From Oscillospiraceae bacterium (GTDB taxonomy: Bacteria; Bacillota; Clostridia; Oscillospirales; Oscillospiraceae): 64,000 bases of DNA. The notes under the pieces are model-generated. The model was not told where the DNA came from, did not search any database, and was given only the letters and a program-made list of their open reading frames with translations. Below are positions 1-64,000 of this stretch, one piece after another (within the stretch, counting starts at the first letter, position 1; each line of letters begins with the position of its first letter). The stretch spans positions 18,585 through 82,584 of the forward strand of contig WRAO01000010.1 of assembly GCA_009780175.1 (NCBI GenBank), read 5' to 3'. A program made the translations under genes and the position numbers.

Positions 1-1
1 C

Positions 2-1066
2 CGCTTCCACCCCCACGAAACCGCCGACACCGTCCGCGCCCTCGCCATGTGGATGACTTGGAAATGCGCCTGCGTAGACATCCCCCTCGGCGGCGGCAAA
101 GGCGGCATCGTCTGCGATCCGCGCACGATGTCTCTGGGTGAGCAAGAGCGTATGTGCCGCGGCTATGTCCGCCAGGCCTTCAAACAAATCGGCCCGAATA
201 TCGACGTCCCCGCACCAGACGTCATGTCAAATAACCAGCATATGCTGTGGATGATGGACGAGTATGAGACAATCGCGGGCGGCAGCTACCCCGGCGTCAT
301 CACAGGCAAACCCGTCGGCGCGGGCGGCTCTCTCGGCCGCACCGAAGCCACCGGATACGGCCTCGTCTATGTCCTGAAAGAACTGCTGGAAGCCGAGAAG
401 ATCGACATCAAAGGCACCACCGCCAGCATCCAAGGCTTCGGCAACGTAGCCGACTACGCCGCCCGGATGTACACCGACCTCGGCGGCACCGTAATCGCCA
501 TCTCCTGCTTCGACATGGCCGACCAAACAGCCTACACCTACCGCAAAAAATCCGGCTGCGACATCATGGAGCTAGTCAGCATCAAAGACTCCTTCGGCAG
601 CATCAACAAAGAAAAAGCCCTCGCTTTAGGCTACGAACTCCTCCCCGGCGACGCGTGGCTCGCGGAAGAAGTAGACATCCTGATGCCCTGCGCGCTCGAG
701 AGCCAACTCACCCCAGAGAGCTTCCAAAACGTCTCAAAGCGTGTCCGTATCATCGCCGAAGGCGCCAACGGCCCCACCACACCGGACTGTGACCCCCTCA
801 TCAAAGAGCGCGGCATCCTCATGCTCCCCGATTTCCTCGTCAACGCCGGCGGCGTGACCTGCAGCTATTTCGAGCAGGTCCAGTGCAACATGAACTACTT
901 CTGGAGCCGCGAGGAAGTACTAAGCAAACTCGAATACTCGATGGTCAAGGCCTTTCACGCCGTCTACAACCTCGCCAAAGAACGCAACGTCTACATGCGC
1001 GACGCCGCGTATATGATTGCGATCGAGCGCGTGAGCGGCGCCGTGAAACGGCGTGGCTGGATTTAG
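2..1066 (+). CDS. gdhA: Glutamate dehydrogenase (Glu/Leu/Phe/Val dehydrogenase family), 5'-truncated by window edge
   Basis: Frame of ORF 47..1066 stays open back to nt 2 (RFHPHETADTVRALAMWMTWK). It has the catalytic-Lys glycine-rich motif PLGGGKGG, a dinucleotide-fold GFGNV, and EGANGPTT and VNAGGV motifs typical of GDH. Confidence 0.9.
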   Translation, partial: RFHPHETADTVRALAMWMTWKCACVDIPLGGGKGGIVCDPRTMSLGEQERMCRGYVRQAFKQIGPNIDVPAPDVMSNNQHMLWMMDEYETIAGGSYPGVITGKPVGAGGSLGRTEATGYGLVYVLKELLEAEKIDIKGTTASIQGFGNVADYAARMYTDLGGTVIAISCFDMADQTAYTYRKKSGCDIMELVSIKDSFGSINKEKALALGYELLPGDAWLAEEVDILMPCALESQLTPESFQNVSKRVRIIAEGANGPTTPDCDPLIKERGILMLPDFLVNAGGVTCSYFEQVQCNMNYFWSREEVLSKLEYSMVKAFHAVYNLAKERNVYMRDAAYMIAIERVSGAVKRRGWI

Positions 1067-1091
1067 TTCTCTATCTACAATATTTACACAA

Positions 1092-1131
1092 GCAAAGAGC
1101 TGCCTCCGCTGGGAGGCGGCTCTTTGCTTTT
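1092..1131 (+). terminator. Rho-independent terminator after gdh
   Basis: Hairpin GCAAAGAGCtGCCTCC-gctg-GGAGGCgGCTCTTTGC followed by TTTT. Confidence 0.75.
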
Positions 1132-1244
1132 ATCATGTCATTTTTGTAAAAACGACATTTTACACAAAATATGGACTTTATTTACATGACGTGGTATTAT
1201 AAATGTGGAAAAATAAAATAGATAAAATTGGAGCGGCAGACACT

Positions 1245-4200
1245 ATGAGAAAATTTTTATGTTTCTTATTAATTATAGCTCTTCTGATCGGGATTTTCCC
1301 CCCGATCGTTTTTGCGGCTCCCGTCACCAATTACACTGACCTCGCCGCCGCAATAGCTGCCGCGCCTACAGATGGAACTTTGACGACGATTGAACTGGGC
1401 GGCAATTTTTCAGCCACCGGCGGGGCGATTTCCATCGCCTCCGGCCAAAACATCGTCCTCACCAGCGCAGCCGGAAATATCTTTACCTTTACACAGGCAA
1501 CCGCCGGGCAGCGGCACTTCACCGTAGCCGGAAGTCTGACCCTTCAAAACGTCACCCTGAGCGGGCCGGGCGGCACGACGTTTGGCGGCGGCGTGAACGT
1601 TTCCGGCGGATCACTTACGATAGCGGGCGGCGCCACGATCACAAACTGTAACGTCAGCGGGTCCGGCGGTGCCGCGTCTTTGACGCACAACAGTACCTTC
1701 ACCATGACAGGCGGCACAATCAGCGGCAACACCGCCACCGTGGGCGGTGGTGGTGTAGATATTGAAAATGGCTATGCCACCATTTCCGGCGGCACCATTT
1801 CCGGCAACGTGGCGACCTCCGCCAGCGGATTTGGCGGCGGCATTTACCTGAAAGCGGCAAACCTGACCATGACAGGCGGCGAAATCTCCAATAACCGCGC
1901 CACCAACGGCGGCGGGATCTATGTGGACAGTTCTGGTTTAATCAATATGAGCGGCGGCACGATCAGCAATAACGTCGCTACCGCGAACGGCGGCGGCATA
2001 TTCACTGCCCAATATACCAGTAACAATCCCTTGCCGCCCAACTCCTATCTGAACCTAATCATCGGCGCGGCAGTGGTTTTTACGGGTAATATAGCCGGAA
2101 GCGGCGCACGGATTCCGCCGAGCAATGTAGCCCCTCCGGGCACGCAGATTCAAACGACAAATACCAGCTCCGTTTTTGGTAACCCGCTCAATAACCTGGA
2201 CATCAACTACTTCGGGTCGGCGGGCGTTATGGTCCTGTATCTGACCGTTACATTCTCCCCGGGCGCAAACGGCGCATTCCCGCCTGGAACTGTGACACAA
2301 CAGAACATTCCCACCACCAACAGCCCCCTCGTCCCAACCTCCGTACCGACACCGCAGCCAACCGCAAACTACGGATTTATCGGCTGGACACCGGACGGCG
2401 GCACCACAATTTTAACCAGCGCCCAAGTACTTACCACGCCGATCAGCAACAATACAACATACGTTGCCCTCTATGCCCCGCCGATCTCTTTGGTCTTCAA
2501 CTGGCAAGACAGCGCCACGCCTACAACACAGACCGTGACACCGGTGCAAGTAACCGGCACCTACGCGAGCGCCCTGTCACAGGCCACCATTCCGACCCTG
2601 GCCGACAATGTCTTCCGCGGTTGGTTTACCACGCCCTATGGGAGTACGAGCGGTATCCAGATTCTTCCCACCTCTATCGTCGCAATCGGAACGCCGGATA
2701 TGACCACCCTCTATGCCTGGTGGATTCCGGATCCGACAGTCACCATCACCTTTGACGCGAACGTGATCGGCGGCACACCTGCGGCGCAAGTCGTACCGGG
2801 CAGAGTTGTCGGCAACACCTATGCCGCCACGCTTGCGGCAATCACAACACCAACCAATCCCGATCCCGGTTTCGCTTTCGCCGGTTGGAATACAGCGGCA
2901 GACGGCACCGGAACGCAGATTATCGATTCCACTTTAATTCCGTCAAGCGCAACGGGAAATATCACTGTTTACGCCCAATGGGTATCGATTGCGCCAATTA
3001 CCGTCACCTTCTTAGCCCAAGGCGGCACGCCGGATGGAGAATATGAGGACGTAGTACCGGGCGGCACCTACGCCGCCGCGCTGTCCGCCGTCATACAACC
3101 GACACTAATGGGCCACGAGTTCATCGGCTGGTTTACCGCGCCGACAGGCGGCGTACAAATACTCCCCACCACCGTTGTAACGGCGACAACGGACCACTAT
3201 CTCTATGCCCACTGGGTCGCCGTGACAGTTGCCGTCACGTTTGATGCCCAGAGTGGTACACCTGCAACGCAGATTGTGTCCGGTCTGGCCCCACTCTCCT
3301 CTTATGGGCCTGTTTTCACCTCAATCGCAACGCCAACTCGACCCGGCTATATCTTCCAAGGGTGGTATCAGCTGCCAAACGGCGGCGGCAGCAGCGTGAA
3401 TCAATACGCCACGGTTCCGATGATGGATATGACAGTTTACGCCTTTTGGACCCCCGCGCCTCCAATCACGGTTACGTTTAACGCCGAGGGCGGCACCCCC
3501 ACCGGGGATACGGAAGAAGTAACACCGGGGGATACCTATGCCTCCGCCTTGGCTGCCGTTACAGAGCCGACACTGCCCGGCTCCGCATTTGTCGGCTGGT
3601 TTACAGACCCGACGGGCGGCGTACAGATCCTCGACACAACAGTCGTCACAGCGACAACGAATCAAATCCTCTATGCCCGCTGGGTACCGATCACCGTAAC
3701 AATTACCTTTGACCCGAATGACAACCTATCCGCAGATCAAGTCGTAAGCGGCCAGCCTATCGGGGGAACTTATACCGCGGCGCTGAACGCCATCACAACG
3801 CCAACGCAGCCCGGCTATACCTTCACCGGCTGGAATACCGCGGCAGACGGCACCGGAACACCGATTGCCGCAGGCAGCACGATTCCTGCCGAAAATACAA
3901 CCGTTTACGCCCAGTGGACGCCGCTTCCGTCCATAACCGTTACCTTTAACGCAAACGGCGGCGAATTTAATTCCGCGTATTTCATTCCGGGTGATGGTGC
4001 GTCGATTGATCCAAATGATTCCACACTTGCGTACTATGAGCCTGTTTTTATAGCGGGAACCTTCCTGCAAGCCATGTCAGCCATGGCGAATCCCGATCCG
4101 CCCCCGCCAAGCGGCAGCAACACCTACTATTTCAACGGCTGGTGGACAACAGAGAACGCCCCTGGTGATACAACGACCGGTACGCAGGTTCGGCCGACCG

Positions 4201-6995
4201 ATACTGTGTGGAATCCGGGGACCGGCGCAGGGATTACCCTCTATGCCAACTGGTCGATTCAGCCCACAGTGACCCTTACCTTCTTCGGAAATGGCGGCAC
4301 CCCCATGACGCAAATCGTACAAGGGGCGACGCCCGGAATGGAGCTTTCGGTCGTCATCAATTACTTCATCCAAACGCCGACCCGCGCGGGCTTTACCCTC
4401 ACCGGCTGGATTGACGACAACGACGACCCGGTGGACAGCAGCACCACGATTCCGAGCACAAATACGTACTATGTCGCCCAATGGACACAAAATCCCTCTA
4501 TCACCGTGACATTTGACGCACAGGGCGGCTATTTTGACCCGGCCGACGCAATCCCGGGCGACGGAACGACATTTTCACCGGATGATCTGTTTGCCTACCA
4601 TTATCCTGTCATAGTCGGCGGAACATTTATGCAGGCCATGGCAGCCACGCCGAATCCCTACCCCGCAAGTAACGCGTACAGCTTCGGCGGCTGGTGGACC
4701 GCACCGAGCGGAACCCCGAGCGCCGTACAAGTTCTCCCCACTTCAACCGTGTGGGCCGACCCGCCGGGTGCCCCGGGAGATATTACCATCTATGCCCGCT
4801 GGATCCCTGTCCCGGCAGTTACCATCACTTTTAACGGAAACGGCGGTGCGCCGACACCCCAGATCGTACCCGGCCAGTTTCCAGAAGACACCTTTGCAAC
4901 GCCCCTCGCGTCCATCACAACCCCGACCCAAAGCGGGTTTACCTTTATAGGCTGGACGGATGAAAACGGAAACCCGATTACCGCTGCTAGCCTGATTCCG
5001 CCAGAAAACATCACGGTTTATGCCCAATGGGAACAAAACCCGCCCATCCTGGTCACCTTTGACGCGCAAGGCGGCACACCCACCGACGAGACGGAGGAAG
5101 TAACAACCGGAGACACCTATGCCGCCGCTTTGGCCGCGGTCGATACACCAACGCGGACCTACTTCTTTTTCCAAGGCTGGTTCACAACACCAAGCGGTAT
5201 CGCCGGAGGCGTGCAAATACTTGACACAACAGTTGTCACCGTAACGGCGCCGCAGACACTCTATGCCCGCTGGGTCGCAGACCCGACCGTGACGATCACC
5301 TTTGACGGAAACGGCGGCGCGCCGGCAATACAAATCGTCTCCGGCAGAGTTGTCGGCAGCACCTATGCCGCTACCCTCGCCGCAATTACAACCCCGACAC
5401 TGGCAGACTTCGCCTTCGTCGGCTGGTTTACCGCGCAGGACGGCGGCACACAGATTACAGCTTCCAGCACCATCACCGCGGGCGATATCACGCTTTACGC
5501 CCAGTGGATTCCAATCCCGCCTGTCCTCATCACCTTTGACGCCGAGGGCGGCACACCGGACGGCCAAACATGGGAACTGGAAACAGGCGACCCCTACGGA
5601 GACGCGCTGAGTCAAATCACCACTCCGGCCCGCCCCGGCTATGTCTTCGCCGGATGGTTCACAACCCAGGACGGAGACACAAGCGGCGTGCAGATTCTAG
5701 ACAACACCATCGTCACGGCAACCGCAGATCAAACGCTCTATGCCCACTGGATTGCCGTAGGTGTGAGCATCACCTTCGACGCGAATGGCGGCACCCCTGA
5801 GACACAAGTCATATCCGGCAAAATGCCCGGCGACCCCTATACCCTCGCCATTGCGTCAGCCACACAGCCAACCAGAACATTCTATACATTCCAAGGCTGG
5901 TTTACAGACCCGGCAGGCGGAACGCAGATCACCGGCGCCATCACCGACCTGATTCCAGACACCGACACAACGCTATACGCCCATTGGGCTCCGATTCCGA
6001 TCACAATCACCTTTGACGCACTAGGCGCCGCACCCGCCGAGCAGATACAAACCGCGGCATCAGGAGATACCTTCGCGGCGCCTCTTTCCGCGGTTACACC
6101 CCCATCCATGATTGGCAACACCTTCGTCGGCTGGTTCACGCAAATCATTGGCGGAACACAGGTAAGCGCAAGCGATATCGCCACACAAAACACAACGCTT
6201 TACGCGCGATTTACACCCACACCAATCACGCCGCCAACTCCGCCGACCCCGCCTACGCCTCCCTCATATCCCGGATCATCCCCGCCTCCGACAAATCAAG
6301 GCCCGGTTTTTCGAGAAGATATCACCTTAACAGAGATACACTATGCCTACCTCATCGGCGAAGGAGATAACCGCATCGCGCCAACAGACGCCATTACCCG
6401 CGCCGAGGTAGCAAGCGTCCTCCTGCGGATCGTAAGCGACGAGACGAGGGCTGCTTTCTGGACACTGGAAAACCCCTTCCCAGACGTACCGAACAACGGC
6501 GGCGCTTGGTTTAGCAACGCTGTGTCGGTGGTAAACGACATGGGAATCATGACAGGCTATCCCGATGGCACCTTCGGACCGCATCGGCCAATCACACGGG
6601 CCGAAGTTGTCACAATTATGACGCGGTTCCTATCCCCAGACATGCAATACACCGGCACAGCGGATAGATTCCCTGACATTTCCGCCCACTGGGCACAAAG
6701 CAACATTAACCTAGCCGCACAGCTTGGCTGGGTACAGGGCTGCTCGAACGGAACCTTTAACCCAGACTTGAATATCACAAGAGCGGAGTTTGCCACTATG
6801 GTCAACCGCATGTTGAACCGAACCGCAAGCGACATTGACACAGCAACTATGAAAACCTGGGCAGACAACCGAAACACAAACGCTTGGTTCTACTGGGCAA
6901 TGCAAATTGCCTCCAACTCCGCACCCGAAGCGCCAACACGCAACTGGGCAGCCTTGCAGCTGCCAAATGCAAAAGCGGAGGACGCAATTATCTAG
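1245..6995 (+). CDS. Giant cell-surface protein: signal peptide, parallel-beta-helix-like Gly-rich region, about 16 Listeria-Bacteroides (Flg_new/InlB B-type) repeats, Pro-rich linker, C-terminal SLH domains
   Basis: ORF 1203..6995. The preferred start is ATG 1245, with GGAG about 11 nt upstream and signal peptide MRKFLCFLLIIALLIGIFPPIVFA. An extended -10 (TGgTATTAT, 1192-1200) would place the TSS after 1203. The N-terminus has recurring GGGI(Y/F)/N.AT motifs. About 75-aa units ending (L/V)YA(Q/H/R)W recur about 16 times over nt ~2235-6230. A PPTPPTPPTPP linker lies at ~6225-6300. Three SLH-like units (F.D.....W...A) lie at the C-terminus. Confidence 0.9.
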   Translation: MRKFLCFLLIIALLIGIFPPIVFAAPVTNYTDLAAAIAAAPTDGTLTTIELGGNFSATGGAISIASGQNIVLTSAAGNIFTFTQATAGQRHFTVAGSLTLQNVTLSGPGGTTFGGGVNVSGGSLTIAGGATITNCNVSGSGGAASLTHNSTFTMTGGTISGNTATVGGGGVDIENGYATISGGTISGNVATSASGFGGGIYLKAANLTMTGGEISNNRATNGGGIYVDSSGLINMSGGTISNNVATANGGGIFTAQYTSNNPLPPNSYLNLIIGAAVVFTGNIAGSGARIPPSNVAPPGTQIQTTNTSSVFGNPLNNLDINYFGSAGVMVLYLTVTFSPGANGAFPPGTVTQQNIPTTNSPLVPTSVPTPQPTANYGFIGWTPDGGTTILTSAQVLTTPISNNTTYVALYAPPISLVFNWQDSATPTTQTVTPVQVTGTYASALSQATIPTLADNVFRGWFTTPYGSTSGIQILPTSIVAIGTPDMTTLYAWWIPDPTVTITFDANVIGGTPAAQVVPGRVVGNTYAATLAAITTPTNPDPGFAFAGWNTAADGTGTQIIDSTLIPSSATGNITVYAQWVSIAPITVTFLAQGGTPDGEYEDVVPGGTYAAALSAVIQPTLMGHEFIGWFTAPTGGVQILPTTVVTATTDHYLYAHWVAVTVAVTFDAQSGTPATQIVSGLAPLSSYGPVFTSIATPTRPGYIFQGWYQLPNGGGSSVNQYATVPMMDMTVYAFWTPAPPITVTFNAEGGTPTGDTEEVTPGDTYASALAAVTEPTLPGSAFVGWFTDPTGGVQILDTTVVTATTNQILYARWVPITVTITFDPNDNLSADQVVSGQPIGGTYTAALNAITTPTQPGYTFTGWNTAADGTGTPIAAGSTIPAENTTVYAQWTPLPSITVTFNANGGEFNSAYFIPGDGASIDPNDSTLAYYEPVFIAGTFLQAMSAMANPDPPPPSGSNTYYFNGWWTTENAPGDTTTGTQVRPTDTVWNPGTGAGITLYANWSIQPTVTLTFFGNGGTPMTQIVQGATPGMELSVVINYFIQTPTRAGFTLTGWIDDNDDPVDSSTTIPSTNTYYVAQWTQNPSITVTFDAQGGYFDPADAIPGDGTTFSPDDLFAYHYPVIVGGTFMQAMAATPNPYPASNAYSFGGWWTAPSGTPSAVQVLPTSTVWADPPGAPGDITIYARWIPVPAVTITFNGNGGAPTPQIVPGQFPEDTFATPLASITTPTQSGFTFIGWTDENGNPITAASLIPPENITVYAQWEQNPPILVTFDAQGGTPTDETEEVTTGDTYAAALAAVDTPTRTYFFFQGWFTTPSGIAGGVQILDTTVVTVTAPQTLYARWVADPTVTITFDGNGGAPAIQIVSGRVVGSTYAATLAAITTPTLADFAFVGWFTAQDGGTQITASSTITAGDITLYAQWIPIPPVLITFDAEGGTPDGQTWELETGDPYGDALSQITTPARPGYVFAGWFTTQDGDTSGVQILDNTIVTATADQTLYAHWIAVGVSITFDANGGTPETQVISGKMPGDPYTLAIASATQPTRTFYTFQGWFTDPAGGTQITGAITDLIPDTDTTLYAHWAPIPITITFDALGAAPAEQIQTAASGDTFAAPLSAVTPPSMIGNTFVGWFTQIIGGTQVSASDIATQNTTLYARFTPTPITPPTPPTPPTPPSYPGSSPPPTNQGPVFREDITLTEIHYAYLIGEGDNRIAPTDAITRAEVASVLLRIVSDETRAAFWTLENPFPDVPNNGGAWFSNAVSVVNDMGIMTGYPDGTFGPHRPITRAEVVTIMTRFLSPDMQYTGTADRFPDISAHWAQSNINLAAQLGWVQGCSNGTFNPDLNITRAEFATMVNRMLNRTASDIDTATMKTWADNRNTNAWFYWAMQIASNSAPEAPTRNWAALQLPNAKAEDAII

Positions 6996-7043
6996 CAAGC
7001 ACCGCCAGCGCTTCCCCAACGCACCAAGTTTAAAAGGAAAAGC

Positions 7044-7085
7044 AAAAAGAGAGCCGTCCCTTGTGCAGGGACGGCTCTCTTTTCA
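7044..7085. terminator. Bidirectional terminator between the surface-protein gene and pdxS
   Basis: AAAAAGAGAGCCGTCCC-ttgtgca-GGGACGGCTCTCTTTTC. The A-run and T-run flank a 13-bp stem. Confidence 0.8.
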
Positions 7086-7094
7086 CAAATAAAA

Positions 7095-7973
7095 CTAAAT
7101 ACCCCTCTGGGCCATAATAATCTCAATCTCCTGCTCATTGATGCCAACCATGGCCTCGCCGAGGTCTTCGGAAATCTTCGCCAACAGCGCAAAATCAGTA
7201 TAGTTCTGGACCGCTTGGACAATCGCCGTAGCCCGCTTCGCCGGGTCGCCGGACTTGAAGATACCGGAGCCAACGAAGACGCCTTCGGCGCCGAGATGCA
7301 TCATAAGCGCCGCGTCCGCCGGGGTAGCGACACCGCCCGCGGAGAGGTTCGGCACCGGGAGTTTCCCGTGTTCCGCGACGTAGGCGAGCAGATGATAAGG
7401 AACCTGCAACTCCTTCGCCGTAAAGAAAAGCTCGTCCTTACTCATAGACGCGACTCTCCGCATTTCAGACTGCATCGCCCGCATATGGCGCACAGCTTGC
7501 ACCACGTCGCCCGTACCCGGCTCACCTTTGGTACGGATCATAGACGCGCCTTCGCAAATCCGGCGGAGCGCCTCGCCGAGGTTCTGCGCGCCGCAGACGA
7601 AGGGGATTTTAAACTCGGTCTTGTTGATCTGATACATATCATCCGCCGGAGAGAGCACTTCGCTCTCGTCGATGTAATCAATATTGAGCGCCTCCAAAAT
7701 CCGGGCCTCCGTGACATGACCGATCCGGCATTTTGCCATGACGGGGATTTTGACCGCTTCTTGAATGCTCCGAATCATCTTCGGATCGCTCATGCGGGAG
7801 ACGCCGCCCGCCGCCCGAATGTCTGCCGGAACCCGCTCAAGAGCCATGACAGCGCATGCCCCGGCCCGCTCAGCGATCAACGCTTGTTCCGGTGTGGTGA
7901 CGTCCATGATGACGCCACCCATGAATGTTTCGTGTAGGGCCTTCATTTTCTCGTTTTGCATGGAAAAAACCAC
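7095..7973 (-). CDS. pdxS: Pyridoxal 5'-phosphate synthase lyase subunit PdxS
   Basis: 292 aa. [46 protein letters not shown] and the C-terminal [12 protein letters not shown] are diagnostic of PdxS/SNZ. The start could also be the internal Met 4 codons downstream. Confidence 0.93.
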
Positions 7974-8034
7974 CTTTTCTTGAAATTTCTATTCTGGAAG
8001 TATACGCCACGCGGCGCATGATGTCAAAGGAATT

Positions 8035-8568
8035 TTATTCGGTGCCGAACTTCGCGTTATAGGCTTCAATGCAGGTCCGGATGATCCGTCTCGCGTCATC
8101 CTCACCCAGAACCTCGTCTACAACGGTGTCTTTGCGCTCCAAGGCTTTGTAGACGGAGAAGAAGTGGTGCATCTCGTCCGTGACATGCTTAGGGAGCGTG
8201 TGGATGCTGCGATATCCGTTATAGGTCGGATCCCCAAAGGGGATCGCGATGATTTTTTCATCGGCCCGACCATTATCGAGCATCTGAATCACACCAATGG
8301 GATAACAGCGGACGAGGCTGCGCGGGTGCAGAATTTCAGAACAAATGACGAGTACATCCAGCGGATCATCATCGTCCGCGTATGTACGGGGGATAAACCC
8401 ATAGTTCGTGGGATAATGGGTCGAGGTGTGGAGCACGCGGTCCATAATGATGAGGCCCGTGTCCTTGTCCAATTCGTATTTGGTCTTGCTGTTCTTCGGG
8501 ATTTCGATGACGGCGATAAAGTCATCCGGGTGAATGCGGTCCGGGCTGATGTCGTGGAGAATGTTCAT
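8035..8568 (-). CDS. ppa: Family I inorganic pyrophosphatase
   Basis: 177 aa. IEIPKNSKTKYELDK, YPTNYGFIP.T..DDDDPLDVLV and the DEKIIA signature of soluble PPase. Confidence 0.9.
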   Translation of the reverse strand: MNILHDISPDRIHPDDFIAVIEIPKNSKTKYELDKDTGLIIMDRVLHTSTHYPTNYGFIPRTYADDDDPLDVLVICSEILHPRSLVRCYPIGVIQMLDNGRADEKIIAIPFGDPTYNGYRSIHTLPKHVTDEMHHFFSVYKALERKDTVVDEVLGEDDARRIIRTCIEAYNAKFGTE

Positions 8569-8588
8569 GGGCAGGCTCCTTTCGGTGT

Positions 8589-9566
8589 TTAAATTCCCAG
8601 TCTTGCTTTGATCGAGGCGTTGATTTCGGTTTGCAGATCGGTCAAGGGGGGAATGGGGGTTAGGGGTTCGTCAGGAAATCCGAAGATGGTGGGGTTTGTC
8701 TGAAACTCCGGACTAGAATGATGGGCTTCCCAAGCTTCAAAAATACCCAGTTCACGCGCTTCTGCGTGGGAGATACTTTCTCCTGTTACGTGATTGCGGA
8801 AGTATACCCGTGTCTCCTGCGTTTCCTCGCAGAAATACCGATACTCGCCGATGATTGGGTCTAGCTGCATCGTATTGCCGCTGAATGTAAGATAGCTATA
8901 GTCCATAAAGTTCGGGGAAATCCAAGCCGCAACGATCTGGTTTGCGTTGTCTCTGAATAAGCCCGCGAATCCCCAATTGGGAAATCGCCTGACTTCTTGA
9001 AATGTTCCGTCTACGAACCGATATACGCTATATCCGCCTTCGCTGGTGTTGGGTCGTCCGAATCGAATCAAAATGGTCAGCATGTCACCGTGATCCAAGT
9101 CGTACAGACGATAACTCACCGGGACAAAAGCGTCGTGTTTCAAAAACGAGGGTGTCTCTATCTCATTTCCATCCCGGTCAAACCAGCCGGAACTGCCATC
9201 GACGATAAAAGCGCGGTCAAAGTTATACAGCTCGCCCGCGTCCCTCCCCCACCCCATACTAAAAAGCGTCACAAACTGGCTCAAAAACTCCGCTTCCGGT
9301 GAAAGGGGCGGGTGTTCAATGGGAATTTCCTCGGGTTCGGGGGTGTCGTATTCCTCGTACGCAGGCGGCTCAAGGGTTGGAGCAGGAGCATACTCCTCGT
9401 ATTCAGGAGATTCCGGCAGCGGGATAAGGTCAGGCGGAGACGCGGCAGGCATCTCCTGCGCGAGAGGGGGCGGCTCCGGAGGCCCGCTGCCGCCGCATGC
9501 CGTCAAAAACACCAAAGAAAACGCGAGGAATACAATCAGTGTTAACCTCGTTCTGATGTGTTTCAT
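8589..9566 (-). CDS. Hypothetical lipoprotein with a Pro/Glu-rich linker
   Basis: Signal peptide with lipobox (LVFLTAC|GG), followed by a low-complexity P/E-rich stretch and a globular C-terminal region with no family I can name. Confidence 0.7.
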   Translation of the reverse strand: MKHIRTRLTLIVFLAFSLVFLTACGGSGPPEPPPLAQEMPAASPPDLIPLPESPEYEEYAPAPTLEPPAYEEYDTPEPEEIPIEHPPLSPEAEFLSQFVTLFSMGWGRDAGELYNFDRAFIVDGSSGWFDRDGNEIETPSFLKHDAFVPVSYRLYDLDHGDMLTILIRFGRPNTSEGGYSVYRFVDGTFQEVRRFPNWGFAGLFRDNANQIVAAWISPNFMDYSYLTFSGNTMQLDPIIGEYRYFCEETQETRVYFRNHVTGESISHAEARELGIFEAWEAHHSSPEFQTNPTIFGFPDEPLTPIPPLTDLQTEINASIKARLGI

Positions 9567-9569
9567 CCC

Positions 9570-10568
9570 CTACAACCCCTTCTTCTGCTTCCGAATATCC
9601 TTGCCAAAAAAAGTAAGGACCTCGTATTCGCCTTCCAGCCGAGACATAATCTGCGGCGTGTATTTCGCCCCCAGCGCGTCCAGGCTGAAATTAGAACTGA
9701 TAACCGTCTGCCTCTTACTAATCAGCCGCGTATTCAGCAAAGTATAAAGCGTGCTGATGACCAGCGGCGTAACCCACTCAGTCCCAAGATCATCCAAAAT
9801 CAGCAGATCGCAGTTCAAATACCGCTCAATCTCAGACTGCACCTCATCCCGCTCATCCCCGCGGCTGAATTTCCCCGCCTCAAACTGCGCAAAGAGCCGC
9901 CCCGCCGTGTCATAAACCACAGAATGTCCGGATTCAGAAACAACCTTGGCAATGCAAGTAGAAAGAAACGTCTTCCCCAGCCCGGGATCCCCGGTAAGAA
10001 AAAGATTGCCGGATTTCGACCCAAATGTCTCAGCATATTTCCTGCATACCTGGCAATTAATCTCCATGTTTTCTCGCGCCGTCATGCCAAACCCGGGTTC
10101 AATGGTACGGTCGTCATAAAAATCAAGCGAAAACGCCTCAAAATGCTCCGCACCCAAATTGAGCAAAGAACTAAGCTCTTCCGCTTGCAAAGCGCGGTAG
10201 ATATCCAACAAGCACACACAGTGCGCAGTCCCGCTGTGGGTCGTGTCGTTGCAAATAACGCAGAGAGGCACATCATCAAGATAATCCGGCGGATACCCCA
10301 CACCGACAAGCAGCGCCTCCGCCTCAACTTGAAGCGCCTGATTCTCAGAGGCAAGTCCCGCAAGCCGCGCCTCAAGGTCAGATTCCGCCGCCAAGGTCAG
10401 ATGAATCCCCTCCGCCACAGTCTCTTTCAAACGCCGCTCAATCTCCCGCATACGGGGCAAACGGAGATAGACCTCTTTTTGCCGCTTCGAAAGCGCTTCT
10501 TCATGCCGCGTTTTTTTGTCTCTGTGGAGTTCTTTGGCTCTTGCCAGCAGCTCACTGTTTCTTGCCAT
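9570..10568 (-). CDS. DnaC/DnaI-like helicase-loader AAA+ ATPase
   Basis: 332 aa. Walker A LFLTGDPGLGKTFL, Walker B LLILDDLG and a Cys/His cluster (CVICNDTTHSGTAHCVC) upstream, as in DnaI. It sits immediately downstream of a DnaD-domain gene. Confidence 0.85.
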   Translation of the reverse strand: MARNSELLARAKELHRDKKTRHEEALSKRQKEVYLRLPRMREIERRLKETVAEGIHLTLAAESDLEARLAGLASENQALQVEAEALLVGVGYPPDYLDDVPLCVICNDTTHSGTAHCVCLLDIYRALQAEELSSLLNLGAEHFEAFSLDFYDDRTIEPGFGMTARENMEINCQVCRKYAETFGSKSGNLFLTGDPGLGKTFLSTCIAKVVSESGHSVVYDTAGRLFAQFEAGKFSRGDERDEVQSEIERYLNCDLLILDDLGTEWVTPLVISTLYTLLNTRLISKRQTVISSNFSLDALGAKYTPQIMSRLEGEYEVLTFFGKDIRKQKKGL

Positions 10569-10592
10569 ATCGCGAGGCGCCTCCTCTCCGGT

Positions 10593-11552
10593 CTATTTCA
10601 TCCCATCCAGCAGCCGCCGCTTGCGTTCGATCTCCTGCTGCGTCGGGACGTTGGGTTGCGGTAGTTTTGCGGGTGGTTTTTTGCCGGGCGATCCGCCGCC
10701 TTCGGCGGCCTCCACAGCGTCGAGCGTATGTAGCCCCTTCCTGTGCCAGTCACAGAGAATCGCGTCCAAATAAGGCCACTTCAAGGACCCGGTGGAGACA
10801 ACCGTCTTGTCATAAGCTTTGGCGATGACCTCCGGGGCAAGCCCCATATCCAGCCAACGATAAAGGTATTTCTCCTGCGTAGGGGTGAGCTTGTCCTGTT
10901 TGAGATCGAGGACTTTTTTCAGCCGTCCAATCTCACTCTGCGCCCGCTCCCGTCCCGCGATGTGCGTCATGGCTCTGTCGAGGGTCGTAATGTCGTCCCT
11001 CGCCCAACAATAGGCGATTTTCTCTATGCCGCGCAAAGTCGGACTCTTCCCCTCACCATACCGCGCGCGGTGTTCTTTCGTCAAGTGACAAACCAACTGA
11101 TATGTCACCTCAGGCGGAAGCCCCAGGTGCCGATAAATCCCCATAAGCGTGTTCAAATCCGGCCCCGTGAGAATGCGGCCCAAGATACCCTCCACAGCCT
11201 TCGCCAGCGCGGCGAAAGACGCGTCCGCAGTCATCTCCCGTTGAATATCCGCCGCCGGATATTGCGGCAGTTCTTCCCGCTCCGGCATCTCACGCGGCTG
11301 CTCGCCAAGGCCTTTCGCATCCTTTCCCGAAACAAGCCCCAGGCTGACCAGCACACGAACCGCCTCAAAAACCTCCTGCTCCGAAAACCGAAGCGCCTCC
11401 ATCGCGTCCTGCACATCCAGCGCGCCGTGCTGCTGAAGAATATAGAGATACGCAAGGCTTGCGTTCCCGTCAGCCCGTTTGAGGAGTTTATTGAGTGCGT
11501 GACTGGAGATAAAATGATTCTCCTGGTCCGGAAGATGAAACCGTTTTTCCAT
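10593..11552 (-). CDS. DnaD-domain replication initiation / membrane attachment protein (DnaB_2 family)
   Basis: ORF 10593..11660. The preferred start is ATG 11552 (AAGGAG 5 nt upstream). The C-terminal LTPTQEKYLYRWLDMGLAPEVIAKAYDKTV....WPYLDAIL.DWHRKG is a typical DnaD domain. Confidence 0.85.
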   Translation of the reverse strand: MEKRFHLPDQENHFISSHALNKLLKRADGNASLAYLYILQQHGALDVQDAMEALRFSEQEVFEAVRVLVSLGLVSGKDAKGLGEQPREMPEREELPQYPAADIQREMTADASFAALAKAVEGILGRILTGPDLNTLMGIYRHLGLPPEVTYQLVCHLTKEHRARYGEGKSPTLRGIEKIAYCWARDDITTLDRAMTHIAGRERAQSEIGRLKKVLDLKQDKLTPTQEKYLYRWLDMGLAPEVIAKAYDKTVVSTGSLKWPYLDAILCDWHRKGLHTLDAVEAAEGGGSPGKKPPAKLPQPNVPTQQEIERKRRLLDGMK

Positions 11553-11739
11553 GAGGGCTCCTTGGTGCGGGATGGTGATTTGGTGAATAGGCTCCTTTTC
11601 CAAAGGAGGCTTTGCTTTGTACCGGACCCCCATTATACAAAAAATCGCCACAGTTCGCAATCTATATTAAATAGATATTTTCATCTTCGCTCAAATGTGA
11701 TATACTTTAAGGATACCACAACATTGAGGGTGTACAACT

Positions 11740-13830
11740 ATGCTAGAATTACTGGCCCCAGCCGGCTCTCCCGATGCCATGGTCGCCGCCGTCCAAAACG
11801 GGGCGGACGCCGTGTATCTCGGCCTAGACGCGTTCAACGCGCGGCGGGGCGCGAAAAACTTTACAGAGGAATCCTTCGCCGGTGCGGCGGCCTATTGCCG
11901 CGTCCGCGGCTGCAAGGTGTATGTGACACTCAACGTCCTCGCCACAGACCGGGACCTGGTCCTCACCGAACGCCTCGCGAAATCCGCAAGCCGCATGGGG
12001 GCGGACGCCTTGATCGTCCAAGACCTCGGCGTGATGCGCATGCTCCGCCAGGCCCTGCCGGAGATGGAACTCCACGCCAGCACGCAGATGAGCGTCCACA
12101 ACCTAGACGGCGTCCGCCGTGCGGCGGAGGCGGGCGCTTCGCGCGTCATTTTGGCGCGGGAGCTTTCCATCGCCCACATCGCCTATATCGCGAAACATTC
12201 CCCCATCGAACTGGAAGTCTTCGTCCACGGGGCGCTCTGTGTGGCCTATTCGGGGCAATGCTATATGAGCGCCTGCATCGGCGGACGGAGCGGGAACCGC
12301 GGCATGTGCGCCCAACCCTGCCGCCTCGAATACAACCTAGACGGCGTCCCCGGCGCGCATCTCAGCCTCAAAGACAATTGCCTGATCGAACACCTCGGCG
12401 CCCTAGAAGCCGCCGGAGTCAAAAGCCTCAAACTCGAAGGCCGGATGAAACGCCCGGAATACACGGCAATCGTCACAAAAATCTACTCCGACGTCCTCCG
12501 CGAAAAGCGGCAGCCCACCGCGAGCGAACTAGACCGCCTGGAAGCCGCCTTCAGCCGCCAAGGCTTCACAGACGCCTACCTCCGCGGCAAAAAAGGCCCA
12601 GACATGTTCGGCGTCCGCACCGAAGAATCCAAACGGCAAGACAAGCTCTTCGCCGAAGCCCGGCGAACCTATATCGACACAGAACTCCCAAGGGTCCCTG
12701 TGAAATTTTACGCCCTGGTCAAACGCGGCGAACCCGTGCAATTTGCAGTCTCAGACGCAGACGGCCGCGTCGCCCGGATCGAAGGCCCCGCCCCCGAATA
12801 TGCCCAAACACGAGAAATCGAGCGCGTCTCCATCGAGGCCCAACTCATGAAAACCGGCGGCACTCCCTACTATTGCCGAGACGTCGAAGTCGTGCTGGAC
12901 CCGGGCCTCTATCTCTCCGTAAAAGAACTCAACGAAGCGCGGCGAACCCTATTGGAAAACCTCACAGCCCTCAGAGCCAAAGCCCCAACACACACAGAGG
13001 GCCTCTTCCGCGCCGGAGACTCGGCGCCCGAGCGGGACCTCCCGCCCCAACTCAACGTATCCCTCCTCCGCGCCAACCAACTCACAGAAGAGTTCGCCGC
13101 GCTTAATCCAGCGTTGATCTACATGCCGATCGACGAGATTTTAGACCACGAAAAGGAACTCCGGCCCTATCTGGAACGTCTACCACTTGTACCCATCCTC
13201 CCTCGCGTCATCCTAGACAACGAGAAGGACAGGCTGAAAGAACAACTCGCAAAAGTCCAAACGCTCGGGATCACCCAGTGCCTCGTGGGAAATATGGGCC
13301 ACATCGAGCTAGCCCGCCGCGCGGGCCTTCTCGTACGGGGCGATTTCGGCTTCAACGTCTTCAACGGCCAAACACTCAAAACCCTCGGCGAAATGGGCCT
13401 AGCCTCCGCCGCCGCCTCCTTCGAACTAAACCTCGCGCAAATCCGAGATATGGACAAGGAGATCGACCTCGAACTCATCGCCTACGGCAGACTGCCGCTC
13501 ATGGTAACAGAAACCTGCATCCTGCAAAACGCGAAGGGCTGCCGCAAGTGCGAAACCAACCATGCACCGGCGCTGCTCGCAGACCGCAAGGGAATCACCT
13601 TCCCCGTCGTAAAAGAACCCGGCTGCCGGAATGTAATCTACAACAGCCGCAAACTGTTCCTAGCCGACCGGGCGGAAGACTATATGGACATCGGCCTCTG
13701 GGGCGTACGCCTCTGCTTCACCACAGAAAACCCCAGAGAATGCCGCGAAGTATTAGAACGCTACCTCTGCCTCGGCACCAGCGAACCCGGTGAGTTTACC
13801 CGTGGCCTCTATTACCGGGGCGTAGAGTAG
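11740..13830 (+). CDS. Peptidase U32 family protein (long form)
   Basis: 696 aa. The N-terminus MLELLAPAGSPDAMVAAVQNGADAVYLG...FNAR, E..VHGALCVAYSGQC and RSGNRG.CAQPCR are U32 signatures. Confidence 0.9.
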   Translation: MLELLAPAGSPDAMVAAVQNGADAVYLGLDAFNARRGAKNFTEESFAGAAAYCRVRGCKVYVTLNVLATDRDLVLTERLAKSASRMGADALIVQDLGVMRMLRQALPEMELHASTQMSVHNLDGVRRAAEAGASRVILARELSIAHIAYIAKHSPIELEVFVHGALCVAYSGQCYMSACIGGRSGNRGMCAQPCRLEYNLDGVPGAHLSLKDNCLIEHLGALEAAGVKSLKLEGRMKRPEYTAIVTKIYSDVLREKRQPTASELDRLEAAFSRQGFTDAYLRGKKGPDMFGVRTEESKRQDKLFAEARRTYIDTELPRVPVKFYALVKRGEPVQFAVSDADGRVARIEGPAPEYAQTREIERVSIEAQLMKTGGTPYYCRDVEVVLDPGLYLSVKELNEARRTLLENLTALRAKAPTHTEGLFRAGDSAPERDLPPQLNVSLLRANQLTEEFAALNPALIYMPIDEILDHEKELRPYLERLPLVPILPRVILDNEKDRLKEQLAKVQTLGITQCLVGNMGHIELARRAGLLVRGDFGFNVFNGQTLKTLGEMGLASAAASFELNLAQIRDMDKEIDLELIAYGRLPLMVTETCILQNAKGCRKCETNHAPALLADRKGITFPVVKEPGCRNVIYNSRKLFLADRAEDYMDIGLWGVRLCFTTENPRECREVLERYLCLGTSEPGEFTRGLYYRGVE

Positions 13831-13889
13831 GGCGCAGCCAAAGCCTCCTTTCCAAAAGGATCCTAGATGACACAACAGAGGTACCCCAC

Positions 13890-14465
13890 ATGCCAAACCT
13901 AATCCTAGCCTCCAACTCCCCCCGCCGCAAAATGCTCCTAGAGCAAGCGGGGCTCACCAACTTCACCGTCCGCCCCGCCCAAGGCCCGGAGCCTCTCGCG
14001 GCGGACCTGCCCCCAGACGAGGCCGTAATCCAAATTGCCCTCGCCAAAGGCCAAGAAGTAGCGGCAACCGTCGCCCGCGGCGACCTCGTCCTCTCCGCGG
14101 ACACCGAAGTATACTTCGACGGCGCGCTCCTAGGCAAGCCAGAAACCGAGGCGGACGCCATCGCCATGCTCTCCCGCCTCTCCGGCGCAAAACACACGGT
14201 ATACACCGGCGTGGCCCTATTCTTAGACGGAAAAATCCACACAGGCGTAGAGGCGACAGACGTATTCTTCCGCCCCCTCTCCCGTGAAGAGATAGAAACC
14301 TACGTAAAAACCGGCGAACCGATGGACAAAGCCGGAGCCTACGGCCTGCAAGGCCTCGCGTCGAAATTCATACGGCGAATCGAAGGCGACGTATACAACG
14401 TAATCGGACTGCCGCTCTGCCGGGTGGCGGAATTAGCCAAGGAAATGGGAGTACAGCTGTTTTGA
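13890..14465 (+). CDS. maf: Maf-like nucleoside-triphosphate pyrophosphatase
   Basis: 191 aa. LILASNSPRRKMLLEQAG, SADTEVYFDG...GKP and DKAGAYG.QG motifs. Confidence 0.9.
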   Translation: MPNLILASNSPRRKMLLEQAGLTNFTVRPAQGPEPLAADLPPDEAVIQIALAKGQEVAATVARGDLVLSADTEVYFDGALLGKPETEADAIAMLSRLSGAKHTVYTGVALFLDGKIHTGVEATDVFFRPLSREEIETYVKTGEPMDKAGAYGLQGLASKFIRRIEGDVYNVIGLPLCRVAELAKEMGVQLF

Positions 14466-15301
14466 AGAAATTTTTGCAAACACGGGGCGCTGTGATCGGC
14501 GCTGTAGCTCTTGTGATGATCCTCATCGCGCTCCTGTCGTGGTCTTTGGCTGGGGGGCGTGTGAGTTTTGTGCAAAACGCGGTCCACACCGTTGTCCGGC
14601 CAATCGAAACAGGCATCCGCAGCGCCGTCGGCACCCTGGAGCAGATCTACAACTACATGCACAATTTCGATCAACTCCAAGCGGAACACCGCGCACTCCT
14701 AGAGCGCGTGGCTGACTATGAACGGATGGCACGCGAAGCCGCGGAAATCCAAGAAGAAAACGCCCGCCTCCGAGAACTGCTCAACCTGGTAGACAACATC
14801 TACCACGAACGCATCATCGACGCCCACGTCCTCACCTGGGACGCCTCAAACTGGACCTCCGCCTTCACCATCGACCGCGGCTCAAACTTCGGCATCGAAG
14901 TAGGCGACCCCGTGATGACAGAGCGGCGAGAACTCGTCGGCGTCGTCCGCTCCGTAGGCCACAACTGGGCGACCGTCCAGACCATCATAGACCCCGGCAT
15001 CAGCATCGGCGGTCAGCTCGGAACAGGCGTCCCGGTGGTAGCCGAAGGAAACTTCGCCCTCATGCAAGACTGGATGCTGCGCCTCTCCCACATCCCCACC
15101 GGAGAAGTCCCGCTCCTCAACGACGCCATCACCACCTCCGGCCTCGGCGGCGTAATCCCAAGCGGCCTCCTCATCGGCCGCGTAGACCGGATCGGATTGG
15201 AAGACACGGGCGTCAGCTATTACGCCGTAGTCCGCCCGGCGGCGGAGCTTTCCCGGCTGGTGCAAGTGTTTATTGTACAGAATGTAGCGGAAGAGGAGTA
15301 A
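14462..15301 (+). CDS. mreC: Rod shape-determining protein MreC
   Basis: 279 aa with a TTG start overlapping the maf stop. It has an N-terminal TM, a coiled-coil (ENARLRELL) and a C-terminal beta-barrel region with TSGLGGVIPSGLLIG.V. Confidence 0.88.
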   Translation: MKKFLQTRGAVIGAVALVMILIALLSWSLAGGRVSFVQNAVHTVVRPIETGIRSAVGTLEQIYNYMHNFDQLQAEHRALLERVADYERMAREAAEIQEENARLRELLNLVDNIYHERIIDAHVLTWDASNWTSAFTIDRGSNFGIEVGDPVMTERRELVGVVRSVGHNWATVQTIIDPGISIGGQLGTGVPVVAEGNFALMQDWMLRLSHIPTGEVPLLNDAITTSGLGGVIPSGLLIGRVDRIGLEDTGVSYYAVVRPAAELSRLVQVFIVQNVAEEE

Positions 15302-15310
15302 AAGCGGCGT

Positions 15311-15823
15311 ATGCTATCAGACGCGACAAAAAACCGAATCGTCCGCATTCTCCTCCATGCGCTGGTGCTGCTGTTAATCTATGTGCTCCAGACCATGGTC
15401 TTCTCCCGCCTCCGCCTCTTCGGCATCGCCCCCTTGATCCTGCCCCTCGCCGTAGTCGGCGTAGCCCTCTTCGAAGGGCCGAGTTGGGGCAGCGGATTTG
15501 GCCTCGCGGCAGGCGTCCTCTCCGATATGGCCTTTTCCGACCATGTCGTCCTCTTCACCATCCTCCTCACCTGCCTCGGAATGGGAATCGGCCTGCTTTC
15601 AGACTATCTGCTCAGCCGTGGATTCCCGTCCTTTTTCCTCTGCGGCGCCGCAACCCTCATACTCATCGCGATGGCGCAGATGTTCGGGTTCTTCATCTTC
15701 CTCCGCCAAAGCCCCTTCGCCCTCCTCGGCGCCGCAGGGATGCAGACCCTCTACTCGCTGTTGTTCACAGTCCCCATGTATTACCTGGCCCGCTCCCTGG
15801 GCCGCCGCCAAACAAAGATATAG
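15311..15823 (+). CDS. mreD: Rod shape-determining protein MreD
   Basis: 170-aa polytopic membrane protein directly after mreC. The call rests on position and hydrophobic profile. Confidence 0.75.
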   Translation: MLSDATKNRIVRILLHALVLLLIYVLQTMVFSRLRLFGIAPLILPLAVVGVALFEGPSWGSGFGLAAGVLSDMAFSDHVVLFTILLTCLGMGIGLLSDYLLSRGFPSFFLCGAATLILIAMAQMFGFFIFLRQSPFALLGAAGMQTLYSLLFTVPMYYLARSLGRRQTKI

Positions 15824-15927
15824 GGCATGGCGACCTCGCCGCGCCAACCATACAGCCACCGTGTAAGGGCGGCCATTGCGCGTCCCTGCAACCACAACGC
15901 ACAACCTTCCCCTGAAAGGAGCGCCCC

Positions 15928-18123
15928 ATGAAACAGCAAAGACTTAGTCCCGCCCGCCTCGGTGTCGTCATCGGCTTCCTGATCGTGGTATGTATCATCT
16001 ACCTCGTCGCCCTATTCGATATGCAAGTGGTCCACGGAGCGACCTGGGCAAACTACGCCGAAAACCACCGCCTCGTCGCCCGAAATGTAGAAGCCTCCCG
16101 CGGGCGTATCATGGACCGGCACGAAGCGGACCTCGTCTCCAACCGCGCCGTAAACAACATCGTCCTCGACTGGGTCGTACTCGCCAATAGCCCGGCAAAT
16201 ACGAACGACACCCTGCTCGAAATGGTGCGTCTGGCCGAATCCATGGGCTACGTCCACACAGACACCCTCGCCATCACCCACTCGCCGCTGCAATATACCG
16301 CCATGAGCCCCGCGCAAGAATGGCACCTCAACCGCTTCATGCTCCACTACGACCGCAGTCTGCGGAATATGATCCGCACCATGCAAGCCGAAGACCTCCT
16401 GGCGGACAACAACGACACAGAGGCTCCCCCCTCCGTACCGGATGAACTCAACGTAGACACCGTCTCCGCCGTCCAACTCATGGCCTTCCTGCGCCAACAA
16501 TACCGCATCGACCCCGAATATACAGCCGCGGAAACCCGCATCATCGCCGGCATCCGCTACGAAATCGACCTCCGAACCATCATCGGTATGGACGAATATA
16601 TCTTCATCGAAGACGCCAGCGTGCGGCTCATCAGCGCCTTTTTGGAGCGGAATTTCCCGGGTGTGACGGTACAGCCCAGCTCCGTCCGCCGCTATAACAC
16701 CACCGTCGCCGCCCACGTCCTCGGACGCGTAGGCCCGATCACAGCCGAAAACCTGCACCTCTTCGAAGACTACCCGCTCGACGCCCAAGTCGGTCAAGAC
16801 GGCCTCGAACGCGACTTCCAACCCTGGCTTCGCGGCACCAACGGCCGCGTCGTCCAAACCGTCACAGCGGACGGCGTCGTCATCGGCGAACATTTCACCA
16901 GAGACGCACAACCCGGCGGAAACGTAGTCACCACCATAGACAGCGGCCTCCAAGCCGTAGCCGAAGCGGCGCTCCGCTCCACCATCCGGCAGATCAACGC
17001 CGAACGCGGACCGCAAGAGATCCACCAAGCCACCGGCGGCGCCGTCGTAGCAATCGACCCGCGCAACGGCGAAGTCTTGGCCATCGCCTCCGTCCCCACC
17101 TTCTCTCTAGAGGGCTTCTCCGACAACTTCGCGGCTCTGTTAGACGAAACAGGCAACCCCCTGTTCAACCGCGCCACCATGGGCGCTTATGAGCCAGGCT
17201 CGACGTTTAAGATGGTCACCGCCCTCGCGGGGCTCTACTACGGATCCATCACCGAGCACACGACGATTCCCTGCGACGGCGCGTTCTGGGAATTTGCCGA
17301 ACATGACTATATCCCCCGATGCATGGGCATTCATGGTAATATTGACCTGCGCGGCGCCATCGCGCACTCCTGCAACGTCTACTTCTTCCAAGTGGCCTAC
17401 TGGGTCGGCATGGAGCGGATGGCAGACTTCGCCGAACGCTTCGGCCTCGGCGACCTCACCGGTATCGGCTTTGGTGAAGTACCCGGTCAACGCTCTACTT
17501 GGGATACGATGATTGCGCTCAACCGCGACCTCCGGCCCGACGATCCGTTTTATCACAACAACGTCTTTGACGGCCAGATCATCCAGATCGGCATTGGGCA
17601 GGGGGTAAGCATGTTCACCCCCCTCCAACTCGCCAACTACACCGCAATGATCGCCTCCGGCGGCGTACGCTTCCAACCGACCCTGCTCCGCGAAGTCCGC
17701 AGCTACGACGGCCGCCATGTACTCTACGTCAATGAGCCGGTCGTCATGTACGACATCCGCGACCACCTCACCCCGGAGCAAGTCGAACTGGTAGACGCCT
17801 GGTTCCTCTCCCTCCAAGAGGGCATGCGCCTAACCTCCACCCACGGCACGGCAGCATCACAACTGGCCAACTTCCGCCACCCCGTCGCCTCAAAGACAGG
17901 TACCGTCGAAGTCAGAGCCGACGACGAAGACGGCCCCTACTCCCACGGCGTATTCATCGCCTACGCCCCCTTCGACGACCCGCAGATCGCCATCGCCGTC
18001 GTCATCGAACACGGCGGCCGCGGCGGCGCAGGCATCCCCATCGCAACCGCAATGTTCGACCACTTCTTTAGGGACCAAGTAGTAGATCAACGTCTGCCAG
18101 TAGAAAACGTGCTGCTGCGCTAG
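15928..18123 (+). CDS. mrdA: Penicillin-binding protein 2 (elongation-specific transpeptidase)
   Basis: 731 aa. N-terminal TM, SxxK (GSTFK), SxN (SCN) and KTG(T) motifs, located after mreCD. Confidence 0.88.
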   Translation: MKQQRLSPARLGVVIGFLIVVCIIYLVALFDMQVVHGATWANYAENHRLVARNVEASRGRIMDRHEADLVSNRAVNNIVLDWVVLANSPANTNDTLLEMVRLAESMGYVHTDTLAITHSPLQYTAMSPAQEWHLNRFMLHYDRSLRNMIRTMQAEDLLADNNDTEAPPSVPDELNVDTVSAVQLMAFLRQQYRIDPEYTAAETRIIAGIRYEIDLRTIIGMDEYIFIEDASVRLISAFLERNFPGVTVQPSSVRRYNTTVAAHVLGRVGPITAENLHLFEDYPLDAQVGQDGLERDFQPWLRGTNGRVVQTVTADGVVIGEHFTRDAQPGGNVVTTIDSGLQAVAEAALRSTIRQINAERGPQEIHQATGGAVVAIDPRNGEVLAIASVPTFSLEGFSDNFAALLDETGNPLFNRATMGAYEPGSTFKMVTALAGLYYGSITEHTTIPCDGAFWEFAEHDYIPRCMGIHGNIDLRGAIAHSCNVYFFQVAYWVGMERMADFAERFGLGDLTGIGFGEVPGQRSTWDTMIALNRDLRPDDPFYHNNVFDGQIIQIGIGQGVSMFTPLQLANYTAMIASGGVRFQPTLLREVRSYDGRHVLYVNEPVVMYDIRDHLTPEQVELVDAWFLSLQEGMRLTSTHGTAASQLANFRHPVASKTGTVEVRADDEDGPYSHGVFIAYAPFDDPQIAIAVVIEHGGRGGAGIPIATAMFDHFFRDQVVDQRLPVENVLLR

Positions 18124-18197
18124 GCAGCAGAACCTCCTCCGTCATTGCGGGCTCGACCCGCAATCTCATACCACTCCAGCATCCTTAGATTATAGAC

Positions 18198-18227
18198 TTG
18201 AAATCTAACCCCAACTTCGTGTATACT
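18198..18227 (+). promoter_or_regulatory. Putative sigma-A promoter of the minD-like gene
   Basis: TTGAAA, an 18-nt spacer, then TATACT, about 24 nt upstream of the ATG 18251 region. Confidence 0.4.
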
Positions 18228-18250
18228 AAACGGATAAGAGAGGTGAGGAT

Positions 18251-18988
18251 ATGGGCGTCAGCATTGTGTTTACCTCCGGCAAAGGCGGTACCGGGAAAAG
18301 TACTGCCGTTTCCGCCATTGCCTCCTGCCTGTCCGCGCTGGGCCAGCGCGTCCTCTGCATCGACCTCGACCTGCGCCTGCCCAACCTCGACCTCCTGCTC
18401 GGCATGTCAGACCTCACCACGCTAGACATCTCCGATGTCGCGGCGGGACGCCACACCTTAGAAGAAGCCATCGTCGAGCACCCAACTTTAACAGGCCTCT
18501 ATCTCCTGGCAGGCCCCGCGCTCTGTTCAGAAGACCTCAACGGAGACAGCCTAGCCGCCATCGTCGCCGAAGCCAAAACCAAGTTCGACCTTTGCCTCCT
18601 CGACGGCCCCGCAGGCCTCGATGACCTCTTCTACCTCACCGCCAAAGACGCGGACGCCGTAGTAGTAGTCGCCACCGCGGACGCCTCCAGCCAACGAGAC
18701 GCCCAGCGAGTCGTCATGGAGCTCGACGAAATGGGCTTCGAGCAAATCTCCCTCCTCCTCAACCGCGTGCGGGTCCACATGCTGCGGCAGTCCGCCCTCA
18801 ACGTAGACGATATTATCGACTTCGTCGGCGCCCCCCTCCTCGGCATTGTACCCGAGGATCAAGACGTAATCGGCGCGGCGTCTCGGCTCCGGCCGCTGGT
18901 GCTCCACTCCCGGCGCTGGGCCGCACAGGCGTTTCTAAAGATCGCCAAGCGGATGATGGGGCAAGAGATTCCCCTCGAACATAAATAG
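18251..18988 (+). CDS. minD: MinD-like ParA/MinD family P-loop ATPase
   Basis: 245 aa. It has the deviant Walker A SGKGGTGKST and a MinD-like C-terminal ...IAKRMMGQEIPL. No minC or minE is adjacent, and no obvious amphipathic membrane-targeting tail is present. Confidence 0.7.
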   Translation: MGVSIVFTSGKGGTGKSTAVSAIASCLSALGQRVLCIDLDLRLPNLDLLLGMSDLTTLDISDVAAGRHTLEEAIVEHPTLTGLYLLAGPALCSEDLNGDSLAAIVAEAKTKFDLCLLDGPAGLDDLFYLTAKDADAVVVVATADASSQRDAQRVVMELDEMGFEQISLLLNRVRVHMLRQSALNVDDIIDFVGAPLLGIVPEDQDVIGAASRLRPLVLHSRRWAAQAFLKIAKRMMGQEIPLEHK

Positions 18989-19063
18989 CAAAACTGATTT
19001 TTACCTCTGCCCTACCCCAAACAGGACAGAGCCGGCTCAATCAAACGAAAGGTGGTCGCCGAG

Positions 19064-19465
19064 ATGAATATAGCCCTCTTAGCACACGACAGAAAGAAAG
19101 AACTGATGGTCCAGTTTTGCATCGCCTACTGCGGGATCATGGCCAGCCATACCATTTCAGCGACAAATACCACCGGGCGTCTGGTCGCCGAGGCCACAGG
19201 CCTCCCCGTGACGCTTTACCTCTCCTGCTCGCAGGGCGGAAACCAGCAGATCGGCGCGCGTATCGCCTACAACGAAATCGACCTCGTCCTCTTCTTCTGC
19301 GACCCAACCGCGGCAGACCAGCTAAAACAAGTAGACGACATCGCAAGACTGTGCGATCAATATAACGTCCCCTTCGCCTCCAACGTCGCCACCGCCGAAG
19401 TCCTAATCCAAGGCCTAAAACGCGGCGACCTAGACTGGCGCGATATTGTCAACCCGAAGAAATAG
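19064..19465 (+). CDS. mgsA: Methylglyoxal synthase
   Basis: Start ATG 19064 (AAAGGTGG upstream). MNIALLAHDRKK..., ATNTTG and a DP... loop are typical of MgsA. Confidence 0.88.
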   Translation: MNIALLAHDRKKELMVQFCIAYCGIMASHTISATNTTGRLVAEATGLPVTLYLSCSQGGNQQIGARIAYNEIDLVLFFCDPTAADQLKQVDDIARLCDQYNVPFASNVATAEVLIQGLKRGDLDWRDIVNPKK

Positions 19466-19489
19466 GGCAGCGTACGGCGACATGGGTGC

Positions 19490-19551
19490 GGGCGAACACA
19501 GTTCGCCCCTACAAGAGGACTGGTTTTCGTAGGGGCGAACTGTGTTCGCCC
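19490..19551. repeat. GC-rich palindromic (REP-like) element, likely also the mgsA terminator
   Basis: GGGCGAACACAGTTCGCCCCTAC, a 16-nt loop, then GTAGGGGCGAACTGTGTTCGCCC gives a perfect 23-bp stem. Each arm is itself palindromic (GGCGAAC...GTTCGCC). Confidence 0.8.
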
Positions 19552-19588
19552 GTTTGTTGCATTTTGCAGATCACAGGGGGTATCTTCG

Positions 19589-20944
19589 ATGGACCGAATC
19601 ACACCCAGAACCCTATCCGGGTTCATGGAACTCTTACCAGAGGACCAAATCCGCTTTGACCGCATGGTGGAACTCATCCGTGAGAGCTTCTCCGTCTACG
19701 GCTTCACCCCACTGGACACCCCAGTGATCGAAGCCGCGGAAGTCCTGCTCGCCAAAGGCGGCGGAGAAACAGAGAAACAAATCTACCGCCTCACCAAAGG
19801 CGACAGCGACTTAGCGCTCCGCTTCGACCTCACCGTCCCACTCGCGAAATACGTGTCGATCCACTACGGTCAACTCGCCTTCCCCTTCCGCCGCTTCCAA
19901 ATCGGCAAAGTCTACCGCGGCGAACGCGCCCAACGCGGCCGCTTCCGCGAGTTTTACCAAGCCGACATCGACGTCATCGGAGACGGCGCCCTCGCCGTCA
20001 TCAACGAAGCCGAAATGCCGAGTGTGATCTACCATACCTTCCAGGCCCTCGGCCTCAAAGATTTCGTCATCCGCGTCAACAACCGTAAAGTCCTCAACGG
20101 CCTCTTCGCCGCAATGAACCTAGAGGACAAAGCCGGCGCCATCATGCAAACAGTCGATAAACTGGAAAAAATCGGCCTCACGCAAACAACCGCAATCCTG
20201 GTAGACGAACTCGGCGTCCCCAAAGACAGCGCCGACCGCCTCCTCGAACTGCTCACCTCCAGCCAGCGCGGCCAAAGCCCCGTCGGCATCCTCGCCTCCT
20301 ACATGGGCAAAAACGACCTCCTAGACGCCGGCATCGAAGAACTCCTCACCGTCGCCCGCTACATGGAAGCCTTCGGCGTCCCAGACACGCATTTCACCGT
20401 AGACCTCACCATCGCCCGCGGCCTGGATTACTACACCGGCACAGTCTACGAGACAATCATCCCCGCCCACCCCGAAATCGGCTCCATCTGCTCCGGCGGC
20501 CGATACGACAATCTCGCCGAATACTACACCGACAAAAAACTCCCTGGCGTAGGCATCTCCATCGGCCTCACCCGCCTGTTTTACGTACTCGAAGAGCAAA
20601 AATATCTCAACCCCGGCTTCCTCACCGCCCCGGCAGACGCCCTCATCCTCCCCATGACGGAAGACTGGGCCCCCGCCATCGCCTTCGCCACCGCCCTCCG
20701 CTCCATGGGCCTGCGGACACAGATTTATGGGGAAGAGAAGAAGTTCAAAAACAAAATGGGCTACGCCGATAAACTCGGCATCCCCTACGTCGTCTTCCTC
20801 GGCGAAGACGAAATCGCCGCAAACAAAGTAACCGTAAAAGACATGCACACCGGCGAACAAGAAACCCTCCCCGCAAGAGCCGCCGCCGAACGAATCGCCG
20901 CCGGCGTAAAACCCGGCCGGACCGCGAAACCGATTGGAGTGTAA
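19589..20944 (+). CDS. hisS: Histidine--tRNA ligase
   Basis: 451 aa. Class II motifs (FRRFQIGKVYRGERAQRGRFREFYQ, GGRYDNL) and a C-terminal anticodon-binding domain. Confidence 0.92.
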   Translation: MDRITPRTLSGFMELLPEDQIRFDRMVELIRESFSVYGFTPLDTPVIEAAEVLLAKGGGETEKQIYRLTKGDSDLALRFDLTVPLAKYVSIHYGQLAFPFRRFQIGKVYRGERAQRGRFREFYQADIDVIGDGALAVINEAEMPSVIYHTFQALGLKDFVIRVNNRKVLNGLFAAMNLEDKAGAIMQTVDKLEKIGLTQTTAILVDELGVPKDSADRLLELLTSSQRGQSPVGILASYMGKNDLLDAGIEELLTVARYMEAFGVPDTHFTVDLTIARGLDYYTGTVYETIIPAHPEIGSICSGGRYDNLAEYYTDKKLPGVGISIGLTRLFYVLEEQKYLNPGFLTAPADALILPMTEDWAPAIAFATALRSMGLRTQIYGEEKKFKNKMGYADKLGIPYVVFLGEDEIAANKVTVKDMHTGEQETLPARAAAERIAAGVKPGRTAKPIGV

Positions 20945-20998
20945 GCGTCCGAATAATAGTTCCCCACAGCCACATTATCCCCCCACAAGGAGGCCCCC

Positions 20999-22768
20999 AT
21001 GAACTTCAAACGCGACATCTACTGCGGCCACCCCCGCACCGCCGACATTGGCAAAACCCTCACCGTCTGCGGTTGGACCCAACGCCAACGCGACCTCGGC
21101 GGCCTTATTTTCATTGATCTTCGGGATCGCACCGGCATCCTCCAACTCGCCTTTGACGACGAAACAGACCGCGCCATATTTGAGCGCGCCGCCTCCGTAC
21201 GTTCCGAATACGTCCTCGCCGCACGCGGCATCCTCCGCGAACGCTCCTCCAAAAACCCGGACCTCCCAACCGGCGAAGTCGAACTCGCCGTCACCGAACT
21301 CCGCATCCTAGCCGAATCCGAAACCCCGCCCTTCGAAATCATCCCAGATGTGCAAACCAGCGAAGCCATCCGCCTCAAATACCGCTACTTAGATCTCAGA
21401 CGCCCGGATCTACAAAAAAACATCCTCCTCCGCCATCGCGTCGCAAAAGTCACACGGGACTATTTCGACGAAAACGGCTTCATCGAAATCGAAACCCCCA
21501 TGCTGATCCGGAGCACCCCCGAAGGCGCGCGGGACTTCCTCGTCCCCTCCCGCCTCCAACCCGGCAGCTTCTACGCTCTCCCCCAGTCTCCCCAGCTCTA
21601 CAAGCAACTCTCCATGGTAGCCGGCTTCGACCGCTACTTTCAACTCGCCCGCTGCTTTAGAGACGAAGACCTCAGAGCCGACCGCCAACCCGAATTCACC
21701 CAAATCGACCTCGAGATGAGCTTCGTGGACCTCGAAGACGTCCTCGCCATGGTCGAAGGCTACATGGCCCGCATCTTCCGCGAAATCCTGAACAAAGACC
21801 TAGCCCTCCCCCTCCGCCGCCTCACCTACGCCGAAGCCATCAACCTCTACGGCTCCGACAAACCCGACCTCCGCTACGACATGGCGATTGTTGACCTCAC
21901 CGAAACCGTGAAAAACTCCGGCTTCGCCGTCTTCACCGGCGCCATCGAGGCCGGCGGCAGCGTGCGCGGCATCGTCGCGAAAAACGCCGTAGACACCCTC
22001 TCCCGCAAAGAGGTAGACAAGCTCACCGAGTTCATCCGCGGCGTCGGCGGCAAAGGCGTCGCCTGGGCCCGCCTCTCGGCAGACGGCACGACCTCCTCCT
22101 TTTCCAAATTTATGACCGACACAGAGATGGAGCAAATCCTCACCGTCACCGGCGCCGAACCAGGAGACGTCCTCCTCCTCATCGCAGACGGCTCCAACAA
22201 CTCCGTCCTCAGCCAACTCGGCATGCTCCGCATCGAAGTCGCCAAACGCCTTGGCCTGACCAACTCCGACCAAATGAACCCCTTCTGGGTCATCGACTTC
22301 CCCTTCTTCGAGAAAAACGAAGAAACCGGCGAATACGAACCCAAACACCACGCCTTCACCTCGCCCACAGACGACACGATGCAATACCTAGAAACCGACC
22401 AAGCCAAAGTACTCGCCAAAGCCTACGACCTCGTCATGAACGGCATCGAACTCTCCTCCGGCTCCATCCGCATCACAAACGCCGACCTTCAACAGCGCAT
22501 CTTCCAAATCCTGGGCCTCAGCCCAGAGGAAAGCCAACGCAAATTCGGCTTCCTGCTCGACGCCTTCCGCTACGGCGCCCCCCCCCACGGCGGCATGGCC
22601 CTCGGCCTGGACCGCCTCGTCATGCAGCTAACCGGCGCCGAAAGCCTCCGCGATGTTGTCGCCTTCCCCAAACTCAAAGACGCCTCCGAAGCCATGACCA
22701 ACTGCCCAGACGGCGTAGAGCCCGCCCACCTAAAAGAACTGGGCCTCGCGCAAGTCCCGGTCAAGTAA
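20999..22768 (+). CDS. aspS: Aspartate--tRNA ligase
   Basis: 589 aa. N-terminal OB (GW....RDLGGLIFIDLRD..G), QSPQLYKQ, FRDEDLRADRQPEFTQID and GGMALGLDR motifs. Confidence 0.95.
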   Translation: MNFKRDIYCGHPRTADIGKTLTVCGWTQRQRDLGGLIFIDLRDRTGILQLAFDDETDRAIFERAASVRSEYVLAARGILRERSSKNPDLPTGEVELAVTELRILAESETPPFEIIPDVQTSEAIRLKYRYLDLRRPDLQKNILLRHRVAKVTRDYFDENGFIEIETPMLIRSTPEGARDFLVPSRLQPGSFYALPQSPQLYKQLSMVAGFDRYFQLARCFRDEDLRADRQPEFTQIDLEMSFVDLEDVLAMVEGYMARIFREILNKDLALPLRRLTYAEAINLYGSDKPDLRYDMAIVDLTETVKNSGFAVFTGAIEAGGSVRGIVAKNAVDTLSRKEVDKLTEFIRGVGGKGVAWARLSADGTTSSFSKFMTDTEMEQILTVTGAEPGDVLLLIADGSNNSVLSQLGMLRIEVAKRLGLTNSDQMNPFWVIDFPFFEKNEETGEYEPKHHAFTSPTDDTMQYLETDQAKVLAKAYDLVMNGIELSSGSIRITNADLQQRIFQILGLSPEESQRKFGFLLDAFRYGAPPHGGMALGLDRLVMQLTGAESLRDVVAFPKLKDASEAMTNCPDGVEPAHLKELGLAQVPVK

Positions 22769-22785
22769 ATTAGGAGGACGCGCGT

Positions 22786-23106
22786 ATGCCATTGTTTCTT
22801 GTTGCAATAACAGTTGCAGCAATCGTTATCGCAATGTCTGTCCGAGCCGCGCAAAAAGATAGCTTGGGCTGGCTAAAAAGCAGAGGAATCGATTGCGTTG
22901 TGTTTATTGCAACGTTCACATCCTTCCTTTTTTCAGTTGGCATAACAGGCAGAATCGCGATTTACGTATCTGAATACAATGCCTCCGTTGCTACGATCAT
23001 GGGCAGCTTGACAATGAATCTCGCACTCTTTTTCGTCCCCGGTCTTCTATCCATAGCATCCTTAATTTTGGCCGTTCGGCTCCTACAACGCACCCCAAAA
23101 GAATAG
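22786..23106 (+). CDS. Small hypothetical membrane protein
   Basis: 106 aa with about 3 predicted TM segments, starting 18 nt after aspS. No recognisable family. Confidence 0.5.
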   Translation: MPLFLVAITVAAIVIAMSVRAAQKDSLGWLKSRGIDCVVFIATFTSFLFSVGITGRIAIYVSEYNASVATIMGSLTMNLALFFVPGLLSIASLILAVRLLQRTPKE

Positions 23107-23110
23107 CGCC

Positions 23111-23140
23111 AAGCCCCCCGCCAACCCGGCGAGGGGCTTT
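23111..23140. terminator. Hairpin between convergent genes
   Basis: AAGCCCCcCGCC-aacc-cGGCGaGGGGCTT followed by T-rich sequence. Confidence 0.5.
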
Positions 23141-23145
23141 TCCTA

Positions 23146-23718
23146 TCAGCGAAACCGCTCCCGAAACCAATTATGCCGCCCATCCCCGTGGAAAAACAGA
23201 TAATTCGGCGTCCTGGCAAAGGGCGGATACACCTTCGCCGCCTCGCCCCTATCCCAAGCGTCAAGCACCTCGACCACCATCTCCCGAATCTCGTCCGTCA
23301 CCGGGAACCGCGAACTATACCCATGAAACTGCCCCGGCGACCGAACAATCCCGATCAGCGACCCGCCATAAAACCCATGCTCCAAGCGGTTAATCACCGT
23401 CCAGACCACTAACTTCTGCTCATTGCGCGACACCCCCCGCGCCTCCCCCCAGACCATGCGGGAGATTACAACGACACATTCCTCCGTCCACCGCACGGGG
23501 ACATAGGGCAGGAGCCATTCCTCTTCCGCAAGCAGCTCCTCCGCCACAGCCCTCTGCTTCTCAATCAAAAACAGCTCTTCCGGCGGATATGCAGGCTCCG
23601 CACACGCTGCCTCCTGCTCCACATAATACGAATCCGCCTCTTCTTCCACCTCATCCAACGCCCAGACAGGCACAATCACAAATAAAAGACACACGATGGC
23701 GATCGCAAAACGTTTCAT
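23146..23718 (-). CDS. Secreted SleB-like cell wall hydrolase (Hydrolase_2 family)
   Basis: 190 aa. Signal peptide MKRFAIAIVCLLFVIVPVWA. MVWGEARGVS..EQ..VVWTVINR and SPGQFHGY are characteristic of SleB/CwlJ-type hydrolases. Confidence 0.8.
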   Translation of the reverse strand: MKRFAIAIVCLLFVIVPVWALDEVEEEADSYYVEQEAACAEPAYPPEELFLIEKQRAVAEELLAEEEWLLPYVPVRWTEECVVVISRMVWGEARGVSRNEQKLVVWTVINRLEHGFYGGSLIGIVRSPGQFHGYSSRFPVTDEIREMVVEVLDAWDRGEAAKVYPPFARTPNYLFFHGDGRHNWFRERFR

Positions 23719-23802
23719 CTTGGGTAACCTCCCTCTTTCCTGGGAAGGATACCCAAATCAGTTGATTCATAACCTTTTCTTCTCTATACTGATATTTTTA
23801 TG

Positions 23803-24227
23803 AGCCTGCGGCTCGCTTTGCTCGTTTCGCTGAGGCGAGGTACTTTTTTGCGTTGGCAAAAAAGTACCCAAAAAAGCAATTTAAGAGAAACCAATTGGTT
23901 TCTCTTAAAAATCTCTTCCTTTTGAACTTTTAACCCGTACACATTCAAGTCGCGCACTTCCGCCTCGCCCGGCGGAAACAAGTCCGCTTACGGACAAGCA
24001 CCGCACACTCAATCGCACCCACCGCACAAGAACACGCCCGTCCGAAAGTGACCTAAACCTCCGCCGGCAGGCGGAACCACAAACCCCAAACACCCACAAA
24101 CCAAAAGTCAAATGGGGGTCGTCAGGGGGCCAAGCCCCCTGACGCGCATTTTTTTGCGTACTTTTTTTGGGCAAGACCAAAAAAAGTATGTCGCCCTCGG
24201 CGAAACGAGCGCAGCGAGCCGCAGGCT
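23803..24227. repeat. MITE-like non-coding element with ~48-bp terminal inverted repeats
   Basis: The left arm AGCCTGCGGCTCGCTTTGCTCGTTTCGCTGAGGCGAGGTACTTTTTTG (23803-23850) matches the reverse complement of 24180-24227 at about 42/48 positions. Each arm adjoins a GTAC-T7-G...C-A7-GTAC type hairpin. The internal hairpin GTCAGGGGGCCAAGCCCCCTGAC lies at 24121-24143. Confidence 0.7.
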
Positions 24228-24328
24228 AATAAAATAGGTTTTCTAAAAGAAAGAACCGAGCCGCCCAGGTGCGCAGCCCCACAAAAAAGGCACAATAAAA
24301 AACCACATGCGCAACCATGCAATGGCCC

Positions 24329-27300
24329 CTAAAACAAACTAACCTGACTGCTATCCGGCAACCCCTCCAAAACCCCAAGCTGCCGCAGCTGCTCCACATG
24401 CGCCGACGAAACCTTCGGACACCGCGTCTCAAACTCCTCAATCGAAAGAAACGGCCCGTCCGCCCGATAGGTAACAATATCCACAGCCGCGGCCTCGCCA
24501 AGCCCCGCCACCGCCGTAAACGGCGGAATCAGCGTGTCGCCCTCGACAAGAAACCGCAACGCGTCCGATTTATACAGATCAATCGGCCCAAACGTAAACC
24601 CCCGGAGATGCATCTCATAGCACACCTCCAAAGTGACCAACATCGCCTCCTCCACCGAAGCCGGGTCCGGATTGGAGTTGATCGCGTCTATCTTCGCCCG
24701 GATCACATCGAGCCCCCGGCACATAAACGCCGCGTCAAACGCCTTCGCGCGGACGGTAAAATACGCGCTATAAAACGCCAACGGCCGATGCACCTTAAAC
24801 CAAGCGATCCGAAACGCCATCATAACATAAGCCACCGCGTGCGCCTTCGGAAACAGATACTTAATCTTCTCGCAAGACTCAATATACCACCCCGGCACCC
24901 CGGCGCCCTCCATCGCGGCCTTCCAGTTTGGCCGGAGCCCCCGCCCCTTCCGCACAGACTCCATAATATCAAACGCCATACTCTCCTCGACACCTTTCGC
25001 CATCAAAAAGAGCATAATATCATCCCGGCACCCGATGACCTGATTGATCGTAGCCGTCCCGCCCAAAATCAAATCCTTCGCGTTCCCAAGCCAAACGTCC
25101 GTACCATGCGAAAATCCGGATAAGCGGATCAGCGTATCAAACGCCTCCGGCTGCGTATCCGCAAGCATCTCCCGCGTAAACCGCGTCCCAAACTCCGGCA
25201 CCGCAATACTCCCCGTCTTGCCGATAATCGGATCATCCTCCGGCAACCCAAGCCCCAGCGGCGAGCAAAAAATCCCCATCGTCTCCGGATCATCCAGCGA
25301 AATCGTCCGCGGATCAATCCCCGTCAAATCCTGCAAATACCGCAGCATACTCGGATCATCATGCCCCAGAATATCCAGCTTGAGCAGCGTATCTTCCATA
25401 TCATGATAATCAAAATGGGTGGTGATAATGCCGGAATCCTTGTTGTCTGCCGGATGCTGTACGGGGCAGAAATCGGAGATTTCCTTATCCCCCGGAATAA
25501 TAACCAGTCCCCCCGGATGCTGGCCCGTGGTACGTTTGACCCCCACCAGCCCCGCCGTAAGCCGATTCTCCTCCGCCCGCGTAACCACACGCCCCTGCTC
25601 ATCGAGATAATTCTTCACATACCCATAAGCCGTCTTAGACGCCAGCGTCCCCACCGTACCCGACCGAAACACATGCGCCGCCCCAAAGAGCGAAATCGTC
25701 TCCTTATGCGCCCGCGCCTGATATTCCCCCGAAAAGTTGAGATCAATATCCGGCGTCTTATCCCCTTTGAACCCAAGAAAGGTGGCAAAGGGAATATCAA
25801 ACCCATCCTTCTGATACGCCGCACCGCAGTTCGGACAAGTCGCGTCCGGCATATCAGCCCCACACCCATACTCCGCCCCAGCCTTAAAATCCGCGTGCTT
25901 ACACTGCGGACACCGATAATGCGGCTTGAGCGCATTGACCTCCGTAATCCCCGACAAATAAGCCACAATACTAGACCCCACCGACCCCCGCGAGCCGACA
26001 AGGTACCCCGCCTTCAGGCTCCCCTCCACCAACTTCTGCGCGCTCATGTAAATAACATCATAATCCGCATCCGTAATCGGATCCAATTCCTCTTTCACCC
26101 GAACCCGAACCTCCACCGGCGGCTCGGATCCATACAAATCCTCCAGCTTGGAATAAACCAAATTCTCCAGCTGCGCCTTCGACCCCTCGATCTTCGGCGA
26201 ATGCAAGGTCATCGGCAGCGGCGGCATACTCTCGCACCCCTCCGCAATCCGCTGCGGATTCTCCACAACCACCTCATGCGCCTTCGCCTCACCCAGATAA
26301 GCAAACTCCGCGAGCATCTCATCCGTGGACTTTAAATAAAGCGGCAGCGGCTTATTCGCCCCGTCCATCTTCTTACTCGCCAGCAAAATCCGCCGATATT
26401 CCTCATGCTCCGGATGCAAAAAATGCACATCCCCCGTAGCGACCACAGGCTTCCCGAGCTCCTCGCCCAACCGAACAATCTCACGGTTCAAATCCCGCAA
26501 CCCTTCGATATTCTTGACCTTGCCGATATCCAGGAGAAACATATTGTTGCACACAGGCTGAATTTCCAGATAATCATAAAACTTCGCCAGACGAACGACC
26601 TCTTCCCGCGGCTTCCCGTCCAAAAGCGCGGAAAACACCTCCCCCGCCTCACAAGCCGAGCCGACGATCAGACCCTCCCGATGCGTCATCAACAAACTCT
26701 TCGGAATCCGCGGCACCCGCCGAAAATGATCCAAATGGCTGAACGAGATCAGCTTATACAAATTCTTGAGCCCCGCCTGATTCCGCGCCAGGAGAATGAT
26801 GTGCCGGTTCGGCCCGCTCTGCCGTCCCCCGCCCTCTTCACCCGAGGCCGCCAAATGCGGCGCGATCCCATCCACCGTCTCCACCCCCGCCTCACCGAGC
26901 CGAGCCAGAAACACCTCCATCATATGCGCGACCGTCTTCGCGTCATCCACCGCGCGATGGTGATTAAACGAAGGCAGCCCCAGATACTCCGCAACCAGAT
27001 TCAGCCTATGCTTCTGAAGCCCCGGCAAAAGCGCCTGCGCCATCGGCAAGGTATCGATGGCAACCTTATCCAACGCCACCCCCACCCGCTCCGCGGTCGC
27101 GCGCAAAAATCCCATATCAAACGGCGCATTGTGCGCAACCAGCGGACAATCCCCCGCAAACGCAAGAAATGCCCGCAACGCGTCCCCCGGCTCCGGCGCG
27201 CCCGCCACATCGGAATCCTTGATGCCCGTAATCTTCGTAATATTATAAGGAATCGGCTTCCCGGGATTCACAAACGTCTGAAACGTCTCCAAAATCTCCC

Positions 27301-28318
27301 CGCCCCGAAACCGCACAGCCCCGATCTCCGTGATCGCCTCCTGATTGGGATTAAGCCCCGTCGTCTCCAAGTCAAACGCCACAAATTCACTGTCCAGCGG
27401 CAGCGGGCAAGGCCCGGAGACTACGAGCTTGTCATCGCAATCGTTGACAAAATACCCCTCCAGCCCGTAAATCACCTTGATCCCACACTTCTTCCCCGCC
27501 TTATACGCCTCCGGAAAGCTATGCGCCACCCCATGGTCCGTAACCGCAATCGCCGCATGCCCCCACCGCGCCGCCTGGTCGACAGCATCCCCCGTCCGCG
27601 TCAATCCGTCCAACTGAGACATCTGCGTGTGCAAATGCAGCTCCACACGCTTCCCCTCCGCCGTATCCGCCCGCTCCGGCGCCTCGCCGACCCAGATATC
27701 CGTCGGCTCAAGGCTCAAATCTCCATCATACCGGTTAAAACTCACACTGCCCCGCACATGGAGATACATCCCGCTCTTAATCTTATCGCAGAGCGGCGCC
27801 CCCTCTTTGGCATCGGGAAAAAACTTGGAAACCCGCAGACTATTCGTATAATCCGTAATGCAAAAGCTGAGCACCCAAGCATTCCGCTTCTCCAAATAGC
27901 GATGCTCCGCGGCGAAAACCTCCCCCGCGATATGCACCCTGCCAGATTCGAGATTCACCTCCCGCATCGGGACAGGCGCGCCTTTCATAGCCTTGCCAAA
28001 CAGCGCTTGTCCGCTCTTGCTTGGCCCGCCAGACCCAGCCCCGCTCGTTGCCGCACCGCCGCCCGAACCGGAAACCGCCGCCGGCGTCTCCGCCCGCAGG
28101 CGGACACTGTTCAACCCATACGCCGCCATAATTTCGCGTTCGATGGCAGACCGCTCCACCGGCGCCACATCCTTCGAAAACCGGATCGTGAGGTCCATAT
28201 GTAAGCGCTCACGCTCAATGACAACCGCCGGAATCAAAGCGTCAGAAAGTAATTCCCGCTGCCAAGGCTCGTCCTTACAGCAGTCAAACATATCATAAAA
28301 AAGATGTGCTTTGCTCAT
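24329..28318 (-). CDS. polC: DNA polymerase III alpha subunit, PolC type
   Basis: 1329 aa. Internal DEDDh exonuclease (FVAFDLETTGL, HNAPFDMGFL, HRAVDDA) inserted in the PHP domain, a Zn-finger (CPQC....CPNC), and a C-terminus ...SQVSLF typical of PolC. Confidence 0.95.
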   Translation of the reverse strand: MSKAHLFYDMFDCCKDEPWQRELLSDALIPAVVIERERLHMDLTIRFSKDVAPVERSAIEREIMAAYGLNSVRLRAETPAAVSGSGGGAATSGAGSGGPSKSGQALFGKAMKGAPVPMREVNLESGRVHIAGEVFAAEHRYLEKRNAWVLSFCITDYTNSLRVSKFFPDAKEGAPLCDKIKSGMYLHVRGSVSFNRYDGDLSLEPTDIWVGEAPERADTAEGKRVELHLHTQMSQLDGLTRTGDAVDQAARWGHAAIAVTDHGVAHSFPEAYKAGKKCGIKVIYGLEGYFVNDCDDKLVVSGPCPLPLDSEFVAFDLETTGLNPNQEAITEIGAVRFRGGEILETFQTFVNPGKPIPYNITKITGIKDSDVAGAPEPGDALRAFLAFAGDCPLVAHNAPFDMGFLRATAERVGVALDKVAIDTLPMAQALLPGLQKHRLNLVAEYLGLPSFNHHRAVDDAKTVAHMMEVFLARLGEAGVETVDGIAPHLAASGEEGGGRQSGPNRHIILLARNQAGLKNLYKLISFSHLDHFRRVPRIPKSLLMTHREGLIVGSACEAGEVFSALLDGKPREEVVRLAKFYDYLEIQPVCNNMFLLDIGKVKNIEGLRDLNREIVRLGEELGKPVVATGDVHFLHPEHEEYRRILLASKKMDGANKPLPLYLKSTDEMLAEFAYLGEAKAHEVVVENPQRIAEGCESMPPLPMTLHSPKIEGSKAQLENLVYSKLEDLYGSEPPVEVRVRVKEELDPITDADYDVIYMSAQKLVEGSLKAGYLVGSRGSVGSSIVAYLSGITEVNALKPHYRCPQCKHADFKAGAEYGCGADMPDATCPNCGAAYQKDGFDIPFATFLGFKGDKTPDIDLNFSGEYQARAHKETISLFGAAHVFRSGTVGTLASKTAYGYVKNYLDEQGRVVTRAEENRLTAGLVGVKRTTGQHPGGLVIIPGDKEISDFCPVQHPADNKDSGIITTHFDYHDMEDTLLKLDILGHDDPSMLRYLQDLTGIDPRTISLDDPETMGIFCSPLGLGLPEDDPIIGKTGSIAVPEFGTRFTREMLADTQPEAFDTLIRLSGFSHGTDVWLGNAKDLILGGTATINQVIGCRDDIMLFLMAKGVEESMAFDIMESVRKGRGLRPNWKAAMEGAGVPGWYIESCEKIKYLFPKAHAVAYVMMAFRIAWFKVHRPLAFYSAYFTVRAKAFDAAFMCRGLDVIRAKIDAINSNPDPASVEEAMLVTLEVCYEMHLRGFTFGPIDLYKSDALRFLVEGDTLIPPFTAVAGLGEAAAVDIVTYRADGPFLSIEEFETRCPKVSSAHVEQLRQLGVLEGLPDSSQVSLF

Positions 28319-28420
28319 CGTATATCCTCGTTTGTATGTTGTATCATGTATACATGTTTCTTGGTTTTTTCATTGTGATCGCTTTTCATGCACCCATCAT
28401 ATTCCCAATATCCCCGCTTC

Positions 28421-28489
28421 GTAGGGCGAGGGCTCTGCCCTCGCCGTTCTTCCGTTTGACAGGCGGCAATGGCAAAGCCCTCGCCCTAC
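28421..28489. repeat. GC-rich palindromic (REP-like) element
   Basis: GTAGGGCGAGGGC (28421-28433) pairs with GCCCTCGCCCTAC (28477-28489), with a nested GAGGGCtctGCCCTC. The style resembles the element at 19490-19551. Confidence 0.65.
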
Positions 28490-28602
28490 GCCACCAACTA
28501 ACGAATCGTGTTCATAGGAATATATTTTACACAGCACATGGGGGCGGCCATTGGCCGTCCGCTCTCTTCATCATGCATTGATATTGGGACAACGGCCACA
28601 CC

Positions 28603-29640
28603 CTACAACTCCCCAATCAACCCAAAAAGCGCATCCACCAGCCCATCCATCGGCGCCTTCCCCACAATCTCACCATGCCGGAACAGAAGACCTTCCCCCC
28701 TGCCCCCCGCAATCCCAAAATCCGCCGCCGAAGCTTCGCCGGGCCCATTCACCGCACAGCCCATAACCGCAACAGTAATCTCCCGCGTACTCCCCAGAAG
28801 CCGCCGCTCAACCTCCTGCGCGAGAGGCACCAGATCAATATTACACCGCCCGCAAGTCGGGCAAGAGATAATATTCGGCCCAAACTGCCGCAGCCCAATC
28901 CCCTGCAAAATCGCCCGCGCCGCCCGAATCTCCTCCACCGGATCATCCGTCAGCGACACCCGAATCGTGTCCCCAATCCCGTCCAGCAGCAAACTCCCAA
29001 TCCCAATCGCGCTCTTAATCGTCCCCATATAAGCCGTCCCCGCCTCCGTGACCCCGAGGTGGAGCGGATAGCTCGTCCGCCGGTGTAACAGCCGATAAGC
29101 CGCCACCGTGTCCGGCACGCTGGAACTCTTCACAGAGAGGCAAATATCGTCAAAATCAAAACGATTGAGGAGCGCGACATGATACAGCGCGCTCTCCACC
29201 ATCGCCTCCGGCGTATGTCCAAAGCGGTCCACAATCTCCCGCTCCAAAGACCCGCCATTGACCCCAATCCGAATCGGCAGCCCCCTCCGAATACAGTCCT
29301 GCGCCACCGCCCGCACATGCGCATCGCCGCCGATGTTGCCGGGGTTAATCCGTATCCCCGAAGCCCCCGCCGCCGCGGCCTCCAAGGCCAGCCGATAGTC
29401 AAAATGAATATCCGCCACCAGCGGAATCCCCACCTGCTCGCGGATCGGCCCAAAGGCCTTCGCCGCCGCCATGTCCGGCACAGCAAGCCGCACCAGCTCA
29501 CACCCCGCCGCCTCCAGCCGCCGAATCTGGGCCACAGTAGCCGCAATATCGTCCGTCTTCGTCGTCGTCATAGACTGCACAACAACAGGGGCGCCGCCAC
29601 CCACGGTGACGCCGCCCACAGTGATGGTCTTTCGTATCAT
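28603..29640 (-). CDS. ispG: 4-hydroxy-3-methylbut-2-en-1-yl diphosphate synthase (flavodoxin)
   Basis: ORF 28603..29688. The preferred start is ATG 29640 (MIRKTITVGGVTVGGGAPVVVQSMT, the canonical IspG N-terminus). The C-terminal CPTCGRC...GC.VNGPGE forms the Fe-S cluster motif. Confidence 0.92.
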   Translation of the reverse strand: MIRKTITVGGVTVGGGAPVVVQSMTTTKTDDIAATVAQIRRLEAAGCELVRLAVPDMAAAKAFGPIREQVGIPLVADIHFDYRLALEAAAAGASGIRINPGNIGGDAHVRAVAQDCIRRGLPIRIGVNGGSLEREIVDRFGHTPEAMVESALYHVALLNRFDFDDICLSVKSSSVPDTVAAYRLLHRRTSYPLHLGVTEAGTAYMGTIKSAIGIGSLLLDGIGDTIRVSLTDDPVEEIRAARAILQGIGLRQFGPNIISCPTCGRCNIDLVPLAQEVERRLLGSTREITVAVMGCAVNGPGEASAADFGIAGGRGEGLLFRHGEIVGKAPMDGLVDALFGLIGEL

Positions 29641-29776
29641 GTTCAAGGCTTTTGTCCTTTCTTGCATATGTATCATCGCGTACAACATCGGTATCCGGGC
29701 GGCAGAATGCCGCCCCTACATTGGAATGCGCTTCGTAAGGTCGGCATCCTGCCGCCCGTCCGCATCGCGCCGCAAA

Positions 29777-29885
29777 GGCTCCTTTTCCAAAGGAGCCGCC
29801 ACTGGCATTCCTTCCGCCGAGCCAATCGCTTCGCTCCCCAGGCGTCAGTTATGTCAGCAAAGCTGACTGAGGATGTCCCTCCCCC
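29777..29885 (+). repeat. Dispersed intergenic repeat, copy P (same family as 63249-63495)
   Basis: GGCTCCTTTTCCAAAGGAGCC...CATTCCTTCCGCCGAGCCAATCGCTTCGCTCCCCAGGCGTCAGTTATGTCAGCAAAGCTGACTGAGGAT. By eye it is roughly 88% identical to the reverse complement of 63391-63495. Confidence 0.8.
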
Positions 29886-29907
29886 GCCGAAGACAGGAGA
29901 ACATTCC

Positions 29908-30990
29908 CTACCTCGCCACAATCTGCACAATATCGTTATACACAATAAATACCATAAAACTCAGCAGCAACACCAGCCCAATCGTGTTGATATACCCCTC
30001 ATATTTCGGGTCCAGCTTCCGCCGCGTAACCCGCTCAATCCCCGCCGTCACCAGCATCAAGAACACCCGGCCGCCGTCCAGCCCCGGAATCGGCATCAGG
30101 TTCAGCATCGCCACGCTGATCGAGATAATCGCCGCCAGCATCAGCAGCCGAAACGCCGCGGTCGCCGCCGTATCCGCCGTAGTCCCGGCCTGGTTCATGA
30201 TATCCACAATCCCGACCACGCTGGAAATATCCTCCACGCTCGCCTGCCCACTGATGAGCATACGGACAGTGAGCGGAAGCTGCCGCATAAAGTCCCGCGT
30301 ATCATTCCACGCAAAAGACAATCGATCCCCAAACGCAGGATCCTCAATCACATGGAAATAAAACCCAAACCGCGGCGTCTCAGACCCTTCGAACATCTGC
30401 CGCTGAAGCGGCAAATCATAAAGCGCCACCTGCCGGCCGTCCCGGATCACCACAACATCCACCGTCTCCCCGGCGCGCATGTCCAGGAGCATCCCAATGT
30501 TGCCATTCTGGTAAACCCGCACCCCGTCAATACTATGGAAGCGGTCCCCCACCAGAAACCCCTGCTCCCCTTCGAGCGGAAACCCATCCGCAAGCCCAGA
30601 GATCGTCGTAGTAGGCAAGGCCACCATAAACGTGCTTGCCACCATCAGCAAAATCAAAAAACCAGATACGATATTCAACACAGACCCGGAAACCATAATA
30701 ATAATCCGCTGCCATATAGGTTTCGCAAAAATACTCGAAGACCCCGCTACATCATTGTCGTCCCCGTCCATAGAGCAAAAGCCCCCAATCGGGATAGCCC
30801 GGAGGGAATAGAGCGTCTCCTTCCCCTGTACCCCGAACACCTTCGGCCCCATGCCGATGGCAAACTCCGGCACACCGACCCGAAAAAGTTTCGCAGAGAT
30901 ATAGTGTCCGAACTCATGGATCGCGATAATGAGCCCAAAAATGAGCATAGCAATTACAATATACATGCAATAAAGGTCCTTTCCGGGCAT
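29908..30990 (-). CDS. rseP: RIP metalloprotease RseP (site-2 protease, M50)
   Basis: 360 aa. HEFGHY zinc motif in TM1, a central PDZ-like region, and a C-terminal NL.PIP.LDGG motif. Confidence 0.9.
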   Translation of the reverse strand: MPGKDLYCMYIVIAMLIFGLIIAIHEFGHYISAKLFRVGVPEFAIGMGPKVFGVQGKETLYSLRAIPIGGFCSMDGDDNDVAGSSSIFAKPIWQRIIIMVSGSVLNIVSGFLILLMVASTFMVALPTTTISGLADGFPLEGEQGFLVGDRFHSIDGVRVYQNGNIGMLLDMRAGETVDVVVIRDGRQVALYDLPLQRQMFEGSETPRFGFYFHVIEDPAFGDRLSFAWNDTRDFMRQLPLTVRMLISGQASVEDISSVVGIVDIMNQAGTTADTAATAAFRLLMLAAIISISVAMLNLMPIPGLDGGRVFLMLVTAGIERVTRRKLDPKYEGYINTIGLVLLLSFMVFIVYNDIVQIVAR

Positions 30991-31102
30991 CTTAGTGGTG
31001 CAAAAAGGTACGATAAGCGTCCCTTTCCGCCCCCATTACGGATACGTTTACAGGGCGATAAGCCCCTCAATCTAGGATTATAATATGCGGATATCGGTGG
31101 GA

Positions 31103-31969
31103 TTAGCCCTGCAAAAAGGGCGGGATCCAGAACATCAAGGCCGTAATAAAGGGCGCAAGCAGAATCATGCTGTCAAACCGATCCAACATCCCCCCGTGTC
31201 CAGGCAAGATGTGTCCAAAATCCTTCTTCCCATACTCCCGCTTGATGAGGGAAAAAGACAAATCTCCAATCTGCGTCACCGCGCTGCCAAGGATCCCAAA
31301 GACAAAAATCGCAAGGATATTAAATGTAGCGTCAAAGAAGAGAACCATGACGAACGTAAAAATAAACATAAGCGCAAAAGCCGCCGCAAAGCCGCCAAGA
31401 CTGCCCTCGATCGTCTTCTTCGGGCTCACCTTCTCAATCAGCTTCCGCCGCCCAAACGCGTGCCCAGCAAAATAGCCGCCCGCGTCGGAAACAAAGGCGA
31501 TGAAAATAGGAATGAGCACATAGACCTGCCCGCCAAAGAAACGGCCCGATCCGTCACCCAGAAACATGCCCGCAGGGATGGCCCGCAGGGTAACAAGCGT
31601 CCCGAGAAACAGCGGAATCACAGCCCCGGCGAAAAAACTGAGGGCCACATAGGAAAAGGGCACTGCCCGTTCCGTATCATAGGCCAAGATAGCCTCTGTA
31701 AAGAGGATCAGAAGCAGAACCACCGCAACAAAAATCCCGCCCATCGGAAGCGTGGATACGCTGTTGAGCAGCGGGATTAAAAACGCAGACACGGCACAGT
31801 ATACAACCACCCGATTGCTGGTCGCCGAGCGGGTGACGAAGACAAACTCCGCCGCGCAAAACGCCGCGACAAGGCCCACAGTAATACCAAAGGCCCAGGG
31901 CGGAAGCAAAAAAATCACCGCCAATATCGCGGGTACACCAGCTGCTGCTACGTAGATTCTCGTTCTCAT
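31103..31969 (-). CDS. cdsA: Phosphatidate cytidylyltransferase
   Basis: 288-aa polytopic membrane protein with the C-terminal signature S..KR....KD.G..LPGHGG.LDR.DS. Confidence 0.9.
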   Translation of the reverse strand: MRTRIYVAAAGVPAILAVIFLLPPWAFGITVGLVAAFCAAEFVFVTRSATSNRVVVYCAVSAFLIPLLNSVSTLPMGGIFVAVVLLLILFTEAILAYDTERAVPFSYVALSFFAGAVIPLFLGTLVTLRAIPAGMFLGDGSGRFFGGQVYVLIPIFIAFVSDAGGYFAGHAFGRRKLIEKVSPKKTIEGSLGGFAAAFALMFIFTFVMVLFFDATFNILAIFVFGILGSAVTQIGDLSFSLIKREYGKKDFGHILPGHGGMLDRFDSMILLAPFITALMFWIPPFLQG

Positions 31970-32021
31970 ATCGGGGGTCCCCTTCTAGGTATGTTCTGGC
32001 GCATATCTCAATAGTGGCGGA

Positions 32022-32759
32022 TTACACCCCACCATATCTTCTATCTCTCTGCTGAAACGCAATAATTGCCTGATCCAATTCCTGGGTAGTAAAATCCGGC
32101 CAAAGCGTGTCGGACACGTAAAACTCACTATAGGCCGATTGCCAGAGCAGAAAGTTCGAGAGCCGCAACTCCCCAGAGGGGCGAATCACGAGGTCTGGGT
32201 CCGGGATATCTGCGGAGTAGAGATAGCGGCCAAAGCTCTCTTCCGTGAGCTCCGGGGCCATGCTATTCGCATAGTCCTCCGCATATCGTTTGACGGCCCG
32301 AAGGATCTCGTCCCGGCCGCCGTAGTTGAGGCAAATGTTGACCTGCACGCCTTCAAAGCGCTGCGAAATCTCTTCCGTCTTGGCGATGAGCGCCTGCAGC
32401 TCTGCCGACAAAACCGAAGTGTCCCCGAAGACTTTCATCTTCACCCGATCCCGCTCCATTTGACTGATGGCTTCCTTGAGGTATCGCTCAAGGAGACCCA
32501 TTATGGTTTCAATCTCGCCTGCGGGACGTTTCCAGTTTTCTGTGGAAAAGGCATAGACGGTCAAATATTCGATGCCCAAATTCTTGCAATGCGTAGCAAT
32601 CTTGCGGAAATTTTCCGCACCGACTGCGTGCCCCGCCGTTCTGGGCAGGCCGCGCCGCTTTGCCCAGCGGCCGTTGCCGTCCATAATGAGTGCAATATGG
32701 CGAGGGAGTCGGTTAAAATCAATCTCCCCCGCCGGTTTTGGTTTGCCAAAAAAGCGCAT
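32022..32759 (-). CDS. uppS: Isoprenyl transferase (undecaprenyl diphosphate synthase)
   Basis: ORF 32022..32807. ATG 32759 avoids overlap with the frr stop at 32764. HIALIMDGNGRWA, FSTENWKRP and RTSGE-like (RPSGELRLSNFLLWQ) motifs. Confidence 0.92.
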   Translation of the reverse strand: MRFFGKPKPAGEIDFNRLPRHIALIMDGNGRWAKRRGLPRTAGHAVGAENFRKIATHCKNLGIEYLTVYAFSTENWKRPAGEIETIMGLLERYLKEAISQMERDRVKMKVFGDTSVLSAELQALIAKTEEISQRFEGVQVNICLNYGGRDEILRAVKRYAEDYANSMAPELTEESFGRYLYSADIPDPDLVIRPSGELRLSNFLLWQSAYSEFYVSDTLWPDFTTQELDQAIIAFQQRDRRYGGV

Positions 32760-32763
32760 TCGA

Positions 32764-33315
32764 TTATAGCTCCGTAAGTTCTTTTTCCTTTTTCGCCGTG
32801 ACAGCATCGACCTCGCCGATGTATTTGTCTGTCAGTTTTTGCAAGTCCTTCTCGGCGTTTTTCAGATCATCTTCCGTCATTTCAGCTGCTTTTTCCTGCT
32901 TTTTGAACAACTCCATCGCGTCTCTGCGGATGTTGCGGATCGCGACTTTGCAATCCTCGCCGTATTTCTTCACCTGTTTGGCGAGTTCTTTTCTCCGCTC
33001 TTCTGTCAGTTGCGGGAAGTTGAGCCGGATCATCTTGCCGTCGTTCGTCGGGTTGATCCCGAGGTCCGAGGCGAGGATCGCCTTTTCGATATCCTTAAGC
33101 AGACTCGCGTCCCAAGGGGTAATGGTCAAAGACCGTGGATCGGGCGAGGCAACATTGGCTACTTGTTGGATCGGGGTCGGCGTTCCATAATAGGAGACGG
33201 AAACCTGATCCAGCACAGCGACGTTTGCTCTGCCAGCCCGAACAGAATTGAACTGATTCTCCAGCACGGAGATGGATTTTTGCATCTTGTCTTGGAACTC
33301 TTTTAGCTCGCTCAT
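32764..33315 (-). CDS. frr: Ribosome recycling factor
   Basis: 183 aa. RAGRANVAVLD.V.V.YYG..TP and LNFPQLTEERRKEL are typical of Frr. Confidence 0.95.
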   Translation of the reverse strand: MSELKEFQDKMQKSISVLENQFNSVRAGRANVAVLDQVSVSYYGTPTPIQQVANVASPDPRSLTITPWDASLLKDIEKAILASDLGINPTNDGKMIRLNFPQLTEERRKELAKQVKKYGEDCKVAIRNIRRDAMELFKKQEKAAEMTEDDLKNAEKDLQKLTDKYIGEVDAVTAKKEKELTEL

Positions 33316-33340
33316 GAATATGCTCCTTTCGTATGAGGCA

Positions 33341-34057
33341 TTACCGTTTTATAATCGTACCGATCTGCTCCCCCCGGATCACACGGAGGATATTCCATGG
33401 GTCTTCCAAAGCAAACAGAATCACCGGGATATCATTGTCCATCGAGAGCGTCGCCGCTGTGGAATCCATGACGGCCAGGTGTTGCGCCAGGACATCGTCG
33501 TAAGTGATAGAGTCGTATTTCACAGCCTCGGGGTTTACATTGGGGTCCGCATCATAGACACCGTCTACGTTTTTCGCAAGCAAGATAACCTCCGCATCAA
33601 TCTCCGCCGCCCGGAGCACCGCCGCTGTGTCGGTTGAAAAATAAGGGTTCCCCGTGCCGCAGGCGAAGATGACAACGCGGCCGCGGCTCAAATGCTTATC
33701 CGCCTTGAGCCGGATATAAGGCTCAGCAATCGCTCTAATCTCCAGCGCCGTCTGAACCCGGACGCTGACGCCCGTCTGTTCCAATACATCGGCCAGAGCC
33801 AGACTGTTCATGACGGTGGCCATCATGCCCATGTGGTCCGCTCGCGTCCGCTCCATCTTTCCGCCGCCGTCTTTGGCGCCCCGCCAAAAATTGCCGCCGC
33901 CGACCACAATGCCGACCTCCACACCGAGGTCTACGCAGGCCTTGATGACTTCCGATACGCGGCGCATCATCTCAAAATCCAGCCCAACCCGTTTGTCGCC
34001 CGCGAGGGCCTCACCGCTGAGTTTGAGCAGGACGCGCTTATAAACTGGTTGATCCAT
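33341..34057 (-). CDS. pyrH: UMP kinase
   Basis: 238 aa. [23 protein letters not shown] and [13 protein letters not shown] motifs. Confidence 0.95.
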
Positions 34058-34374
34058 AGGGTTACTCCTGTGTTTCGCAAATTATCTCTTCTATATTAAA
34101 CTATTTTGCCCGCGCTCACAAGAGGTTTGAAAAATTTTCCCAGCATAATCCGGTCGATTTCTCCGTAAATTAGTAGGGACATGCTATCAAAAAACCGGAG
34201 GCAGACCGCCAATGGAAAATACGAAAAAAGTGACCTTCGATCTCGCGGTGGTGTATCTATTCAACCTTGTAATCATCCTCCTAGCTCAACTTGGCTAGGA
34301 GGGAACCGCCTCCCGTCAAAGAAGGGAACACAAGGTAAACACCGTGAACACTCTGTGAAAGGAATGGACTGACT

Positions 34375-34587
34375 ATGATTATGGATCGAATCGCGCTCAT
34401 CTTGGTAATCCTCGGTGGGCTGAATTGGGGTATTGTGGGCATCTTTGGTTTTGACGCCATCGCAGCCATGTTCGGCGGGCAAGTGGGCAGCATCAGCCGA
34501 GTACTCTACACCTTGGTGGGTCTTTCGGCCCTATGGTGCATCTCCCTCCTCTTTCGGGAGCGAGATGTGGCGAACGAACGCGTCTAA
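34375..34587 (+). CDS. DUF378 family small membrane protein
   Basis: 70 aa. The LGGLNWG.VG.F.FD motif with two TM helices is diagnostic of DUF378. Confidence 0.8.
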   Translation: MIMDRIALILVILGGLNWGIVGIFGFDAIAAMFGGQVGSISRVLYTLVGLSALWCISLLFRERDVANERV

Positions 34588-34599
34588 GCCCTCTCCCGC

Positions 34600-34637
34600 A
34601 CGACCCCAGGGCATTTTGATCCCTGGGGTCGTTTTAT
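34600..34637 (+). terminator. Rho-independent terminator after the DUF378 gene
   Basis: ACGACCCCAGGG-cattttgat-CCCTGGGGTCGT followed by TTTAT. Confidence 0.8.
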
Positions 34638-34970
34638 GACTTGTTTGTACTGCACTTTTTGATCGAATTTCGGAAAATTCTGACATTTCCTCTACTTATG
34701 TAAACAGTTTGTGAATATTTGTAATCCATTTTCGCGCGTTTCGTTGTGGATAACTCTGTGGATAATGTGTGAAACCCCACCGAACCAAGGAAAGAATTCC
34801 GTGAAACAAATGCCAATCTATGCGTCACAAAGTGCATAATCGATAATCTGCATCCATCCACATAAAAATATTCTATTTTTTACTTTTTTATCGCTTTTTA
34901 AATTCAGTTGTGCTATACTAGGACTTGGCAAAAATCGGAACCTGATACATAGAAGGAGAGAAACGAAGCT

Positions 34971-35825
34971 ATGTCAGACTTTATAATCATCGCCAACAAC
35001 ACCTGCGACCTGCCCCAGGAGATGGTTCAGCGCTTAGACGTCACCATCCTCCCCATCGGATTTAACATTGGGGACGAGAGCTATAAGGAAATGGCACCCC
35101 ACCTGTTCTATCAAAAACTGAAAGACGGCGCCATGCCTACCACAGCCGCAGCGAACGTGGGCGAGTATCTCGACCTTTATGAAACCGCGCTCTCCACCGG
35201 AAAAGACGTGCTCAACCTCGTCTTCTCCTCCGGTCTATCCGTGACCTACAATGCGGCCCTGATGGCCGCCGAGGAAATAGCGGAGAAATATCCGGATAGG
35301 AAAATTTACGTAGTAGACACCATGGCAGCCTCCTTCGGCGAAGGCATTCTGGTCCGCGGCGCGGCCGAGCGGCGGATCGCCGGGCAGAGTATCGACGAGG
35401 TCAGAGCCTGGGTCGAAGAAACCAAGCCAAAGCTATTCCAATATGTCACCGTCAATGATCTCGATCATCTGAAACGCGGCGGACGGATCTCCGGCGCTCA
35501 GGCCTTTTTGGGCGGTATGCTAGGCGTAAAACCCCTTCTGCGCATGGATGAGATCGGGAAACTAGTCCCCATGGAAAAAGTACGCGGTCGCCAAGCGGCG
35601 CTGTTGCGTTTAATGACGCTCATAGGTGAGCGCGGCGTAGACCTCCCCAGCCAGACTGTCTACATCAGCCACGGCGCCTGCGAAGACGAGGCAAGCTGGC
35701 TCGCCGACCAGATCAAAGAAACGCTCGGCGTACAAGATGTGGTTATCAACTACTTAACACCCGTCATCGGCTCACATACAGGCATTGGCATGGTGGCTGT
35801 GTTCTGCATCGCAGACGGACGCTAA
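34971..35825 (+). CDS. DegV family fatty-acid-binding protein
   Basis: 284 aa. N-terminal I..D...DLP, TAAANVGEY, and SSGLS.TYN-type motifs plus HTG.G near the C-terminus, typical of DegV. Confidence 0.88.
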   Translation: MSDFIIIANNTCDLPQEMVQRLDVTILPIGFNIGDESYKEMAPHLFYQKLKDGAMPTTAAANVGEYLDLYETALSTGKDVLNLVFSSGLSVTYNAALMAAEEIAEKYPDRKIYVVDTMAASFGEGILVRGAAERRIAGQSIDEVRAWVEETKPKLFQYVTVNDLDHLKRGGRISGAQAFLGGMLGVKPLLRMDEIGKLVPMEKVRGRQAALLRLMTLIGERGVDLPSQTVYISHGACEDEASWLADQIKETLGVQDVVINYLTPVIGSHTGIGMVAVFCIADGR

Positions 35826-35892
35826 TAGATCTCCTTCATTAAGAAATCGCCCGCGGATTCTCTTCAAAGAGCCCGCGGGCGAAAAATACCTC

Positions 35893-35921
35893 TTGCCACT
35901 CGGCGCGAGATGTGGTAGACT
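35893..35921 (+). promoter_or_regulatory. Putative promoter of the tRNA pair
   Basis: TTGCCA, a 17-nt spacer, then TAGACT, about 32 nt upstream of the first tRNA. Confidence 0.35.
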
Positions 35922-35953
35922 ATATTCCGCAAGTAGTTCGCTTCCGAAGGCAT

Positions 35954-36030
35954 GGGCCTTTAGCTCAGTTGGTTAGAGCATCCGGCTCATAACCGGACGG
36001 TCCCGGGTTCAAGTCCCCGAAGGCCCACCA
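35954..36030 (+). tRNA. tRNA with CAT anticodon (elongator Met or lysidine-modified Ile2)
   Basis: 77 nt. Acceptor GGGCCTT/AAGGCCC, D-arm GCTCAGTTGGTTAGAGC, anticodon arm TCCGG-CTCATAA-CCGGA, T-loop GGTTCAAGTCC, encoded CCA. There is one C-C mismatch in the T stem. Overall similarity to ileX-type tRNAs makes Ile2 plausible. Confidence 0.85.
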
Positions 36031-36196
36031 AGCTCACTACCGGGGTAATTTCGCCTCGTTGTTCGCGCAAACATGCTCTTGACCTTCGCCCCACCGGAGG
36101 TCAGGGGGTTCCCAAAAGGGGGACTGGTCCCCCTTTTGAATCGCGCGTGAGCAAAGCGAACTTACAGTATTTCCCGCAGGAAATACTCGCGATTCA

Positions 36197-36273
36197 TAGG
36201 GGTATAGCTCAGCTGGTAGAGCAGCGGTCTCCAAAACCGCGTGTCGAGGGTTCGATTCCTTCTGCCCCTGCCA
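36197..36273 (+). tRNA. tRNA-Trp (anticodon CCA)
   Basis: AGGGGTA-TA-GCTC-AGCTGGTA-GAGC-A-GCGGT-CTCCAAA-ACCGC-GGTGTC-GAGGG-TTCGATT-CCTTC-TGCCCCT-G-CCA. Its 3' part is repeated at 48198-48242 and 56035-56050, which marks it as an integration target. Confidence 0.9.
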
Positions 36274-36276
36274 TAG

Positions 36277-36312
36277 AAAACGCTACAACCGTAAGGGTTG
36301 TAGCGTTTTTTC
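36277..36312 (+). terminator. Rho-independent terminator after tRNA-Trp
   Basis: AAAACGCTACAACC-gtaag-GGTTGTAGCGTTTTTT. Confidence 0.8.
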
Positions 36313-36340
36313 GTTTTGGGGTGATTGGGCGAAAAGGGTG

Positions 36341-36364
36341 CCGTGTTCAAGAAATGTTCAAGAA
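36341..36364 (+). repeat. 24-nt direct repeat (left copy); candidate arm-type integrase site of island 1
   Basis: CCGTGTTCAAGAAATGTTCAAGAA is identical to 48049-48072. It contains an internal tandem TGTTCAAGAA x2. Confidence 0.75.
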
Positions 36365-36394
36365 GCCACCACAAACGAAGTTTACCTCCAAGCA

Positions 36395-36422
36395 TTGAAA
36401 AGCTCACATTTTATGATATAAT
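36395..36422 (+). promoter_or_regulatory. Strong sigma-A promoter of the dcm-vsr operon
   Basis: TTGAAA, a 16-nt spacer, then the extended -10 TGaTATAAT. It is followed by AAGGAGG (36504-36510) and ATG 36519. Confidence 0.65.
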
Positions 36423-36518
36423 TGATAAAAATGCAAAACGTCAGATGTCGCTATGCACCTCACCATGTGAAAAATGCGGGGTAAAATTTTGACAATTTCG
36501 GAAAAGGAGGTATCAGTA

Positions 36519-37511
36519 ATGACTGCGAACAAACAAAAATCGTCATATTCTGTAGTTTCATATTTTTGCGGATGTGGCGGTCTGGATTTGGGCTTCCGCG
36601 GCGACTTTAGGTACCACGATGAGGATTACGACCAACTGCCTTTTGACATTAAGGCGGCTTACGACTATGAGCCGCGTTGTATCGAGACATATAACGGTTA
36701 TTTTGGAGAAGGACACGCTTTTGTCAGCGACCTATCAACTGTCGATGTTGCCTCTGTGCCGAAAGCTACGGTGCTCATTGGGGGCTTCCCTTGTCAGGAG
36801 TTCTCTTCCTGCGGCCCCTTGGGCGGCTTGGAGTCCGAGCGAGGCCGACTGTATCAGACACTTATAGCTTATATGAACAAACATCGCCCCACTATTGTGG
36901 TGGGCGAGAATGTCATCAACCTTGAGCGGATGGATAACGGCGCGGTCTTGGAAACCATCAAAACTGACCTTGCGGACGCTGGTTATACGGTGGAGGTATG
37001 GAAGATGTTCGCCCCGGACTACGGGGTGCCGCAGCGCCGCACACGGTTGTTTTTCATTTGCGTCAGAAACGATATCCAAGAACGCTACGGATTCCCAGCA
37101 ATGCCAACGCCTGATTTTACTGGCGAGCACAGGAGTATCGAGTGGGCCATTGGCGATTTACTTGATGTAGCGGATGAGAGCGTTCCAAACCAGAGTCAGT
37201 ATTTCGGGGCGTCGCGCGCTAAGAAGGGAAACGGACAAGGCGACGAGAGCAACAAAAAAGACCTTCCGGCCTATACGATTCGGGCGAACCCGAAGTCCCG
37301 TGTGCAATTTCATTATTCATTGGATAGGCGATTAACCGTTCGCGAGTGCGCGCGAATACAGACTTTTCCGGACGATTTCAAGTTTACTCACGCTAAAACG
37401 GCGAGCGTCTCCCAAATAGGTAATGCGGTGCCACCAATGCTTGCCTACATTGTGGCTAAAGCCATTGAGAACTATTTGAAAGACGTGAAGGAGGTGCAAA
37501 AAGATGTCTAA
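36519..37511 (+). CDS. dcm: DNA (cytosine-5)-methyltransferase
   Basis: ORF 36474..37511. The preferred start is ATG 36519 (AAGGAGG 8 nt upstream). Motif I FCGCGGLDLGF, motif IV GGFPCQEFS, motif VI GENV, motif VIII PQRRTR, motif X GNAVPP. Confidence 0.92.
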   Translation: MTANKQKSSYSVVSYFCGCGGLDLGFRGDFRYHDEDYDQLPFDIKAAYDYEPRCIETYNGYFGEGHAFVSDLSTVDVASVPKATVLIGGFPCQEFSSCGPLGGLESERGRLYQTLIAYMNKHRPTIVVGENVINLERMDNGAVLETIKTDLADAGYTVEVWKMFAPDYGVPQRRTRLFFICVRNDIQERYGFPAMPTPDFTGEHRSIEWAIGDLLDVADESVPNQSQYFGASRAKKGNGQGDESNKKDLPAYTIRANPKSRVQFHYSLDRRLTVRECARIQTFPDDFKFTHAKTASVSQIGNAVPPMLAYIVAKAIENYLKDVKEVQKDV

Positions 37512-39897
37512 CATCACTACATTGGATATCACGCCGACTCCACGAATCCTGCGCACTTTGGGTGAGATACCTTTCGCGACATGGCAATGTGTAGCGGAGT
37601 TGGTTGACAACTCCATTGACGCCTTCCTTTCGGACAAGTCTTCCATTCCAGAGGAACTCGAACGGAAGATTACAGTTAGCTGGGCATCTGATTCTGTCGC
37701 CACCAAAGATCGAGTCATTGAGGTTACAGACAACGCTGGCGGTATGTCCGTTGAACAATTACAAAATGCTGTCCGCGCTGGATATTCAAGTAACGATCCA
37801 GTGGGAAACCTCGGTCTTTTTGGCGTAGGCTTTAACATCTCAACCGCGCGATTGGGAGATGTCACAACCATTTTGTCAACAAGAAGCGGTGACGCTGATT
37901 GGGTAGGTATAAAGATTGACTTCCAAAAACTCATCGACGCGAAACGCTTTGATGCGTCTATCATACGCAAACCAAAAATTGACCCTGAGGAACACGGCAC
38001 CAAAATCACCATCTCGAGTTTAAAACAAGGCATACTATCTGAGCTACCAAACAAAGAAAATGATATTCGGCAGCGACTAGAGGCTGTCTATGCTCCACTC
38101 CTGAATAACCAAAACGCTCCCATCACCATTACGGTAAAGGGAAAGCCACTCCGTCCGCGTAACCATTGTGTTTGGTCGGAGTCGCGCTATATACGCTACA
38201 GTGACCAGAATGTACCTGCACGCATTACCATCGATAGAGACCTCGGTGATGCCTTGTTTGACCTGAGCCGCAATTGCTATCTGACCGCTGATGAGGCTGA
38301 GGATTATTATGCAAAACAGCAGGAAGGACACACGCTCCCGATGTGTATCATTGAACGCAGGAAGCGTTTGACTGGCTGGTTGGGAATCCAACGTTACGCC
38401 GACCCGAACGACTTCGGCATAGACTTCATCCGAAACGGTAGGAAAATTTTGATATCCGATAAGTCCCTTTTCCAGTATGAGAACCCAATAACAGGTCAGA
38501 AAGAACTCCAGTATCCTTTGGAATTGGGTACTACGGTTGGTGGGCGAATTGTCGGGGAGCTACACGTCGACTATCTGCTCCCAACCTATCAGAAGAATGA
38601 CTTTGATCGCTCAGATGTCTCGTGGATACAGACCGTCGACGCAATTTGTGGAGTGGGGCCATTCCTGCCAAAGTCCCGCAAGGCACTCGGCTTTGTTCCT
38701 GAGCAGACAACTTCTCCCCTAGGTCTGCTTGTCAATGCTTATCGTAGAGTCGACAAAGGCACTAAATGCCTATTTGCCCCGAACGATGTGGCTAAGCGTT
38801 ACGCTGCTGAGTTCAGAAAAGGCCAGCGAGACTATCTTGATGATATTCTTTGGTGGAAAGCAGCGCAAGAAGAAGACCAAAAGCAGAACACAGGTGGATC
38901 GAGGGCTACCACTGCGGTAAATACGGGTGACATTCCCTCCGACGATGTCAGTGTTTATATTGCTGGAGCTACTTTTTCACAGGCATCTCCTGCTGTTGAT
39001 GCGCCAGAAGCAGATTCTCAAACTGAAACGACAACTTCGGTGTCTACGTCAGCCGTATCGGAAACGTCTAAAATAGATGAGCTCATCCAACGGTCTACTT
39101 CCGTAAGCCAACTTAGTGGCCGTAACTATAAATTCGGCAACGCTGGCTCGCTGAATGTTCGCGCTTACGAGTTGAATCGGGGCTCCATATACTATCGTGG
39201 CGAGAAGCGGCCTAGCTTCTTCCAGTCTGACGGTATCGACTGTGATTTTGTCTACGATCCATCGCATCCTCTGCTTGCTCAATATCCGATTACCGCGAAG
39301 ATGCTGCTATTGCAATATCTATCTGAGAAGCTAAAGGCGAGAGATAGCCTTCCTGATTTAGTCGCTGTTTACGCCGATTTGATAGAAACCACAATGCAGG
39401 ACGCAAGAATTGACAGACAAGCATTGCAAGACAGGGCAAGTAGTGCTTTTGAGTTGTTGCGCGAAAAACTGACCGTAGCCCTTAAGGATAAAGCTTCTGA
39501 AGCTGTAAGCTGCATACATGAATCAGCTGGCGAGGTTGAGGAAACAATTACAAACCTTATCCAATCCGCGAACACGACATTGTTAAAGAATTTTCAAGCC
39601 AATATCGCCGCTGGATTTGATTCCATTGAATTCGTGCCGCCTAAGACTCTATATAGGCTAATTGAACGGTTCCCAGAGGATGTTTTTGACGAGCGCGTGT
39701 TCCAAACGCCCTATATGACGATTACTCTGCAGGACGCAATGGCTACACAACGAGCCCGCGACGAGTCTAGAGATCGTGCGTTATCGTTTGTGAAGGACGC
39801 TCTCCGGGTCATTTCTGGCTATAACCAACGTGTGCAAAAGAATGAACTCGCGCGCGCGTCACTTAGCGTGGACTTCCTGTTAAAGGAGTTGAGTTAA
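37504..39897 (+). CDS. GHKL-superfamily (HATPase_c_3, MORC/MutL-like) ATPase with a long uncharacterised C-terminal region
   Basis: 797 aa, with a start overlapping the dcm stop by 8 nt. Bergerat-fold motifs are the N-box ELVDNSIDA, G1 DNAGGM and G2 GLFGVGFN. A Ser/Thr/acidic linker lies at about aa 470-520, followed by about 270 aa with no family I can name. Confidence 0.8.
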   Translation: MSNITTLDITPTPRILRTLGEIPFATWQCVAELVDNSIDAFLSDKSSIPEELERKITVSWASDSVATKDRVIEVTDNAGGMSVEQLQNAVRAGYSSNDPVGNLGLFGVGFNISTARLGDVTTILSTRSGDADWVGIKIDFQKLIDAKRFDASIIRKPKIDPEEHGTKITISSLKQGILSELPNKENDIRQRLEAVYAPLLNNQNAPITITVKGKPLRPRNHCVWSESRYIRYSDQNVPARITIDRDLGDALFDLSRNCYLTADEAEDYYAKQQEGHTLPMCIIERRKRLTGWLGIQRYADPNDFGIDFIRNGRKILISDKSLFQYENPITGQKELQYPLELGTTVGGRIVGELHVDYLLPTYQKNDFDRSDVSWIQTVDAICGVGPFLPKSRKALGFVPEQTTSPLGLLVNAYRRVDKGTKCLFAPNDVAKRYAAEFRKGQRDYLDDILWWKAAQEEDQKQNTGGSRATTAVNTGDIPSDDVSVYIAGATFSQASPAVDAPEADSQTETTTSVSTSAVSETSKIDELIQRSTSVSQLSGRNYKFGNAGSLNVRAYELNRGSIYYRGEKRPSFFQSDGIDCDFVYDPSHPLLAQYPITAKMLLLQYLSEKLKARDSLPDLVAVYADLIETTMQDARIDRQALQDRASSAFELLREKLTVALKDKASEAVSCIHESAGEVEETITNLIQSANTTLLKNFQANIAAGFDSIEFVPPKTLYRLIERFPEDVFDERVFQTPYMTITLQDAMATQRARDESRDRALSFVKDALRVISGYNQRVQKNELARASLSVDFLLKELS

Positions 39898-41555
39898 TGA
39901 ATTTTTACACCGATGACATTTCAAACGGGTACAACTGGAAAGGCCTTGAGCGTGCTGTCGCGCGTTTGATGGGGCATCTGGGATGGAACGACACTACCGT
40001 CATCGGTGGAACTGGAGATAAAGGCTGTGACATACTTGCCACGAGGGCGGAAACTCAACAGATAAAGTCGTGGGTCGTCCAAGCAAAAGCCGTCTCCGGA
40101 AGCCGCTATATCGGGCCACAAGCTCTTAAGGAAGCGATTGACGCCTTGTCTTTCTATGACGCTAACATTGCGGCTGTTGCCACGAATGGTGAGTTTACCA
40201 AAACCGCACGCCAGCGACAAGAACAGCTTGAGAAGAACGGCTATACTCTAAAGCTCTGGAACGGAACGTTTATTCAAGCGCTTATCGACCAGATATCAGA
40301 CGACCACGCTGGATTCAGAAAACTTCGCGAGTACCAAGACCAAATAGTCAAGAAGGTCATCACGGCCTATGAGAGAGGCGATAAGCGAGCGTTTTATATT
40401 GTCGCTACAGGGCTTGGTAAGACCGTCATTGCCGCAACAATCGCACGCGCTTTATGGGAGAAAGGATGCCGCAAGATTCTTGTTCTTTGTCACGCCACCG
40501 ACTTGGCTCTTCAGTTGGAGCAAGGGTTTTGGCCTCAAATAAAAAAGGAGGTGCCTACCTCGGTGTTCTTTGATGGTTTACCTCCACGAGACACGGAGGG
40601 CATTTCTTTTGGGCTTTATCAGAGTCTATATGGTTATCTTCCGGGGATAGAGCCTGATCAATTTGATGCGGTAATTGTCGACGAGGCGCATCACGCCTTG
40701 GCTCATGGGTTCAGAACCTGCCTTGAACATTTAAAACCTAAGTTTCTCATCGGGATGACCGCAACACCGTGGAGAGGTGACGGGCAGAGCCTGACCACTG
40801 TCTTTGGTGAGGCTTTGGCGAAGGTTTCCCTTGTTGATGGTATGGCAATGGGCTATCTGTCCAAGGTTGATTATCGTATTTTCTGCGACAATGTTGATTG
40901 GGACGACATGGAATATATGAGCAGACAAAACCTCTCGATTCGAGACCTTAATAAGCGCCTTTTCTTGCCACAACGCGACGAAGCCGTTATCACAGAAATC
41001 CAGCGAGTGGTGGCGGATATCCCGAATCCGAGGATAGCCATATTCTCGCCTTCCATTGAACATAGCAACCGTTTTGCTAATATGCTATCCGCCGCAGGAA
41101 TTCCTTGCGCGGCTCTATCTCGCGTTGATAAGGCCGAGCGACGGCGCAGATTGTTGGCTTTCGCGGCGGGTACCTATCATGCGGTAAGTGCCGTTGACGT
41201 TATGAATGAAGGTATTGACATCCCAGACGTAAATATCCTCGTCTTTCTGAGAGCCACACACTCAAGGAGGATTTTCGTCCAACAGCTTGGACGTGGTTTA
41301 CGCCTGTCTGAGGGCAAAGAAAAGGTCATTGTGTTAGACTTTGTTTCCGACATCCGCAGAATGGCGGATATGGTTGAAATGAACAGAGAGGGCAAAGTTA
41401 AAGGTGCTGAAAACGAGGTTGTTTATCTGCAGGAGGGCTTTGTGTCTTTCTCGGACGCGAGAATGGAAAGTTTTGTAAATATGTGGCTTGAGGATGTCGC
41501 GGACTTAGGCGGTTCAGACGATGAAACAAAACTGACATATCCGGAGGGATTTTAA
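39897..41555 (+). CDS. Mrr-like restriction endonuclease domain fused to an SF2 DEAH helicase
   Basis: 552 aa, with the ATG sharing 1 nt with the upstream TAA. The N-terminus GDKGCDILA....VVQAKA has a PD-(D/E)xK / Mrr_cat-like pattern. Helicase motif I is ATGLGKT, II is VDEAHH, III is MTATPWR and VI is QQLGRGLR. Confidence 0.85.
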   Translation: MNFYTDDISNGYNWKGLERAVARLMGHLGWNDTTVIGGTGDKGCDILATRAETQQIKSWVVQAKAVSGSRYIGPQALKEAIDALSFYDANIAAVATNGEFTKTARQRQEQLEKNGYTLKLWNGTFIQALIDQISDDHAGFRKLREYQDQIVKKVITAYERGDKRAFYIVATGLGKTVIAATIARALWEKGCRKILVLCHATDLALQLEQGFWPQIKKEVPTSVFFDGLPPRDTEGISFGLYQSLYGYLPGIEPDQFDAVIVDEAHHALAHGFRTCLEHLKPKFLIGMTATPWRGDGQSLTTVFGEALAKVSLVDGMAMGYLSKVDYRIFCDNVDWDDMEYMSRQNLSIRDLNKRLFLPQRDEAVITEIQRVVADIPNPRIAIFSPSIEHSNRFANMLSAAGIPCAALSRVDKAERRRRLLAFAAGTYHAVSAVDVMNEGIDIPDVNILVFLRATHSRRIFVQQLGRGLRLSEGKEKVIVLDFVSDIRRMADMVEMNREGKVKGAENEVVYLQEGFVSFSDARMESFVNMWLEDVADLGGSDDETKLTYPEGF

Positions 41556-41557
41556 CG

Positions 41558-42136
41558 ATGGCAAAAGTAACATCTCAACAGAACAAGAAAATTCGGGAGG
41601 CTACCTTCAAAAAAGCTGATAGCTTTGGGTACTCATCCAGTGGGCGTATCGATAGCGGCCGCTTTATGGACGACCTCGTGGAAGATCCGGAAATTGGCGG
41701 CGTCCTTAAACAGTACATGGACAAGGAGCGTGTCCGCACTTATATCAAGGATTCTGTACTTAACGCCTATGCCAAAAAGAAAATCAAGGACGCATTTGAC
41801 GCTGTTGATCCGACCGAGACTATTGAAAAAGTCTATGGCGTGAAGGCGTTGAAGATTCAGACCGGCACTAGAAAAAGTAACAAGGTGACAGTTTCGCGCG
41901 CTGCTGATGGTCATATTTTCGTGGTTAGCGGCGGTACAGTTCTGTATTGGGAGAACGCTTTGCGGAAAGCCTTAGAACTTGTTGCCAAGCAACCAGGACT
42001 CATCATCGAGGGGCGCACTCCTTCAATCTGTTTGACTCTCGTCTCGAAAACCAACTCCCTGACTATCGCGGATACGAACCACATAACCACTGCGCTCAAA
42101 GCGGTGGGGGTGCAAGCGGTCTTTCTCGATACCTAA
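41558..42136 (+). CDS. Hypothetical protein, operon-embedded, no recognisable domain
   Basis: 192 aa, starting 2 nt after the helicase stop. Coding-like composition. No motif I can assign. Confidence 0.6.
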   Translation: MAKVTSQQNKKIREATFKKADSFGYSSSGRIDSGRFMDDLVEDPEIGGVLKQYMDKERVRTYIKDSVLNAYAKKKIKDAFDAVDPTETIEKVYGVKALKIQTGTRKSNKVTVSRAADGHIFVVSGGTVLYWENALRKALELVAKQPGLIIEGRTPSICLTLVSKTNSLTIADTNHITTALKAVGVQAVFLDT

Positions 42137-42154
42137 TGTTATGGAGGTGGATAT

Positions 42155-42607
42155 ATGACGAGAACACCTGGAATAACCCACAAGATAATGTCTGCCGTGA
42201 AGTCAAAGAACACCCAGCCAGAGCTCGCGTTGCGCCATGCGCTCTGGGCGCGGGGCTTGCGTTACAGGATAAATGTAAAAACACTTCCCGGAAAGCCTGA
42301 CATTGTTTTTACGAGAACGAAGTTAGCCGTATTTTGTGATGGCGATTTTTGGCATGGTCATAACTGGACTATTCGAGGGCTACCATCATTTGAGGCCGAA
42401 CTGGAACAGTATTCGCAGTTTTGGCGAGACAAGATTCTTGGAAATGTGCAGCGGGATATCAAGAACACAGAACTACTTGAGGCAGCAGGGTGGACGGTTT
42501 TGAGAATTTGGGAAAGCGATATAAAAACGGACATAGTTCGTTGTGCTGATATGGTAGAAGAACAATATTGGATTAAAGTACGAGGCAACGCTGACGGGTC
42601 TGCATGA
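42155..42607 (+). CDS. vsr: Very-short-patch repair endonuclease
   Basis: 150 aa. S...MS.VKSKNT.PE..LR..L...G.RYR, GKPDIVF and AVFCDGDFWHGH are Vsr signatures. Confidence 0.92.
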   Translation: MTRTPGITHKIMSAVKSKNTQPELALRHALWARGLRYRINVKTLPGKPDIVFTRTKLAVFCDGDFWHGHNWTIRGLPSFEAELEQYSQFWRDKILGNVQRDIKNTELLEAAGWTVLRIWESDIKTDIVRCADMVEEQYWIKVRGNADGSA

Positions 42608-42808
42608 AAGCTTAGTAAAGGAATGTACATTTGGAAAAATAATTACACTAACAAGAAAACTGTAGCTTATTCCTCCTTCGCGACCTTCGCAAGCAAGGCA
42701 TGGTGATATCACCATGCAAAAACGGTGCTTGTTGGGGAGCAGCCCACCCCCACTAAATTGTCCGCTGCGCGCCCAATTTTTAAGCCGGCCTTCGCCGTCT
42801 GCTAGAAC

Positions 42809-42860
42809 AAAAAGAGCGCTGCTGGGAAGAAATGCCTCTCCTCCCAGCGGCGCTCTTTTT
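42809..42860. terminator. Bidirectional terminator between the vsr operon and mobC
   Basis: AAAAGAGCGCtGCTGGGA...TCCCAGCgGCGCTCTTTTT. Confidence 0.75.
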
Positions 42861-42865
42861 GCATT

Positions 42866-43204
42866 TTAGATCTTCGCCAGCTTCTGTAAAATCATCCTCG
42901 TTTGCCCACAGAGCAACTCATAGTCTGTTTGGAGTTTCTGAATATCTTCTGCGTACATATTGCCATCACTGTTGACCCGACGGGCAATCTGATTGAGGTT
43001 ATTCGTGGCGTTGGAGAGTAGCCGCGTCATCTTCCTCACATCGGAGAAGTCGAGGCGGAGCACATAGCCGTCCAGCACCATCCTGCGATAGTAGGCTTCT
43101 TTATTGCGGATATTCGCGACCGACATTTTTTCTTTGATGAGGGCAAGTTCGGCTTCATTCACACGGAAAATTTGTTGTTTGCTGCGTTTCAGATTTTTTG
43201 TCAA
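42866..43204 (-). CDS. mobC: MobC-family (ribbon-helix-helix) mobilization accessory protein
   Basis: 112 aa. R.....FRVNEAELALIKEK and LSNATNNLNQIARRVN match the MobC/relaxosome accessory pattern. No relaxase gene follows it. Confidence 0.75.
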   Translation of the reverse strand: MTKNLKRSKQQIFRVNEAELALIKEKMSVANIRNKEAYYRRMVLDGYVLRLDFSDVRKMTRLLSNATNNLNQIARRVNSDGNMYAEDIQKLQTDYELLCGQTRMILQKLAKI

Positions 43205-43749
43205 ACGTCAATCACCTCATAGTCGGCATGGATTACCTCGCTCCTAAGTCCTTTGCGCCGCCTGTAATCTTCCATCAGTTCGGCGATGCGTGCGTCCATA
43301 TAGTTTCTGTAGGCCGGGGTTTCATACTTGCCGCCATGTCGGACGGTGGGGAGCACATCATGGGTGACCCAGTGGCGGAAGGCCGTCAGCTTTTCGATTC
43401 GCTCTTGCGTGGCTTGGGACACGCCGCGCTTGTTCGCTTTCTGCGGGTGCATCCCGAGCAGCAGGGCGTACAGACCAGATTCGTTTACGAGAGTTGTTTT
43501 TTGTATGCCCCCTTTTGTCTCGAGGTCTAAGATCGCCTTGTCCGCTTCATTTACTCGCAAGAGACTTCGGCTGTGGTTCTTATCTCCAAAGAAGCGGCAG
43601 ACATCTTTGCCGACAAACCACGGCTTGCCATCCGCCTGGACTACTCGGACATCTTTGAAGTCGGGATCATCAAATAGGATAAGTTCTTGTTTGATCAAAT
43701 GGGCAAGACTCCTTTCCAGGGTGGGGGGTACGCTATGCATACCCCCCAC
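43201..43749 (-). CDS. Bro-N domain protein (prophage antirepressor-like)
   Basis: 182 aa. F......VRVVQADGKPWFVGKDVCRFFG and LVNESGLYALLL are typical of the Bro-N domain. The exact start is uncertain. Confidence 0.7.
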   Translation of the reverse strand: MGGMHSVPPTLERSLAHLIKQELILFDDPDFKDVRVVQADGKPWFVGKDVCRFFGDKNHSRSLLRVNEADKAILDLETKGGIQKTTLVNESGLYALLLGMHPQKANKRGVSQATQERIEKLTAFRHWVTHDVLPTVRHGGKYETPAYRNYMDARIAELMEDYRRRKGLRSEVIHADYEVIDV

Positions 43750-43760
43750 TTTGCGTTTGC

Positions 43761-44009
43761 CTATCCAGCGAGACGGCGGATGGGACTGAGCGGCACTTCT
43801 TCTTTTTTCTTCTGCGGCGGCGGAGTAGGTTGGGCGAGGTGTCGGATGAGTACCTGTTCGCAGATGAGATACTTTTTCCCCGCCTTAACGTGCGGCAGTT
43901 CTCCCTGGATACACATTTCTCGGATTCGGTACTTAGTCAGCCCTGGTATACGGTCGGCAGCTTCGTTGATGGTGAGCATTCGGATGTTGCTGGTGATGAG
44001 TTCTAACAT
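43761..44009 (-). CDS. Excisionase-family helix-turn-helix DNA-binding protein
   Basis: ORF 43761..44060. The preferred start is ATG 44009 (AAGGGGGA 5 nt upstream). LTINEAADRIPGLTKYRIREMCIQGELPHVKAGKKYLI is an excisionase/MerR-like HTH_17 pattern. Confidence 0.7.
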   Translation of the reverse strand: MLELITSNIRMLTINEAADRIPGLTKYRIREMCIQGELPHVKAGKKYLICEQVLIRHLAQPTPPPQKKKEEVPLSPIRRLAG

Positions 44010-44047
44010 TGCAGTCCCCCTTGGTTTTTTATTCTTCTTGCTTCTGC

Positions 44048-44076
44048 TTGACTTCCGCAATTAAACTTGCTATAAT
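44048..44076 (+). promoter_or_regulatory. Consensus sigma-A promoter for xre-int
   Basis: TTGACT, a 17-nt spacer, then TATAAT, divergent from the excisionase-like gene. Confidence 0.6.
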
Positions 44077-44168
44077 CGAAATATATCATATGCCACTTGC
44101 GAACGCAAGGGATGTGCAGCTAAATTTTCGAAACGCAACAAACAACAACGCGAAGGGCGGACAACTAT

Positions 44169-44897
44169 ATGGATGACAAAGATTCTTACTTCCATCCCTT
44201 TCCCAGACGACTGCGATTACTATTTGACGAGACAAGAGTGAGCCAGCAAGAGGTGGCAGACTATGTAGGCGTATCTCGACAGGCAGTATCTCAATGGAAA
44301 GACGGCAAGACGATTCCAGACTGTTACAATTTCAAAAGAGTGGCGGAGTTTTTCAAAGTGCCGCTCGAGTATCTATACGGCGAGACAGAGAGCAAAGTAA
44401 AAGAAAATCAGGTACTGGTTGACAGCTTAGGGCTTTCCGATGGAGCGATTGCCAAGCTGAAGGAATGGGCAACCCAAACGGGGGCGAGCATAACGCCTAT
44501 CGCGTTTTTATCAAAGCTGATCAATACCGATGAATTCGATCGTTTTCTCCAACAGGCGCGGCGGGCAAGCAATGAATATTTTGAAATTCAATGCGAGTTG
44601 CTGGATGAAGATCGCATTCCGCCCGGAGACCCAAACGACCCCGCGCAAGTTGCGGTACGACGCGCACTGAACGCCCGCGCCACCGCAATCGGATACCGCA
44701 TCATCCCAGCAGATGACCTGAGCAGCTTCCACCGCCAACAGGCGATGGAAGCTATGGGTGCGGCCATCAAAGCAGCGTACGAACGATATTTTACAGAGAA
44801 TCAGGAACAACTCGTGGAACAGTGGCACGAAAATTACGGTAGAGAATATTTGGAGCAAGCCGCCCTAGCCGAGCGGCTGGGAATAAGCCTACACTAG
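44169..44897 (+). CDS. XRE-family HTH regulator with an extended C-terminal domain
   Basis: 242 aa. LRLLFDETRVSQQEVADYVGVSRQAVSQWKDGKTIPD is a classic HTH_3. The C-terminal 170 aa are uncharacterised. Confidence 0.8.
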   Translation: MDDKDSYFHPFPRRLRLLFDETRVSQQEVADYVGVSRQAVSQWKDGKTIPDCYNFKRVAEFFKVPLEYLYGETESKVKENQVLVDSLGLSDGAIAKLKEWATQTGASITPIAFLSKLINTDEFDRFLQQARRASNEYFEIQCELLDEDRIPPGDPNDPAQVAVRRALNARATAIGYRIIPADDLSSFHRQQAMEAMGAAIKAAYERYFTENQEQLVEQWHENYGREYLEQAALAERLGISLH

Positions 44898-44910
44898 GAG
44901 AGGTTGGATT

Positions 44911-46320
44911 ATGGCAAACATCATCAAGCGAACAAGCAAGAGGGGTGAAGTCTCATATCTGATTCGTGTGTTTGTAGACCAGCGGACGAATGGCAAACAG
45001 ACGGTGAAGTCCATGACCTACAAGCCAGCGCCCGAACTCACAGAGCGGCAGGTGGAGAAAGAGCTCAATCAAATCGCCGTGCAGTTTGAGGATGAGATCA
45101 AGAACGGCTTGGTTGCCTATGATGGGACAATCAAGTTTGAGGACTATGCGGCGCGATGGATGGAAACTGCCCAAATTGCACCCAAGACACGAGAGCGGTA
45201 TGTGCAGCTCTTAAAGCGCGTCAATGAAGCCTTCGGACATATCAAACTCAAGAATTTACAGGCGCGGCACTTGGAAGCGTTCTATGCCAATCTGCGAGAA
45301 GACGGCATCAAAGAGCAGGGGTGTTTTGCGACACCTGCCGGACTGGACAAGATGATGGATAAGCGGAAGATTTCCAGAACCGCTCTCAGCAAAACAGCGG
45401 GAATTGCTTACGCTACGATCAGCGGGGTGCGGAATGGAAAGCAAGTGACGATTGCCACGGCGGAGAAAATTGCCGCCGCCCTCGATGTGCCGGTGCAGAA
45501 GATTTTCAAGATCAACAAAGCCATAACCGGCCTGTCTGACCGAACGGTGCTGCATCACCACAGAGTCATCGCCTCGATCTTGGCAAAAGCGAAGAAGGAA
45601 CAGATCATCCCCTTCAATGTAGCATCGGAGCACGCAAATGCGCCGAAGGTGAAGCGGCAGGAAGCCCGATATTTGAGCGATACCGCCGCACAGGAGATGG
45701 TAGCCCTCCTGCTGCAAGAGCCGGACATTCGCCGAAAAACCGCCATCCTGCTCTGCCTGTACAGCGGTATCCGGCGCGGCGAGTTCGGCGGTCTGCAATG
45801 GAAAGATGTTGATAGGGAGAACAAAATCATCCACATCCTCCGCGCTACCCAGTGGCAACAGGGAAAAGGGATAGTCGAAGTGCCAACGAAGAATGACCAC
45901 TCTAAGCGCGTCATCCGCCTGCCGGATTTGATCTTCGACTTGCTGGCGGAATATCGGAAATATTGGTTGTCTCAAAAGCTCAAGCTCGGAAACAAGTGGG
46001 AGGGCGATGATTGGATTTTCATCCAAGAAAATGGCAAGCCCATTGACCACAATACGCTCAACGGCTGGATTCGGAAGTTCATCGCCGAGCACGATTTGGA
46101 GCACTTCACGCCCCACAGTCTCCGCCACACCTTCTGCTCCCTACAGATCGCCGCCGGGGTGAACATTCGGACGATACAGGCGAGGACAGGGCATTCGAGG
46201 GCGTCTACGCTGACGGACACCTACTCCCATGCGTTCAAGACAGCGGATGAGCTGGCGAGTGAAGCCTTGGATGATATTTTGACTCCGAAGCTGGGCGGGG
46301 TGCGGAAGTTGAGTGGGTAA
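44911..46320 (+). CDS. int: Tyrosine-type site-specific integrase with an internal XRE-like HTH insertion
   Basis: 469 aa. An N-terminal arm-binding-like domain, a core-binding domain and a catalytic domain (R at GIRRGE, HSLRHTF, GHSRASTLTDTYSH). The extra segment KISRTALSKTAGIAYATISGVRNGKQVTIATAEKIAAALDV lies at nt ~45346-45496. Confidence 0.88.
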   Translation: MANIIKRTSKRGEVSYLIRVFVDQRTNGKQTVKSMTYKPAPELTERQVEKELNQIAVQFEDEIKNGLVAYDGTIKFEDYAARWMETAQIAPKTRERYVQLLKRVNEAFGHIKLKNLQARHLEAFYANLREDGIKEQGCFATPAGLDKMMDKRKISRTALSKTAGIAYATISGVRNGKQVTIATAEKIAAALDVPVQKIFKINKAITGLSDRTVLHHHRVIASILAKAKKEQIIPFNVASEHANAPKVKRQEARYLSDTAAQEMVALLLQEPDIRRKTAILLCLYSGIRRGEFGGLQWKDVDRENKIIHILRATQWQQGKGIVEVPTKNDHSKRVIRLPDLIFDLLAEYRKYWLSQKLKLGNKWEGDDWIFIQENGKPIDHNTLNGWIRKFIAEHDLEHFTPHSLRHTFCSLQIAAGVNIRTIQARTGHSRASTLTDTYSHAFKTADELASEALDDILTPKLGGVRKLSG

Positions 46321-46325
46321 AAGCA

Positions 46326-46356
46326 CAAAGGGGCTACGCATACGGTAGCCCCTTTG
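46326..46356 (+). terminator. Hairpin terminator after int
   Basis: CAAAGGGGCTAC-gcatacg-GTAGCCCCTTTG. It is nearly the same hairpin as 47887-47917. Confidence 0.7.
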
Positions 46357-46380
46357 CGATGAACGGTGCAGATCAGCTGA

Positions 46381-46421
46381 TTGACTTTTTTGTTCGTATG
46401 TTTTATAATAAATACGAACAA
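46381..46421 (+). promoter_or_regulatory. abiE promoter with an overlapping inverted-repeat operator
   Basis: TTGACT, a 17-nt spacer, then TATAAT (46404-46409). The inverted repeat TTGTTCGTAT (46390-46399) / ATACGAACAA (46412-46421) brackets the -10. Confidence 0.6.
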
Positions 46422-46454
46422 AAAGGACATTATAGGCAAAGTGGAGGTGTCGGG

Positions 46455-47048
46455 ATGGACAACGCTGAAAAAGTCTTAGCACTCATGAAGCAAAATAATG
46501 GCTACCTCTCCTCAAAAGAAGCCAAGCAAAATGATATTGAGAACAAAGTCCTGCAACGTATGGCAGAGTGCGGGATTATTGAGCGTGTAGCACATGGACT
46601 ATATGCCGAGGCAGGTGTTTTCTCCGACTCTTTCTTTGTGGCACAACACCGCATGCCGAAAGGTATTTTCTCACACGAGACAGCTTTGTTTTTGCATGAC
46701 CTAAGTGACCGCGATCCACTTCGGCTAATGATGACGATTCCCGCTGGTTGGAATTCTAAGATTTTGACGGATGATATGATGCTTTTTTTCTACAACCGTC
46801 CAAAACGATTGACACTCGGGGCTTGCGAGATCAAAACACCATTCGGGATGCAAGTGAGGGCTTATGATGTTGAGCGAACGCTTTGCGACTGCCTAAAGCA
46901 TATTGACAAATTGGATCGCGACTTGGTTCTCACTGCGCTGAAGCGATACTTGAAAAGTGAGCAGCGTGACAATGCAAAGCTATTGGAATATGCGACCGCT
47001 CTCAAAATTCGTGATGAGGTCTATAGATACTTGGAGGTGCTGACATGA
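46455..47048 (+). CDS. abiEi: Type IV toxin-antitoxin system AbiEi-family antitoxin/transcriptional regulator
   Basis: ORF 46359..47048. The preferred start is ATG 46455 (GGAGGTG 5 nt upstream). It has an N-terminal winged HTH (GYLSSKEAKQNDI....LQRMAECGIIERVAHGLY). A 4-nt overlap couples it to the downstream nucleotidyltransferase. Confidence 0.8.
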   Translation: MDNAEKVLALMKQNNGYLSSKEAKQNDIENKVLQRMAECGIIERVAHGLYAEAGVFSDSFFVAQHRMPKGIFSHETALFLHDLSDRDPLRLMMTIPAGWNSKILTDDMMLFFYNRPKRLTLGACEIKTPFGMQVRAYDVERTLCDCLKHIDKLDRDLVLTALKRYLKSEQRDNAKLLEYATALKIRDEVYRYLEVLT

Positions 47049-47881
47049 GATTCACAAGCGCAACACAGTTAAAAGATTGGATCAAGAATAAGTCTAAGCA
47101 AACCGGAACGCCTTCCAACGCACTTTTGTATACCTACATGATGGAGCGCTTGCTTGAGCGTGTGTCCGTCTCGGCATACCGTGAAAATTTTATCCTCAAA
47201 GGCGGCTTTCTGATTGCGGCTATGGTGGGAATTGACCGCCGGAGCACGATGGACATGGACGCAACAGCGAAGGGGCTATCGGTCAGCCGTGAGACACTTA
47301 AAGAAATCATCGATGAAATTATTGCGATTGATGTTGAGGATGGTGTTACATTTGAGGTTGAGAACATCCAAAACATCCGAGAGGTTAGCGAGTACGATGA
47401 CTTTCGCATTTCACTCAAGGCATCCTTTCACACGATTTTTGTTAGGATGAAACTGGATATTACGACAGGCGACACGATTATTCCCGGGGAGATTGAGTAT
47501 TCCTATAAGCTGATGTTTGAGGATCGGACGATTCCGGTCATGGCGTACAACCTTTATACGATTCTGGCAGAGAAGATTGAGACGATTCTTTCTCGGAATG
47601 TGACTAATACCCGTGGGCGTGACTTTTATGATGCTTATATGCTATTGTCCGAAAACCGTGATGCCTTGTCTCGAACAGAGTTGCTCCATGCGCTTCGGGT
47701 CAAAGCGGAAGAGCGGGGCAGTGCTCACCACATAGCGCAATACGAAAAGCATTTGCAAGATATCAGCGCTAGCCCAGAAGTTGCGAAGATTTGGACAGCG
47801 TATACCAAGAGCTATGCTTATGCAAAGGGAATCGAGCTGGCAGATATTCTCCCGCTGATTTATTGGGTGTTCGAAGACTAA
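47045..47881 (+). CDS. abiEii: AbiEii/AbiGii-family nucleotidyltransferase toxin
   Basis: 278 aa. FILKGGFLI, RSTMDMD (NTase acidic motif) and RGRDFYD are typical of DUF1814/AbiEii. Confidence 0.82.
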   Translation: MRFTSATQLKDWIKNKSKQTGTPSNALLYTYMMERLLERVSVSAYRENFILKGGFLIAAMVGIDRRSTMDMDATAKGLSVSRETLKEIIDEIIAIDVEDGVTFEVENIQNIREVSEYDDFRISLKASFHTIFVRMKLDITTGDTIIPGEIEYSYKLMFEDRTIPVMAYNLYTILAEKIETILSRNVTNTRGRDFYDAYMLLSENRDALSRTELLHALRVKAEERGSAHHIAQYEKHLQDISASPEVAKIWTAYTKSYAYAKGIELADILPLIYWVFED

Positions 47882-47886
47882 AAGCG

Positions 47887-47917
47887 AAGGGGATACGCAT
47901 ACCGTATCCCCTTTGTT
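47887..47917 (+). terminator. Hairpin terminator after abiEii
   Basis: AAGGGGATACG-catac-CGTATCCCCTT followed by TGTTT. Confidence 0.7.
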
Positions 47918-48048
47918 TGGCCCTCGTACGAGAATTCAAGTTTTGACATTTTCGGAAGTGGCTGATGCGAAAAGCAGTATATGCGCTCATTATGCATAAG
48001 CGGCATCCGCATAACTATCCACCCTTTATCCACGTCCCAAGACCCCAT

Positions 48049-48072
48049 CCGTGTTCAAGAAATGTTCAAGAA
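48049..48072 (+). repeat. 24-nt direct repeat (right copy); candidate arm-type integrase site of island 1
   Basis: Identical to 36341-36364. An inverted partial copy (CTTGAACAT) lies at about 48083. Confidence 0.75.
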
Positions 48073-48197
48073 CCTCTTCAAAAATCGCCAAACTTGAACA
48101 TAAATCACAAGAAGTTACAAAAATTGAAACTCAAAAAATTCAGTAATACCAACAGTTACAGCAAATCACCAGAGGTTGCCAAAAGCAAATTTGAGCA

Positions 48198-48242
48198 CTC
48201 CAAAACCGCGTGCCGAGGGTTCGAATCCTTCTGCCCCTGCCA
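48198..48242 (+). repeat. Displaced copy of the tRNA-Trp 3' part (junction between island 1 and island 2)
   Basis: CTCCAAAACCGCGTGCCGAGGGTTCGAATCCTTCTGCCCCTGCCA compared with tRNA nt 36228-36273 shows 2 substitutions plus a 1-nt indel. It has no 5' half, so it is not a functional tRNA. Confidence 0.85.
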
Positions 48243-48295
48243 TCATCGAAAAAATCCTTGAGAAATCAAGGGTTTTTTCATTTCCAAAACCTGCC

Positions 48296-48316
48296 GTGTA
48301 CGAATTATGTACGAAT
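48296..48316 (+). repeat. Arm-type repeats (left end of element 2)
   Basis: GTGTACGAAT-ta-TGTACGAAT. The same decamer recurs three times at 55891-55937. Confidence 0.7.
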
Positions 48317-48397
48317 GATTTTAGCCGACCTTGCGTTGATTCCCCTCCAATACGCAAAAAATGACACCTACAAATCAATGTAGATGTCATCTTTTTC

Positions 48398-49585
48398 TTA
48401 CATGATTGAATCTAAAATTTCAACAGCACGTTCTTCTTCTCGAGGATATAAATGACTATATGTATTTAATGTTTCCTTTATGTTTGAATGTCCTAATCTT
48501 CTTGCGACCTCTTGAATAATGACTCTTTCGTTTGCTAACACGCTAACGTGCGAATGCCTGAACTCGTGAATCTTGATTTTATCTAATCCTGCTAACTCTG
48601 CAAACTGCTTATTTCTGCTTTGAATTGTGCCATCTCGTAAACTGCGACCATCTACACCACTACAAATAAAATCTTCTTCGCTGAATGTATGTAATCTCTG
48701 CTTGCGCTTTTTGTGTGCGTCTAAAATGCAAATCAACGCTTTAGGTAATTGAAGTGTTCGTTCTGATGATTCTGTTTTTGGTTTTGATTCTACATCTCCA
48801 CCTTTTAACTTTTGCATGATACTACGTTCCACATTCAAATACTCGCCATCAATATCTGACCACCTCAACCCATGACATTCACCTTTTCGCAATCCTGTTA
48901 AAAACAAAATACTGAAAAATACATAATACTCCCATTCACCTAAATGCTTATGCTTGATCTCGTGTTCTTCTGCGTGTTCTTTTGCTACGCTAATAAACTT
49001 CTTAAATTCCTCTGCTGTGTAAAATTTTGCTTTTGTTTTTCGATGATTTACGTCTTTGAATGTTCCTAATGTTATCAAATGATTTTTCTCAATGTATTCC
49101 ATTTTGACCGCATAATTCAACATCGCCCGAAACATACCATATGCGTGTTGCTTTGACTTCAATGACAACTTATTTTTACCCTTCATAGATGTTTTGCCCT
49201 GCATATATGTTTTCCAATCTTGAAGCATTTTCAATGTGATTTTGTCAATATATACACCTGCAAACATCTCTTTAATATGTAACCGATAATCACGACGATT
49301 TGTGTCTAATGTTGATTCTCTTGCTGAACCCTTTTTTGTCTCCATGTATTCATCATATAACTGCTGTACTGTCATCTTCCCTTGAACGTGTTCGCCCCTT
49401 TGAATCTGTTGCTCCATGTATCGCTCAACTGTCTTTGATTCTTCTGATCCGTATACTATTTGCGACAACTTTTTATGTTCGCCTGTGCTTTCACACGTGA
49501 AACTGACAAAAACCCTGTATTTTTGCAATCCGTCCTTATTTTTAACTAACTTACCGTTTTTATTTCTAACTTCATAACGTGGCAT
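48398..49585 (-). CDS. int: Tyrosine-type site-specific integrase
   Basis: 395 aa. LTGLRKGE (catalytic R), HEFRHSH and LGHSNIKETLNTYSHLY motifs. Confidence 0.9.
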   Translation of the reverse strand: MPRYEVRNKNGKLVKNKDGLQKYRVFVSFTCESTGEHKKLSQIVYGSEESKTVERYMEQQIQRGEHVQGKMTVQQLYDEYMETKKGSARESTLDTNRRDYRLHIKEMFAGVYIDKITLKMLQDWKTYMQGKTSMKGKNKLSLKSKQHAYGMFRAMLNYAVKMEYIEKNHLITLGTFKDVNHRKTKAKFYTAEEFKKFISVAKEHAEEHEIKHKHLGEWEYYVFFSILFLTGLRKGECHGLRWSDIDGEYLNVERSIMQKLKGGDVESKPKTESSERTLQLPKALICILDAHKKRKQRLHTFSEEDFICSGVDGRSLRDGTIQSRNKQFAELAGLDKIKIHEFRHSHVSVLANERVIIQEVARRLGHSNIKETLNTYSHLYPREEERAVEILDSIM

Positions 49586-49718
49586 ATCTTGTGTTATCCT
49601 TTCCGAAAATGCGGATATATTGTGCTTTTCGTAGATTGCATTGTAACATGAAACTTGAAAAAATGCAACGCTTTAATCAAATAAAGTAAATATATCCGCT
49701 TTTTCTAAATTTTATTTT

Positions 49719-50009
49719 TTATGACGTTAAACCTAACTGCTGCAATTTCATCAATCGTTTTTCTAAATCGCTAATATCTAACCCAAATACCTGATATGCG
49801 ATTTCTGTGTTTACTGTGTTTGCCCCGAATGAAAAAATTTCTTTTTGAAACATTTCATCCCTTACATATTTTTTAATCTTTGCCACTGTAGTGTGTGAAA
49901 TATCCCCGAAAAGTTCAGTAATTTGTTTATTTCCCAATTCAGGATATTGATAATAAATACGTATCGCATTTTCGATTGAAGAGATCTGTGGAATATTTAT
50001 TTTTCTCAA
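49719..50009 (-). CDS. Small HTH protein (possible excisionase/regulator)
   Basis: 96 aa. GNKQITELFGDISHTTVAKIKKYV looks like a helix-turn-helix. The call rests on its position next to int and is not family-assigned. Confidence 0.5.
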   Translation of the reverse strand: MRKINIPQISSIENAIRIYYQYPELGNKQITELFGDISHTTVAKIKKYVRDEMFQKEIFSFGANTVNTEIAYQVFGLDISDLEKRLMKLQQLGLTS

Positions 50010-50065
50010 AAACCATGCCTACTCCTTTCTACATACTCGATCCGCCCGAAACCGAATCTAAATAT

Positions 50066-50158
50066 ATTATCCCAACCAGTATTTGTGAACGCCGACATAA
50101 AAAATAATGATGAACTGCGACTGCAACCCACCATTATTATTACTGAATGACTTCTTGT
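50066..50158. repeat. 93-bp intergenic repeat, copy A (includes a minus-strand terminator)
   Basis: Near-identical to 51566-51658, exactly 1500 bp away. It contains AATAATGATGA...CACCATTATT, which on the minus strand is followed by a T-tract. Confidence 0.85.
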
Positions 50159-50171
50159 GTCTGTGTTGACC

Positions 50172-51227
50172 TTATGCGATCTCGTTCACATCTGACAACG
50201 CCCGAAAATATTTGTCTGACGCTAACACTTGATCGCCTGTCTGCTGTGATCCTGTTGTCTCGTATGTGTCAAATTTCAAAAAATCCGTGTACACCATTAT
50301 CTTATCAATACGCCTGCAAAATGCTTTCCACACTTCTGGCTTTTTCTTCTGTATTTCTAAATAATGTTGTTCCAACGGCAAATTTGAAATAACTACTAAT
50401 GTCGAATACGCACGTTTGCGATTATAATACCTCGCAGGTAATGTTACTGCGTTAAAACGATCTGCATATGCGTTCATTGACTTAATATTGATACTGCTGT
50501 CAAACTCATCCAATAACAATACCTCTTGTCCTGTATATGAATCGAAAACGCCGTTACCCTCATAATCCGTAATGTAACAAATATTTTCATCCCCGAACGT
50601 GTCAAACGCCCATGTCGATTTGCCGACATTTGTTGGACCGCTGATAAAAATAAATTCTGGTTTGCTTCGCTTGCCCTTAAATTGTCGTATCAAATACTCC
50701 TGTTTGTATCGCTCCAAATAATCCTCATATCGCCACAAATGTGAATACATTTCTATGATGTCAAAAACGTCATTTCCATCCCTGACCATTTCTTTTGCTA
50801 TATCAATATCTGTGCGCTTACCCTGATTATTTTTTTCCTGCGGCACTTCACCTTGTTCAAAAAATGTACCCCCAATCAATGTATGTGCTTTGTCTGCATT
50901 GCGTTCACCCATTTTGCCGATATACGCCCTGCAAAAATGCCCCAATGATTTTGCGAACCCGATATGCCATTCTGGAAATAATGACTTTACCCGACTAAAG
51001 CGCATTGCATTGTGTAACTCAAAATACAAATTTCGATGTGGTGTACCTTGATCGCCAATTTCGTCTGACAAACAATAATACTTGACTGCATTGCCCAATG
51101 ACTCCATCAACTTTTTACATTGTTCTTGCGACCAATCTTCCGTGTAATTATTGATGACCAAAAACCATCTGCGATGCCTTGTGTCCATCTTCATATCATA
51201 AACAATTTCTAACTCTAAATTTTTCAT
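50172..51227 (-). CDS. HUH-type Rep (Viral_Rep-like) fused to a P-loop SF3-type helicase; putative replication initiator/relaxase
   Basis: ORF 50172..51296. The likely start is ATG 51227. Motif I WFLVINNY, candidate motif II TPHRNLYF, motif III CRAYIGK (catalytic Tyr). Walker A GPTNVGKST, Walker B LLLDEF. Confidence 0.75.
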   Translation of the reverse strand: MKNLELEIVYDMKMDTRHRRWFLVINNYTEDWSQEQCKKLMESLGNAVKYYCLSDEIGDQGTPHRNLYFELHNAMRFSRVKSLFPEWHIGFAKSLGHFCRAYIGKMGERNADKAHTLIGGTFFEQGEVPQEKNNQGKRTDIDIAKEMVRDGNDVFDIIEMYSHLWRYEDYLERYKQEYLIRQFKGKRSKPEFIFISGPTNVGKSTWAFDTFGDENICYITDYEGNGVFDSYTGQEVLLLDEFDSSINIKSMNAYADRFNAVTLPARYYNRKRAYSTLVVISNLPLEQHYLEIQKKKPEVWKAFCRRIDKIMVYTDFLKFDTYETTGSQQTGDQVLASDKYFRALSDVNEIA

Positions 51228-51565
51228 AGTTCCTTTTTCCTTTGTTTTTATTATTATTTTTCCTCCAACCTCTGTTTTGTTGTTTTGTTTGGACACAAGC
51301 TGTCATTCACAATATTCACTTGTCAAGGTTCAATCGTTTCCATGAAGCAAACATGAAATTTAGTCGCCGCAGCGATCTTACTTATAATATCGTTTTTGAT
51401 TTTGCAATCCTGCTGACTTGTTTGCAAAACAACTGATATTGCTTATGGTTTGGCTTGACACATAACACAATATGTCGTTTGCAGTGCTAAAAAACTCCAT
51501 ATTGCGTTGCGTCTTTGCTAAACGCACGACGCAACGCTTTTGCTTTGAAAACTGCTTACATTCTT

Positions 51566-51658
51566 ATTATCCCAACCAGTATTTGTGAACGCCGACATAA
51601 AAAATAATGATGAGCTGCAACTGCAACCCACCATTATTATTACTGAATGACTTTCTGT
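51566..51658. repeat. 93-bp intergenic repeat, copy B
   Basis: See 50066-50158. Its right-hand extension (GTGTGTCACGTTCTACGACCGCCAGAATCGCTC) is in turn related to 52243-52292. Confidence 0.85.
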
Positions 51659-51771
51659 GACGTGTGTCACGTTCTACGACCGCCAGAATCGCTCTCAACC
51701 CAAAACATACAATCACATACATAATCAACTGGATGCGCTAGAACTGCAAAACTCGTTGTCTTGTGATACCA

Positions 51772-52149
51772 TTACCCATTTATCCATCTATAAATCAATG
51801 AATGTGCAACGCCCATTTTTTCCGCAATCGCCCGATATGTCAAACCCTGTGAATGTAATTCTATTGCTTTCGCTTTTTCCTTGTCTCGATCCTCTCGTTT
51901 CTTGCGTGTCTCTTGCTGTGCTGTGAACTCATAACCGCAAAACCTACACTTGTATATTTGCTCGTTATAATTGCGAACTCCCCAATATTTACAATCCTTA
52001 TCCTGTTCACATCGTTTACACGCCACATTTTGGCGCCGTTTTTTATGCTCTGCAAATGTTGTCGATGAATTACATCCACTGCATTCGTACTCTCCAACGC
52101 CTACCCGTGAAAACAATTCTCCACATCCGCATAACTTCAACGCCAACAC
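51772..52149 (-). CDS. Zinc-ribbon plus HTH DNA-binding protein
   Basis: 125 aa. Four CxxC pairs (CGCG, CSGC, CKRC, CRFC) followed by GLTYRAIAEKMGVAHSLIYRW, a resolvase/IS-type HTH. Confidence 0.6.
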   Translation of the reverse strand: MLALKLCGCGELFSRVGVGEYECSGCNSSTTFAEHKKRRQNVACKRCEQDKDCKYWGVRNYNEQIYKCRFCGYEFTAQQETRKKREDRDKEKAKAIELHSQGLTYRAIAEKMGVAHSLIYRWING

Positions 52150-52339
52150 CGCCTTTTGAAATTTTCTTCAATTATATCATTTTTTCTTTGCGTTCACAAA
52201 TACTGGTCTGTGTTCGACTATTATTACATAATAACTTCTTGTGGCGTGTGTCACATTCTACGATTGCAAGAATCGCTCCCAATGCTAACATGAAAACCCA
52301 ATGCACCCAAACCGAAACACGCTTAAACTGCAAATCTCG

Positions 52340-53107
52340 TCATGCTAATGCCGATCTGCAAACACCTTTCATCTTCTCCATGTTCGCAACTTCGCCCACC
52401 TTGATAAAATGCAACTCTGACCCTTGCAACAAACATGACCCAAAACCACGCCCAAAATCGCTTTGCTTGATTCTCTGTTTTACCTTGTCTATGTGATCGC
52501 TCATTAACATCTCATAAATCGACTTATTGAACGCTCCCAAAATCACAACCACGCCATAATTTAATCTTGCACCTTGCGGAAAAACAATTGCGTCTGCACG
52601 TTGACATGATACGATCAACCGCACACACATTGACCTACCCATCATTAAAATCTCGCTGACCTTTCTCATTGCGATCTCCGCTTTTTGTTTGCCCTCTTTG
52701 CCATCATTGTATAATGCTAAAATGTTCGCTACATATTCATCCCAAATTAACGTAACTTGATGCCTTGTTTTGTCCGCTCCTGAAATCCTTGCTTTCATAA
52801 TGTCATATACAATGTCCAATGCTTTCAATGTGTCCGTATATGAAAAATACCTTGCTTGATCTCTCAAATGTGCATACGAATCATCACGCTTGTAATCCGC
52901 AAAATAAAATACTGCTGCTCTATCTGCTTTTGCTAACCTTGCAAAAATCTGCGTTTGAAAATATGACTTGCCCGATCCACTCATTCCGCACAATAACATA
53001 TGACTGTTTGTGTCTGCTGATATGTCTGTGACAATCTTTTTCTTGATTTTGTAATCTTGCCATGCTCCCAAATCATACCCCAATGTAAAATCAAAATTCA
53101 TCATCAT
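52340..53107 (-). CDS. FtsK/SpoIIIE-like (TcpA/Orf21-like) DNA-translocase ATPase domain protein
   Basis: ORF 52340..53158. The probable start is ATG 53107 (AGGGGGG 4 nt upstream). Walker A GMSGSGKSY and Walker B-like VTLIWDEY. Confidence 0.75.
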   Translation of the reverse strand: MMMNFDFTLGYDLGAWQDYKIKKKIVTDISADTNSHMLLCGMSGSGKSYFQTQIFARLAKADRAAVFYFADYKRDDSYAHLRDQARYFSYTDTLKALDIVYDIMKARISGADKTRHQVTLIWDEYVANILALYNDGKEGKQKAEIAMRKVSEILMMGRSMCVRLIVSCQRADAIVFPQGARLNYGVVVILGAFNKSIYEMLMSDHIDKVKQRIKQSDFGRGFGSCLLQGSELHFIKVGEVANMEKMKGVCRSALA

Positions 53108-53582
53108 ATAACCCCCCTGAATCTGTACACGATCTGCCTTTTCTTGCGTCAAATACAATCACATCCCAATTCCCTTTGTAATAATCAATCTCACCAATGA
53201 TTGTATAATTTAATGCGCTCTGTACACATGATCGCTTGTTCTCCCAATCTTCTTTTGTAACACCAACCGATCTAAATTTCAATGTCACATAATCACCTAC
53301 CATGTTTCGCCTATATGAATCTAACTGCGTATGTGAAATATTGCCTAATTGCCTTTCTGCTTGCTCCATTTTTCGATTTATAATCATCTTTGCGAAATGA
53401 CTTGTTGCACACACAAATACAACCACCATCCATCCGCTGAATGATACAATCAATAAAACAAAATATCCTATCACGCTAAATACCGAATACCCTATATTTT
53501 CAAAATTGAAATACAATGCGATTATTGCCAATGCGTACACTATGACCGCAACCCACTTTATAATGATAATCTTCCTGTTCAT
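53091..53582 (-). CDS. Membrane protein (2-3 TM), probable N-terminal partner of the FtsK-like ATPase
   Basis: 163 aa. The hydrophobic N-terminal half is WVAVIVYALAIIALYF, VFSVIGYFVLLIVSF.GWMVVVFV. Its stop overlaps the ATPase start by 17 nt. Confidence 0.65.
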   Translation of the reverse strand: MNRKIIIIKWVAVIVYALAIIALYFNFENIGYSVFSVIGYFVLLIVSFSGWMVVVFVCATSHFAKMIINRKMEQAERQLGNISHTQLDSYRRNMVGDYVTLKFRSVGVTKEDWENKRSCVQSALNYTIIGEIDYYKGNWDVIVFDARKGRSCTDSGGLYDDEF

Positions 53583-53661
53583 CTGTCTATCTCCTTTGAC
53601 TTCATTTGTCGTGTAAATTTACAATGAGCGAGATACAAAAATCCCGCCCATCGCATTATCA

Positions 53662-53937
53662 TTATTTTTTGTCATCCAAATTTGGCATTCCGCCTGCTTT
53701 GTCATTTTGTTGTCGTACTGCTTGAACTTTGCCTTTGATGTTAAACTGTAAATTCAAAACATCGCCTTGTTTCAAATTTGCCGGCAACTGAATTTCCGGC
53801 CGCACAAAAATTTTGTCTGTCATTTTGCCTGTGACTGTATCATCATCGAATGAAACAAATAATTGTGTTCCTGTTACTCGTTCGCCATTGTCTGCCTTAA
53901 AATCTAACTGTCTGAATCCCTGTAAAATTACTTGCAT
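53662..53937 (-). CDS. Hypothetical small protein
   Basis: 91 aa with a beta-rich composition and a basic/acidic tail. No family assigned. Confidence 0.45.
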   Translation of the reverse strand: MQVILQGFRQLDFKADNGERVTGTQLFVSFDDDTVTGKMTDKIFVRPEIQLPANLKQGDVLNLQFNIKGKVQAVRQQNDKAGGMPNLDDKK

Positions 53938-54264
53938 TGCTCTTTCTCACTTTCAATAATTTATTTGTCCGCTTGTGATTCGTGCGAACATATAAATCAA
54001 TATCAAAGAACTGCAAATTTGCTAATCTTCTGCCCCATCATCTGACCACTTGCCAACCGAAACAATCATATGCAAACACCTTTTAAGGAACCTTTTGAAC
54101 GAATTATTTTTTATGTTCGTTTTAGAACGTCATAGATTGCGATTAGACAAATGATTGCCTTTGGGTGTGTGATTTGATGTGCGAACAATAAAAAAACGCA
54201 TAGACGTTAATCTATGCGTTCTCTGATGATTTCTATTATTACCTAATGACTTTCTGTGTCTGTG

Positions 54265-55437
54265 TTAAATATTTGATAACCACATTGTCCAACGTGTGTA
54301 ATTGTGATTGCCTTGTCTATTCCAATCCATATCAAAACCGATACCCACTTGATTCATATCTAATCCCCATGATGCACCTTGTTGACCTGAAAAAATCAAT
54401 CCACGATGTGATGGTGATGCTAACCACGCATTTAATACTGCTTGTGCCGCGTTTTGCCCACCTGCTAAATTTTCGACTGCCCAAACATTTGATCCCGATC
54501 CTGTCACTGTCCGAAAATGATACCAATGTGAAAAACCTGTTGTTTCTGAAACGTGTGACCATGAATTGTGTCTTAAACTTTCTTCTGCTCGTGCTTGTGC
54601 TACACTGCTAACTGTTTCATTAAAAATAAATGCTGGCAAACCATGTTCTGCACGAACAACATTTACCAATCTAATAAACTCACGTTCAAATGCACCTTGA
54701 ATCTCAACTCTTGTAAATCCTTGATTTCTTAACTGATACCACGTTGCACCATTTCTTGTCAATGCGTCAATGTCTGCATTGTTGCCACCATTGCCAACAT
54801 TCATAAATCGCATGAAAATTGTTGCCGCTTCTGCTCTTGTCAATGTGCCTGTTGCATTTATCGTTGTCGTTGTTCGTCCTCTAATAACATCGTGAAAATT
54901 CATCCATCTTAACGCTGAATATGAACCACTTGCAATCTGACCACGATCTGTAAACTGATTCCATTGCTGACTTTGTTGACCTGTATCTGTTAAATCCGTC
55001 ATATTCATTGCGTAACGATACATCATGGTTGCGAACTCTTGACGTGTTGCGTGACGATTTGGGAAAAACTGATTGCCTGTTCCATTATCAATATTATTAT
55101 TGTTCATCCATGTAATGTATGCTGTATACCATGCACTCCCAACATCTGTAAAATTGTTGCTTGTGCTATCACTTGCATTTGCTCTACGTCCATGATGTAA
55201 TCTGAAAATCAACGCCGAAACTTCGCTACGTGTCAAATTACGCTCTGTTGCGAATTGATTATTTCCTACACCCTCCATGATTCCATTTGCGAACACAAAT
55301 TGTATTCCCTCTGAATACCATTGACCATCTCTCACATCATTAAAATTATGACGTGTTGCAAATGCTGGCGATGCGATCCCAATAATCATAATGATTGCTA
55401 ATAAAATCGTGATTGCTCTCTTTGTGAACTTCTGCAT
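54265..55437 (-). CDS. Secreted SLH-domain protein with a C-terminal CAP/SCP (PR-1-like) domain
   Basis: ORF 54265..55509. The preferred start is ATG 55437 (AAGGAG 7 nt upstream; signal peptide MQKFTKRAITILLAIIMIIGIASPAFA). Three SLH units begin FNDVRDGQWY, FTDVGSAWY and FTDRGQIASGSY. The CAP-like region runs VNVVRAEHGLP....H.....ENLA.G......V..W..SP.HR. Confidence 0.8.
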   Translation of the reverse strand: MQKFTKRAITILLAIIMIIGIASPAFATRHNFNDVRDGQWYSEGIQFVFANGIMEGVGNNQFATERNLTRSEVSALIFRLHHGRRANASDSTSNNFTDVGSAWYTAYITWMNNNNIDNGTGNQFFPNRHATRQEFATMMYRYAMNMTDLTDTGQQSQQWNQFTDRGQIASGSYSALRWMNFHDVIRGRTTTTINATGTLTRAEAATIFMRFMNVGNGGNNADIDALTRNGATWYQLRNQGFTRVEIQGAFEREFIRLVNVVRAEHGLPAFIFNETVSSVAQARAEESLRHNSWSHVSETTGFSHWYHFRTVTGSGSNVWAVENLAGGQNAAQAVLNAWLASPSHRGLIFSGQQGASWGLDMNQVGIGFDMDWNRQGNHNYTRWTMWLSNI

Positions 55438-55580
55438 TTTTGATTCTCCTTGTTTGCTTTGATTGCTTAAACTATTTATCATTGTACGCCATTCGACATA
55501 TATTGTCAAATTTACGTGAGTTATTCGCTCACGGCGATTCGTTTTCTAATTCGATACAATAATGTGAGGTGTTCGCTCAC

Positions 55581-55868
55581 ATGAATATAATCGAATTTGA
55601 CCATGACATTTATAACACCATACGCAAAAACATAAAACAACATCGCAAACAACGAAAAATGACTGCTGAACAACTTGCCGAACTTGTTGACTTGTCGTAT
55701 GATTTCATTCGTCAAATCGAAAGCGAAAAGGTTGCAAACACATTTTCAGTTGATACATTGTACCGCATTGCGATTGCATTGAATGTTAGTGTTGATGTGC
55801 TTATGGGAATACAAATTGATCCACCTGATGAACAACAAACCGATGATGAAAACAACGAACCCCAATAA
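55581..55868 (+). CDS. XRE-family HTH regulator
   Basis: ORF 55569..55868. The ATG 55581 start is preferred. IRKNIKQHRKQRKMTAEQLAELVDLSYDFIRQIESEK is a classic HTH_3. Confidence 0.8.
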   Translation: MNIIEFDHDIYNTIRKNIKQHRKQRKMTAEQLAELVDLSYDFIRQIESEKVANTFSVDTLYRIAIALNVSVDVLMGIQIDPPDEQQTDDENNEPQ

Positions 55869-55890
55869 GCTCTTGCCGACCATAAAAAAC

Positions 55891-55937
55891 GTGTACGAAT
55901 CGTGTACGAATGGGCTGGAGAGCGCTTGTGTACGAAT
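55891..55937 (+). repeat. Arm-type repeats (right end of element 2)
   Basis: GTGTACGAAT occurs at 55891, 55902 and 55928. Confidence 0.7.
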
Positions 55938-56034
55938 TTATAAAACCTGAAAATGGTTTATGAAAGTTGATGTAAATGGAGGTTTTTTGATATTTTCTTA
56001 ATCAAAAAGTGATGGCTTTATGGAAAACATCGAA

Positions 56035-56050
56035 CCTTCTGCCCCTGCCA
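56035..56050 (+). repeat. Third copy of the tRNA-Trp 3' terminus (distal junction of element 2)
   Basis: CCTTCTGCCCCTGCCA is identical to tRNA nt 36258-36273. Confidence 0.8.
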
Positions 56051-56053
56051 GGA

Positions 56054-56090
56054 AAAACCACTACAACCGTACTGATTGTAGTGGTTTTTT
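56054..56090 (+). terminator. Hairpin terminator, probably the ancestral tRNA-Trp terminator
   Basis: AAAAACCACTACAA-ccgtactga-TTGTAGTGGTTTTTT. It shares a CTACAACCGTA...TTGTAG core with 36277-36312. Confidence 0.7.
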
Positions 56091-56316
56091 GTTTTTCCCA
56101 CGCTATTTCGCGTCCCTATTCCGCATAAGATAGTCAACGATTCCTTCAGCTGGTGGCCACACCGCAGTTCCCTCCTGTTCGGATACTTACTTCTAACTGT
56201 AGCACCAGTCCATAGGCCATAACGCAAATTGTTATATAATAACAATTTGCGCACAATCTTATCCGATCATGTTAGATTGTGCGCAAAGGGGTATGTGTTA
56301 TGGCGGTGCGGATTTT

Positions 56317-56547
56317 TTGTCTACGCGTTTAGGCGAAAAACGTTGAACACAAGCAGATCTTGCCCGTGCAACAGATATCCGTCCTAACACCATCGGCGAA
56401 CTTTACCACGAACTGAACGATCGCATCAATCTCGATCATCTTGACTTAATCTGCGAGGCCCTGGAATGCGATATATCAGATATTCTAAAGCGTGAACCAA
56501 ACGAACACCCACGAATTAAGTCGAAAAACGGAAATCTTCTTCCCTAA
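56317..56547 (+). pseudogene. XRE/YozG-type HTH regulator interrupted by an in-frame TGA
   Basis: The frame reads (TTG)STRLGEKR*TQADLARATDIRPNTIGELYHELNDRINLDHLDLICEALECDISDILKREP. The stop is at 56344-56346, inside the HTH helix 1-2 region. Confidence 0.6.
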
Positions 56548-56559
56548 CTAAAAAAGCAA

Positions 56560-56593
56560 AACCCCCGGACCTCAACTTCGAGTTCCGGGGGTT
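56560..56593 (-). terminator. Terminator of the RNHCP gene
   Basis: Minus strand: AACCCCCGGA-actcgaagttgagg-TCCGGGGGTT followed by TTGCTTTTTT. Confidence 0.7.
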
Positions 56594-56608
56594 CTTCTTA
56601 TCTACTAT

Positions 56609-57025
56609 CTATGCGTCTTCACCCATAATCTCTAGCAATCTCTCCATCCGCTCCAGCGGAAACGGCGGGTTACCGAGCGGTTTCATGGCCAGCGACATCA
56701 ACTTCAAGGAATTGTCGTCCGCCGCGCTGCGGTTCGAACTGAGATGCCCGCAAATCCTACAGCGGTGGATAATCGCCCACTCGCCGCCTTTTCTCACCCA
56801 AATGCCGATCGCCTCCATCACGCCGCCGCAGTCCGCCTCGCGGCCTCCCGGCTCATTGTCTAAATGCTGACTCGAAAGGCAGTAGGGGCAATGGTTTCTA
56901 TGGTTACTCGCCGCACCGTCCGGCACAACCAGACGATCGCACACCTTGCAAGTAAAGCTGTCGTTGCAAGTATGATTGCGATAATAGCCCTTCATGTATT
57001 TTTTTCGTTTATTTTCTCTGTTCAA
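56609..57025 (-). CDS. RNHCP domain-containing protein (Cys-rich, zinc-ribbon-like)
   Basis: 138 aa with a TTG start (AGGAGG 8 nt upstream). The literal HRNHCPYCLSSQHLD motif plus CGG.M and HRCRICG define the RNHCP family. Confidence 0.8.
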   Translation of the reverse strand: MNRENKRKKYMKGYYRNHTCNDSFTCKVCDRLVVPDGAASNHRNHCPYCLSSQHLDNEPGGREADCGGVMEAIGIWVRKGGEWAIIHRCRICGHLSSNRSAADDNSLKLMSLAMKPLGNPPFPLERMERLLEIMGEDA

Positions 57026-57516
57026 GTGTTTTTCCTCCTGAAAGTTGTTGTTTGCCTCAACTCTCCGGGAGACTCCCGCTACTTAGCGCAGACAAACCTC
57101 CCGGCTTGCTACACTCTCTGCTCTAAGACTGTTCATAAAATAACGCTCCTTTTCATCTTAATCTACCCTGTTTCTTTTTCAACTGTCTCTTGAACCGCTT
57201 GACTCTTGCCGCCAAACATTCGGCTGCTTTTCAATGATTGCACTCCTTACGCCATTTGGGCAAACAAAAAAGCGCAGTTACCCACTGCGCTACAAAACAA
57301 ACAAAAGAACGTGTTGCGTGAACACTTCTTCGGATTGTCACATAAGGCATTTGGGTACACAAAACAAGCAGGCAAAATCCCCGCTGCCGCGACGCAAATA
57401 GTCACCTTATTGACGAACCCTCACCAGTCATTCCACACTTTCTCTTATGATCTAGTTTTCAAGATAACACTAAACCCTAGCATTGTCAACCCCACGACAA
57501 ATGTATACATTTCCCC

Positions 57517-57545
57517 TTGACAAAAAACTACATTTGTAGTATATT
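57517..57545 (+). promoter_or_regulatory. blaI-operon promoter with an embedded BlaI/MecI-type operator palindrome
   Basis: TTGACA (57517-57522), a 17-nt spacer, then TATATT (57540-57545). The spacer holds ACTACAttTGTAGT (57527-57540), matching the TACA/TGTA dyad bound by BlaI/MecI/CopY-family repressors. Confidence 0.7.
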
Positions 57546-57578
57546 TTATATTGATAGTTTCACCGGGGAGGCCTTTCC

Positions 57579-57950
57579 ATGGAACATAAAATTTCTGATG
57601 CCGAACTAGAAGTCATGCGGATTTTGTGGCGCGAGCAGCGTCCGCTCAAAGTTTCAGAGTTTCGAGATGAACTTGAGCAAAGAAAGGGTTGGAATAAATC
57701 CACCACCGGCACGCTCGTTACACGCCTGCGCGACAAAGCGCTGATTGAGCCCACCGAACGCTATGGCGTAGCGCGCTACGTTCCCCTCATCACAGAGGAC
57801 GAGTATGTCCTCACAGAAGAAAAAGCTTTGCTCGAAAAGTTCGGAAGCGCGAAAAAACTCGCAGTCGCTATGATTCGCAACGGACACCTGAGTAGTTCCG
57901 ACATCGAAGAATTGCGCGCATACTTCCAGATGGGTGGTGACAACGCATGA
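57579..57950 (+). CDS. blaI: BlaI/MecI/CopY-family transcriptional repressor
   Basis: 123 aa. ISDAELEVMRILW......V.E........GWNKSTTGTLVTRL..K is a winged-helix Penicillinase_R pattern. Confidence 0.88.
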   Translation: MEHKISDAELEVMRILWREQRPLKVSEFRDELEQRKGWNKSTTGTLVTRLRDKALIEPTERYGVARYVPLITEDEYVLTEEKALLEKFGSAKKLAVAMIRNGHLSSSDIEELRAYFQMGGDNA

Positions 57951-59881
57951 GCGATCTTTTCAGAACCATCCTCATCATGTCCTTATCCGGCAGTGCGCTT
58001 GCGCTTGTGCTTTTTGCCATAAAGCCGCTCCTGCGGAATCGCTTGCCGAAGTCTGCGCAATACTACTTATGGCTCGTCGTAATCGTCGCGTTTCTCCTGC
58101 CGATCTCCCAGTTTGCCATTTTGTCGGACCAACAGGCAATACCGATTCCAACCGTTCCGACCATCAACGATACGGTAACGCGGTTTGTGATTACCCAAGA
58201 GGAGGCGTACGAACGGTTTCAGACCATCCCGCCTGTCGCAAGCGGTAGCGCCTCGGCCTATGGATGGGAGCAACAAGCTCTAGCAAGCTTGCTCACTTGG
58301 GCAACAACCTATTTGGTCATGCTCTATCCTCTCGGCGTTCTCCTATTTGGCCTCTATTATGCGGTGAATTATACGATCTTTATGAAGCTCTATCGTCGCC
58401 GCAATCGCGCGGCAAGCGAGGAGGCTTATACCATCCTCAAAGCGCTCTGTAAAGGCCCTATTCCGCACCTGTATCAGAACCCATTGGCGTCCACACCAAT
58501 GCTTTTTGGGGTGTTTAATCCTACCATTATCCTACCCGATCAGGCGTATACAACAGACCAAATCCGCTCCATTTTGTCGCATGAACTCGTCCATTTGCGC
58601 CGTAAAGATACCTTTATCAAGTGGCTTACCCTGCTTGTTACCACATTGCACTGGTTCAACCCGATCGTCTGGTTTGTCGTCCGCCGCGAGATTGAGCGCA
58701 CCTGCGAACTGGCTTGCGACGAGGCCGTGATCCGCAATCTGGGCATGGACGAAAAGCAGAGTTATGGCGATACGCTCCTCTTTGTTTCTGCGGAATCGAA
58801 ACTGCCGAGGGTCGTCCTCGCTGCCACAATGTGCGAAGAACAAAAGAATCTCAAGGAGCGGCTCGGCTCCATTATGAAAAGCAAACAACATACTCGTATC
58901 GCGTTAATTTTATCAGCGGTCTTGATCTTCTTCGCCGCCGGCTTTGTTGTGGCGCTCGGGGTAGGAAACGGCAATGGCGGGCACGCTACCCAAACCTTCG
59001 CGGCCGAAGCCCCGACACGGCCATCTTTATCGGATGCCTTTGGCGCCGGACGGCCTCAGCCCGCAGGTCCGGAAGCAGAACTCCCCGCTTACATCACCAT
59101 CCGCGGGGCGCAATTCAGCACGGCGCTCACCACGCTTGATCTGAATCGCATGGCCTTGACGAATGAAGAACTCATCCCGCTCCGCTATATGACGAATTTG
59201 ACGGCGCTTTGGATTAGCAACAGCCAAACGGCTTTGTCTGATACCTCCCTTACCGACCTAAGCCCCTTGGCCGGGCTTACAAATCTGACGGACCTCCACC
59301 TCGGCGGGAACCAGATTAGCGATCTTACTCCACTGGCCGGCCTGACGAACTTAACCGCGCTCAGCCTCGATATGAACCAAATCAGCGACCTCTCTCCGTT
59401 GGCAGGCCTCACAAACTTAACGGGCCTCGGCCTTGGTATGAACCAAATCAGTGACATCACACCCCTCGCTAGTCTCACAAACTTGACGCGACTTCACCTC
59501 GACGGCAATCAAATGAGCGATCTCGCGCCGCTGGCTGGCCTCGTGAATTTGACCGTTCTTAGCCTCAGCGGGAACCGAATCAACGACCTCTCTCCGCTGG
59601 CTGGCCTCACAGACCTGACCTACCTTTGGGCAGGCAGCAACCCGCTCAGCGACTTGGGTCCGCTGGCTGGTCTTACGAATTTAATGAGCCTCAGCCTGTA
59701 TAGCAACCAAATTAGCGATCTTACTCCGCTGGCCGGGCTTACCAATTTGAGCTTCCTCAACTTGAACGAAAATCAGATCCGTGACATCACCCCACTGGCT
59801 GGCCTTACAAATCTGGACGGTGTCGCCCTCGACTGGAACCAGATCTCCGACTGGTCTACCTTGGCGCGCCTCTTCCCATAA
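57947..59881 (+). CDS. BlaR1/MecR1-like M56 membrane metalloprotease with a C-terminal leucine-rich-repeat domain instead of a penicillin-binding sensor
   Basis: 644 aa, with an ATGA overlap with blaI. A typical BlaR1 N-terminus and HELVHLRRKD zinc motif with a downstream E..CDE. After a TM at about aa 320-340 come about ten 22-aa repeats LTNLT.L.L..NQISD..PLAGL (nt ~59130-59878). Confidence 0.85.
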   Translation: MSDLFRTILIMSLSGSALALVLFAIKPLLRNRLPKSAQYYLWLVVIVAFLLPISQFAILSDQQAIPIPTVPTINDTVTRFVITQEEAYERFQTIPPVASGSASAYGWEQQALASLLTWATTYLVMLYPLGVLLFGLYYAVNYTIFMKLYRRRNRAASEEAYTILKALCKGPIPHLYQNPLASTPMLFGVFNPTIILPDQAYTTDQIRSILSHELVHLRRKDTFIKWLTLLVTTLHWFNPIVWFVVRREIERTCELACDEAVIRNLGMDEKQSYGDTLLFVSAESKLPRVVLAATMCEEQKNLKERLGSIMKSKQHTRIALILSAVLIFFAAGFVVALGVGNGNGGHATQTFAAEAPTRPSLSDAFGAGRPQPAGPEAELPAYITIRGAQFSTALTTLDLNRMALTNEELIPLRYMTNLTALWISNSQTALSDTSLTDLSPLAGLTNLTDLHLGGNQISDLTPLAGLTNLTALSLDMNQISDLSPLAGLTNLTGLGLGMNQISDITPLASLTNLTRLHLDGNQMSDLAPLAGLVNLTVLSLSGNRINDLSPLAGLTDLTYLWAGSNPLSDLGPLAGLTNLMSLSLYSNQISDLTPLAGLTNLSFLNLNENQIRDITPLAGLTNLDGVALDWNQISDWSTLARLFP

Positions 59882-59924
59882 CACCCGCTCAAAAATAACA
59901 CGATCCCCCGCAAGGAGTCCACAC

Positions 59925-60947
59925 ATGCACAGGCGAACAAATCCGGTCAAAGCTTTCATCCTTGTCTTATTAATGACAACCCTCGGCTTCGGCTTAGTAG
60001 CCGGCGGGTTATCGCTCCACCAGCAGAGTACACGCACTTCGATCGCGCAGATCTCACGCCCAATCGCGCAGCCTTCTCCGCAGATCGCGCATGCGCTGTA
60101 TACGGAACACGGGATACATGGAGCACACCTGCAAAGCGAACTTATGCCGGCCCCAATTTACACCAACTTCACCCCTCCGACCGATGCGCTGACCGAGTTA
60201 CTGCAACGCCACGGCTACGGTTTATCTGTATACTTTCAGAATCTGGAGACGGGCTTCGTGTTCGCGTATAACGCCGATCATATTCACTTCTCGGCCAGCC
60301 TCCCGAAGGCCGTCTATGCGTTCTACCTCTTCCATCTGGCCGAGCAGGGCCTGCTCGACCTAGACAGCCGCCAGACTTACACCTGGGCGGATTTCAGCGA
60401 CAATTCCGGCATCATCCACCAACGATACCCGGTCGGCACAAGCTTTTCCACGAGAGAGCTCATCCGCTTAAACGTGAGCGAAAGCGATGATGTGGCAACC
60501 TTGATCCTCCGCAGAGTCCACGGGTTGGATGGGTACCGCGCGTTTATTTCGGATATCGGCGGCAATCCCGCTCATGTCGGGGCCGCCGGTTCGCCCTGGA
60601 TCGGGACGGAGATCATGAATTCTCACATCAGCGCCAATGAGGCCGGGCTTTTTATGCAGCGCATTTTTGAATATTTGGAGTCCGGCGGCGCCTATAGCGC
60701 AGAGTTTCAGGCCGCTTTGCTCGACAATCAATTCCCCTTCATCGTCTCTGACTACCCTGTCGCAAGCAAAAGCGGGTGGACGGCGCCCTTTGCTTGGCAC
60801 GATATGGCCATTGTCTATGCTCCTTCGCCCTTTATCCTCGTCATCCTCTCTCAGCGCACCGGCTGGACTGAGGCGGATTACCGAGATTTCGCCGAAATCT
60901 CGATGGCTTTTCAGGCGTTCAATGATACGTGGTTTGTAAATCCATAA
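59925..60947 (+). CDS. Membrane-anchored class A beta-lactamase-like serine hydrolase
   Basis: ORF 59781..60947. The preferred start is ATG 59925 (AAGGAG 7 nt upstream). It has an N-terminal TM (AFILVLLMTTLGFGLVAGG), an SxxK motif (SASLPK), an SxS/SDN-position motif (SESDD) and a K(S/T)G motif (SKSGWT). Confidence 0.75.
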   Translation: MHRRTNPVKAFILVLLMTTLGFGLVAGGLSLHQQSTRTSIAQISRPIAQPSPQIAHALYTEHGIHGAHLQSELMPAPIYTNFTPPTDALTELLQRHGYGLSVYFQNLETGFVFAYNADHIHFSASLPKAVYAFYLFHLAEQGLLDLDSRQTYTWADFSDNSGIIHQRYPVGTSFSTRELIRLNVSESDDVATLILRRVHGLDGYRAFISDIGGNPAHVGAAGSPWIGTEIMNSHISANEAGLFMQRIFEYLESGGAYSAEFQAALLDNQFPFIVSDYPVASKSGWTAPFAWHDMAIVYAPSPFILVILSQRTGWTEADYRDFAEISMAFQAFNDTWFVNP

Positions 60948-60953
60948 CCATGA

Positions 60954-60995
60954 CCGGAACCCCCTGCCAAGCGTTGCCAAGGCAGGGGGTTCCGG
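60954..60995 (+). terminator. Hairpin terminator after the bla-like gene
   Basis: CCGGAACCCCCTGCC-aagcgttgccaa-GGCAGGGGGTTCCGG followed by TTTGT. Confidence 0.75.
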
Positions 60996-61185
60996 TTTGT
61001 CTGCCCGCAATTGGCTATAAGGGGATTCCGCCGCTCACCGTGTGGATGGAAGTGATTGCAAAAGAAACCATTGAATTTATTGGCATTTTCAGTTTGTTTT
61101 TTCTCATTTGGCCGCAGTCGTGTATGGCACAACGAACAGCGCGCGGGACAATGACATCTGCGAATACTGCGCCATATAGACGAAC

Positions 61186-61224
61186 AAAAGCCCCGGAACT
61201 CCACTATGAGTTCCGGGGCTTTTT
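61186..61224. terminator. Terminator of uvrB (bidirectional hairpin)
   Basis: AAAAGCCCCGGAACT-ccactatg-AGTTCCGGGGCTTTT. Confidence 0.8.
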
Positions 61225-61226
61225 TG

Positions 61227-63209
61227 TTATTCTGAGGCGTCTCCCCGCAGTTTGATAATCTTGTCTCGGAGCAGGGCGGCCAGTTCGAATTCGAGCATTT
61301 TCGACGCCTCTTTCATCTCCTTCTCGAGCTTCGCAATCAGCTTGTCGCGCTCTTTGCGCGTCAGTTTGACATTGTGCTCGGCGAGTTTTGCGGTGGAGAT
61401 GTCGCCGGAAATCTCGATTAGATCGCGGACACTCTTGACGATGGTCTTTGGGGTGATGCCGTGCGCCTCGTTGTAGGCCATTTGGATCCCGCGGCGGCGT
61501 TCGGTTTCCGCCATGGCGCGTTCCATAGAGCCGGTGATTTTGTCGGCATAGAGGATGACGACGCCCTCGGCGTTTCGCGCCGCGCGGCCTATGGTCTGGA
61601 TGAGGCTGGTTTCTGAACGCAGGAATCCTTCTTTGTCCGCGTCTAGGATGGCGACGAGGGAGACTTCGGGGAGGTCCAGCCCCTCGCGGAGGAGGTTGAT
61701 GCCGATCAGCACGTCGAAGTGGCCGAGACGGAGGTCTCTGATGATCTCCATGCGCTCCAGGGTCGTAATATCGTGGTGCATGTAGCGGACTTTGATGCCG
61801 ACGTTGCTGAAGTAGCTCGTGAGGTCTTCCGCCATCTTCTTTGTCAAGGTGGTGACCAGGGTCCGCTCCTGTTTGGCGGCCCGGACGTGGATCTCGGCGA
61901 TCAAATCGTCAATCTGGCCGGCGACGGGCCGGACGAAGACTTCTGGGTCTACCAGCCCTGTCGGGCGGATGATCTGCTCTACAATCTGCCCGGACCGCTC
62001 ACGTTCGTAGGCGCCCGGCGTCGCCGAGACATAGACGAAACGGTGGATGCGCTCGTTGAACTCCTCGAAGGTCAGCGGTCGGTTGTCGAAGGCTGAGGGG
62101 AGGCGGAATCCGTGGCTCACAAGGTTTTCCTTCCGCGCGCGGTCGCCGGCGTACATGCTGCGCACTTGCGGCAGGGAGACGTGGCTCTCGTCTACGAAGA
62201 GGACGAAGTCGTCCGGGAAATAGTCGAGCAGGGTCATAGGCGCGGAGCCGGGGGGCCGCCCGCTGATGATGCGGGAGTAGTTCTCGATGCCGTTGCAGGA
62301 GCCGAGTTCTTGCATCATCTCGATGTCAAACATCGTCCGCTGGGCGATACGCTGAGCCTCGATCAATTTGCCTTCGGACTTGAATAAGGCCACTTGCGCG
62401 TCGCACTCGGCGCGGATTTCGCCGATGGCGCGTTCCATTTTCTCCGGGCTTGTGACATAGTGGGACGCGGGGTAGATGGCGACATGGTCCAGCCGTTTTG
62501 TCGGCTCTCCGGTGACAACGCTGATCTGGCTGATGCGGTCGATCTCGTCGCCGAAGAACTCGATGCGATAGGCGAGGTCGCGGGCGTAGGTGGGGAATAT
62601 TTCCACCGTATCGCCCCGTACGCGGAACATATTGCGGTCAAAGGCCATGTCGTTGCGTTCGTAGCGGATTTCGACGAGCCGCTTGAGCAGCTCATCTCGC
62701 TCACGTTTTTGACCGACGCGGAGGGAGACGACCATGTTTTGGTAGTCAAGGGGATCGCCGAGGCCGTAGATGCAGGACACGGAGGCCACGACGATCACGT
62801 CTCGTCGCTCAAATAGCGCGGAGGTCGCCGAGTGGCGCAGGCGCTCGATTTCATCGTTGATCGTCGCGTCTTTCTCGATGTAGGTGTCGGTGTGGGCGAT
62901 GTAGGCCTCGGGCTGGTAGTAGTCGTAATAGGAGACGAAGTATTCCACGGCGTTCTCCGGGAAAAACTCGCGAAACTCGCTGCAAAGCTGCGCGGCGAGG
63001 GTTTTGTTGTGGGCCAGTACCAATGCCGGTCGTTGCAAAGTCTCGATGACTTTTGCCATCGTGTAGGTCTTGCCGCTGCCGGTGACGCCGAGAAGCGTCT
63101 GTTCGGTCAGCCCGAGTTCTACGCCTTCGGAAAGCAAACGAATCGCCTCCGGCTGGTCGCCGGAGGGCGTGTAATCGCTGATGACTTTGAGGGGGGGGTA
63201 TTGTGCCAT
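61227..63209 (-). CDS. uvrB: Excinuclease ABC subunit B
   Basis: 660 aa. GVTGSGKT Walker A, the DESH box (VDESHV), a beta-hairpin region, helicase motif VI (QTIGRAARN) and a C-terminal UVR domain (FE.AA.LRD). Confidence 0.96.
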
Positions 63210-63248
63210 GGGTGCTCCTTTTTTGGGGTTGGGACGATGGGGCCGTGG

Positions 63249-63495
63249 CAGCCTCCTTTTCCAAAGGAGGTGCCTATCGGTATTCCTTCCGCCGAACCAA
63301 TCGGTCCGCGGCTTTGCCTTGCCCTCCCCAGGCGTCAGTTATGGTAGGCGTAGCCTGACGGAAGATTTGTTAGGGGATGCGGTGCTAGAGGGGAGGAATC
63401 CTCAGTCCGCTTCGCTGACATAACTGACGCCTGGGGAGCGAAGTGATTGGCTCGGAGGAAGGAATGCCCGTGGCAGTTCTTTTGGGAAAGGAGCC
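63249..63495. repeat. Inverted pair of the dispersed intergenic repeat (copies R and Q)
   Basis: Copy R (+, ~63249-63370) and copy Q (-, 63391-63495) both carry CTCCTTT(T)CCAAA(A)GGAG, CATTCCTTCC.CCGA.CCAATC and CCCCAGGCGTCAGTTATG blocks. Q is roughly 88% identical by eye to copy P at 29777-29885. Confidence 0.8.
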
Positions 63496-63522
63496 TATTC
63501 ATCTGAATAAGCAAATTCGCCC

Positions 63523-64000
63523 CTACCCCAACTGCAATCGTTTCTCGATGTTCACCAAGTGTCCGCTGTCTCGCATGGAGACAAAATCGTCCCCGGCGAC
63601 AATGATGTGGTCCGCGAGACGAATACCGAGCGGGGCCAGGGCTTGGATCAATTGCTCCGTGGTGGCGATATCGGTGACGTTCGGCAGGGCGAGGCCGCTT
63701 GGGTGATTGTGCGCCAGCACGACATATACAGCCTTGCGTTTTAAGGCCGTCTCCACTGCGCGGCGGATGCTGAAACTCGCGGCGTTGACGGAACCTTCCG
63801 CGAGTTTCTCGTGGTGGATCGCCCGGAGGCTGCCGTCCAGGCAGATGAGGAAGGCCACTTCGTCTGTGAGGCCGTGGAAGAGGGGTAAAATATACGCGCC
63901 CATCTCTTCCGTGCCCGCCAATATTTGGCCGGGCTTGGCCTTATCAATCTGATAGCGCCGCCCCAGCTCCGTGACGAGCAAAATCAGGCTTGCGGTGTGT
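63523..64000 (-). CDS. radC: RadC-family JAB/MPN domain protein, 5' end beyond window
   Basis: The frame is open to nt 64000 (the annotated TTG at 63981 is internal). The JAMM motif HNHPSG, plus ...D.ITT..L..A....GI.L.DHIIV. Confidence 0.85.
   Translation of the reverse strand, partial: HTASLILLVTELGRRYQIDKAKPGQILAGTEEMGAYILPLFHGLTDEVAFLICLDGSLRAIHHEKLAEGSVNAASFSIRRAVETALKRKAVYVVLAHNHPSGLALPNVTDIATTEQLIQALAPLGIRLADHIIVAGDDFVSMRDSGHLVNIEKRLQLG

Follow-up and report, generated by a model that had tools for sequence, protein, structure and literature searches.

Prokaryotic MORC ATPases were predicted computationally in restriction-modification neighbourhoods, with a proposed role in DNA looping, by Iyer, Abhiman and Aravind (2008, Biol Direct 3:8; PMC2292703), and the operon described here fits the type 1 neighbourhood of that account, a precedent that the initial annotation of this DNA had cited correctly. 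In both, a MORC protein (GHKL plus S5, the latter putative in this operon, and the motif GhXhhpXXRhl) is encoded beside a Rad25-like SF2 helicase whose N-terminal part is a nuclease of the restriction-endonuclease fold, genes for a cytosine methylase and Vsr lie nearby, and the distribution is sporadic and laterally mobile, actinobacteria included (PMC2292703). For this operon type the 2008 account describes no small gene of the family that we call ORF192, and it gives no recognition site and no mechanism beyond DNA looping (PMC2292703). The architecture was already described at that time, and what is newly seen here is ORF192 as a constant part of the core.

Two further systems resemble the operon in gene content and were rejected. 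Hma, defined in PADLOC (Payne et al. 2021, PMC8565338) and mentioned in the initial annotation, comprises a helicase, an m5C methyltransferase and an ATPase, yet the likeness is superficial, as HmaC is a DUF499, BREX-related ATPase and not a GHKL protein (PMC12839542), whereas the 797-aa protein of the operon is a GHKL ATPase with no PADLOC match. The HEF_HK / Response_reg_2 paraMORC cassettes reported in Akkermansia (Bellieny-Rabelo et al. 2021, PMC8011034) show a parallel order of C5 methylase, HATPase_c_3 protein, small protein and Vsr, but the helicase-nuclease fusion is not among their core genes, and PF19191 and PF19192 found no match, at E values up to 10, in ORF192 or in the MORC protein's middle and C-terminal regions.

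The operon lies in a window of 64,000 nucleotides from an Oscillospiraceae bacterium and consists of five ORFs on the forward strand, encoding a C5 methyltransferase, a GHKL ATPase, an Mrr-nuclease/SF2-helicase fusion, ORF192 and Vsr. The longest ORFs extend over 36474-37511 (345 aa), 37504-39897 (797 aa), 39897-41555 (552 aa), 41558-42136 (192 aa) and 42155-42607 (150 aa), the first two junctions being overlaps of 8 and 1 nt and the last two gaps of 2 and 18 nt. This is exactly the gene set and the junction sizes given initially; the domain calls made then were all confirmed by Pfam, PADLOC and NCBIfam, and every motif string quoted was found in the translations. Upstream of the genes is a sigma-70-type promoter (36395..36422, forward strand; TTGAAA-16 nt-TATAAT with a TG-extended -10) that matches 11 of 12 positions and is the top-scoring site within 36000-43300, in agreement with the strong promoter first noted. 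Transcription of all five genes from a single promoter could expose a naive host to cutting before methylation, which counts against reading the operon as a restriction-modification system. About 200 nt past the vsr stop codon a GC-rich 26-bp hairpin with A-run and U-run flanks (42802..42869), missed by a simple terminator scan, was found by folding 42795-42875 (dG -42 kcal/mol, z = -7.2; none of 200 shuffles was as stable). With these two flanks the hairpin, an intrinsic terminator, can work in both directions, and the bidirectional terminator of the initial annotation is likewise borne out.

Relatives of the operon occur in at least 490 species-representative genomes. Linkage was counted in the 68 loci with sufficient flanking DNA, 37 of which make up a close clade. 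The helicase-nuclease gene is adjacent in 67 loci and a gene of the ORF192 family in 66; a C5 methylase gene is present in 67 and vsr in 55. Helicase-nuclease, methylase and Vsr are the company expected of a type 1 MORC operon. MORC, helicase-nuclease and ORF192-family gene thus form a fixed triad in 66 of the 68, and this, together with the C5 methylase in 67/68, is the conserved co-occurrence, here across phyla, on which the initial annotation had made its proposal depend. The five-gene arrangement is far beyond chance, and the identical gene order is seen again in distant phyla. The catalytic residues of all four enzymes are invariant (58-78 homologues, 33-100% identity), and the operon is one ordinary member of a widespread family.

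Judged by its sequence, the 797-aa ATPase (37504..39897, forward strand; HATPase_c_3 7e-11 in Pfam) is a true prokaryotic MORC, nearer to the eukaryotic MORCs than to other GHKL families: among solved structures human MORC3 and MORC4 are closest to it, and it carries the MORC-specific S5 motif. The GHKL domain (about residues 1-215), in which E32/N36, D76-x-x-G80, the G-box G104-G109 and G165-T166 are all intact and invariant in 77 homologues, is followed by an S5-like region (about 280-460), a variable linker (486-520) and a C-terminal module (521-797) that had no match in the searches made. The stretch G305-I-D-F-I-R-N-G-R313-K-I fits GhXhhpXXRhl at 10 of 11 positions, K314 standing at a hydrophobic one, and G305, D307, R310, N311, G312 and R313 of this motif, as well as K364 of the S5-like region, are invariant among homologues. 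Searching the PDB with the single sequence returned only MORC3 and MORC4 below E = 0.01, and the family profile returned MORC3 (1.4e-10), MORC4 (2e-7), SMCHD1 (0.017) and Hsp90 (0.019). In the sequence alignment GGRIVGE-HVDYLLPTYQKNDFD pairs with the S5 stretch of MORC3 that includes PTHNKQDFD. The match to Pfam Morc6_S5 is under the family cutoff (E = 0.038), and the full-length AlphaFold2 model is poor (pLDDT 58), residues 287-434 of the S5 region having pLDDT below 50. GHKL motifs, MORC-specific motif and closeness to eukaryotic MORCs all agree with the assignment made initially. MORC3, MORC4 and SMCHD1 share with the bacterial protein its GHKL motifs and S5 lysine stretch; the CW zinc-finger, coiled-coil and SMC-hinge of the eukaryotic proteins are absent from the bacterial one, however, and an unrelated 280-aa C-terminal module stands in their place. 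Their partners differ as well, being a nuclease-helicase and a methylase for the bacterial MORC and chromatin readers for the eukaryotic ones.

The third gene (39897..41555, forward strand) encodes an Mrr-type PD-(D/E)xK nuclease fused to a Rad25/XPB-like SF2 helicase or translocase (Mrr_cat 4e-17, ResIII 1e-29, Helicase_C 1e-12), with the nuclease at residues 13-129, the helicase at 142-490 and a short C-terminal tail. D41, D45, Q62-x-K64, GKT 174-176, DEAH 262-265 and motif VI show no variation among 72 homologues. The closest solved structures are SauUSI (7clg), RadD and XPB/Rad25, and LlaGI and LlaBIII are also among the PDB matches. An SF2 helicase-like motor coupled to a PD-(D/E)xK nuclease is common to the operon and to the Type ISP (LlaGI, LlaBIII) and Type III (EcoP15I) enzymes, and with Type ISP the operon also shares the position of an Mrr-like nuclease N-terminal to the motor. 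Cleavage at a distance after ATP-driven movement along DNA, as in Type ISP and Type III enzymes, would be expected of the operon too. In these enzymes, however, recognition is supplied by N6-adenine methylases, fused to the motor or held in a Mod-Res complex, and there is neither a GHKL/MORC protein nor an ORF192, whereas the methylase of the operon is a separate C5 enzyme whose position is interchangeable. Assignment to Type III was rejected, as the methylase is of the C5 type (PF00145) and not an N6-adenine/N4-cytosine Mod, and as the nuclease is N-terminal where that of Res is C-terminal; so was Type ISP, as the 552-aa nuclease-motor has no methylase or recognition domain and the methylase has its own gene.

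That Mrr_cat, the best PADLOC match (mREase_IV, 8e-41) and the SauUSI structure all come from methyl-directed enzymes raises the question of a modification-dependent, Type IV-like nuclease that merely sits beside an unrelated methylase/Vsr pair. The mREase_IV match, however, covers the helicase core only (positions 236-578 of a 945-position model), and the SRA-like or other 5mC-reader domain expected of a SauUSI-like enzyme was not found. Of the 68 loci, 67 combine the triad with a C5 methylase, even where the methylase lineage changes, a partnership that would be self-destructive for a 5mC-directed nuclease, and we regard this reading as the least credible of those considered. A second PADLOC model, REase_III, matches the helicase C-terminal domain only (1.9e-5).

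ORF192 (41558..42136, forward strand) had no match in Pfam, PADLOC, NCBIfam or PHROG. The initial annotation treated it as an extra; with a family gene in 66 of 68 loci, beside the helicase gene, it is instead a universal third subunit of the predicted restriction module, a constant core part previously unnoticed. Its homologues form a standalone family of about 190 aa. The AlphaFold2 model (pLDDT 89; topology alpha-beta-beta-beta-alpha-beta) gives weak Foldseek matches to EcoO109I (E = 1e-3, probability 0.90), EndoMS (probability 0.87-0.93) and Shedu, with TM about 0.3, which suggests a nuclease-like fold; profile-profile comparison with Mrr and Vsr, powerless in this case, was negative. As the top structural match is a type II enzyme, followed by other nuclease folds, and as ORF192 is small, fast-evolving and unannotated like typical type II endonucleases, it might be the sequence-specific endonuclease that pairs with the methylase, MORC and helicase-nuclease being separate or auxiliary. 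We find such a classical type II pair highly improbable: the only invariant residues among 67 homologues are G47, K64 and D65, all in a helix of the N-terminal domain, and in these homologues no conserved acidic residue lies in the beta-strands, the expected place of a PD-(D/E)xK site. Moreover, ORF192 always follows the helicase gene and stays there when the methylase moves, and its identity falls to 44-60% where the target-recognition region of the methylase holds 83%. One relative has an ORF192-like domain joined to a LexA-type S24 peptidase, at the place usually taken by a DNA-binding domain, which would fit ORF192 as a DNA-binding module.

The methyltransferase (PF00145 3e-59, TIGR00675 6e-55, PADLOC MTase_II 4e-79; forward strand) more likely starts at the ATG at 36519, 8 nt after AAGGAGG, than at the longest-ORF start at 36474; the resulting 330-aa protein (36519..37511) has the length given in the NCBI annotation too. 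All 78 homologues keep motifs I (FxGxGG), IV (PCQ), VI (ENV), VIII (QxRxR) and X (GNAV) unchanged. In 35 of the 37 close-clade loci dcm immediately precedes the MORC gene, whereas the distant clade has another C5-methyltransferase lineage together with Vsr, variable in position and orientation, next to an unchanged triad. The methylase/Vsr pair thus behaves as a swappable module.

It is conceivable that the methylase is itself the target-recognition subunit in a Type III-like manner, with MORC, the helicase-nuclease and ORF192, none of them sequence-specific by itself, docking on the DNA-bound methylase. The 8-nt overlap of dcm with the MORC gene, in the arrangement kept in 35/37 close-clade loci, suggests translational coupling, the triad has no identifiable DNA-reading domain, and a newly acquired methylase would then redirect the entire system with no lethal mismatch, in keeping with the modular replacement of methylases. 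Yet the distant-clade methylase often lies downstream, at a remove from the triad or in opposite orientation, and has Vsr as its partner, which is atypical of a stoichiometric subunit, and the catalytic core is that of a compact M.HaeIII / M.HhaI-like enzyme with no added docking domain, so that we think this arrangement unlikely.

The last gene encodes a Vsr very-short-patch (T:G mismatch) repair endonuclease (42155..42607, forward strand; PF03852 7e-27, TIGR00632 2e-35), in which D49 and H67 are invariant among homologues. The initial annotation had singled out a hard-wired Vsr as unusual. Vsr was already listed as a frequent neighbour by Iyer et al. 2008, and it is not hard-wired, being absent from 11 of 37 close-clade loci and moving, in the distant clade, together with the methylase. 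Vsr is therefore a common component that the system can lack. The operon shares with MutL/MutH/UvrD/Vsr repair a GHKL ATPase with an S5-like region, a restriction-fold nuclease, a helicase and Vsr itself. MutL is regarded as an ATP-gated matchmaker or clamp that works with a restriction-fold nuclease and an SF1/SF2 helicase where a methylation mark is read, and E. coli MutL stimulates Vsr. Such stimulation, the presence of vsr in 55/68 loci and the parallel with MutL, UvrD and Vsr stressed by Iyer et al. 2008 would fit a methylation-and-repair module with no part in defence, in which a MutL-like MORC and a UvrD-like helicase aid Vsr-initiated T:G repair. The 797-aa protein, however, has no DNA_mis_repair or MutL_C domain in Pfam, and in contrast to MutL it is encoded on mobile DNA, comes with a linked methylase and has no association with MutS. 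Methylase and triad are kept with no vsr within the flanks in 13 of 68 loci (11 of them in the close clade), the Mrr motif D-QxK is invariant although very-short-patch repair has no known need for it, and the cassettes travel between phyla on mobile elements beside AbiE, NACHT and HipA-type genes, as defence systems do. A repair function is accordingly quite improbable.

We propose that the operon is probably a MORC-type ATP-dependent restriction-modification system, made up of a modification module and a restriction triad and carried on an integrative element. The invariant catalytic residues, the MORC membership, the linkage, the modularity, the cross-phylum transfer, the 2008 precedent and the motor-nuclease layout all favour restriction-modification. 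The initial proposal of a methylation-linked MORC-type system gains from the MORC membership, the Iyer-type neighbourhood and the co-occurrence across phyla, the restriction itself and the protection by methylation being inferred; a search of the accessible literature found no experimental study of restriction by such systems, nor any experiment on a bacterial MORC. A monomer-type C5 methyltransferase would mark a specific site in host DNA, Vsr would mend the T:G mismatches left by deamination of 5-methylcytosine, and MORC, Mrr-nuclease/SF2-motor and ORF192 would together destroy unmarked foreign DNA. Domain searches revealed no recognisable sequence-reading domain in the restriction module; the element that reads the unmethylated site may be the MORC C-terminal module, our first candidate, or else ORF192 or the helicase tail. 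These candidate regions, in ORF192 its C-terminal half, fall to noise level just where the target-recognition region of the methylase changes, in a comparison of only two clades and of regions that are the fastest-evolving in any case. ATP binding would then dimerise the GHKL heads of MORC into a clamp on DNA, comparable to MutL and the eukaryotic MORCs, the clamp would recruit or license the SF2 motor for ATP-driven translocation or looping of double-stranded DNA, and the N-terminal Mrr-type nuclease would break the DNA at a distance from the site, much as Type III and Type ISP enzymes do. ORF192, nuclease-like in its predicted fold and apparently non-catalytic, may serve as a structural or DNA-binding adaptor.

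More tentatively, the triad may represent a mechanistically distinct class of ATP-dependent restriction, in which a MORC clamp, in place of a methylase or specificity subunit, senses unmethylated DNA and licenses a translocating nuclease and ORF192 founds a new adaptor or DNA-binding family; we hold this to be possible rather than likely. In plants and animals MORC ATPases keep transposons and viruses silent and have a link to DNA methylation, and it was their bacterial ancestors that were predicted in 2008 to serve restriction-modification. If the clamp operates as suggested, the bacterial system would be a direct prokaryotic precedent for methylation-linked genome defence by eukaryotic MORCs. 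With five genes behind one promoter and very good conservation, the family is a compact, clonable model, and the points now sharpened are the fixed three-protein restriction module that includes ORF192, the swappable methylase/Vsr pair and a short list of candidate DNA-reading regions. The PADLOC search foreseen in the initial annotation gave no model that matches the MORC protein or ORF192, and two of the five proteins escape current defence-system finders.

Copies about 81% identical are shared between Bacillota, Verrucomicrobiota, Betaproteobacteria and Bacteroidota, and the carriers include culturable Akkermansia, Streptomyces and a conjugative Rhodococcus plasmid, with plasmids elsewhere too. 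The cassette is common in Akkermansia muciniphila, where the system may hinder genetic manipulation. In the window the cassette is inside a 12-kb integrative element at tRNA-Trp (36198-36273), bounded by a left attachment-site repeat made of the 3' 46 nt of the tRNA (36229..36274, forward strand) and a right one of the same element (48198..48243, forward strand), 96% identical over the 46 nt. Besides the cassette, the element encodes NikA/MobC, Bro-N, HTH_17, an integrase and AbiEii (47045-47881), so that the tRNA-Trp island beside AbiE described initially is confirmed, and its GC content is lower than that of the host flanks.

The initial annotation had placed five same-strand genes in one operon, and all five open reading frames were recovered at 36474-42607 on the plus strand: a C5 methyltransferase (36474-37511, 345 aa as the longest ORF), a GHKL ATPase of the MORC type (37504-39897, 797 aa), a fusion of an Mrr nuclease with an SF2 helicase (39897-41555, 552 aa), ORF192 (41558-42136, 192 aa) and Vsr (42155-42607, 150 aa). 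The junctions are exactly as claimed, with overlaps of 8 nt and then 1 nt at the first two and gaps of 2 nt and then 18 nt at the last two, and the promoter TTGAAA-16-TATAAT with its TG extension at 36395-36422 matches at 11 of 12 positions and is the top site of the region. An ATG at 36519, directly after AAGGAGG, gives a methylase of 330 aa, the length annotated by NCBI, and is the likelier start over 36474. The terminator was undetected by a simple scan and came from folding, as a 26-bp hairpin at 42802-42869 (dG -42 kcal/mol, z = -7.2). As an A-run and a U-run flank this hairpin, termination is possible in both directions. The domain calls were likewise borne out, with DNA_methylase, HATPase_c_3, Mrr_cat with ResIII and Helicase_C, and Vsr all matched in Pfam, PADLOC and NCBIfam, while Rfam matched only two tRNAs. 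The source is an Oscillospiraceae metagenome-assembled genome, and at NCBI the five proteins (MCL2568794 to MCL2568798) carry generic names only.

When the 797-aa ATPase was searched as a single sequence against solved structures, only human MORC3 and MORC4 fell below E = 0.01, and a profile built from 36 homologues of 31-82% identity again found MORC3 best, at 1.4e-10, followed by MORC4, SMCHD1 and Hsp90. The invariant GGRIVGE-HVDYLLPTYQKNDFD stretch forms the second alignment block, onto the S5 segment of MORC3. The motif GhXhhpXXRhl of the S5 domain defines MORCs (Iyer, Abhiman and Aravind 2008; PMC2292703), and its equivalent here, G305-IDFIRNG-R313-KI, is invariant. As MORC3 and MORC4 are the nearest solved relatives and the S5 motif is present, the sequence identifies the protein as a true prokaryotic MORC and not a paraMORC of Iyer et al. 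AlphaFold2 gave a poor model of the whole protein (pLDDT 58), as all sequences in its alignment were at least 73% identical, so that the support for the S5 fold comes from sequence only. Foldseek with this model returned only generic matches to the N-domains of Hsp90, TRAP1 and SMCHD1, and none for the C-terminus, where a variable linker (residues 486-520) is followed by a conserved module of ~280 aa. Neither a Pfam family nor a solved structure matched this module, and its profile gave only noise against PDB sequences. No MORC relatives were found in the phage collection.

Relatives are encoded in at least 490 genomes from more than 10 phyla, as counted by a pattern scan in which each species was represented by a single genome and from which 79 loci were kept. 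Among the 68 loci with enough flanking DNA, 37 from a close and 31 from a distant clade, the helicase-nuclease lies directly downstream of MORC in 67 (37/37 close, 30/31 distant), and a gene of the ORF192 family is next in line in 66 (37/37 and 29/31, including matches added by a clade-specific profile). A C5 methylase is present at 67 loci (37/37 and 30/31) and Vsr at 55 (26/37 and 29/31); Vsr adjoins the methylase at 32, of which 4 are among the 37 close and 28 among the 31 distant loci. The close clade has an orthologous methylase, whose gene lies just upstream of MORC in 35 of 37 loci. The distant clade is mostly actinobacterial, its methylase comes from another C5 lineage and is found before, after or opposite the unchanged triad of MORC, helicase-nuclease and ORF192. 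One rival, a Type IV nuclease beside which a methylase lies by coincidence, has to be weighed against the methylase count, 67 of 68 loci even where its lineage changes. What is new here is that ORF192 is a universal third subunit and that the methylase/Vsr pair is a swappable module, together with the abundance of the family in Akkermansia.

The distant-clade pattern, an unchanged triad with a methylase in varying position, also occurs on two plasmids, one from Ruegeria and a conjugative one from Rhodococcus. Copies ~81% identical are found in Oscillospiraceae, Akkermansia (hundreds of contigs), Anaerospora, a betaproteobacterium and Bacteroidota, and such identity across phyla points to recent transfer of the cassette between them. 

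Several individual loci showed further features. In the distant copy on the Ruegeria plasmid (NZ_CP102414.1, L085) there are extra genes at 4139-4912 and 9541-10620, a GIY-YIG nuclease between methylase and MORC and a PIN-like protein after the gene at the ORF192 position. Further genes of defence or toxin type surround the cassette in Anaerospora (L004), with a NACHT/SNaCT14 protein, PemK and an SMC-like AAA ATPase as neighbours and mutS, mutL and hfq adjoining, and in Akkermansia (L001-L003), with HipA_C, HNH, DUF932 and PDDEXK_1. The Anaerospora locus is devoid of Vsr and has a 447-nt gap after the ORF192 homologue. In several metagenome-derived loci MORC (as in L005, L029 and L068) or the helicase (as in L050) is split into two ORFs, which could be decay or assembly error.

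ORF192 matched nothing in Pfam, PADLOC or NCBIfam. Its family is small and self-contained (1.84 billion representatives contain 264 clusters of it at 50% identity), and nearly all members stand alone, with lengths of 185-195 aa. ORF192 evolves faster than any other gene of the cassette, with 44-60% identity to Akkermansia compared with 83-92% for the other triad proteins and the methylase and 73% for Vsr. Only G47, K64 and D65 are universal; they lie in the signature DPEIGG...R-x-(Y/W)-I-K-D, which is retained in Actinomycetota. A confident AlphaFold2 model (pLDDT 89) has a helical N-terminal domain and a C-terminal alpha-beta-beta-beta-alpha-beta domain, and although all Foldseek matches were weak, the better ones were of the restriction fold, EcoO109I at E = 1e-3 and then EndoMS/NucS, Shedu, FAAP24 and EME1. 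The match to EcoO109I speaks for the rival explanation that ORF192 is itself a type II endonuclease, and the finding that no acidic residue of the strands is conserved among homologues speaks against it. Alignment by hhalign to the Mrr and Vsr domain profiles gave no match, in a test without power, as the Mrr-versus-Vsr control also reached only 3.9% probability; it had no significant match in the viral structure library or PHROGs. An exhaustive HMMER search with the ORF192 profile yielded a single informative fusion, P0403, encoded at 1468-2559 of a 2.5-kb metagenomic contig (L084) directly after a ResIII/Helicase_C gene, in which an ORF192-like domain (aa 8-194) precedes a LexA/CI-type Peptidase_S24 domain (aa 233-358). 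This fusion to a LexA-type domain after a helicase gene, a single case, hints at a dimeric DNA-binding role. We regard ORF192, with low confidence, as a non-catalytic adaptor or DNA-binding subunit.

Residue invariance, counted over 58-78 homologues per protein, extends to motifs I, IV (PCQ), VI (ENV), VIII and X of the methylase, to E32, N36, D76, G80, the G-box and K364 of MORC, to D41, D45, Q62-x-K64, GKT, DEAH and motif VI of the Mrr-helicase and to D49 and H67 of Vsr. As the catalytic residues are invariant, selection appears to keep all four enzymes active. The invariance of the Mrr nuclease motif speaks against a module for repair only, another of the rivals. The helicase protein has an Mrr-type nuclease as its N-terminal domain and SauUSI, RadD and XPB/Rad25 as its closest solved relatives.

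We propose, as the reading with the best support, that the C5 methylase would mark host sites, and that on unmarked DNA the MORC dimer would close as an ATP-gated clamp, by analogy with MutL and eukaryotic MORCs. The clamp would then license the SF2 motor, and the N-terminal Mrr nuclease would cut away from the site, as Type ISP and Type III enzymes do, with Vsr limiting the mutational cost of 5-methylcytosine. What we observe is the set of genes, the intactness of their active sites, their linkage and their mobility, and we infer every dynamic step of the scheme. A Type III-like alternative, in which the methylase supplies recognition, differs as to which protein reads the DNA. In the close clade the target-recognition region of the methylase is conserved to the same degree as the catalytic core, and one recognition site is probably common to the clade. 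Where this region is replaced (17-29% identity), the ATPase cores keep 38-45% identity and three parts of the restriction module drop to noise level, namely the C-terminal module of MORC (19-25%), the tail of the helicase (21-34%) and the C-terminal half of ORF192 (9-18%), which nominates these as candidate DNA readers, in a comparison of two clades only and of regions that evolve fast anyway. Methylase relatives in the PDB match the catalytic core only, and a literature search yielded no 5mC motif for the Akkermansia orthologue. A Caulobacter ScmA/VsrA paper was set aside as a source of the recognition site, the methylase there being solitary and not of this cassette.

The initial annotation had cited the work of Iyer, Abhiman and Aravind correctly, and the operon fits exactly their first MORC neighbourhood class, in which a Rad25-like SF2 helicase is fused to a restriction-fold nuclease and cytosine methylases and Vsr are frequent neighbours (Iyer et al. 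2008; PMC2292703). The suggested kinship with Hma, the helicase-methylase-ATPase system of PADLOC, did not hold, as HmaC is a DUF499, BREX-related ATPase (PMC12839542) and no PADLOC model matches the MORC protein or ORF192. Profile comparison was also negative for HEF_HK and for Response_reg_2 as identities of the MORC C-terminus and ORF192, and the cassette that carries these domains (Bellieny-Rabelo et al. 2021, PMC8011034) is a parallel paraMORC system distinct from ours. No experimental study of a prokaryotic MORC system turned up in the searchable literature outside subscription journals. The architecture, published in 2008, is known from prediction only and would not surprise a specialist, and yet the family is a good and apparently unused entry to bacterial MORC function, a long-open question.

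The cassette is cargo of a mobile element. The 46-nt 3' end of tRNA-Trp (36229-36274) has a second copy, 96% identical, at 48198-48243, and part of it lies again at 56035-56058; these three copies indicate two integrative elements inserted one after the other at this tRNA. The first (~36275-48243, ~12 kb, GC 0.46-0.53, the host flanks having 0.52-0.60) contains, besides the MORC cassette, genes for NikA/MobC-like, Bro-N, HTH_17 and HTH_3 proteins, for a tyrosine integrase and for AbiEii of the AbiE system. Just inside its ends is an exact 24-nt direct repeat, CCGTGTTCAAGAAATGTTCAAGAA, at 36341-36364 and 48049-48072, whose copies may be integrase arm sites. Its integrase (44911-46320) has a Cro/C1-type HTH (HTH_26/HTH_3, aa 145-202) between the SAM-like N-domain and the catalytic domain. 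A 229-aa ORF (46359-47048) shares its last 4 nt with the start of AbiEii, at the expected place of the AbiEi antitoxin, and has no Pfam match at E <= 0.001. The second element (~48244-56050) is of low GC, 0.33-0.41, and encodes on the minus strand a tyrosine integrase (48398-49585) and a Rep-like protein with Viral_Rep and RNA_helicase domains (50172-51296). It also contains a 95-nt direct repeat at 50065 and 51565 and four 33-nt iteron-like repeats at 50135, 51635, 52219 and 54234. Elsewhere in the window are two very long ORFs, of 1930 aa at 1203-6995 on the plus strand and of 1329 aa at 24329-28318 on the minus strand.

Follow-up and report, generated by a model that had tools for sequence, protein, structure and literature searches.

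BlaR-like proteases are now understood to make up a large transmembrane sensor family whose inputs are mostly uncharacterized. M56 proteins occur in 254 architectures; a transpeptidase (penicillin-binding) domain is present in only about 6% of the proteins, and 96% have a BlaI nearby (Kurtz et al. 2026, PMC13492132). The reference systems are BlaR1/BlaI and MecR1/MecI (S. aureus, Bacillus licheniformis; 8EXP-8EXT), for which the roles of the BlaR1 catalytic and structural residues have been described (PMC9834060). TACA/TGTA is the operator core of BlaI, MecI and CopY (PMC7253601). The Clostridioides difficile pair CenIR controls a regulon of cell-envelope proteins, a peptidoglycan hydrolase among them, and leucine-rich repeats (LRRs) are not among the M56 architectures listed with at least 100 entries (PMC13492132). 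The family is already known for exchanging its sensor domains, and the operon described here is real and rare within such a family. Because non-beta-lactam sensing by BlaR-like proteins is now in print (PMC13492132), the earlier reading of this locus is sound and not new.

The window analyzed is a 64,000-nucleotide stretch from the genome of an uncultured gut member of the Clostridia (a MAG of 1,878,405 bp). The locus comprises three genes in one direction, coding for BlaI, an M56-LRR protease and a class-A-like serine hydrolase, and we judge it fairly probable that the explanation holds as a whole, namely that the three genes form an operon that represses itself and belongs to the BlaI/BlaR (M56) family of regulated-proteolysis systems. 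The genes are preceded by a sigma-70-type promoter (57517-57545, plus strand) that agrees with the consensus in 11 of its 12 positions, with a -35 box TTGACA at 57517-57522, a 17-nt spacer and a -10 box TATATT at 57540-57545. As the first-pass annotation had claimed, the spacer holds a BlaI-type dyad: ACTACAttTGTAGT (57527-57540) fills it and touches the -10 box. The predicted operator, read directly from the sequence with no strand assigned, is ACTACATTTGTAGT with the core TACAttTGTA, a TACA/TGTA dyad overlapping its own promoter. In a whole-genome motif scan the exact ACTACANNTGTAGT is present as a single copy in 1,878,405 bp and the core TACANNTGTA in 13 copies; a second exact operator looked for across the 1.88-Mb genome was not found, which makes this operon the sole detectable BlaI target. 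The arrangement is conserved in relatives. The region upstream of the 61%-identical orthologue has the same layout, reading TTGACA, 17 nt containing ACTACATGCGTAGT, and TATATT, and a 47% relative has two CTACAnnTGTA-type sites at the equivalent upstream position.

The first gene after the promoter is blaI (57579-57950, plus strand), as initially annotated, with a ribosome-binding site GGGGAGG 7 nt 5' of its start. It encodes a 123-aa winged-helix repressor of the BlaI/MecI family that matches PF03965 (1.6e-22; 80.5 bits against a cut-off of 22.6) over profile positions 1-113 of 115 and aligns end to end with the MecI and BlaI structures 1SD6 and 1SD4 (residues 3-114 against 1SD6). A CopY/TcrY identity (TIGR02698) was rejected because the Cys-X-Cys motif, sought in the BlaI sequence, is missing, the protein being free of any cysteine; the score is 63.4 bits against a cut-off of 121.95. 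The site aligned to the BlaI cleavage sequence L98-V-L-N/F102 (the slash marks the scissile bond) reads L94-A-V-A/M98, with A/M or A/L in relatives, so that the exact N/F scissile residues are changed while a Leu at P4 and a hydrophobic residue at P1' are retained.

The M56-LRR gene (57947-59881) overlaps blaI by 4 nt (ATGA). Residues 1-340 of its product (57947-58966, plus strand) form a BlaR1-type membrane zinc protease module (PF05569, 185.7 bits, 1.4e-54, residues 8-307); the overlap and the HELVH zinc motif, here placed at residues 212-216, had both been noted at first reading. The catalytic and structural set comprises H212ExxH216, D221, E254xxxD258, Y273 and R305. Residues H212, E213, H216, D221, E254, D258, Y273 and R305 are invariant across 15 M56-LRR proteins and align with H201, E202, H205, D210, E242, D246, Y261 and R294 of BlaR1 (8EXP). 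The site aligned to the BlaR1 autocleavage sequence L280-S-H-S/F284 reads L291-A-A-T/M295, and the P4 Leu and hydrophobic P1' are kept in both predicted cleavage sites, the M56 loop mirroring BlaI. Hydropathy places membrane helices at residues 7-25, 41-59, approximately 118-140 and 318-336. There are 4 Lys plus Arg residues in loop 26-40 and 6 in loop 141-165, and loop 60-117, the linker and the LRR region are net acidic. This charge pattern matches the BlaR1 topology, and an extracellular position is predicted for the LRR domain. Confidence in the structure model is low for the membrane part, where pLDDT mostly stays below 60.

Neither Pfam nor NCBIfam searches found a PF00905 or other class-D-like penicillin-binding domain in the M56-LRR protein, in agreement with the initial observation that this sensor is missing; an LRR solenoid at residues 381-644 stands in its place. 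The match to the NCBIfam model blaR1_generic is confined to residues 16-336, and its 123 bits fall below the cut-off of 400. A strict BlaR1/MecR1 beta-lactam sensor identity was rejected, as the M56 domain is present but the acylatable SxxK PF00905 domain is not. The absence of the penicillin-binding domain excludes direct beta-lactam acylation of the M56-LRR sensor. The locus does belong to the BlaIR systems in the broad sense of Kurtz et al. 2026, which pair an M56 membrane protein, whatever its C-terminal region, with a BlaI homologue no more than five genes away. The proteolytic switch, which the first-pass annotation took to be retained, looks intact: the protease residues are invariant in the 15 proteins, blaI lies directly upstream of the M56-LRR gene in 8/8 other complete loci, and the operator is conserved. 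In the survey of such fusions and their neighbors that had been proposed, the blaI/M56-LRR pair is recurrent, and a blaI likewise accompanies the M56 gene in 73 of 80 other M56 loci.

In the proposed mechanism, BlaI dimers would occupy the single spacer operator in the resting state and keep the operon low. The M56 protein is predicted to span the membrane four times with its zinc site in the cytoplasm, and would display the LRR solenoid outside on a flexible tether, at the position of the BlaR1 penicillin-binding domain. An extracellular cue other than direct beta-lactam acylation, most likely acting through a ligand on the LRR surface, would switch the protease on. The active protease would then cut the BlaI dimerization helix, with a predicted site at A97/M98 corresponding to N101/F102 of S. 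aureus BlaI. Derepression would yield more blaI, sensor and third-gene product. The hydrolase, the only detectable non-regulatory output in the genome, would be tethered to the membrane and face outward, perhaps acting at the cell wall as a PBP-A-like DD-peptidase or a weak beta-lactamase.

The putative input region begins with a disordered Gly/Pro/Ala-rich extracellular linker of about 45 residues (residues ~337-380; 58955-59086, plus strand), which is net acidic and modeled with pLDDT below 50 over residues 336-377. It is followed by the predicted extracellular LRR domain (residues 381-644; 59087-59881, plus strand; LRR_4, 8.9e-44; pLDDT 86-98). This domain opens with a beta-hairpin and helix cap (from about residue 381), continues through two degenerate repeats and then has nine canonical repeats of 22 residues (446-643); the C-terminus falls right behind the last repeat (within 7 residues). 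The DNA of the region shows a 66-nt periodicity, and in structural comparison the model comes closest to internalin A and the Chlorobium Roco LRR (E ~1e-22). The earlier description of about ten internalin-like 22-aa repeats following the last membrane helix is correct in the type of repeat and is amended in their number, which is nine clear and two degenerate; the domain annotation and structure model that it called for give an LRR fold, and the net acidic charge of the linker is consistent with an extracellular location. At the variable surface positions of the repeats, identity is 69% for the same repeat between orthologues and 17% between different repeats; the 69% does not exceed the overall identity of 73% and does not thereby prove selection for binding. 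In some relatives 300-400 extra residues join the LRR to the protease, and connections of this kind make rigid allosteric coupling in the BlaR1 style doubtful.

The same tether, long and disordered, also suits the strongest of the alternatives, in which the input does not pass through the LRR. Damage to the cell wall, whether or not beta-lactams are its cause, would be sensed via the membrane module, via loop 60-117 or by a cytoplasmic peptidoglycan fragment acting on BlaI, and the LRR would only localize or tether the protein at the wall or S-layer. Extracellular loop 60-117, which in BlaR1 docks into the sensor, is conserved whatever the C-terminal domain, equally in non-LRR and LRR M56 relatives, and does not look adapted for docking into an LRR. 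Close M56 relatives exchange their C-terminal domains freely, the output is a beta-lactamase-fold cell-wall enzyme, and Mycobacterium and Pseudomonas have BlaR proteins entirely without a sensor domain (bioRxiv 10.64898/2026.08.03.742534). However, orthologues retain the LRR with its repeat-specific residues, at least 20 further M56 clusters contain an LRR, and repeated gain exactly at the sensor position is unexpected for a passive module. M56-LRR fusions are rare, with 20 other clusters at 90% identity, 2 of 151 family genomes and none of 80 sampled species loci, and have been gained or lost more than once. We regard a non-input LRR as unlikely. Of the original proposal that the LRRs bind something other than a beta-lactam, the exclusion of direct acylation stands; the role of the LRR as the input is a proposal that sits uneasily with the disordered tether and the conservation of loop 60-117 in proteins without an LRR, and a protein or glycan ligand in particular is unsupported.

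The third gene (59925-60947, plus strand) encodes a 340-aa membrane-anchored serine hydrolase related to class A beta-lactamases (PF13354, 1e-27). Its start is most likely the ATG at 59925, 7 nt after the ribosome-binding site AAGGAG (59912-59917), and not the overlapping GTG at 59781 given at first; the rest of that description, a membrane-anchored class-A-like protein with SLPK and KSG motifs, is upheld by the profile match and the motifs. The protein has one N-terminal membrane helix and the class A motif set of S125-L-P-K128, S187-D-D (with Asn replaced by Asp) and K282-S-G, the counterparts of S70xxK73, S130-D-N and K234-(T/S)-G. Its fold is that of class A and PBP-A proteins (TM-score 0.6-0.8; against 2J7V and 2J8Y, 0.62 by query and 0.78 by target), and it scores 50.6 bits on NCBIfam bla_class_A against a cut-off of 200. 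The omega loop of the hydrolase family is shorter by some 10 residues and places an Arg opposite Glu166 of the 6WGR sequence. The hydrolase studied here and its orthologue P0122 carry an 8-residue insert (AAGSPWIG) followed by a Glu in the Glu166 column, with no Asn170 equivalent. The insert and Glu are limited to these two M56-LRR-linked hydrolases and are absent from the other relatives examined.

The gap of 43 nt between the M56-LRR and hydrolase genes (59881-59925) was scanned and contains no terminator-like or promoter-like site. A candidate operon terminator, read from the sequence 8 nt past the hydrolase stop, is a 13-bp GC-rich hairpin with a weak T tract and a 12-nt loop, whose size kept it off the list of the terminator scan (60956-60993, plus strand); beyond it, at 61186-61223, lies a strong bidirectional terminator with a 16-bp stem and T runs on either side, common to the operon and the convergent uvrB. 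This junction bears on whether the hydrolase might be an independent neighbor abutting a two-gene switch, whose true regulon would lie elsewhere or which would regulate only itself. Most M56-LRR loci are bicistronic, the linked output gene being absent within 4-5 kb from 8 of the 9 others, and the uvrB-adjacent region varies among species of the genus. The short gap free of such sites argues against independence, as do the lack of a second operator in the genome and the closest orthologue, in which a 73%-identical M56-LRR gene is followed after 45 nt by a 73%-identical hydrolase gene although the flanks differ (SpoIIR lies beside the pair, not uvrB). Independence is judged highly unlikely. The first-pass annotation had left the hydrolase as either output or co-sensor, and output is now favored: the gene is missing from most other M56-LRR loci, its relatives are the last genes of response-regulator/histidine-kinase (two-component) operons, and the operator is unique. 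Since it follows only in the closest orthologue, the hydrolase looks like a lineage-specific regulated output rather than a general co-sensor. A split beta-lactam receptor, in which the LRR would read by contact whether a beta-lactam has acylated the hydrolase or a muropeptide occupies it, and so turn the protease on, agrees with the outward position of both partners on flexible tethers, the upkeep of the pair in two different neighborhoods, the confinement of the insert and omega-loop-region Glu to the two linked hydrolases and the fact that proteins are typical LRR ligands, but is very improbable, as the 8 of 9 other M56-LRR loci without the gene imply that the LRR class has its own input and hydrolase relatives serve as terminal genes of other sensory operons.

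A more far-reaching picture has little chance of being right: the LRR would be a bacterial pattern receptor that converts surface ligand binding into transcription via intramembrane-coupled BlaI proteolysis, and the hydrolase a PBP-A-type peptidase becoming an inducible beta-lactamase. Candidate ligands would be a muropeptide released by wall damage, a protein of the gut host or a neighbor, or the acylated co-encoded hydrolase, and the unique insert and added Glu would mark the enzyme as a peptidase on its way to a beta-lactamase. If true, the system would be a prokaryotic parallel to the LRR receptors of eukaryotes. Practical limits come from the host being an uncultured MAG and from the prior publication of the general principle. 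The LRR belongs to the small number of alternative sensor domains whose binding surface is well understood, which would make ligand fishing and chimeric sensors practical, and the operon carries its own output gene as a ready reporter. The operon is also a naturally occurring example of a beta-lactamase-fold enzyme controlled by a BlaI/BlaR switch incapable of direct beta-lactam binding, and it bears on how inducible beta-lactamase operons are assembled.

Among known systems, PvmSR of Pseudomonas aeruginosa and BlaIR of M. tuberculosis and M. abscessus (bioRxiv 10.64898/2026.08.03.742534) likewise combine an M56 protein with a BlaI-type repressor, with no control of, or triggering through, a penicillin-binding sensor; they have no ectodomain, whereas a large folded one is present here. 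CenIR is, like this locus, a BlaIR-family pair from Clostridia without a beta-lactam-binding domain (PMC13492132), but CenR has no recognizable C-terminal domain in place of the LRR ectodomain, and the output gene here lies inside the operon. The resemblance to class 1 internalins (Listeria InlA and InlH) and the Chlorobium Roco LRR extends to the 22-residue LxxLxLxxNxIxDIxPLxxLxx repeats, with 40-50% identity over the repeats, and does not go beyond fold and repeat type. The internalin cap, Ig-like inter-repeat domain and wall anchor are lacking, and a class 1 internalin identity was rejected, as the match is confined to the LRR part (internalin_A, 196 bits; cut-off 1600). With PBP-A of Thermosynechococcus elongatus (2J7V; PMC11189452) and the class A beta-lactamases the hydrolase shares the class A fold and the SxxK, SD(N/D) and K(T/S)G motifs, and its family has in common with PBP-A an omega loop that is short and has no catalytic Glu; unlike PBP-A, the hydrolase is membrane-tethered, and it and one orthologue have the 8-residue insert and Glu166-aligned Glu. 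BlaR1/BlaI and MecR1/MecI (PMC9834060) share with this locus the repressor family, the TACA/TGTA operator core, the M56 gluzincin module with its complete catalytic set and four membrane helices, autoregulation of the operon (predicted here) and a linked gene for a beta-lactamase-fold protein. They differ in having a C-terminal class-D-like sensor in place of the tethered LRR solenoid, in scissile residues (N/F and S/F in BlaI and BlaR1, A/M and T/M predicted here) and in gene order, the BlaR1 systems being divergons whereas blaI, blaR and the hydrolase gene are codirectional here.

The three-gene operon probably encodes a self-repressed BlaI/BlaR-type switch in which an extracellular cue, most likely received by a leucine-rich-repeat (LRR) domain, would cause a membrane protease to cut the BlaI repressor and so raise expression of a serine hydrolase as the regulated output. 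The first-pass annotation had read a consensus promoter with a BlaI-type dyad in its spacer, followed by blaI and an overlapping M56 protease gene, and each of these elements was recovered on the plus strand. The sigma-70-type promoter (TTGACA at 57517-57522, a 17-nt spacer and TATATT at 57540-57545) agrees with the consensus at 11 of 12 positions, and the dyad ACTACATTTGTAGT (57527-57540) takes up its spacer. The core of this dyad, TACAnnTGTA, is that published for BlaI, MecI and CopY operators (PMC7253601). The blaI gene (57579-57950, 123 aa; PF03965 at 1.6e-22) shares an ATGA overlap with the gene for the M56-LRR protein, a BlaR1-type protease with a C-terminal LRR domain (57947-59881, 644 aa; PF05569 at 1.4e-54 over residues 8-307, LRR_4 at 8.9e-44). 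The repressor contains no cysteines and is therefore not CopY. After a gap of 43 nt, the hydrolase gene, which encodes a PF13354 protein, has its plausible start at ATG 59925, with an AAGGAG site upstream, rather than at the overlapping GTG 59781 that opens the longest ORF; no promoter-like or terminator-like site was found between the second and third genes. The operon closes with a 13-bp GC hairpin (60956-60993) and a strong bidirectional terminator (61186-61223) common to the convergent uvrB.

The operator–promoter arrangement is conserved in relatives. An orthologous locus at 61% identity has the same order of TTGACA, 17 nt containing ACTACATGCGTAGT and TATATT, and a 47% relative carries two operator-type sites. 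Within the 1,878,405-bp assembly the operator 14-mer pattern occurs once and the 10-mer core 13 times. A genome-wide search for a second operator, which would mark further targets, found none, the nearest being a one-mismatch site within a coding region of contig C1.

Other non-coding elements flank the operon. A divergent minus-strand promoter (TTGACA at 57489-57484, 17 nt, TATCTT at 57466-57461) transcribes about 190 nt (element 57262-57489) with no convincing open reading frame, closing with a clean terminator (57291-57262) upstream of an RNHCP-domain gene (56609-57025). The perfect 12-bp palindrome AATGTATACATT (57499-57510) lies between the divergent -35 boxes, and its TGTA-TACA half-sites stand in the reverse order relative to the BlaI operator. 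The predicted fold of the ~190-nt RNA has an energy of -62.9 kcal/mol (z = -2.2), and the transcript could be a riboswitch-like element, a leader or a small RNA; an Rfam search of the whole window and the leader region returned two tRNAs elsewhere and nothing on this RNA. Further downstream, an element of about 50 nt between uvrB and radC (63250-63300) recurs at 80-98% identity in at least 14 other genomic places among those listed, and its 23-nt core has more than 15 copies in a congeneric genome. It belongs to a dispersed REP-like repeat family with many sites in both genomes.

The protease module retains the features expected of a BlaR1-type enzyme. Hydropathy predicts four membrane helices (residues 7-25, 41-59, ~118-140 and 318-336), with Lys/Arg-rich loops at 26-40 and 141-165 and net acidic charge in loop 60-117, the linker after the last helix and the LRR domain. 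The predicted topology is that of BlaR1, in which the zinc site faces the cytoplasm and the C-terminal domain lies outside (PMC9834060). Residues H212, E213, H216, D221, E254, D258, Y273 and R305 are invariant in an alignment of 15 M56-LRR proteins and align with H201, E202, H205, D210, E242, D246, Y261 and R294 of BlaR1 (8EXP sequence). The autocleavage site of BlaR1, L280-S-H-S|F284, corresponds in the alignment to L291-A-A-T|M295, of which M295 is invariant among the aligned M56-LRR proteins. For BlaI, the cleavage site L98-V-L-N|F102 corresponds to L94-A-V-A|M98 in the window's protein; the repressors partnered with relatives read A|M or A|L there. Although the scissile residues are not identical to the staphylococcal ones, in both systems the protease loop and its repressor share Leu at P4 and a matching residue type at P1', and this common pattern supports a putative working protease–substrate pair. 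The presence and conservation of every part of a BlaI/BlaR switch is well supported.

Beyond the fourth helix, the protein departs from BlaR1. A penicillin-binding domain was sought in the M56-LRR protein and none was found, in agreement with the absence claimed initially: the NCBIfam model blaR1_generic covers residues 16-336 only and scores 123 bits, where the cut-off is 400. A Gly/Pro/Ala-rich linker of ~45 residues (pLDDT <50) leads instead to an LRR solenoid that is confidently predicted from residue 381 (pLDDT 86-98) in the AlphaFold model of the extracellular region, as the first-pass annotation had proposed modeling. The full-length model is reliable for the LRR part only, the membrane part having mostly pLDDT <60 and a shallow alignment. 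The solenoid comprises a hairpin-and-helix cap followed by two degenerate and nine canonical 22-residue repeats, so that the internalin-like type assigned earlier stands while the count of about ten is revised; the structures it resembles most are internalin A, InlF and the Chlorobium Roco LRR. Repeat-specific surface residues are 69% kept between orthologues versus 17% between different repeats, which rules out homogenized filler repeats, although the 69% is not above the overall identity of 73%. The coding DNA at 59308-59611 shows a 66-nt tandem periodicity (4.6 copies, 69% matches), and relatives range from 631 to 961 aa with varying repeat number and inserted regions, a variation compatible with repeat gain and loss by recombination.

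Because it occupies the sensor position and lies outside the cell, the LRR domain is the obvious candidate input. In BlaR1, the counterpart of loop 60-117 plugs the sensor site (PMC9834060). Here the loop sequence is shared by close relatives whose C-terminal domains are different, which excludes the loop as an LRR-specific docking element, and in some relatives the tether is 300-400 residues longer. The long disordered tether and the non-specific loop weaken a BlaR1-like allosteric picture and imply that coupling must be generic; it might run, for example, through helix 4, oligomerization or protection from shedding. These same observations count in favor of the strongest competing explanation, that the LRR is not the input, which we nevertheless regard as unlikely.

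The third protein is, as first described, a membrane-anchored, class-A-like enzyme with SxxK and KSG motifs. Its basic N terminus and single membrane helix are followed by a disordered spacer of ~55 residues and a class-A-type fold (TM-scores on target up to ~0.8 with class A enzymes, PBP-A (2J7V) and BlaB (2WUQ)), with the motifs S125-x-x-K128 and K282-S-G and S187-D-D as the SDN counterpart. NCBI names its family 'class A beta-lactamase-related serine hydrolase', and the protein scores 50.6 bits with bla_class_A, for which the cut-off is 200. In this family the omega loop is short and Arg occupies the column of Glu166 of an aligned staphylococcal-type enzyme, a resemblance to PBP-A, which lacks the omega-loop Glu and is a DD-peptidase (PMC11189452). 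Among the relatives examined, only the window's hydrolase and its 73% orthologue have an 8-residue insert, AAGSPWIG, followed by Glu at this column. Relatives at 58-59% identity are the last genes of conserved units (L037:1961-6026 and L039:1785-6050) comprising a response regulator, a histidine kinase, a ~300-aa unknown protein and the hydrolase relative, with an Amidase_3 gene after it in L039; another relative (L035) overlaps an asparagine-synthase-type amidotransferase gene. These positions are those of a regulated envelope enzyme, and the family as a whole seems to consist of cell-wall enzymes that are commonly under regulation.

A survey of M56-LRR fusions and their neighbors, also proposed in the first-pass annotation, found 20 other clusters combining PF05569 with LRR families among the best 120 matches from 5.8 billion proteins. 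At 50% identity there are at least ~10 M56-LRR clusters, a lower bound since giant LRR proteins dominated the exhaustive search of representatives. blaI lies directly upstream in all eight other complete loci, and profile re-scanning found a PF13354 gene within 4-5 kb in none of them. The hydrolase, missing at eight of nine other loci, is therefore not a general M56-LRR partner. The exception is a 3.2-kb contig where a 73% sensor orthologue, incomplete at the contig end, is followed 45 nt on by the 73% hydrolase orthologue and then by a convergent spoIIR in place of uvrB. The linkage is thus real yet limited to this sub-lineage, and we consider it improbable that the hydrolase is an unrelated neighbor of the switch. 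Still less probable is a split receptor formed by the hydrolase and LRR together.

The fusion itself is scattered. Across 151 genomes from the family, M56 genes of varied length are present in most, whereas a full-length M56-LRR occurs in a single other genome, G142; an LRR is missing from all 80 M56 loci sampled from species representatives, 73 of which have blaI upstream. The M56-domain tree requires the LRR label to have been gained or lost two to four times, which rules out a single origin, and places the window's protein and one relative (P0002) among non-LRR proteins, separate from the main LRR clade. In the three other species of the genus uvrB is kept with different genes adjoining at a variable site and the operon is absent, so it is accessory. 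Its GC content of 52-58% matches the 54.6% of the genome, so that base composition does not point to a foreign origin. Record names of relatives (such as 'Lab288P1bin76 Ga0131853') and common JGI sample prefixes point to termite guts as the likely source of the metagenomes. A second blaI/M56 pair occurs on contig C18 of the same genome (L002:1094-3165), with a C-terminal region of ~250 residues lacking any Pfam domain, an adjoining convergent TPR protein gene and no ACTACA-type dyad seen upstream. Two of the eight other blaI/M56-LRR loci adjoin free-standing LRR genes (L007:3667-4425, 252 aa; L040:7379-8194, 271 aa), which could be outputs, decoys or, as LRR genes abound in these genomes, chance neighbors. 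Several Clostridia contigs (L118, L102, L116 and L112) have two or three adjacent blaI/M56 pairs, or M56 genes in tandem, a pattern suggesting that these sensors have duplicated and diversified locally.

Lacking the penicillin-binding sensor domain, the M56-LRR protein is not BlaR1 in the strict sense; with BlaI, it belongs to the BlaIR family broadly defined. A survey of ~15,000 M56 proteins in 254 architectures found a transpeptidase domain in only ~6% and BlaI nearby in 96%, and concluded that such systems respond to a variety of stimuli (Kurtz et al., July 2026; PMC13492132). The general concept of exchanged or non-beta-lactam sensors is therefore already published. CenIR controls envelope proteins, a peptidoglycan hydrolase among them (PMC13492132), and sensor-less BlaR/BlaI pairs are known from Mycobacterium and Pseudomonas (bioRxiv 10.64898/2026.08.03.742534). 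LRRs are not among the common M56 architectures in the survey (PMC13492132), and searching the literature for leucine-rich repeats combined with M56/BlaR1 turned up no relevant paper. Particular to this operon among such systems are its LRR ectodomain, the beta-lactamase-fold output encoded within the operon and the unique insert of that output.
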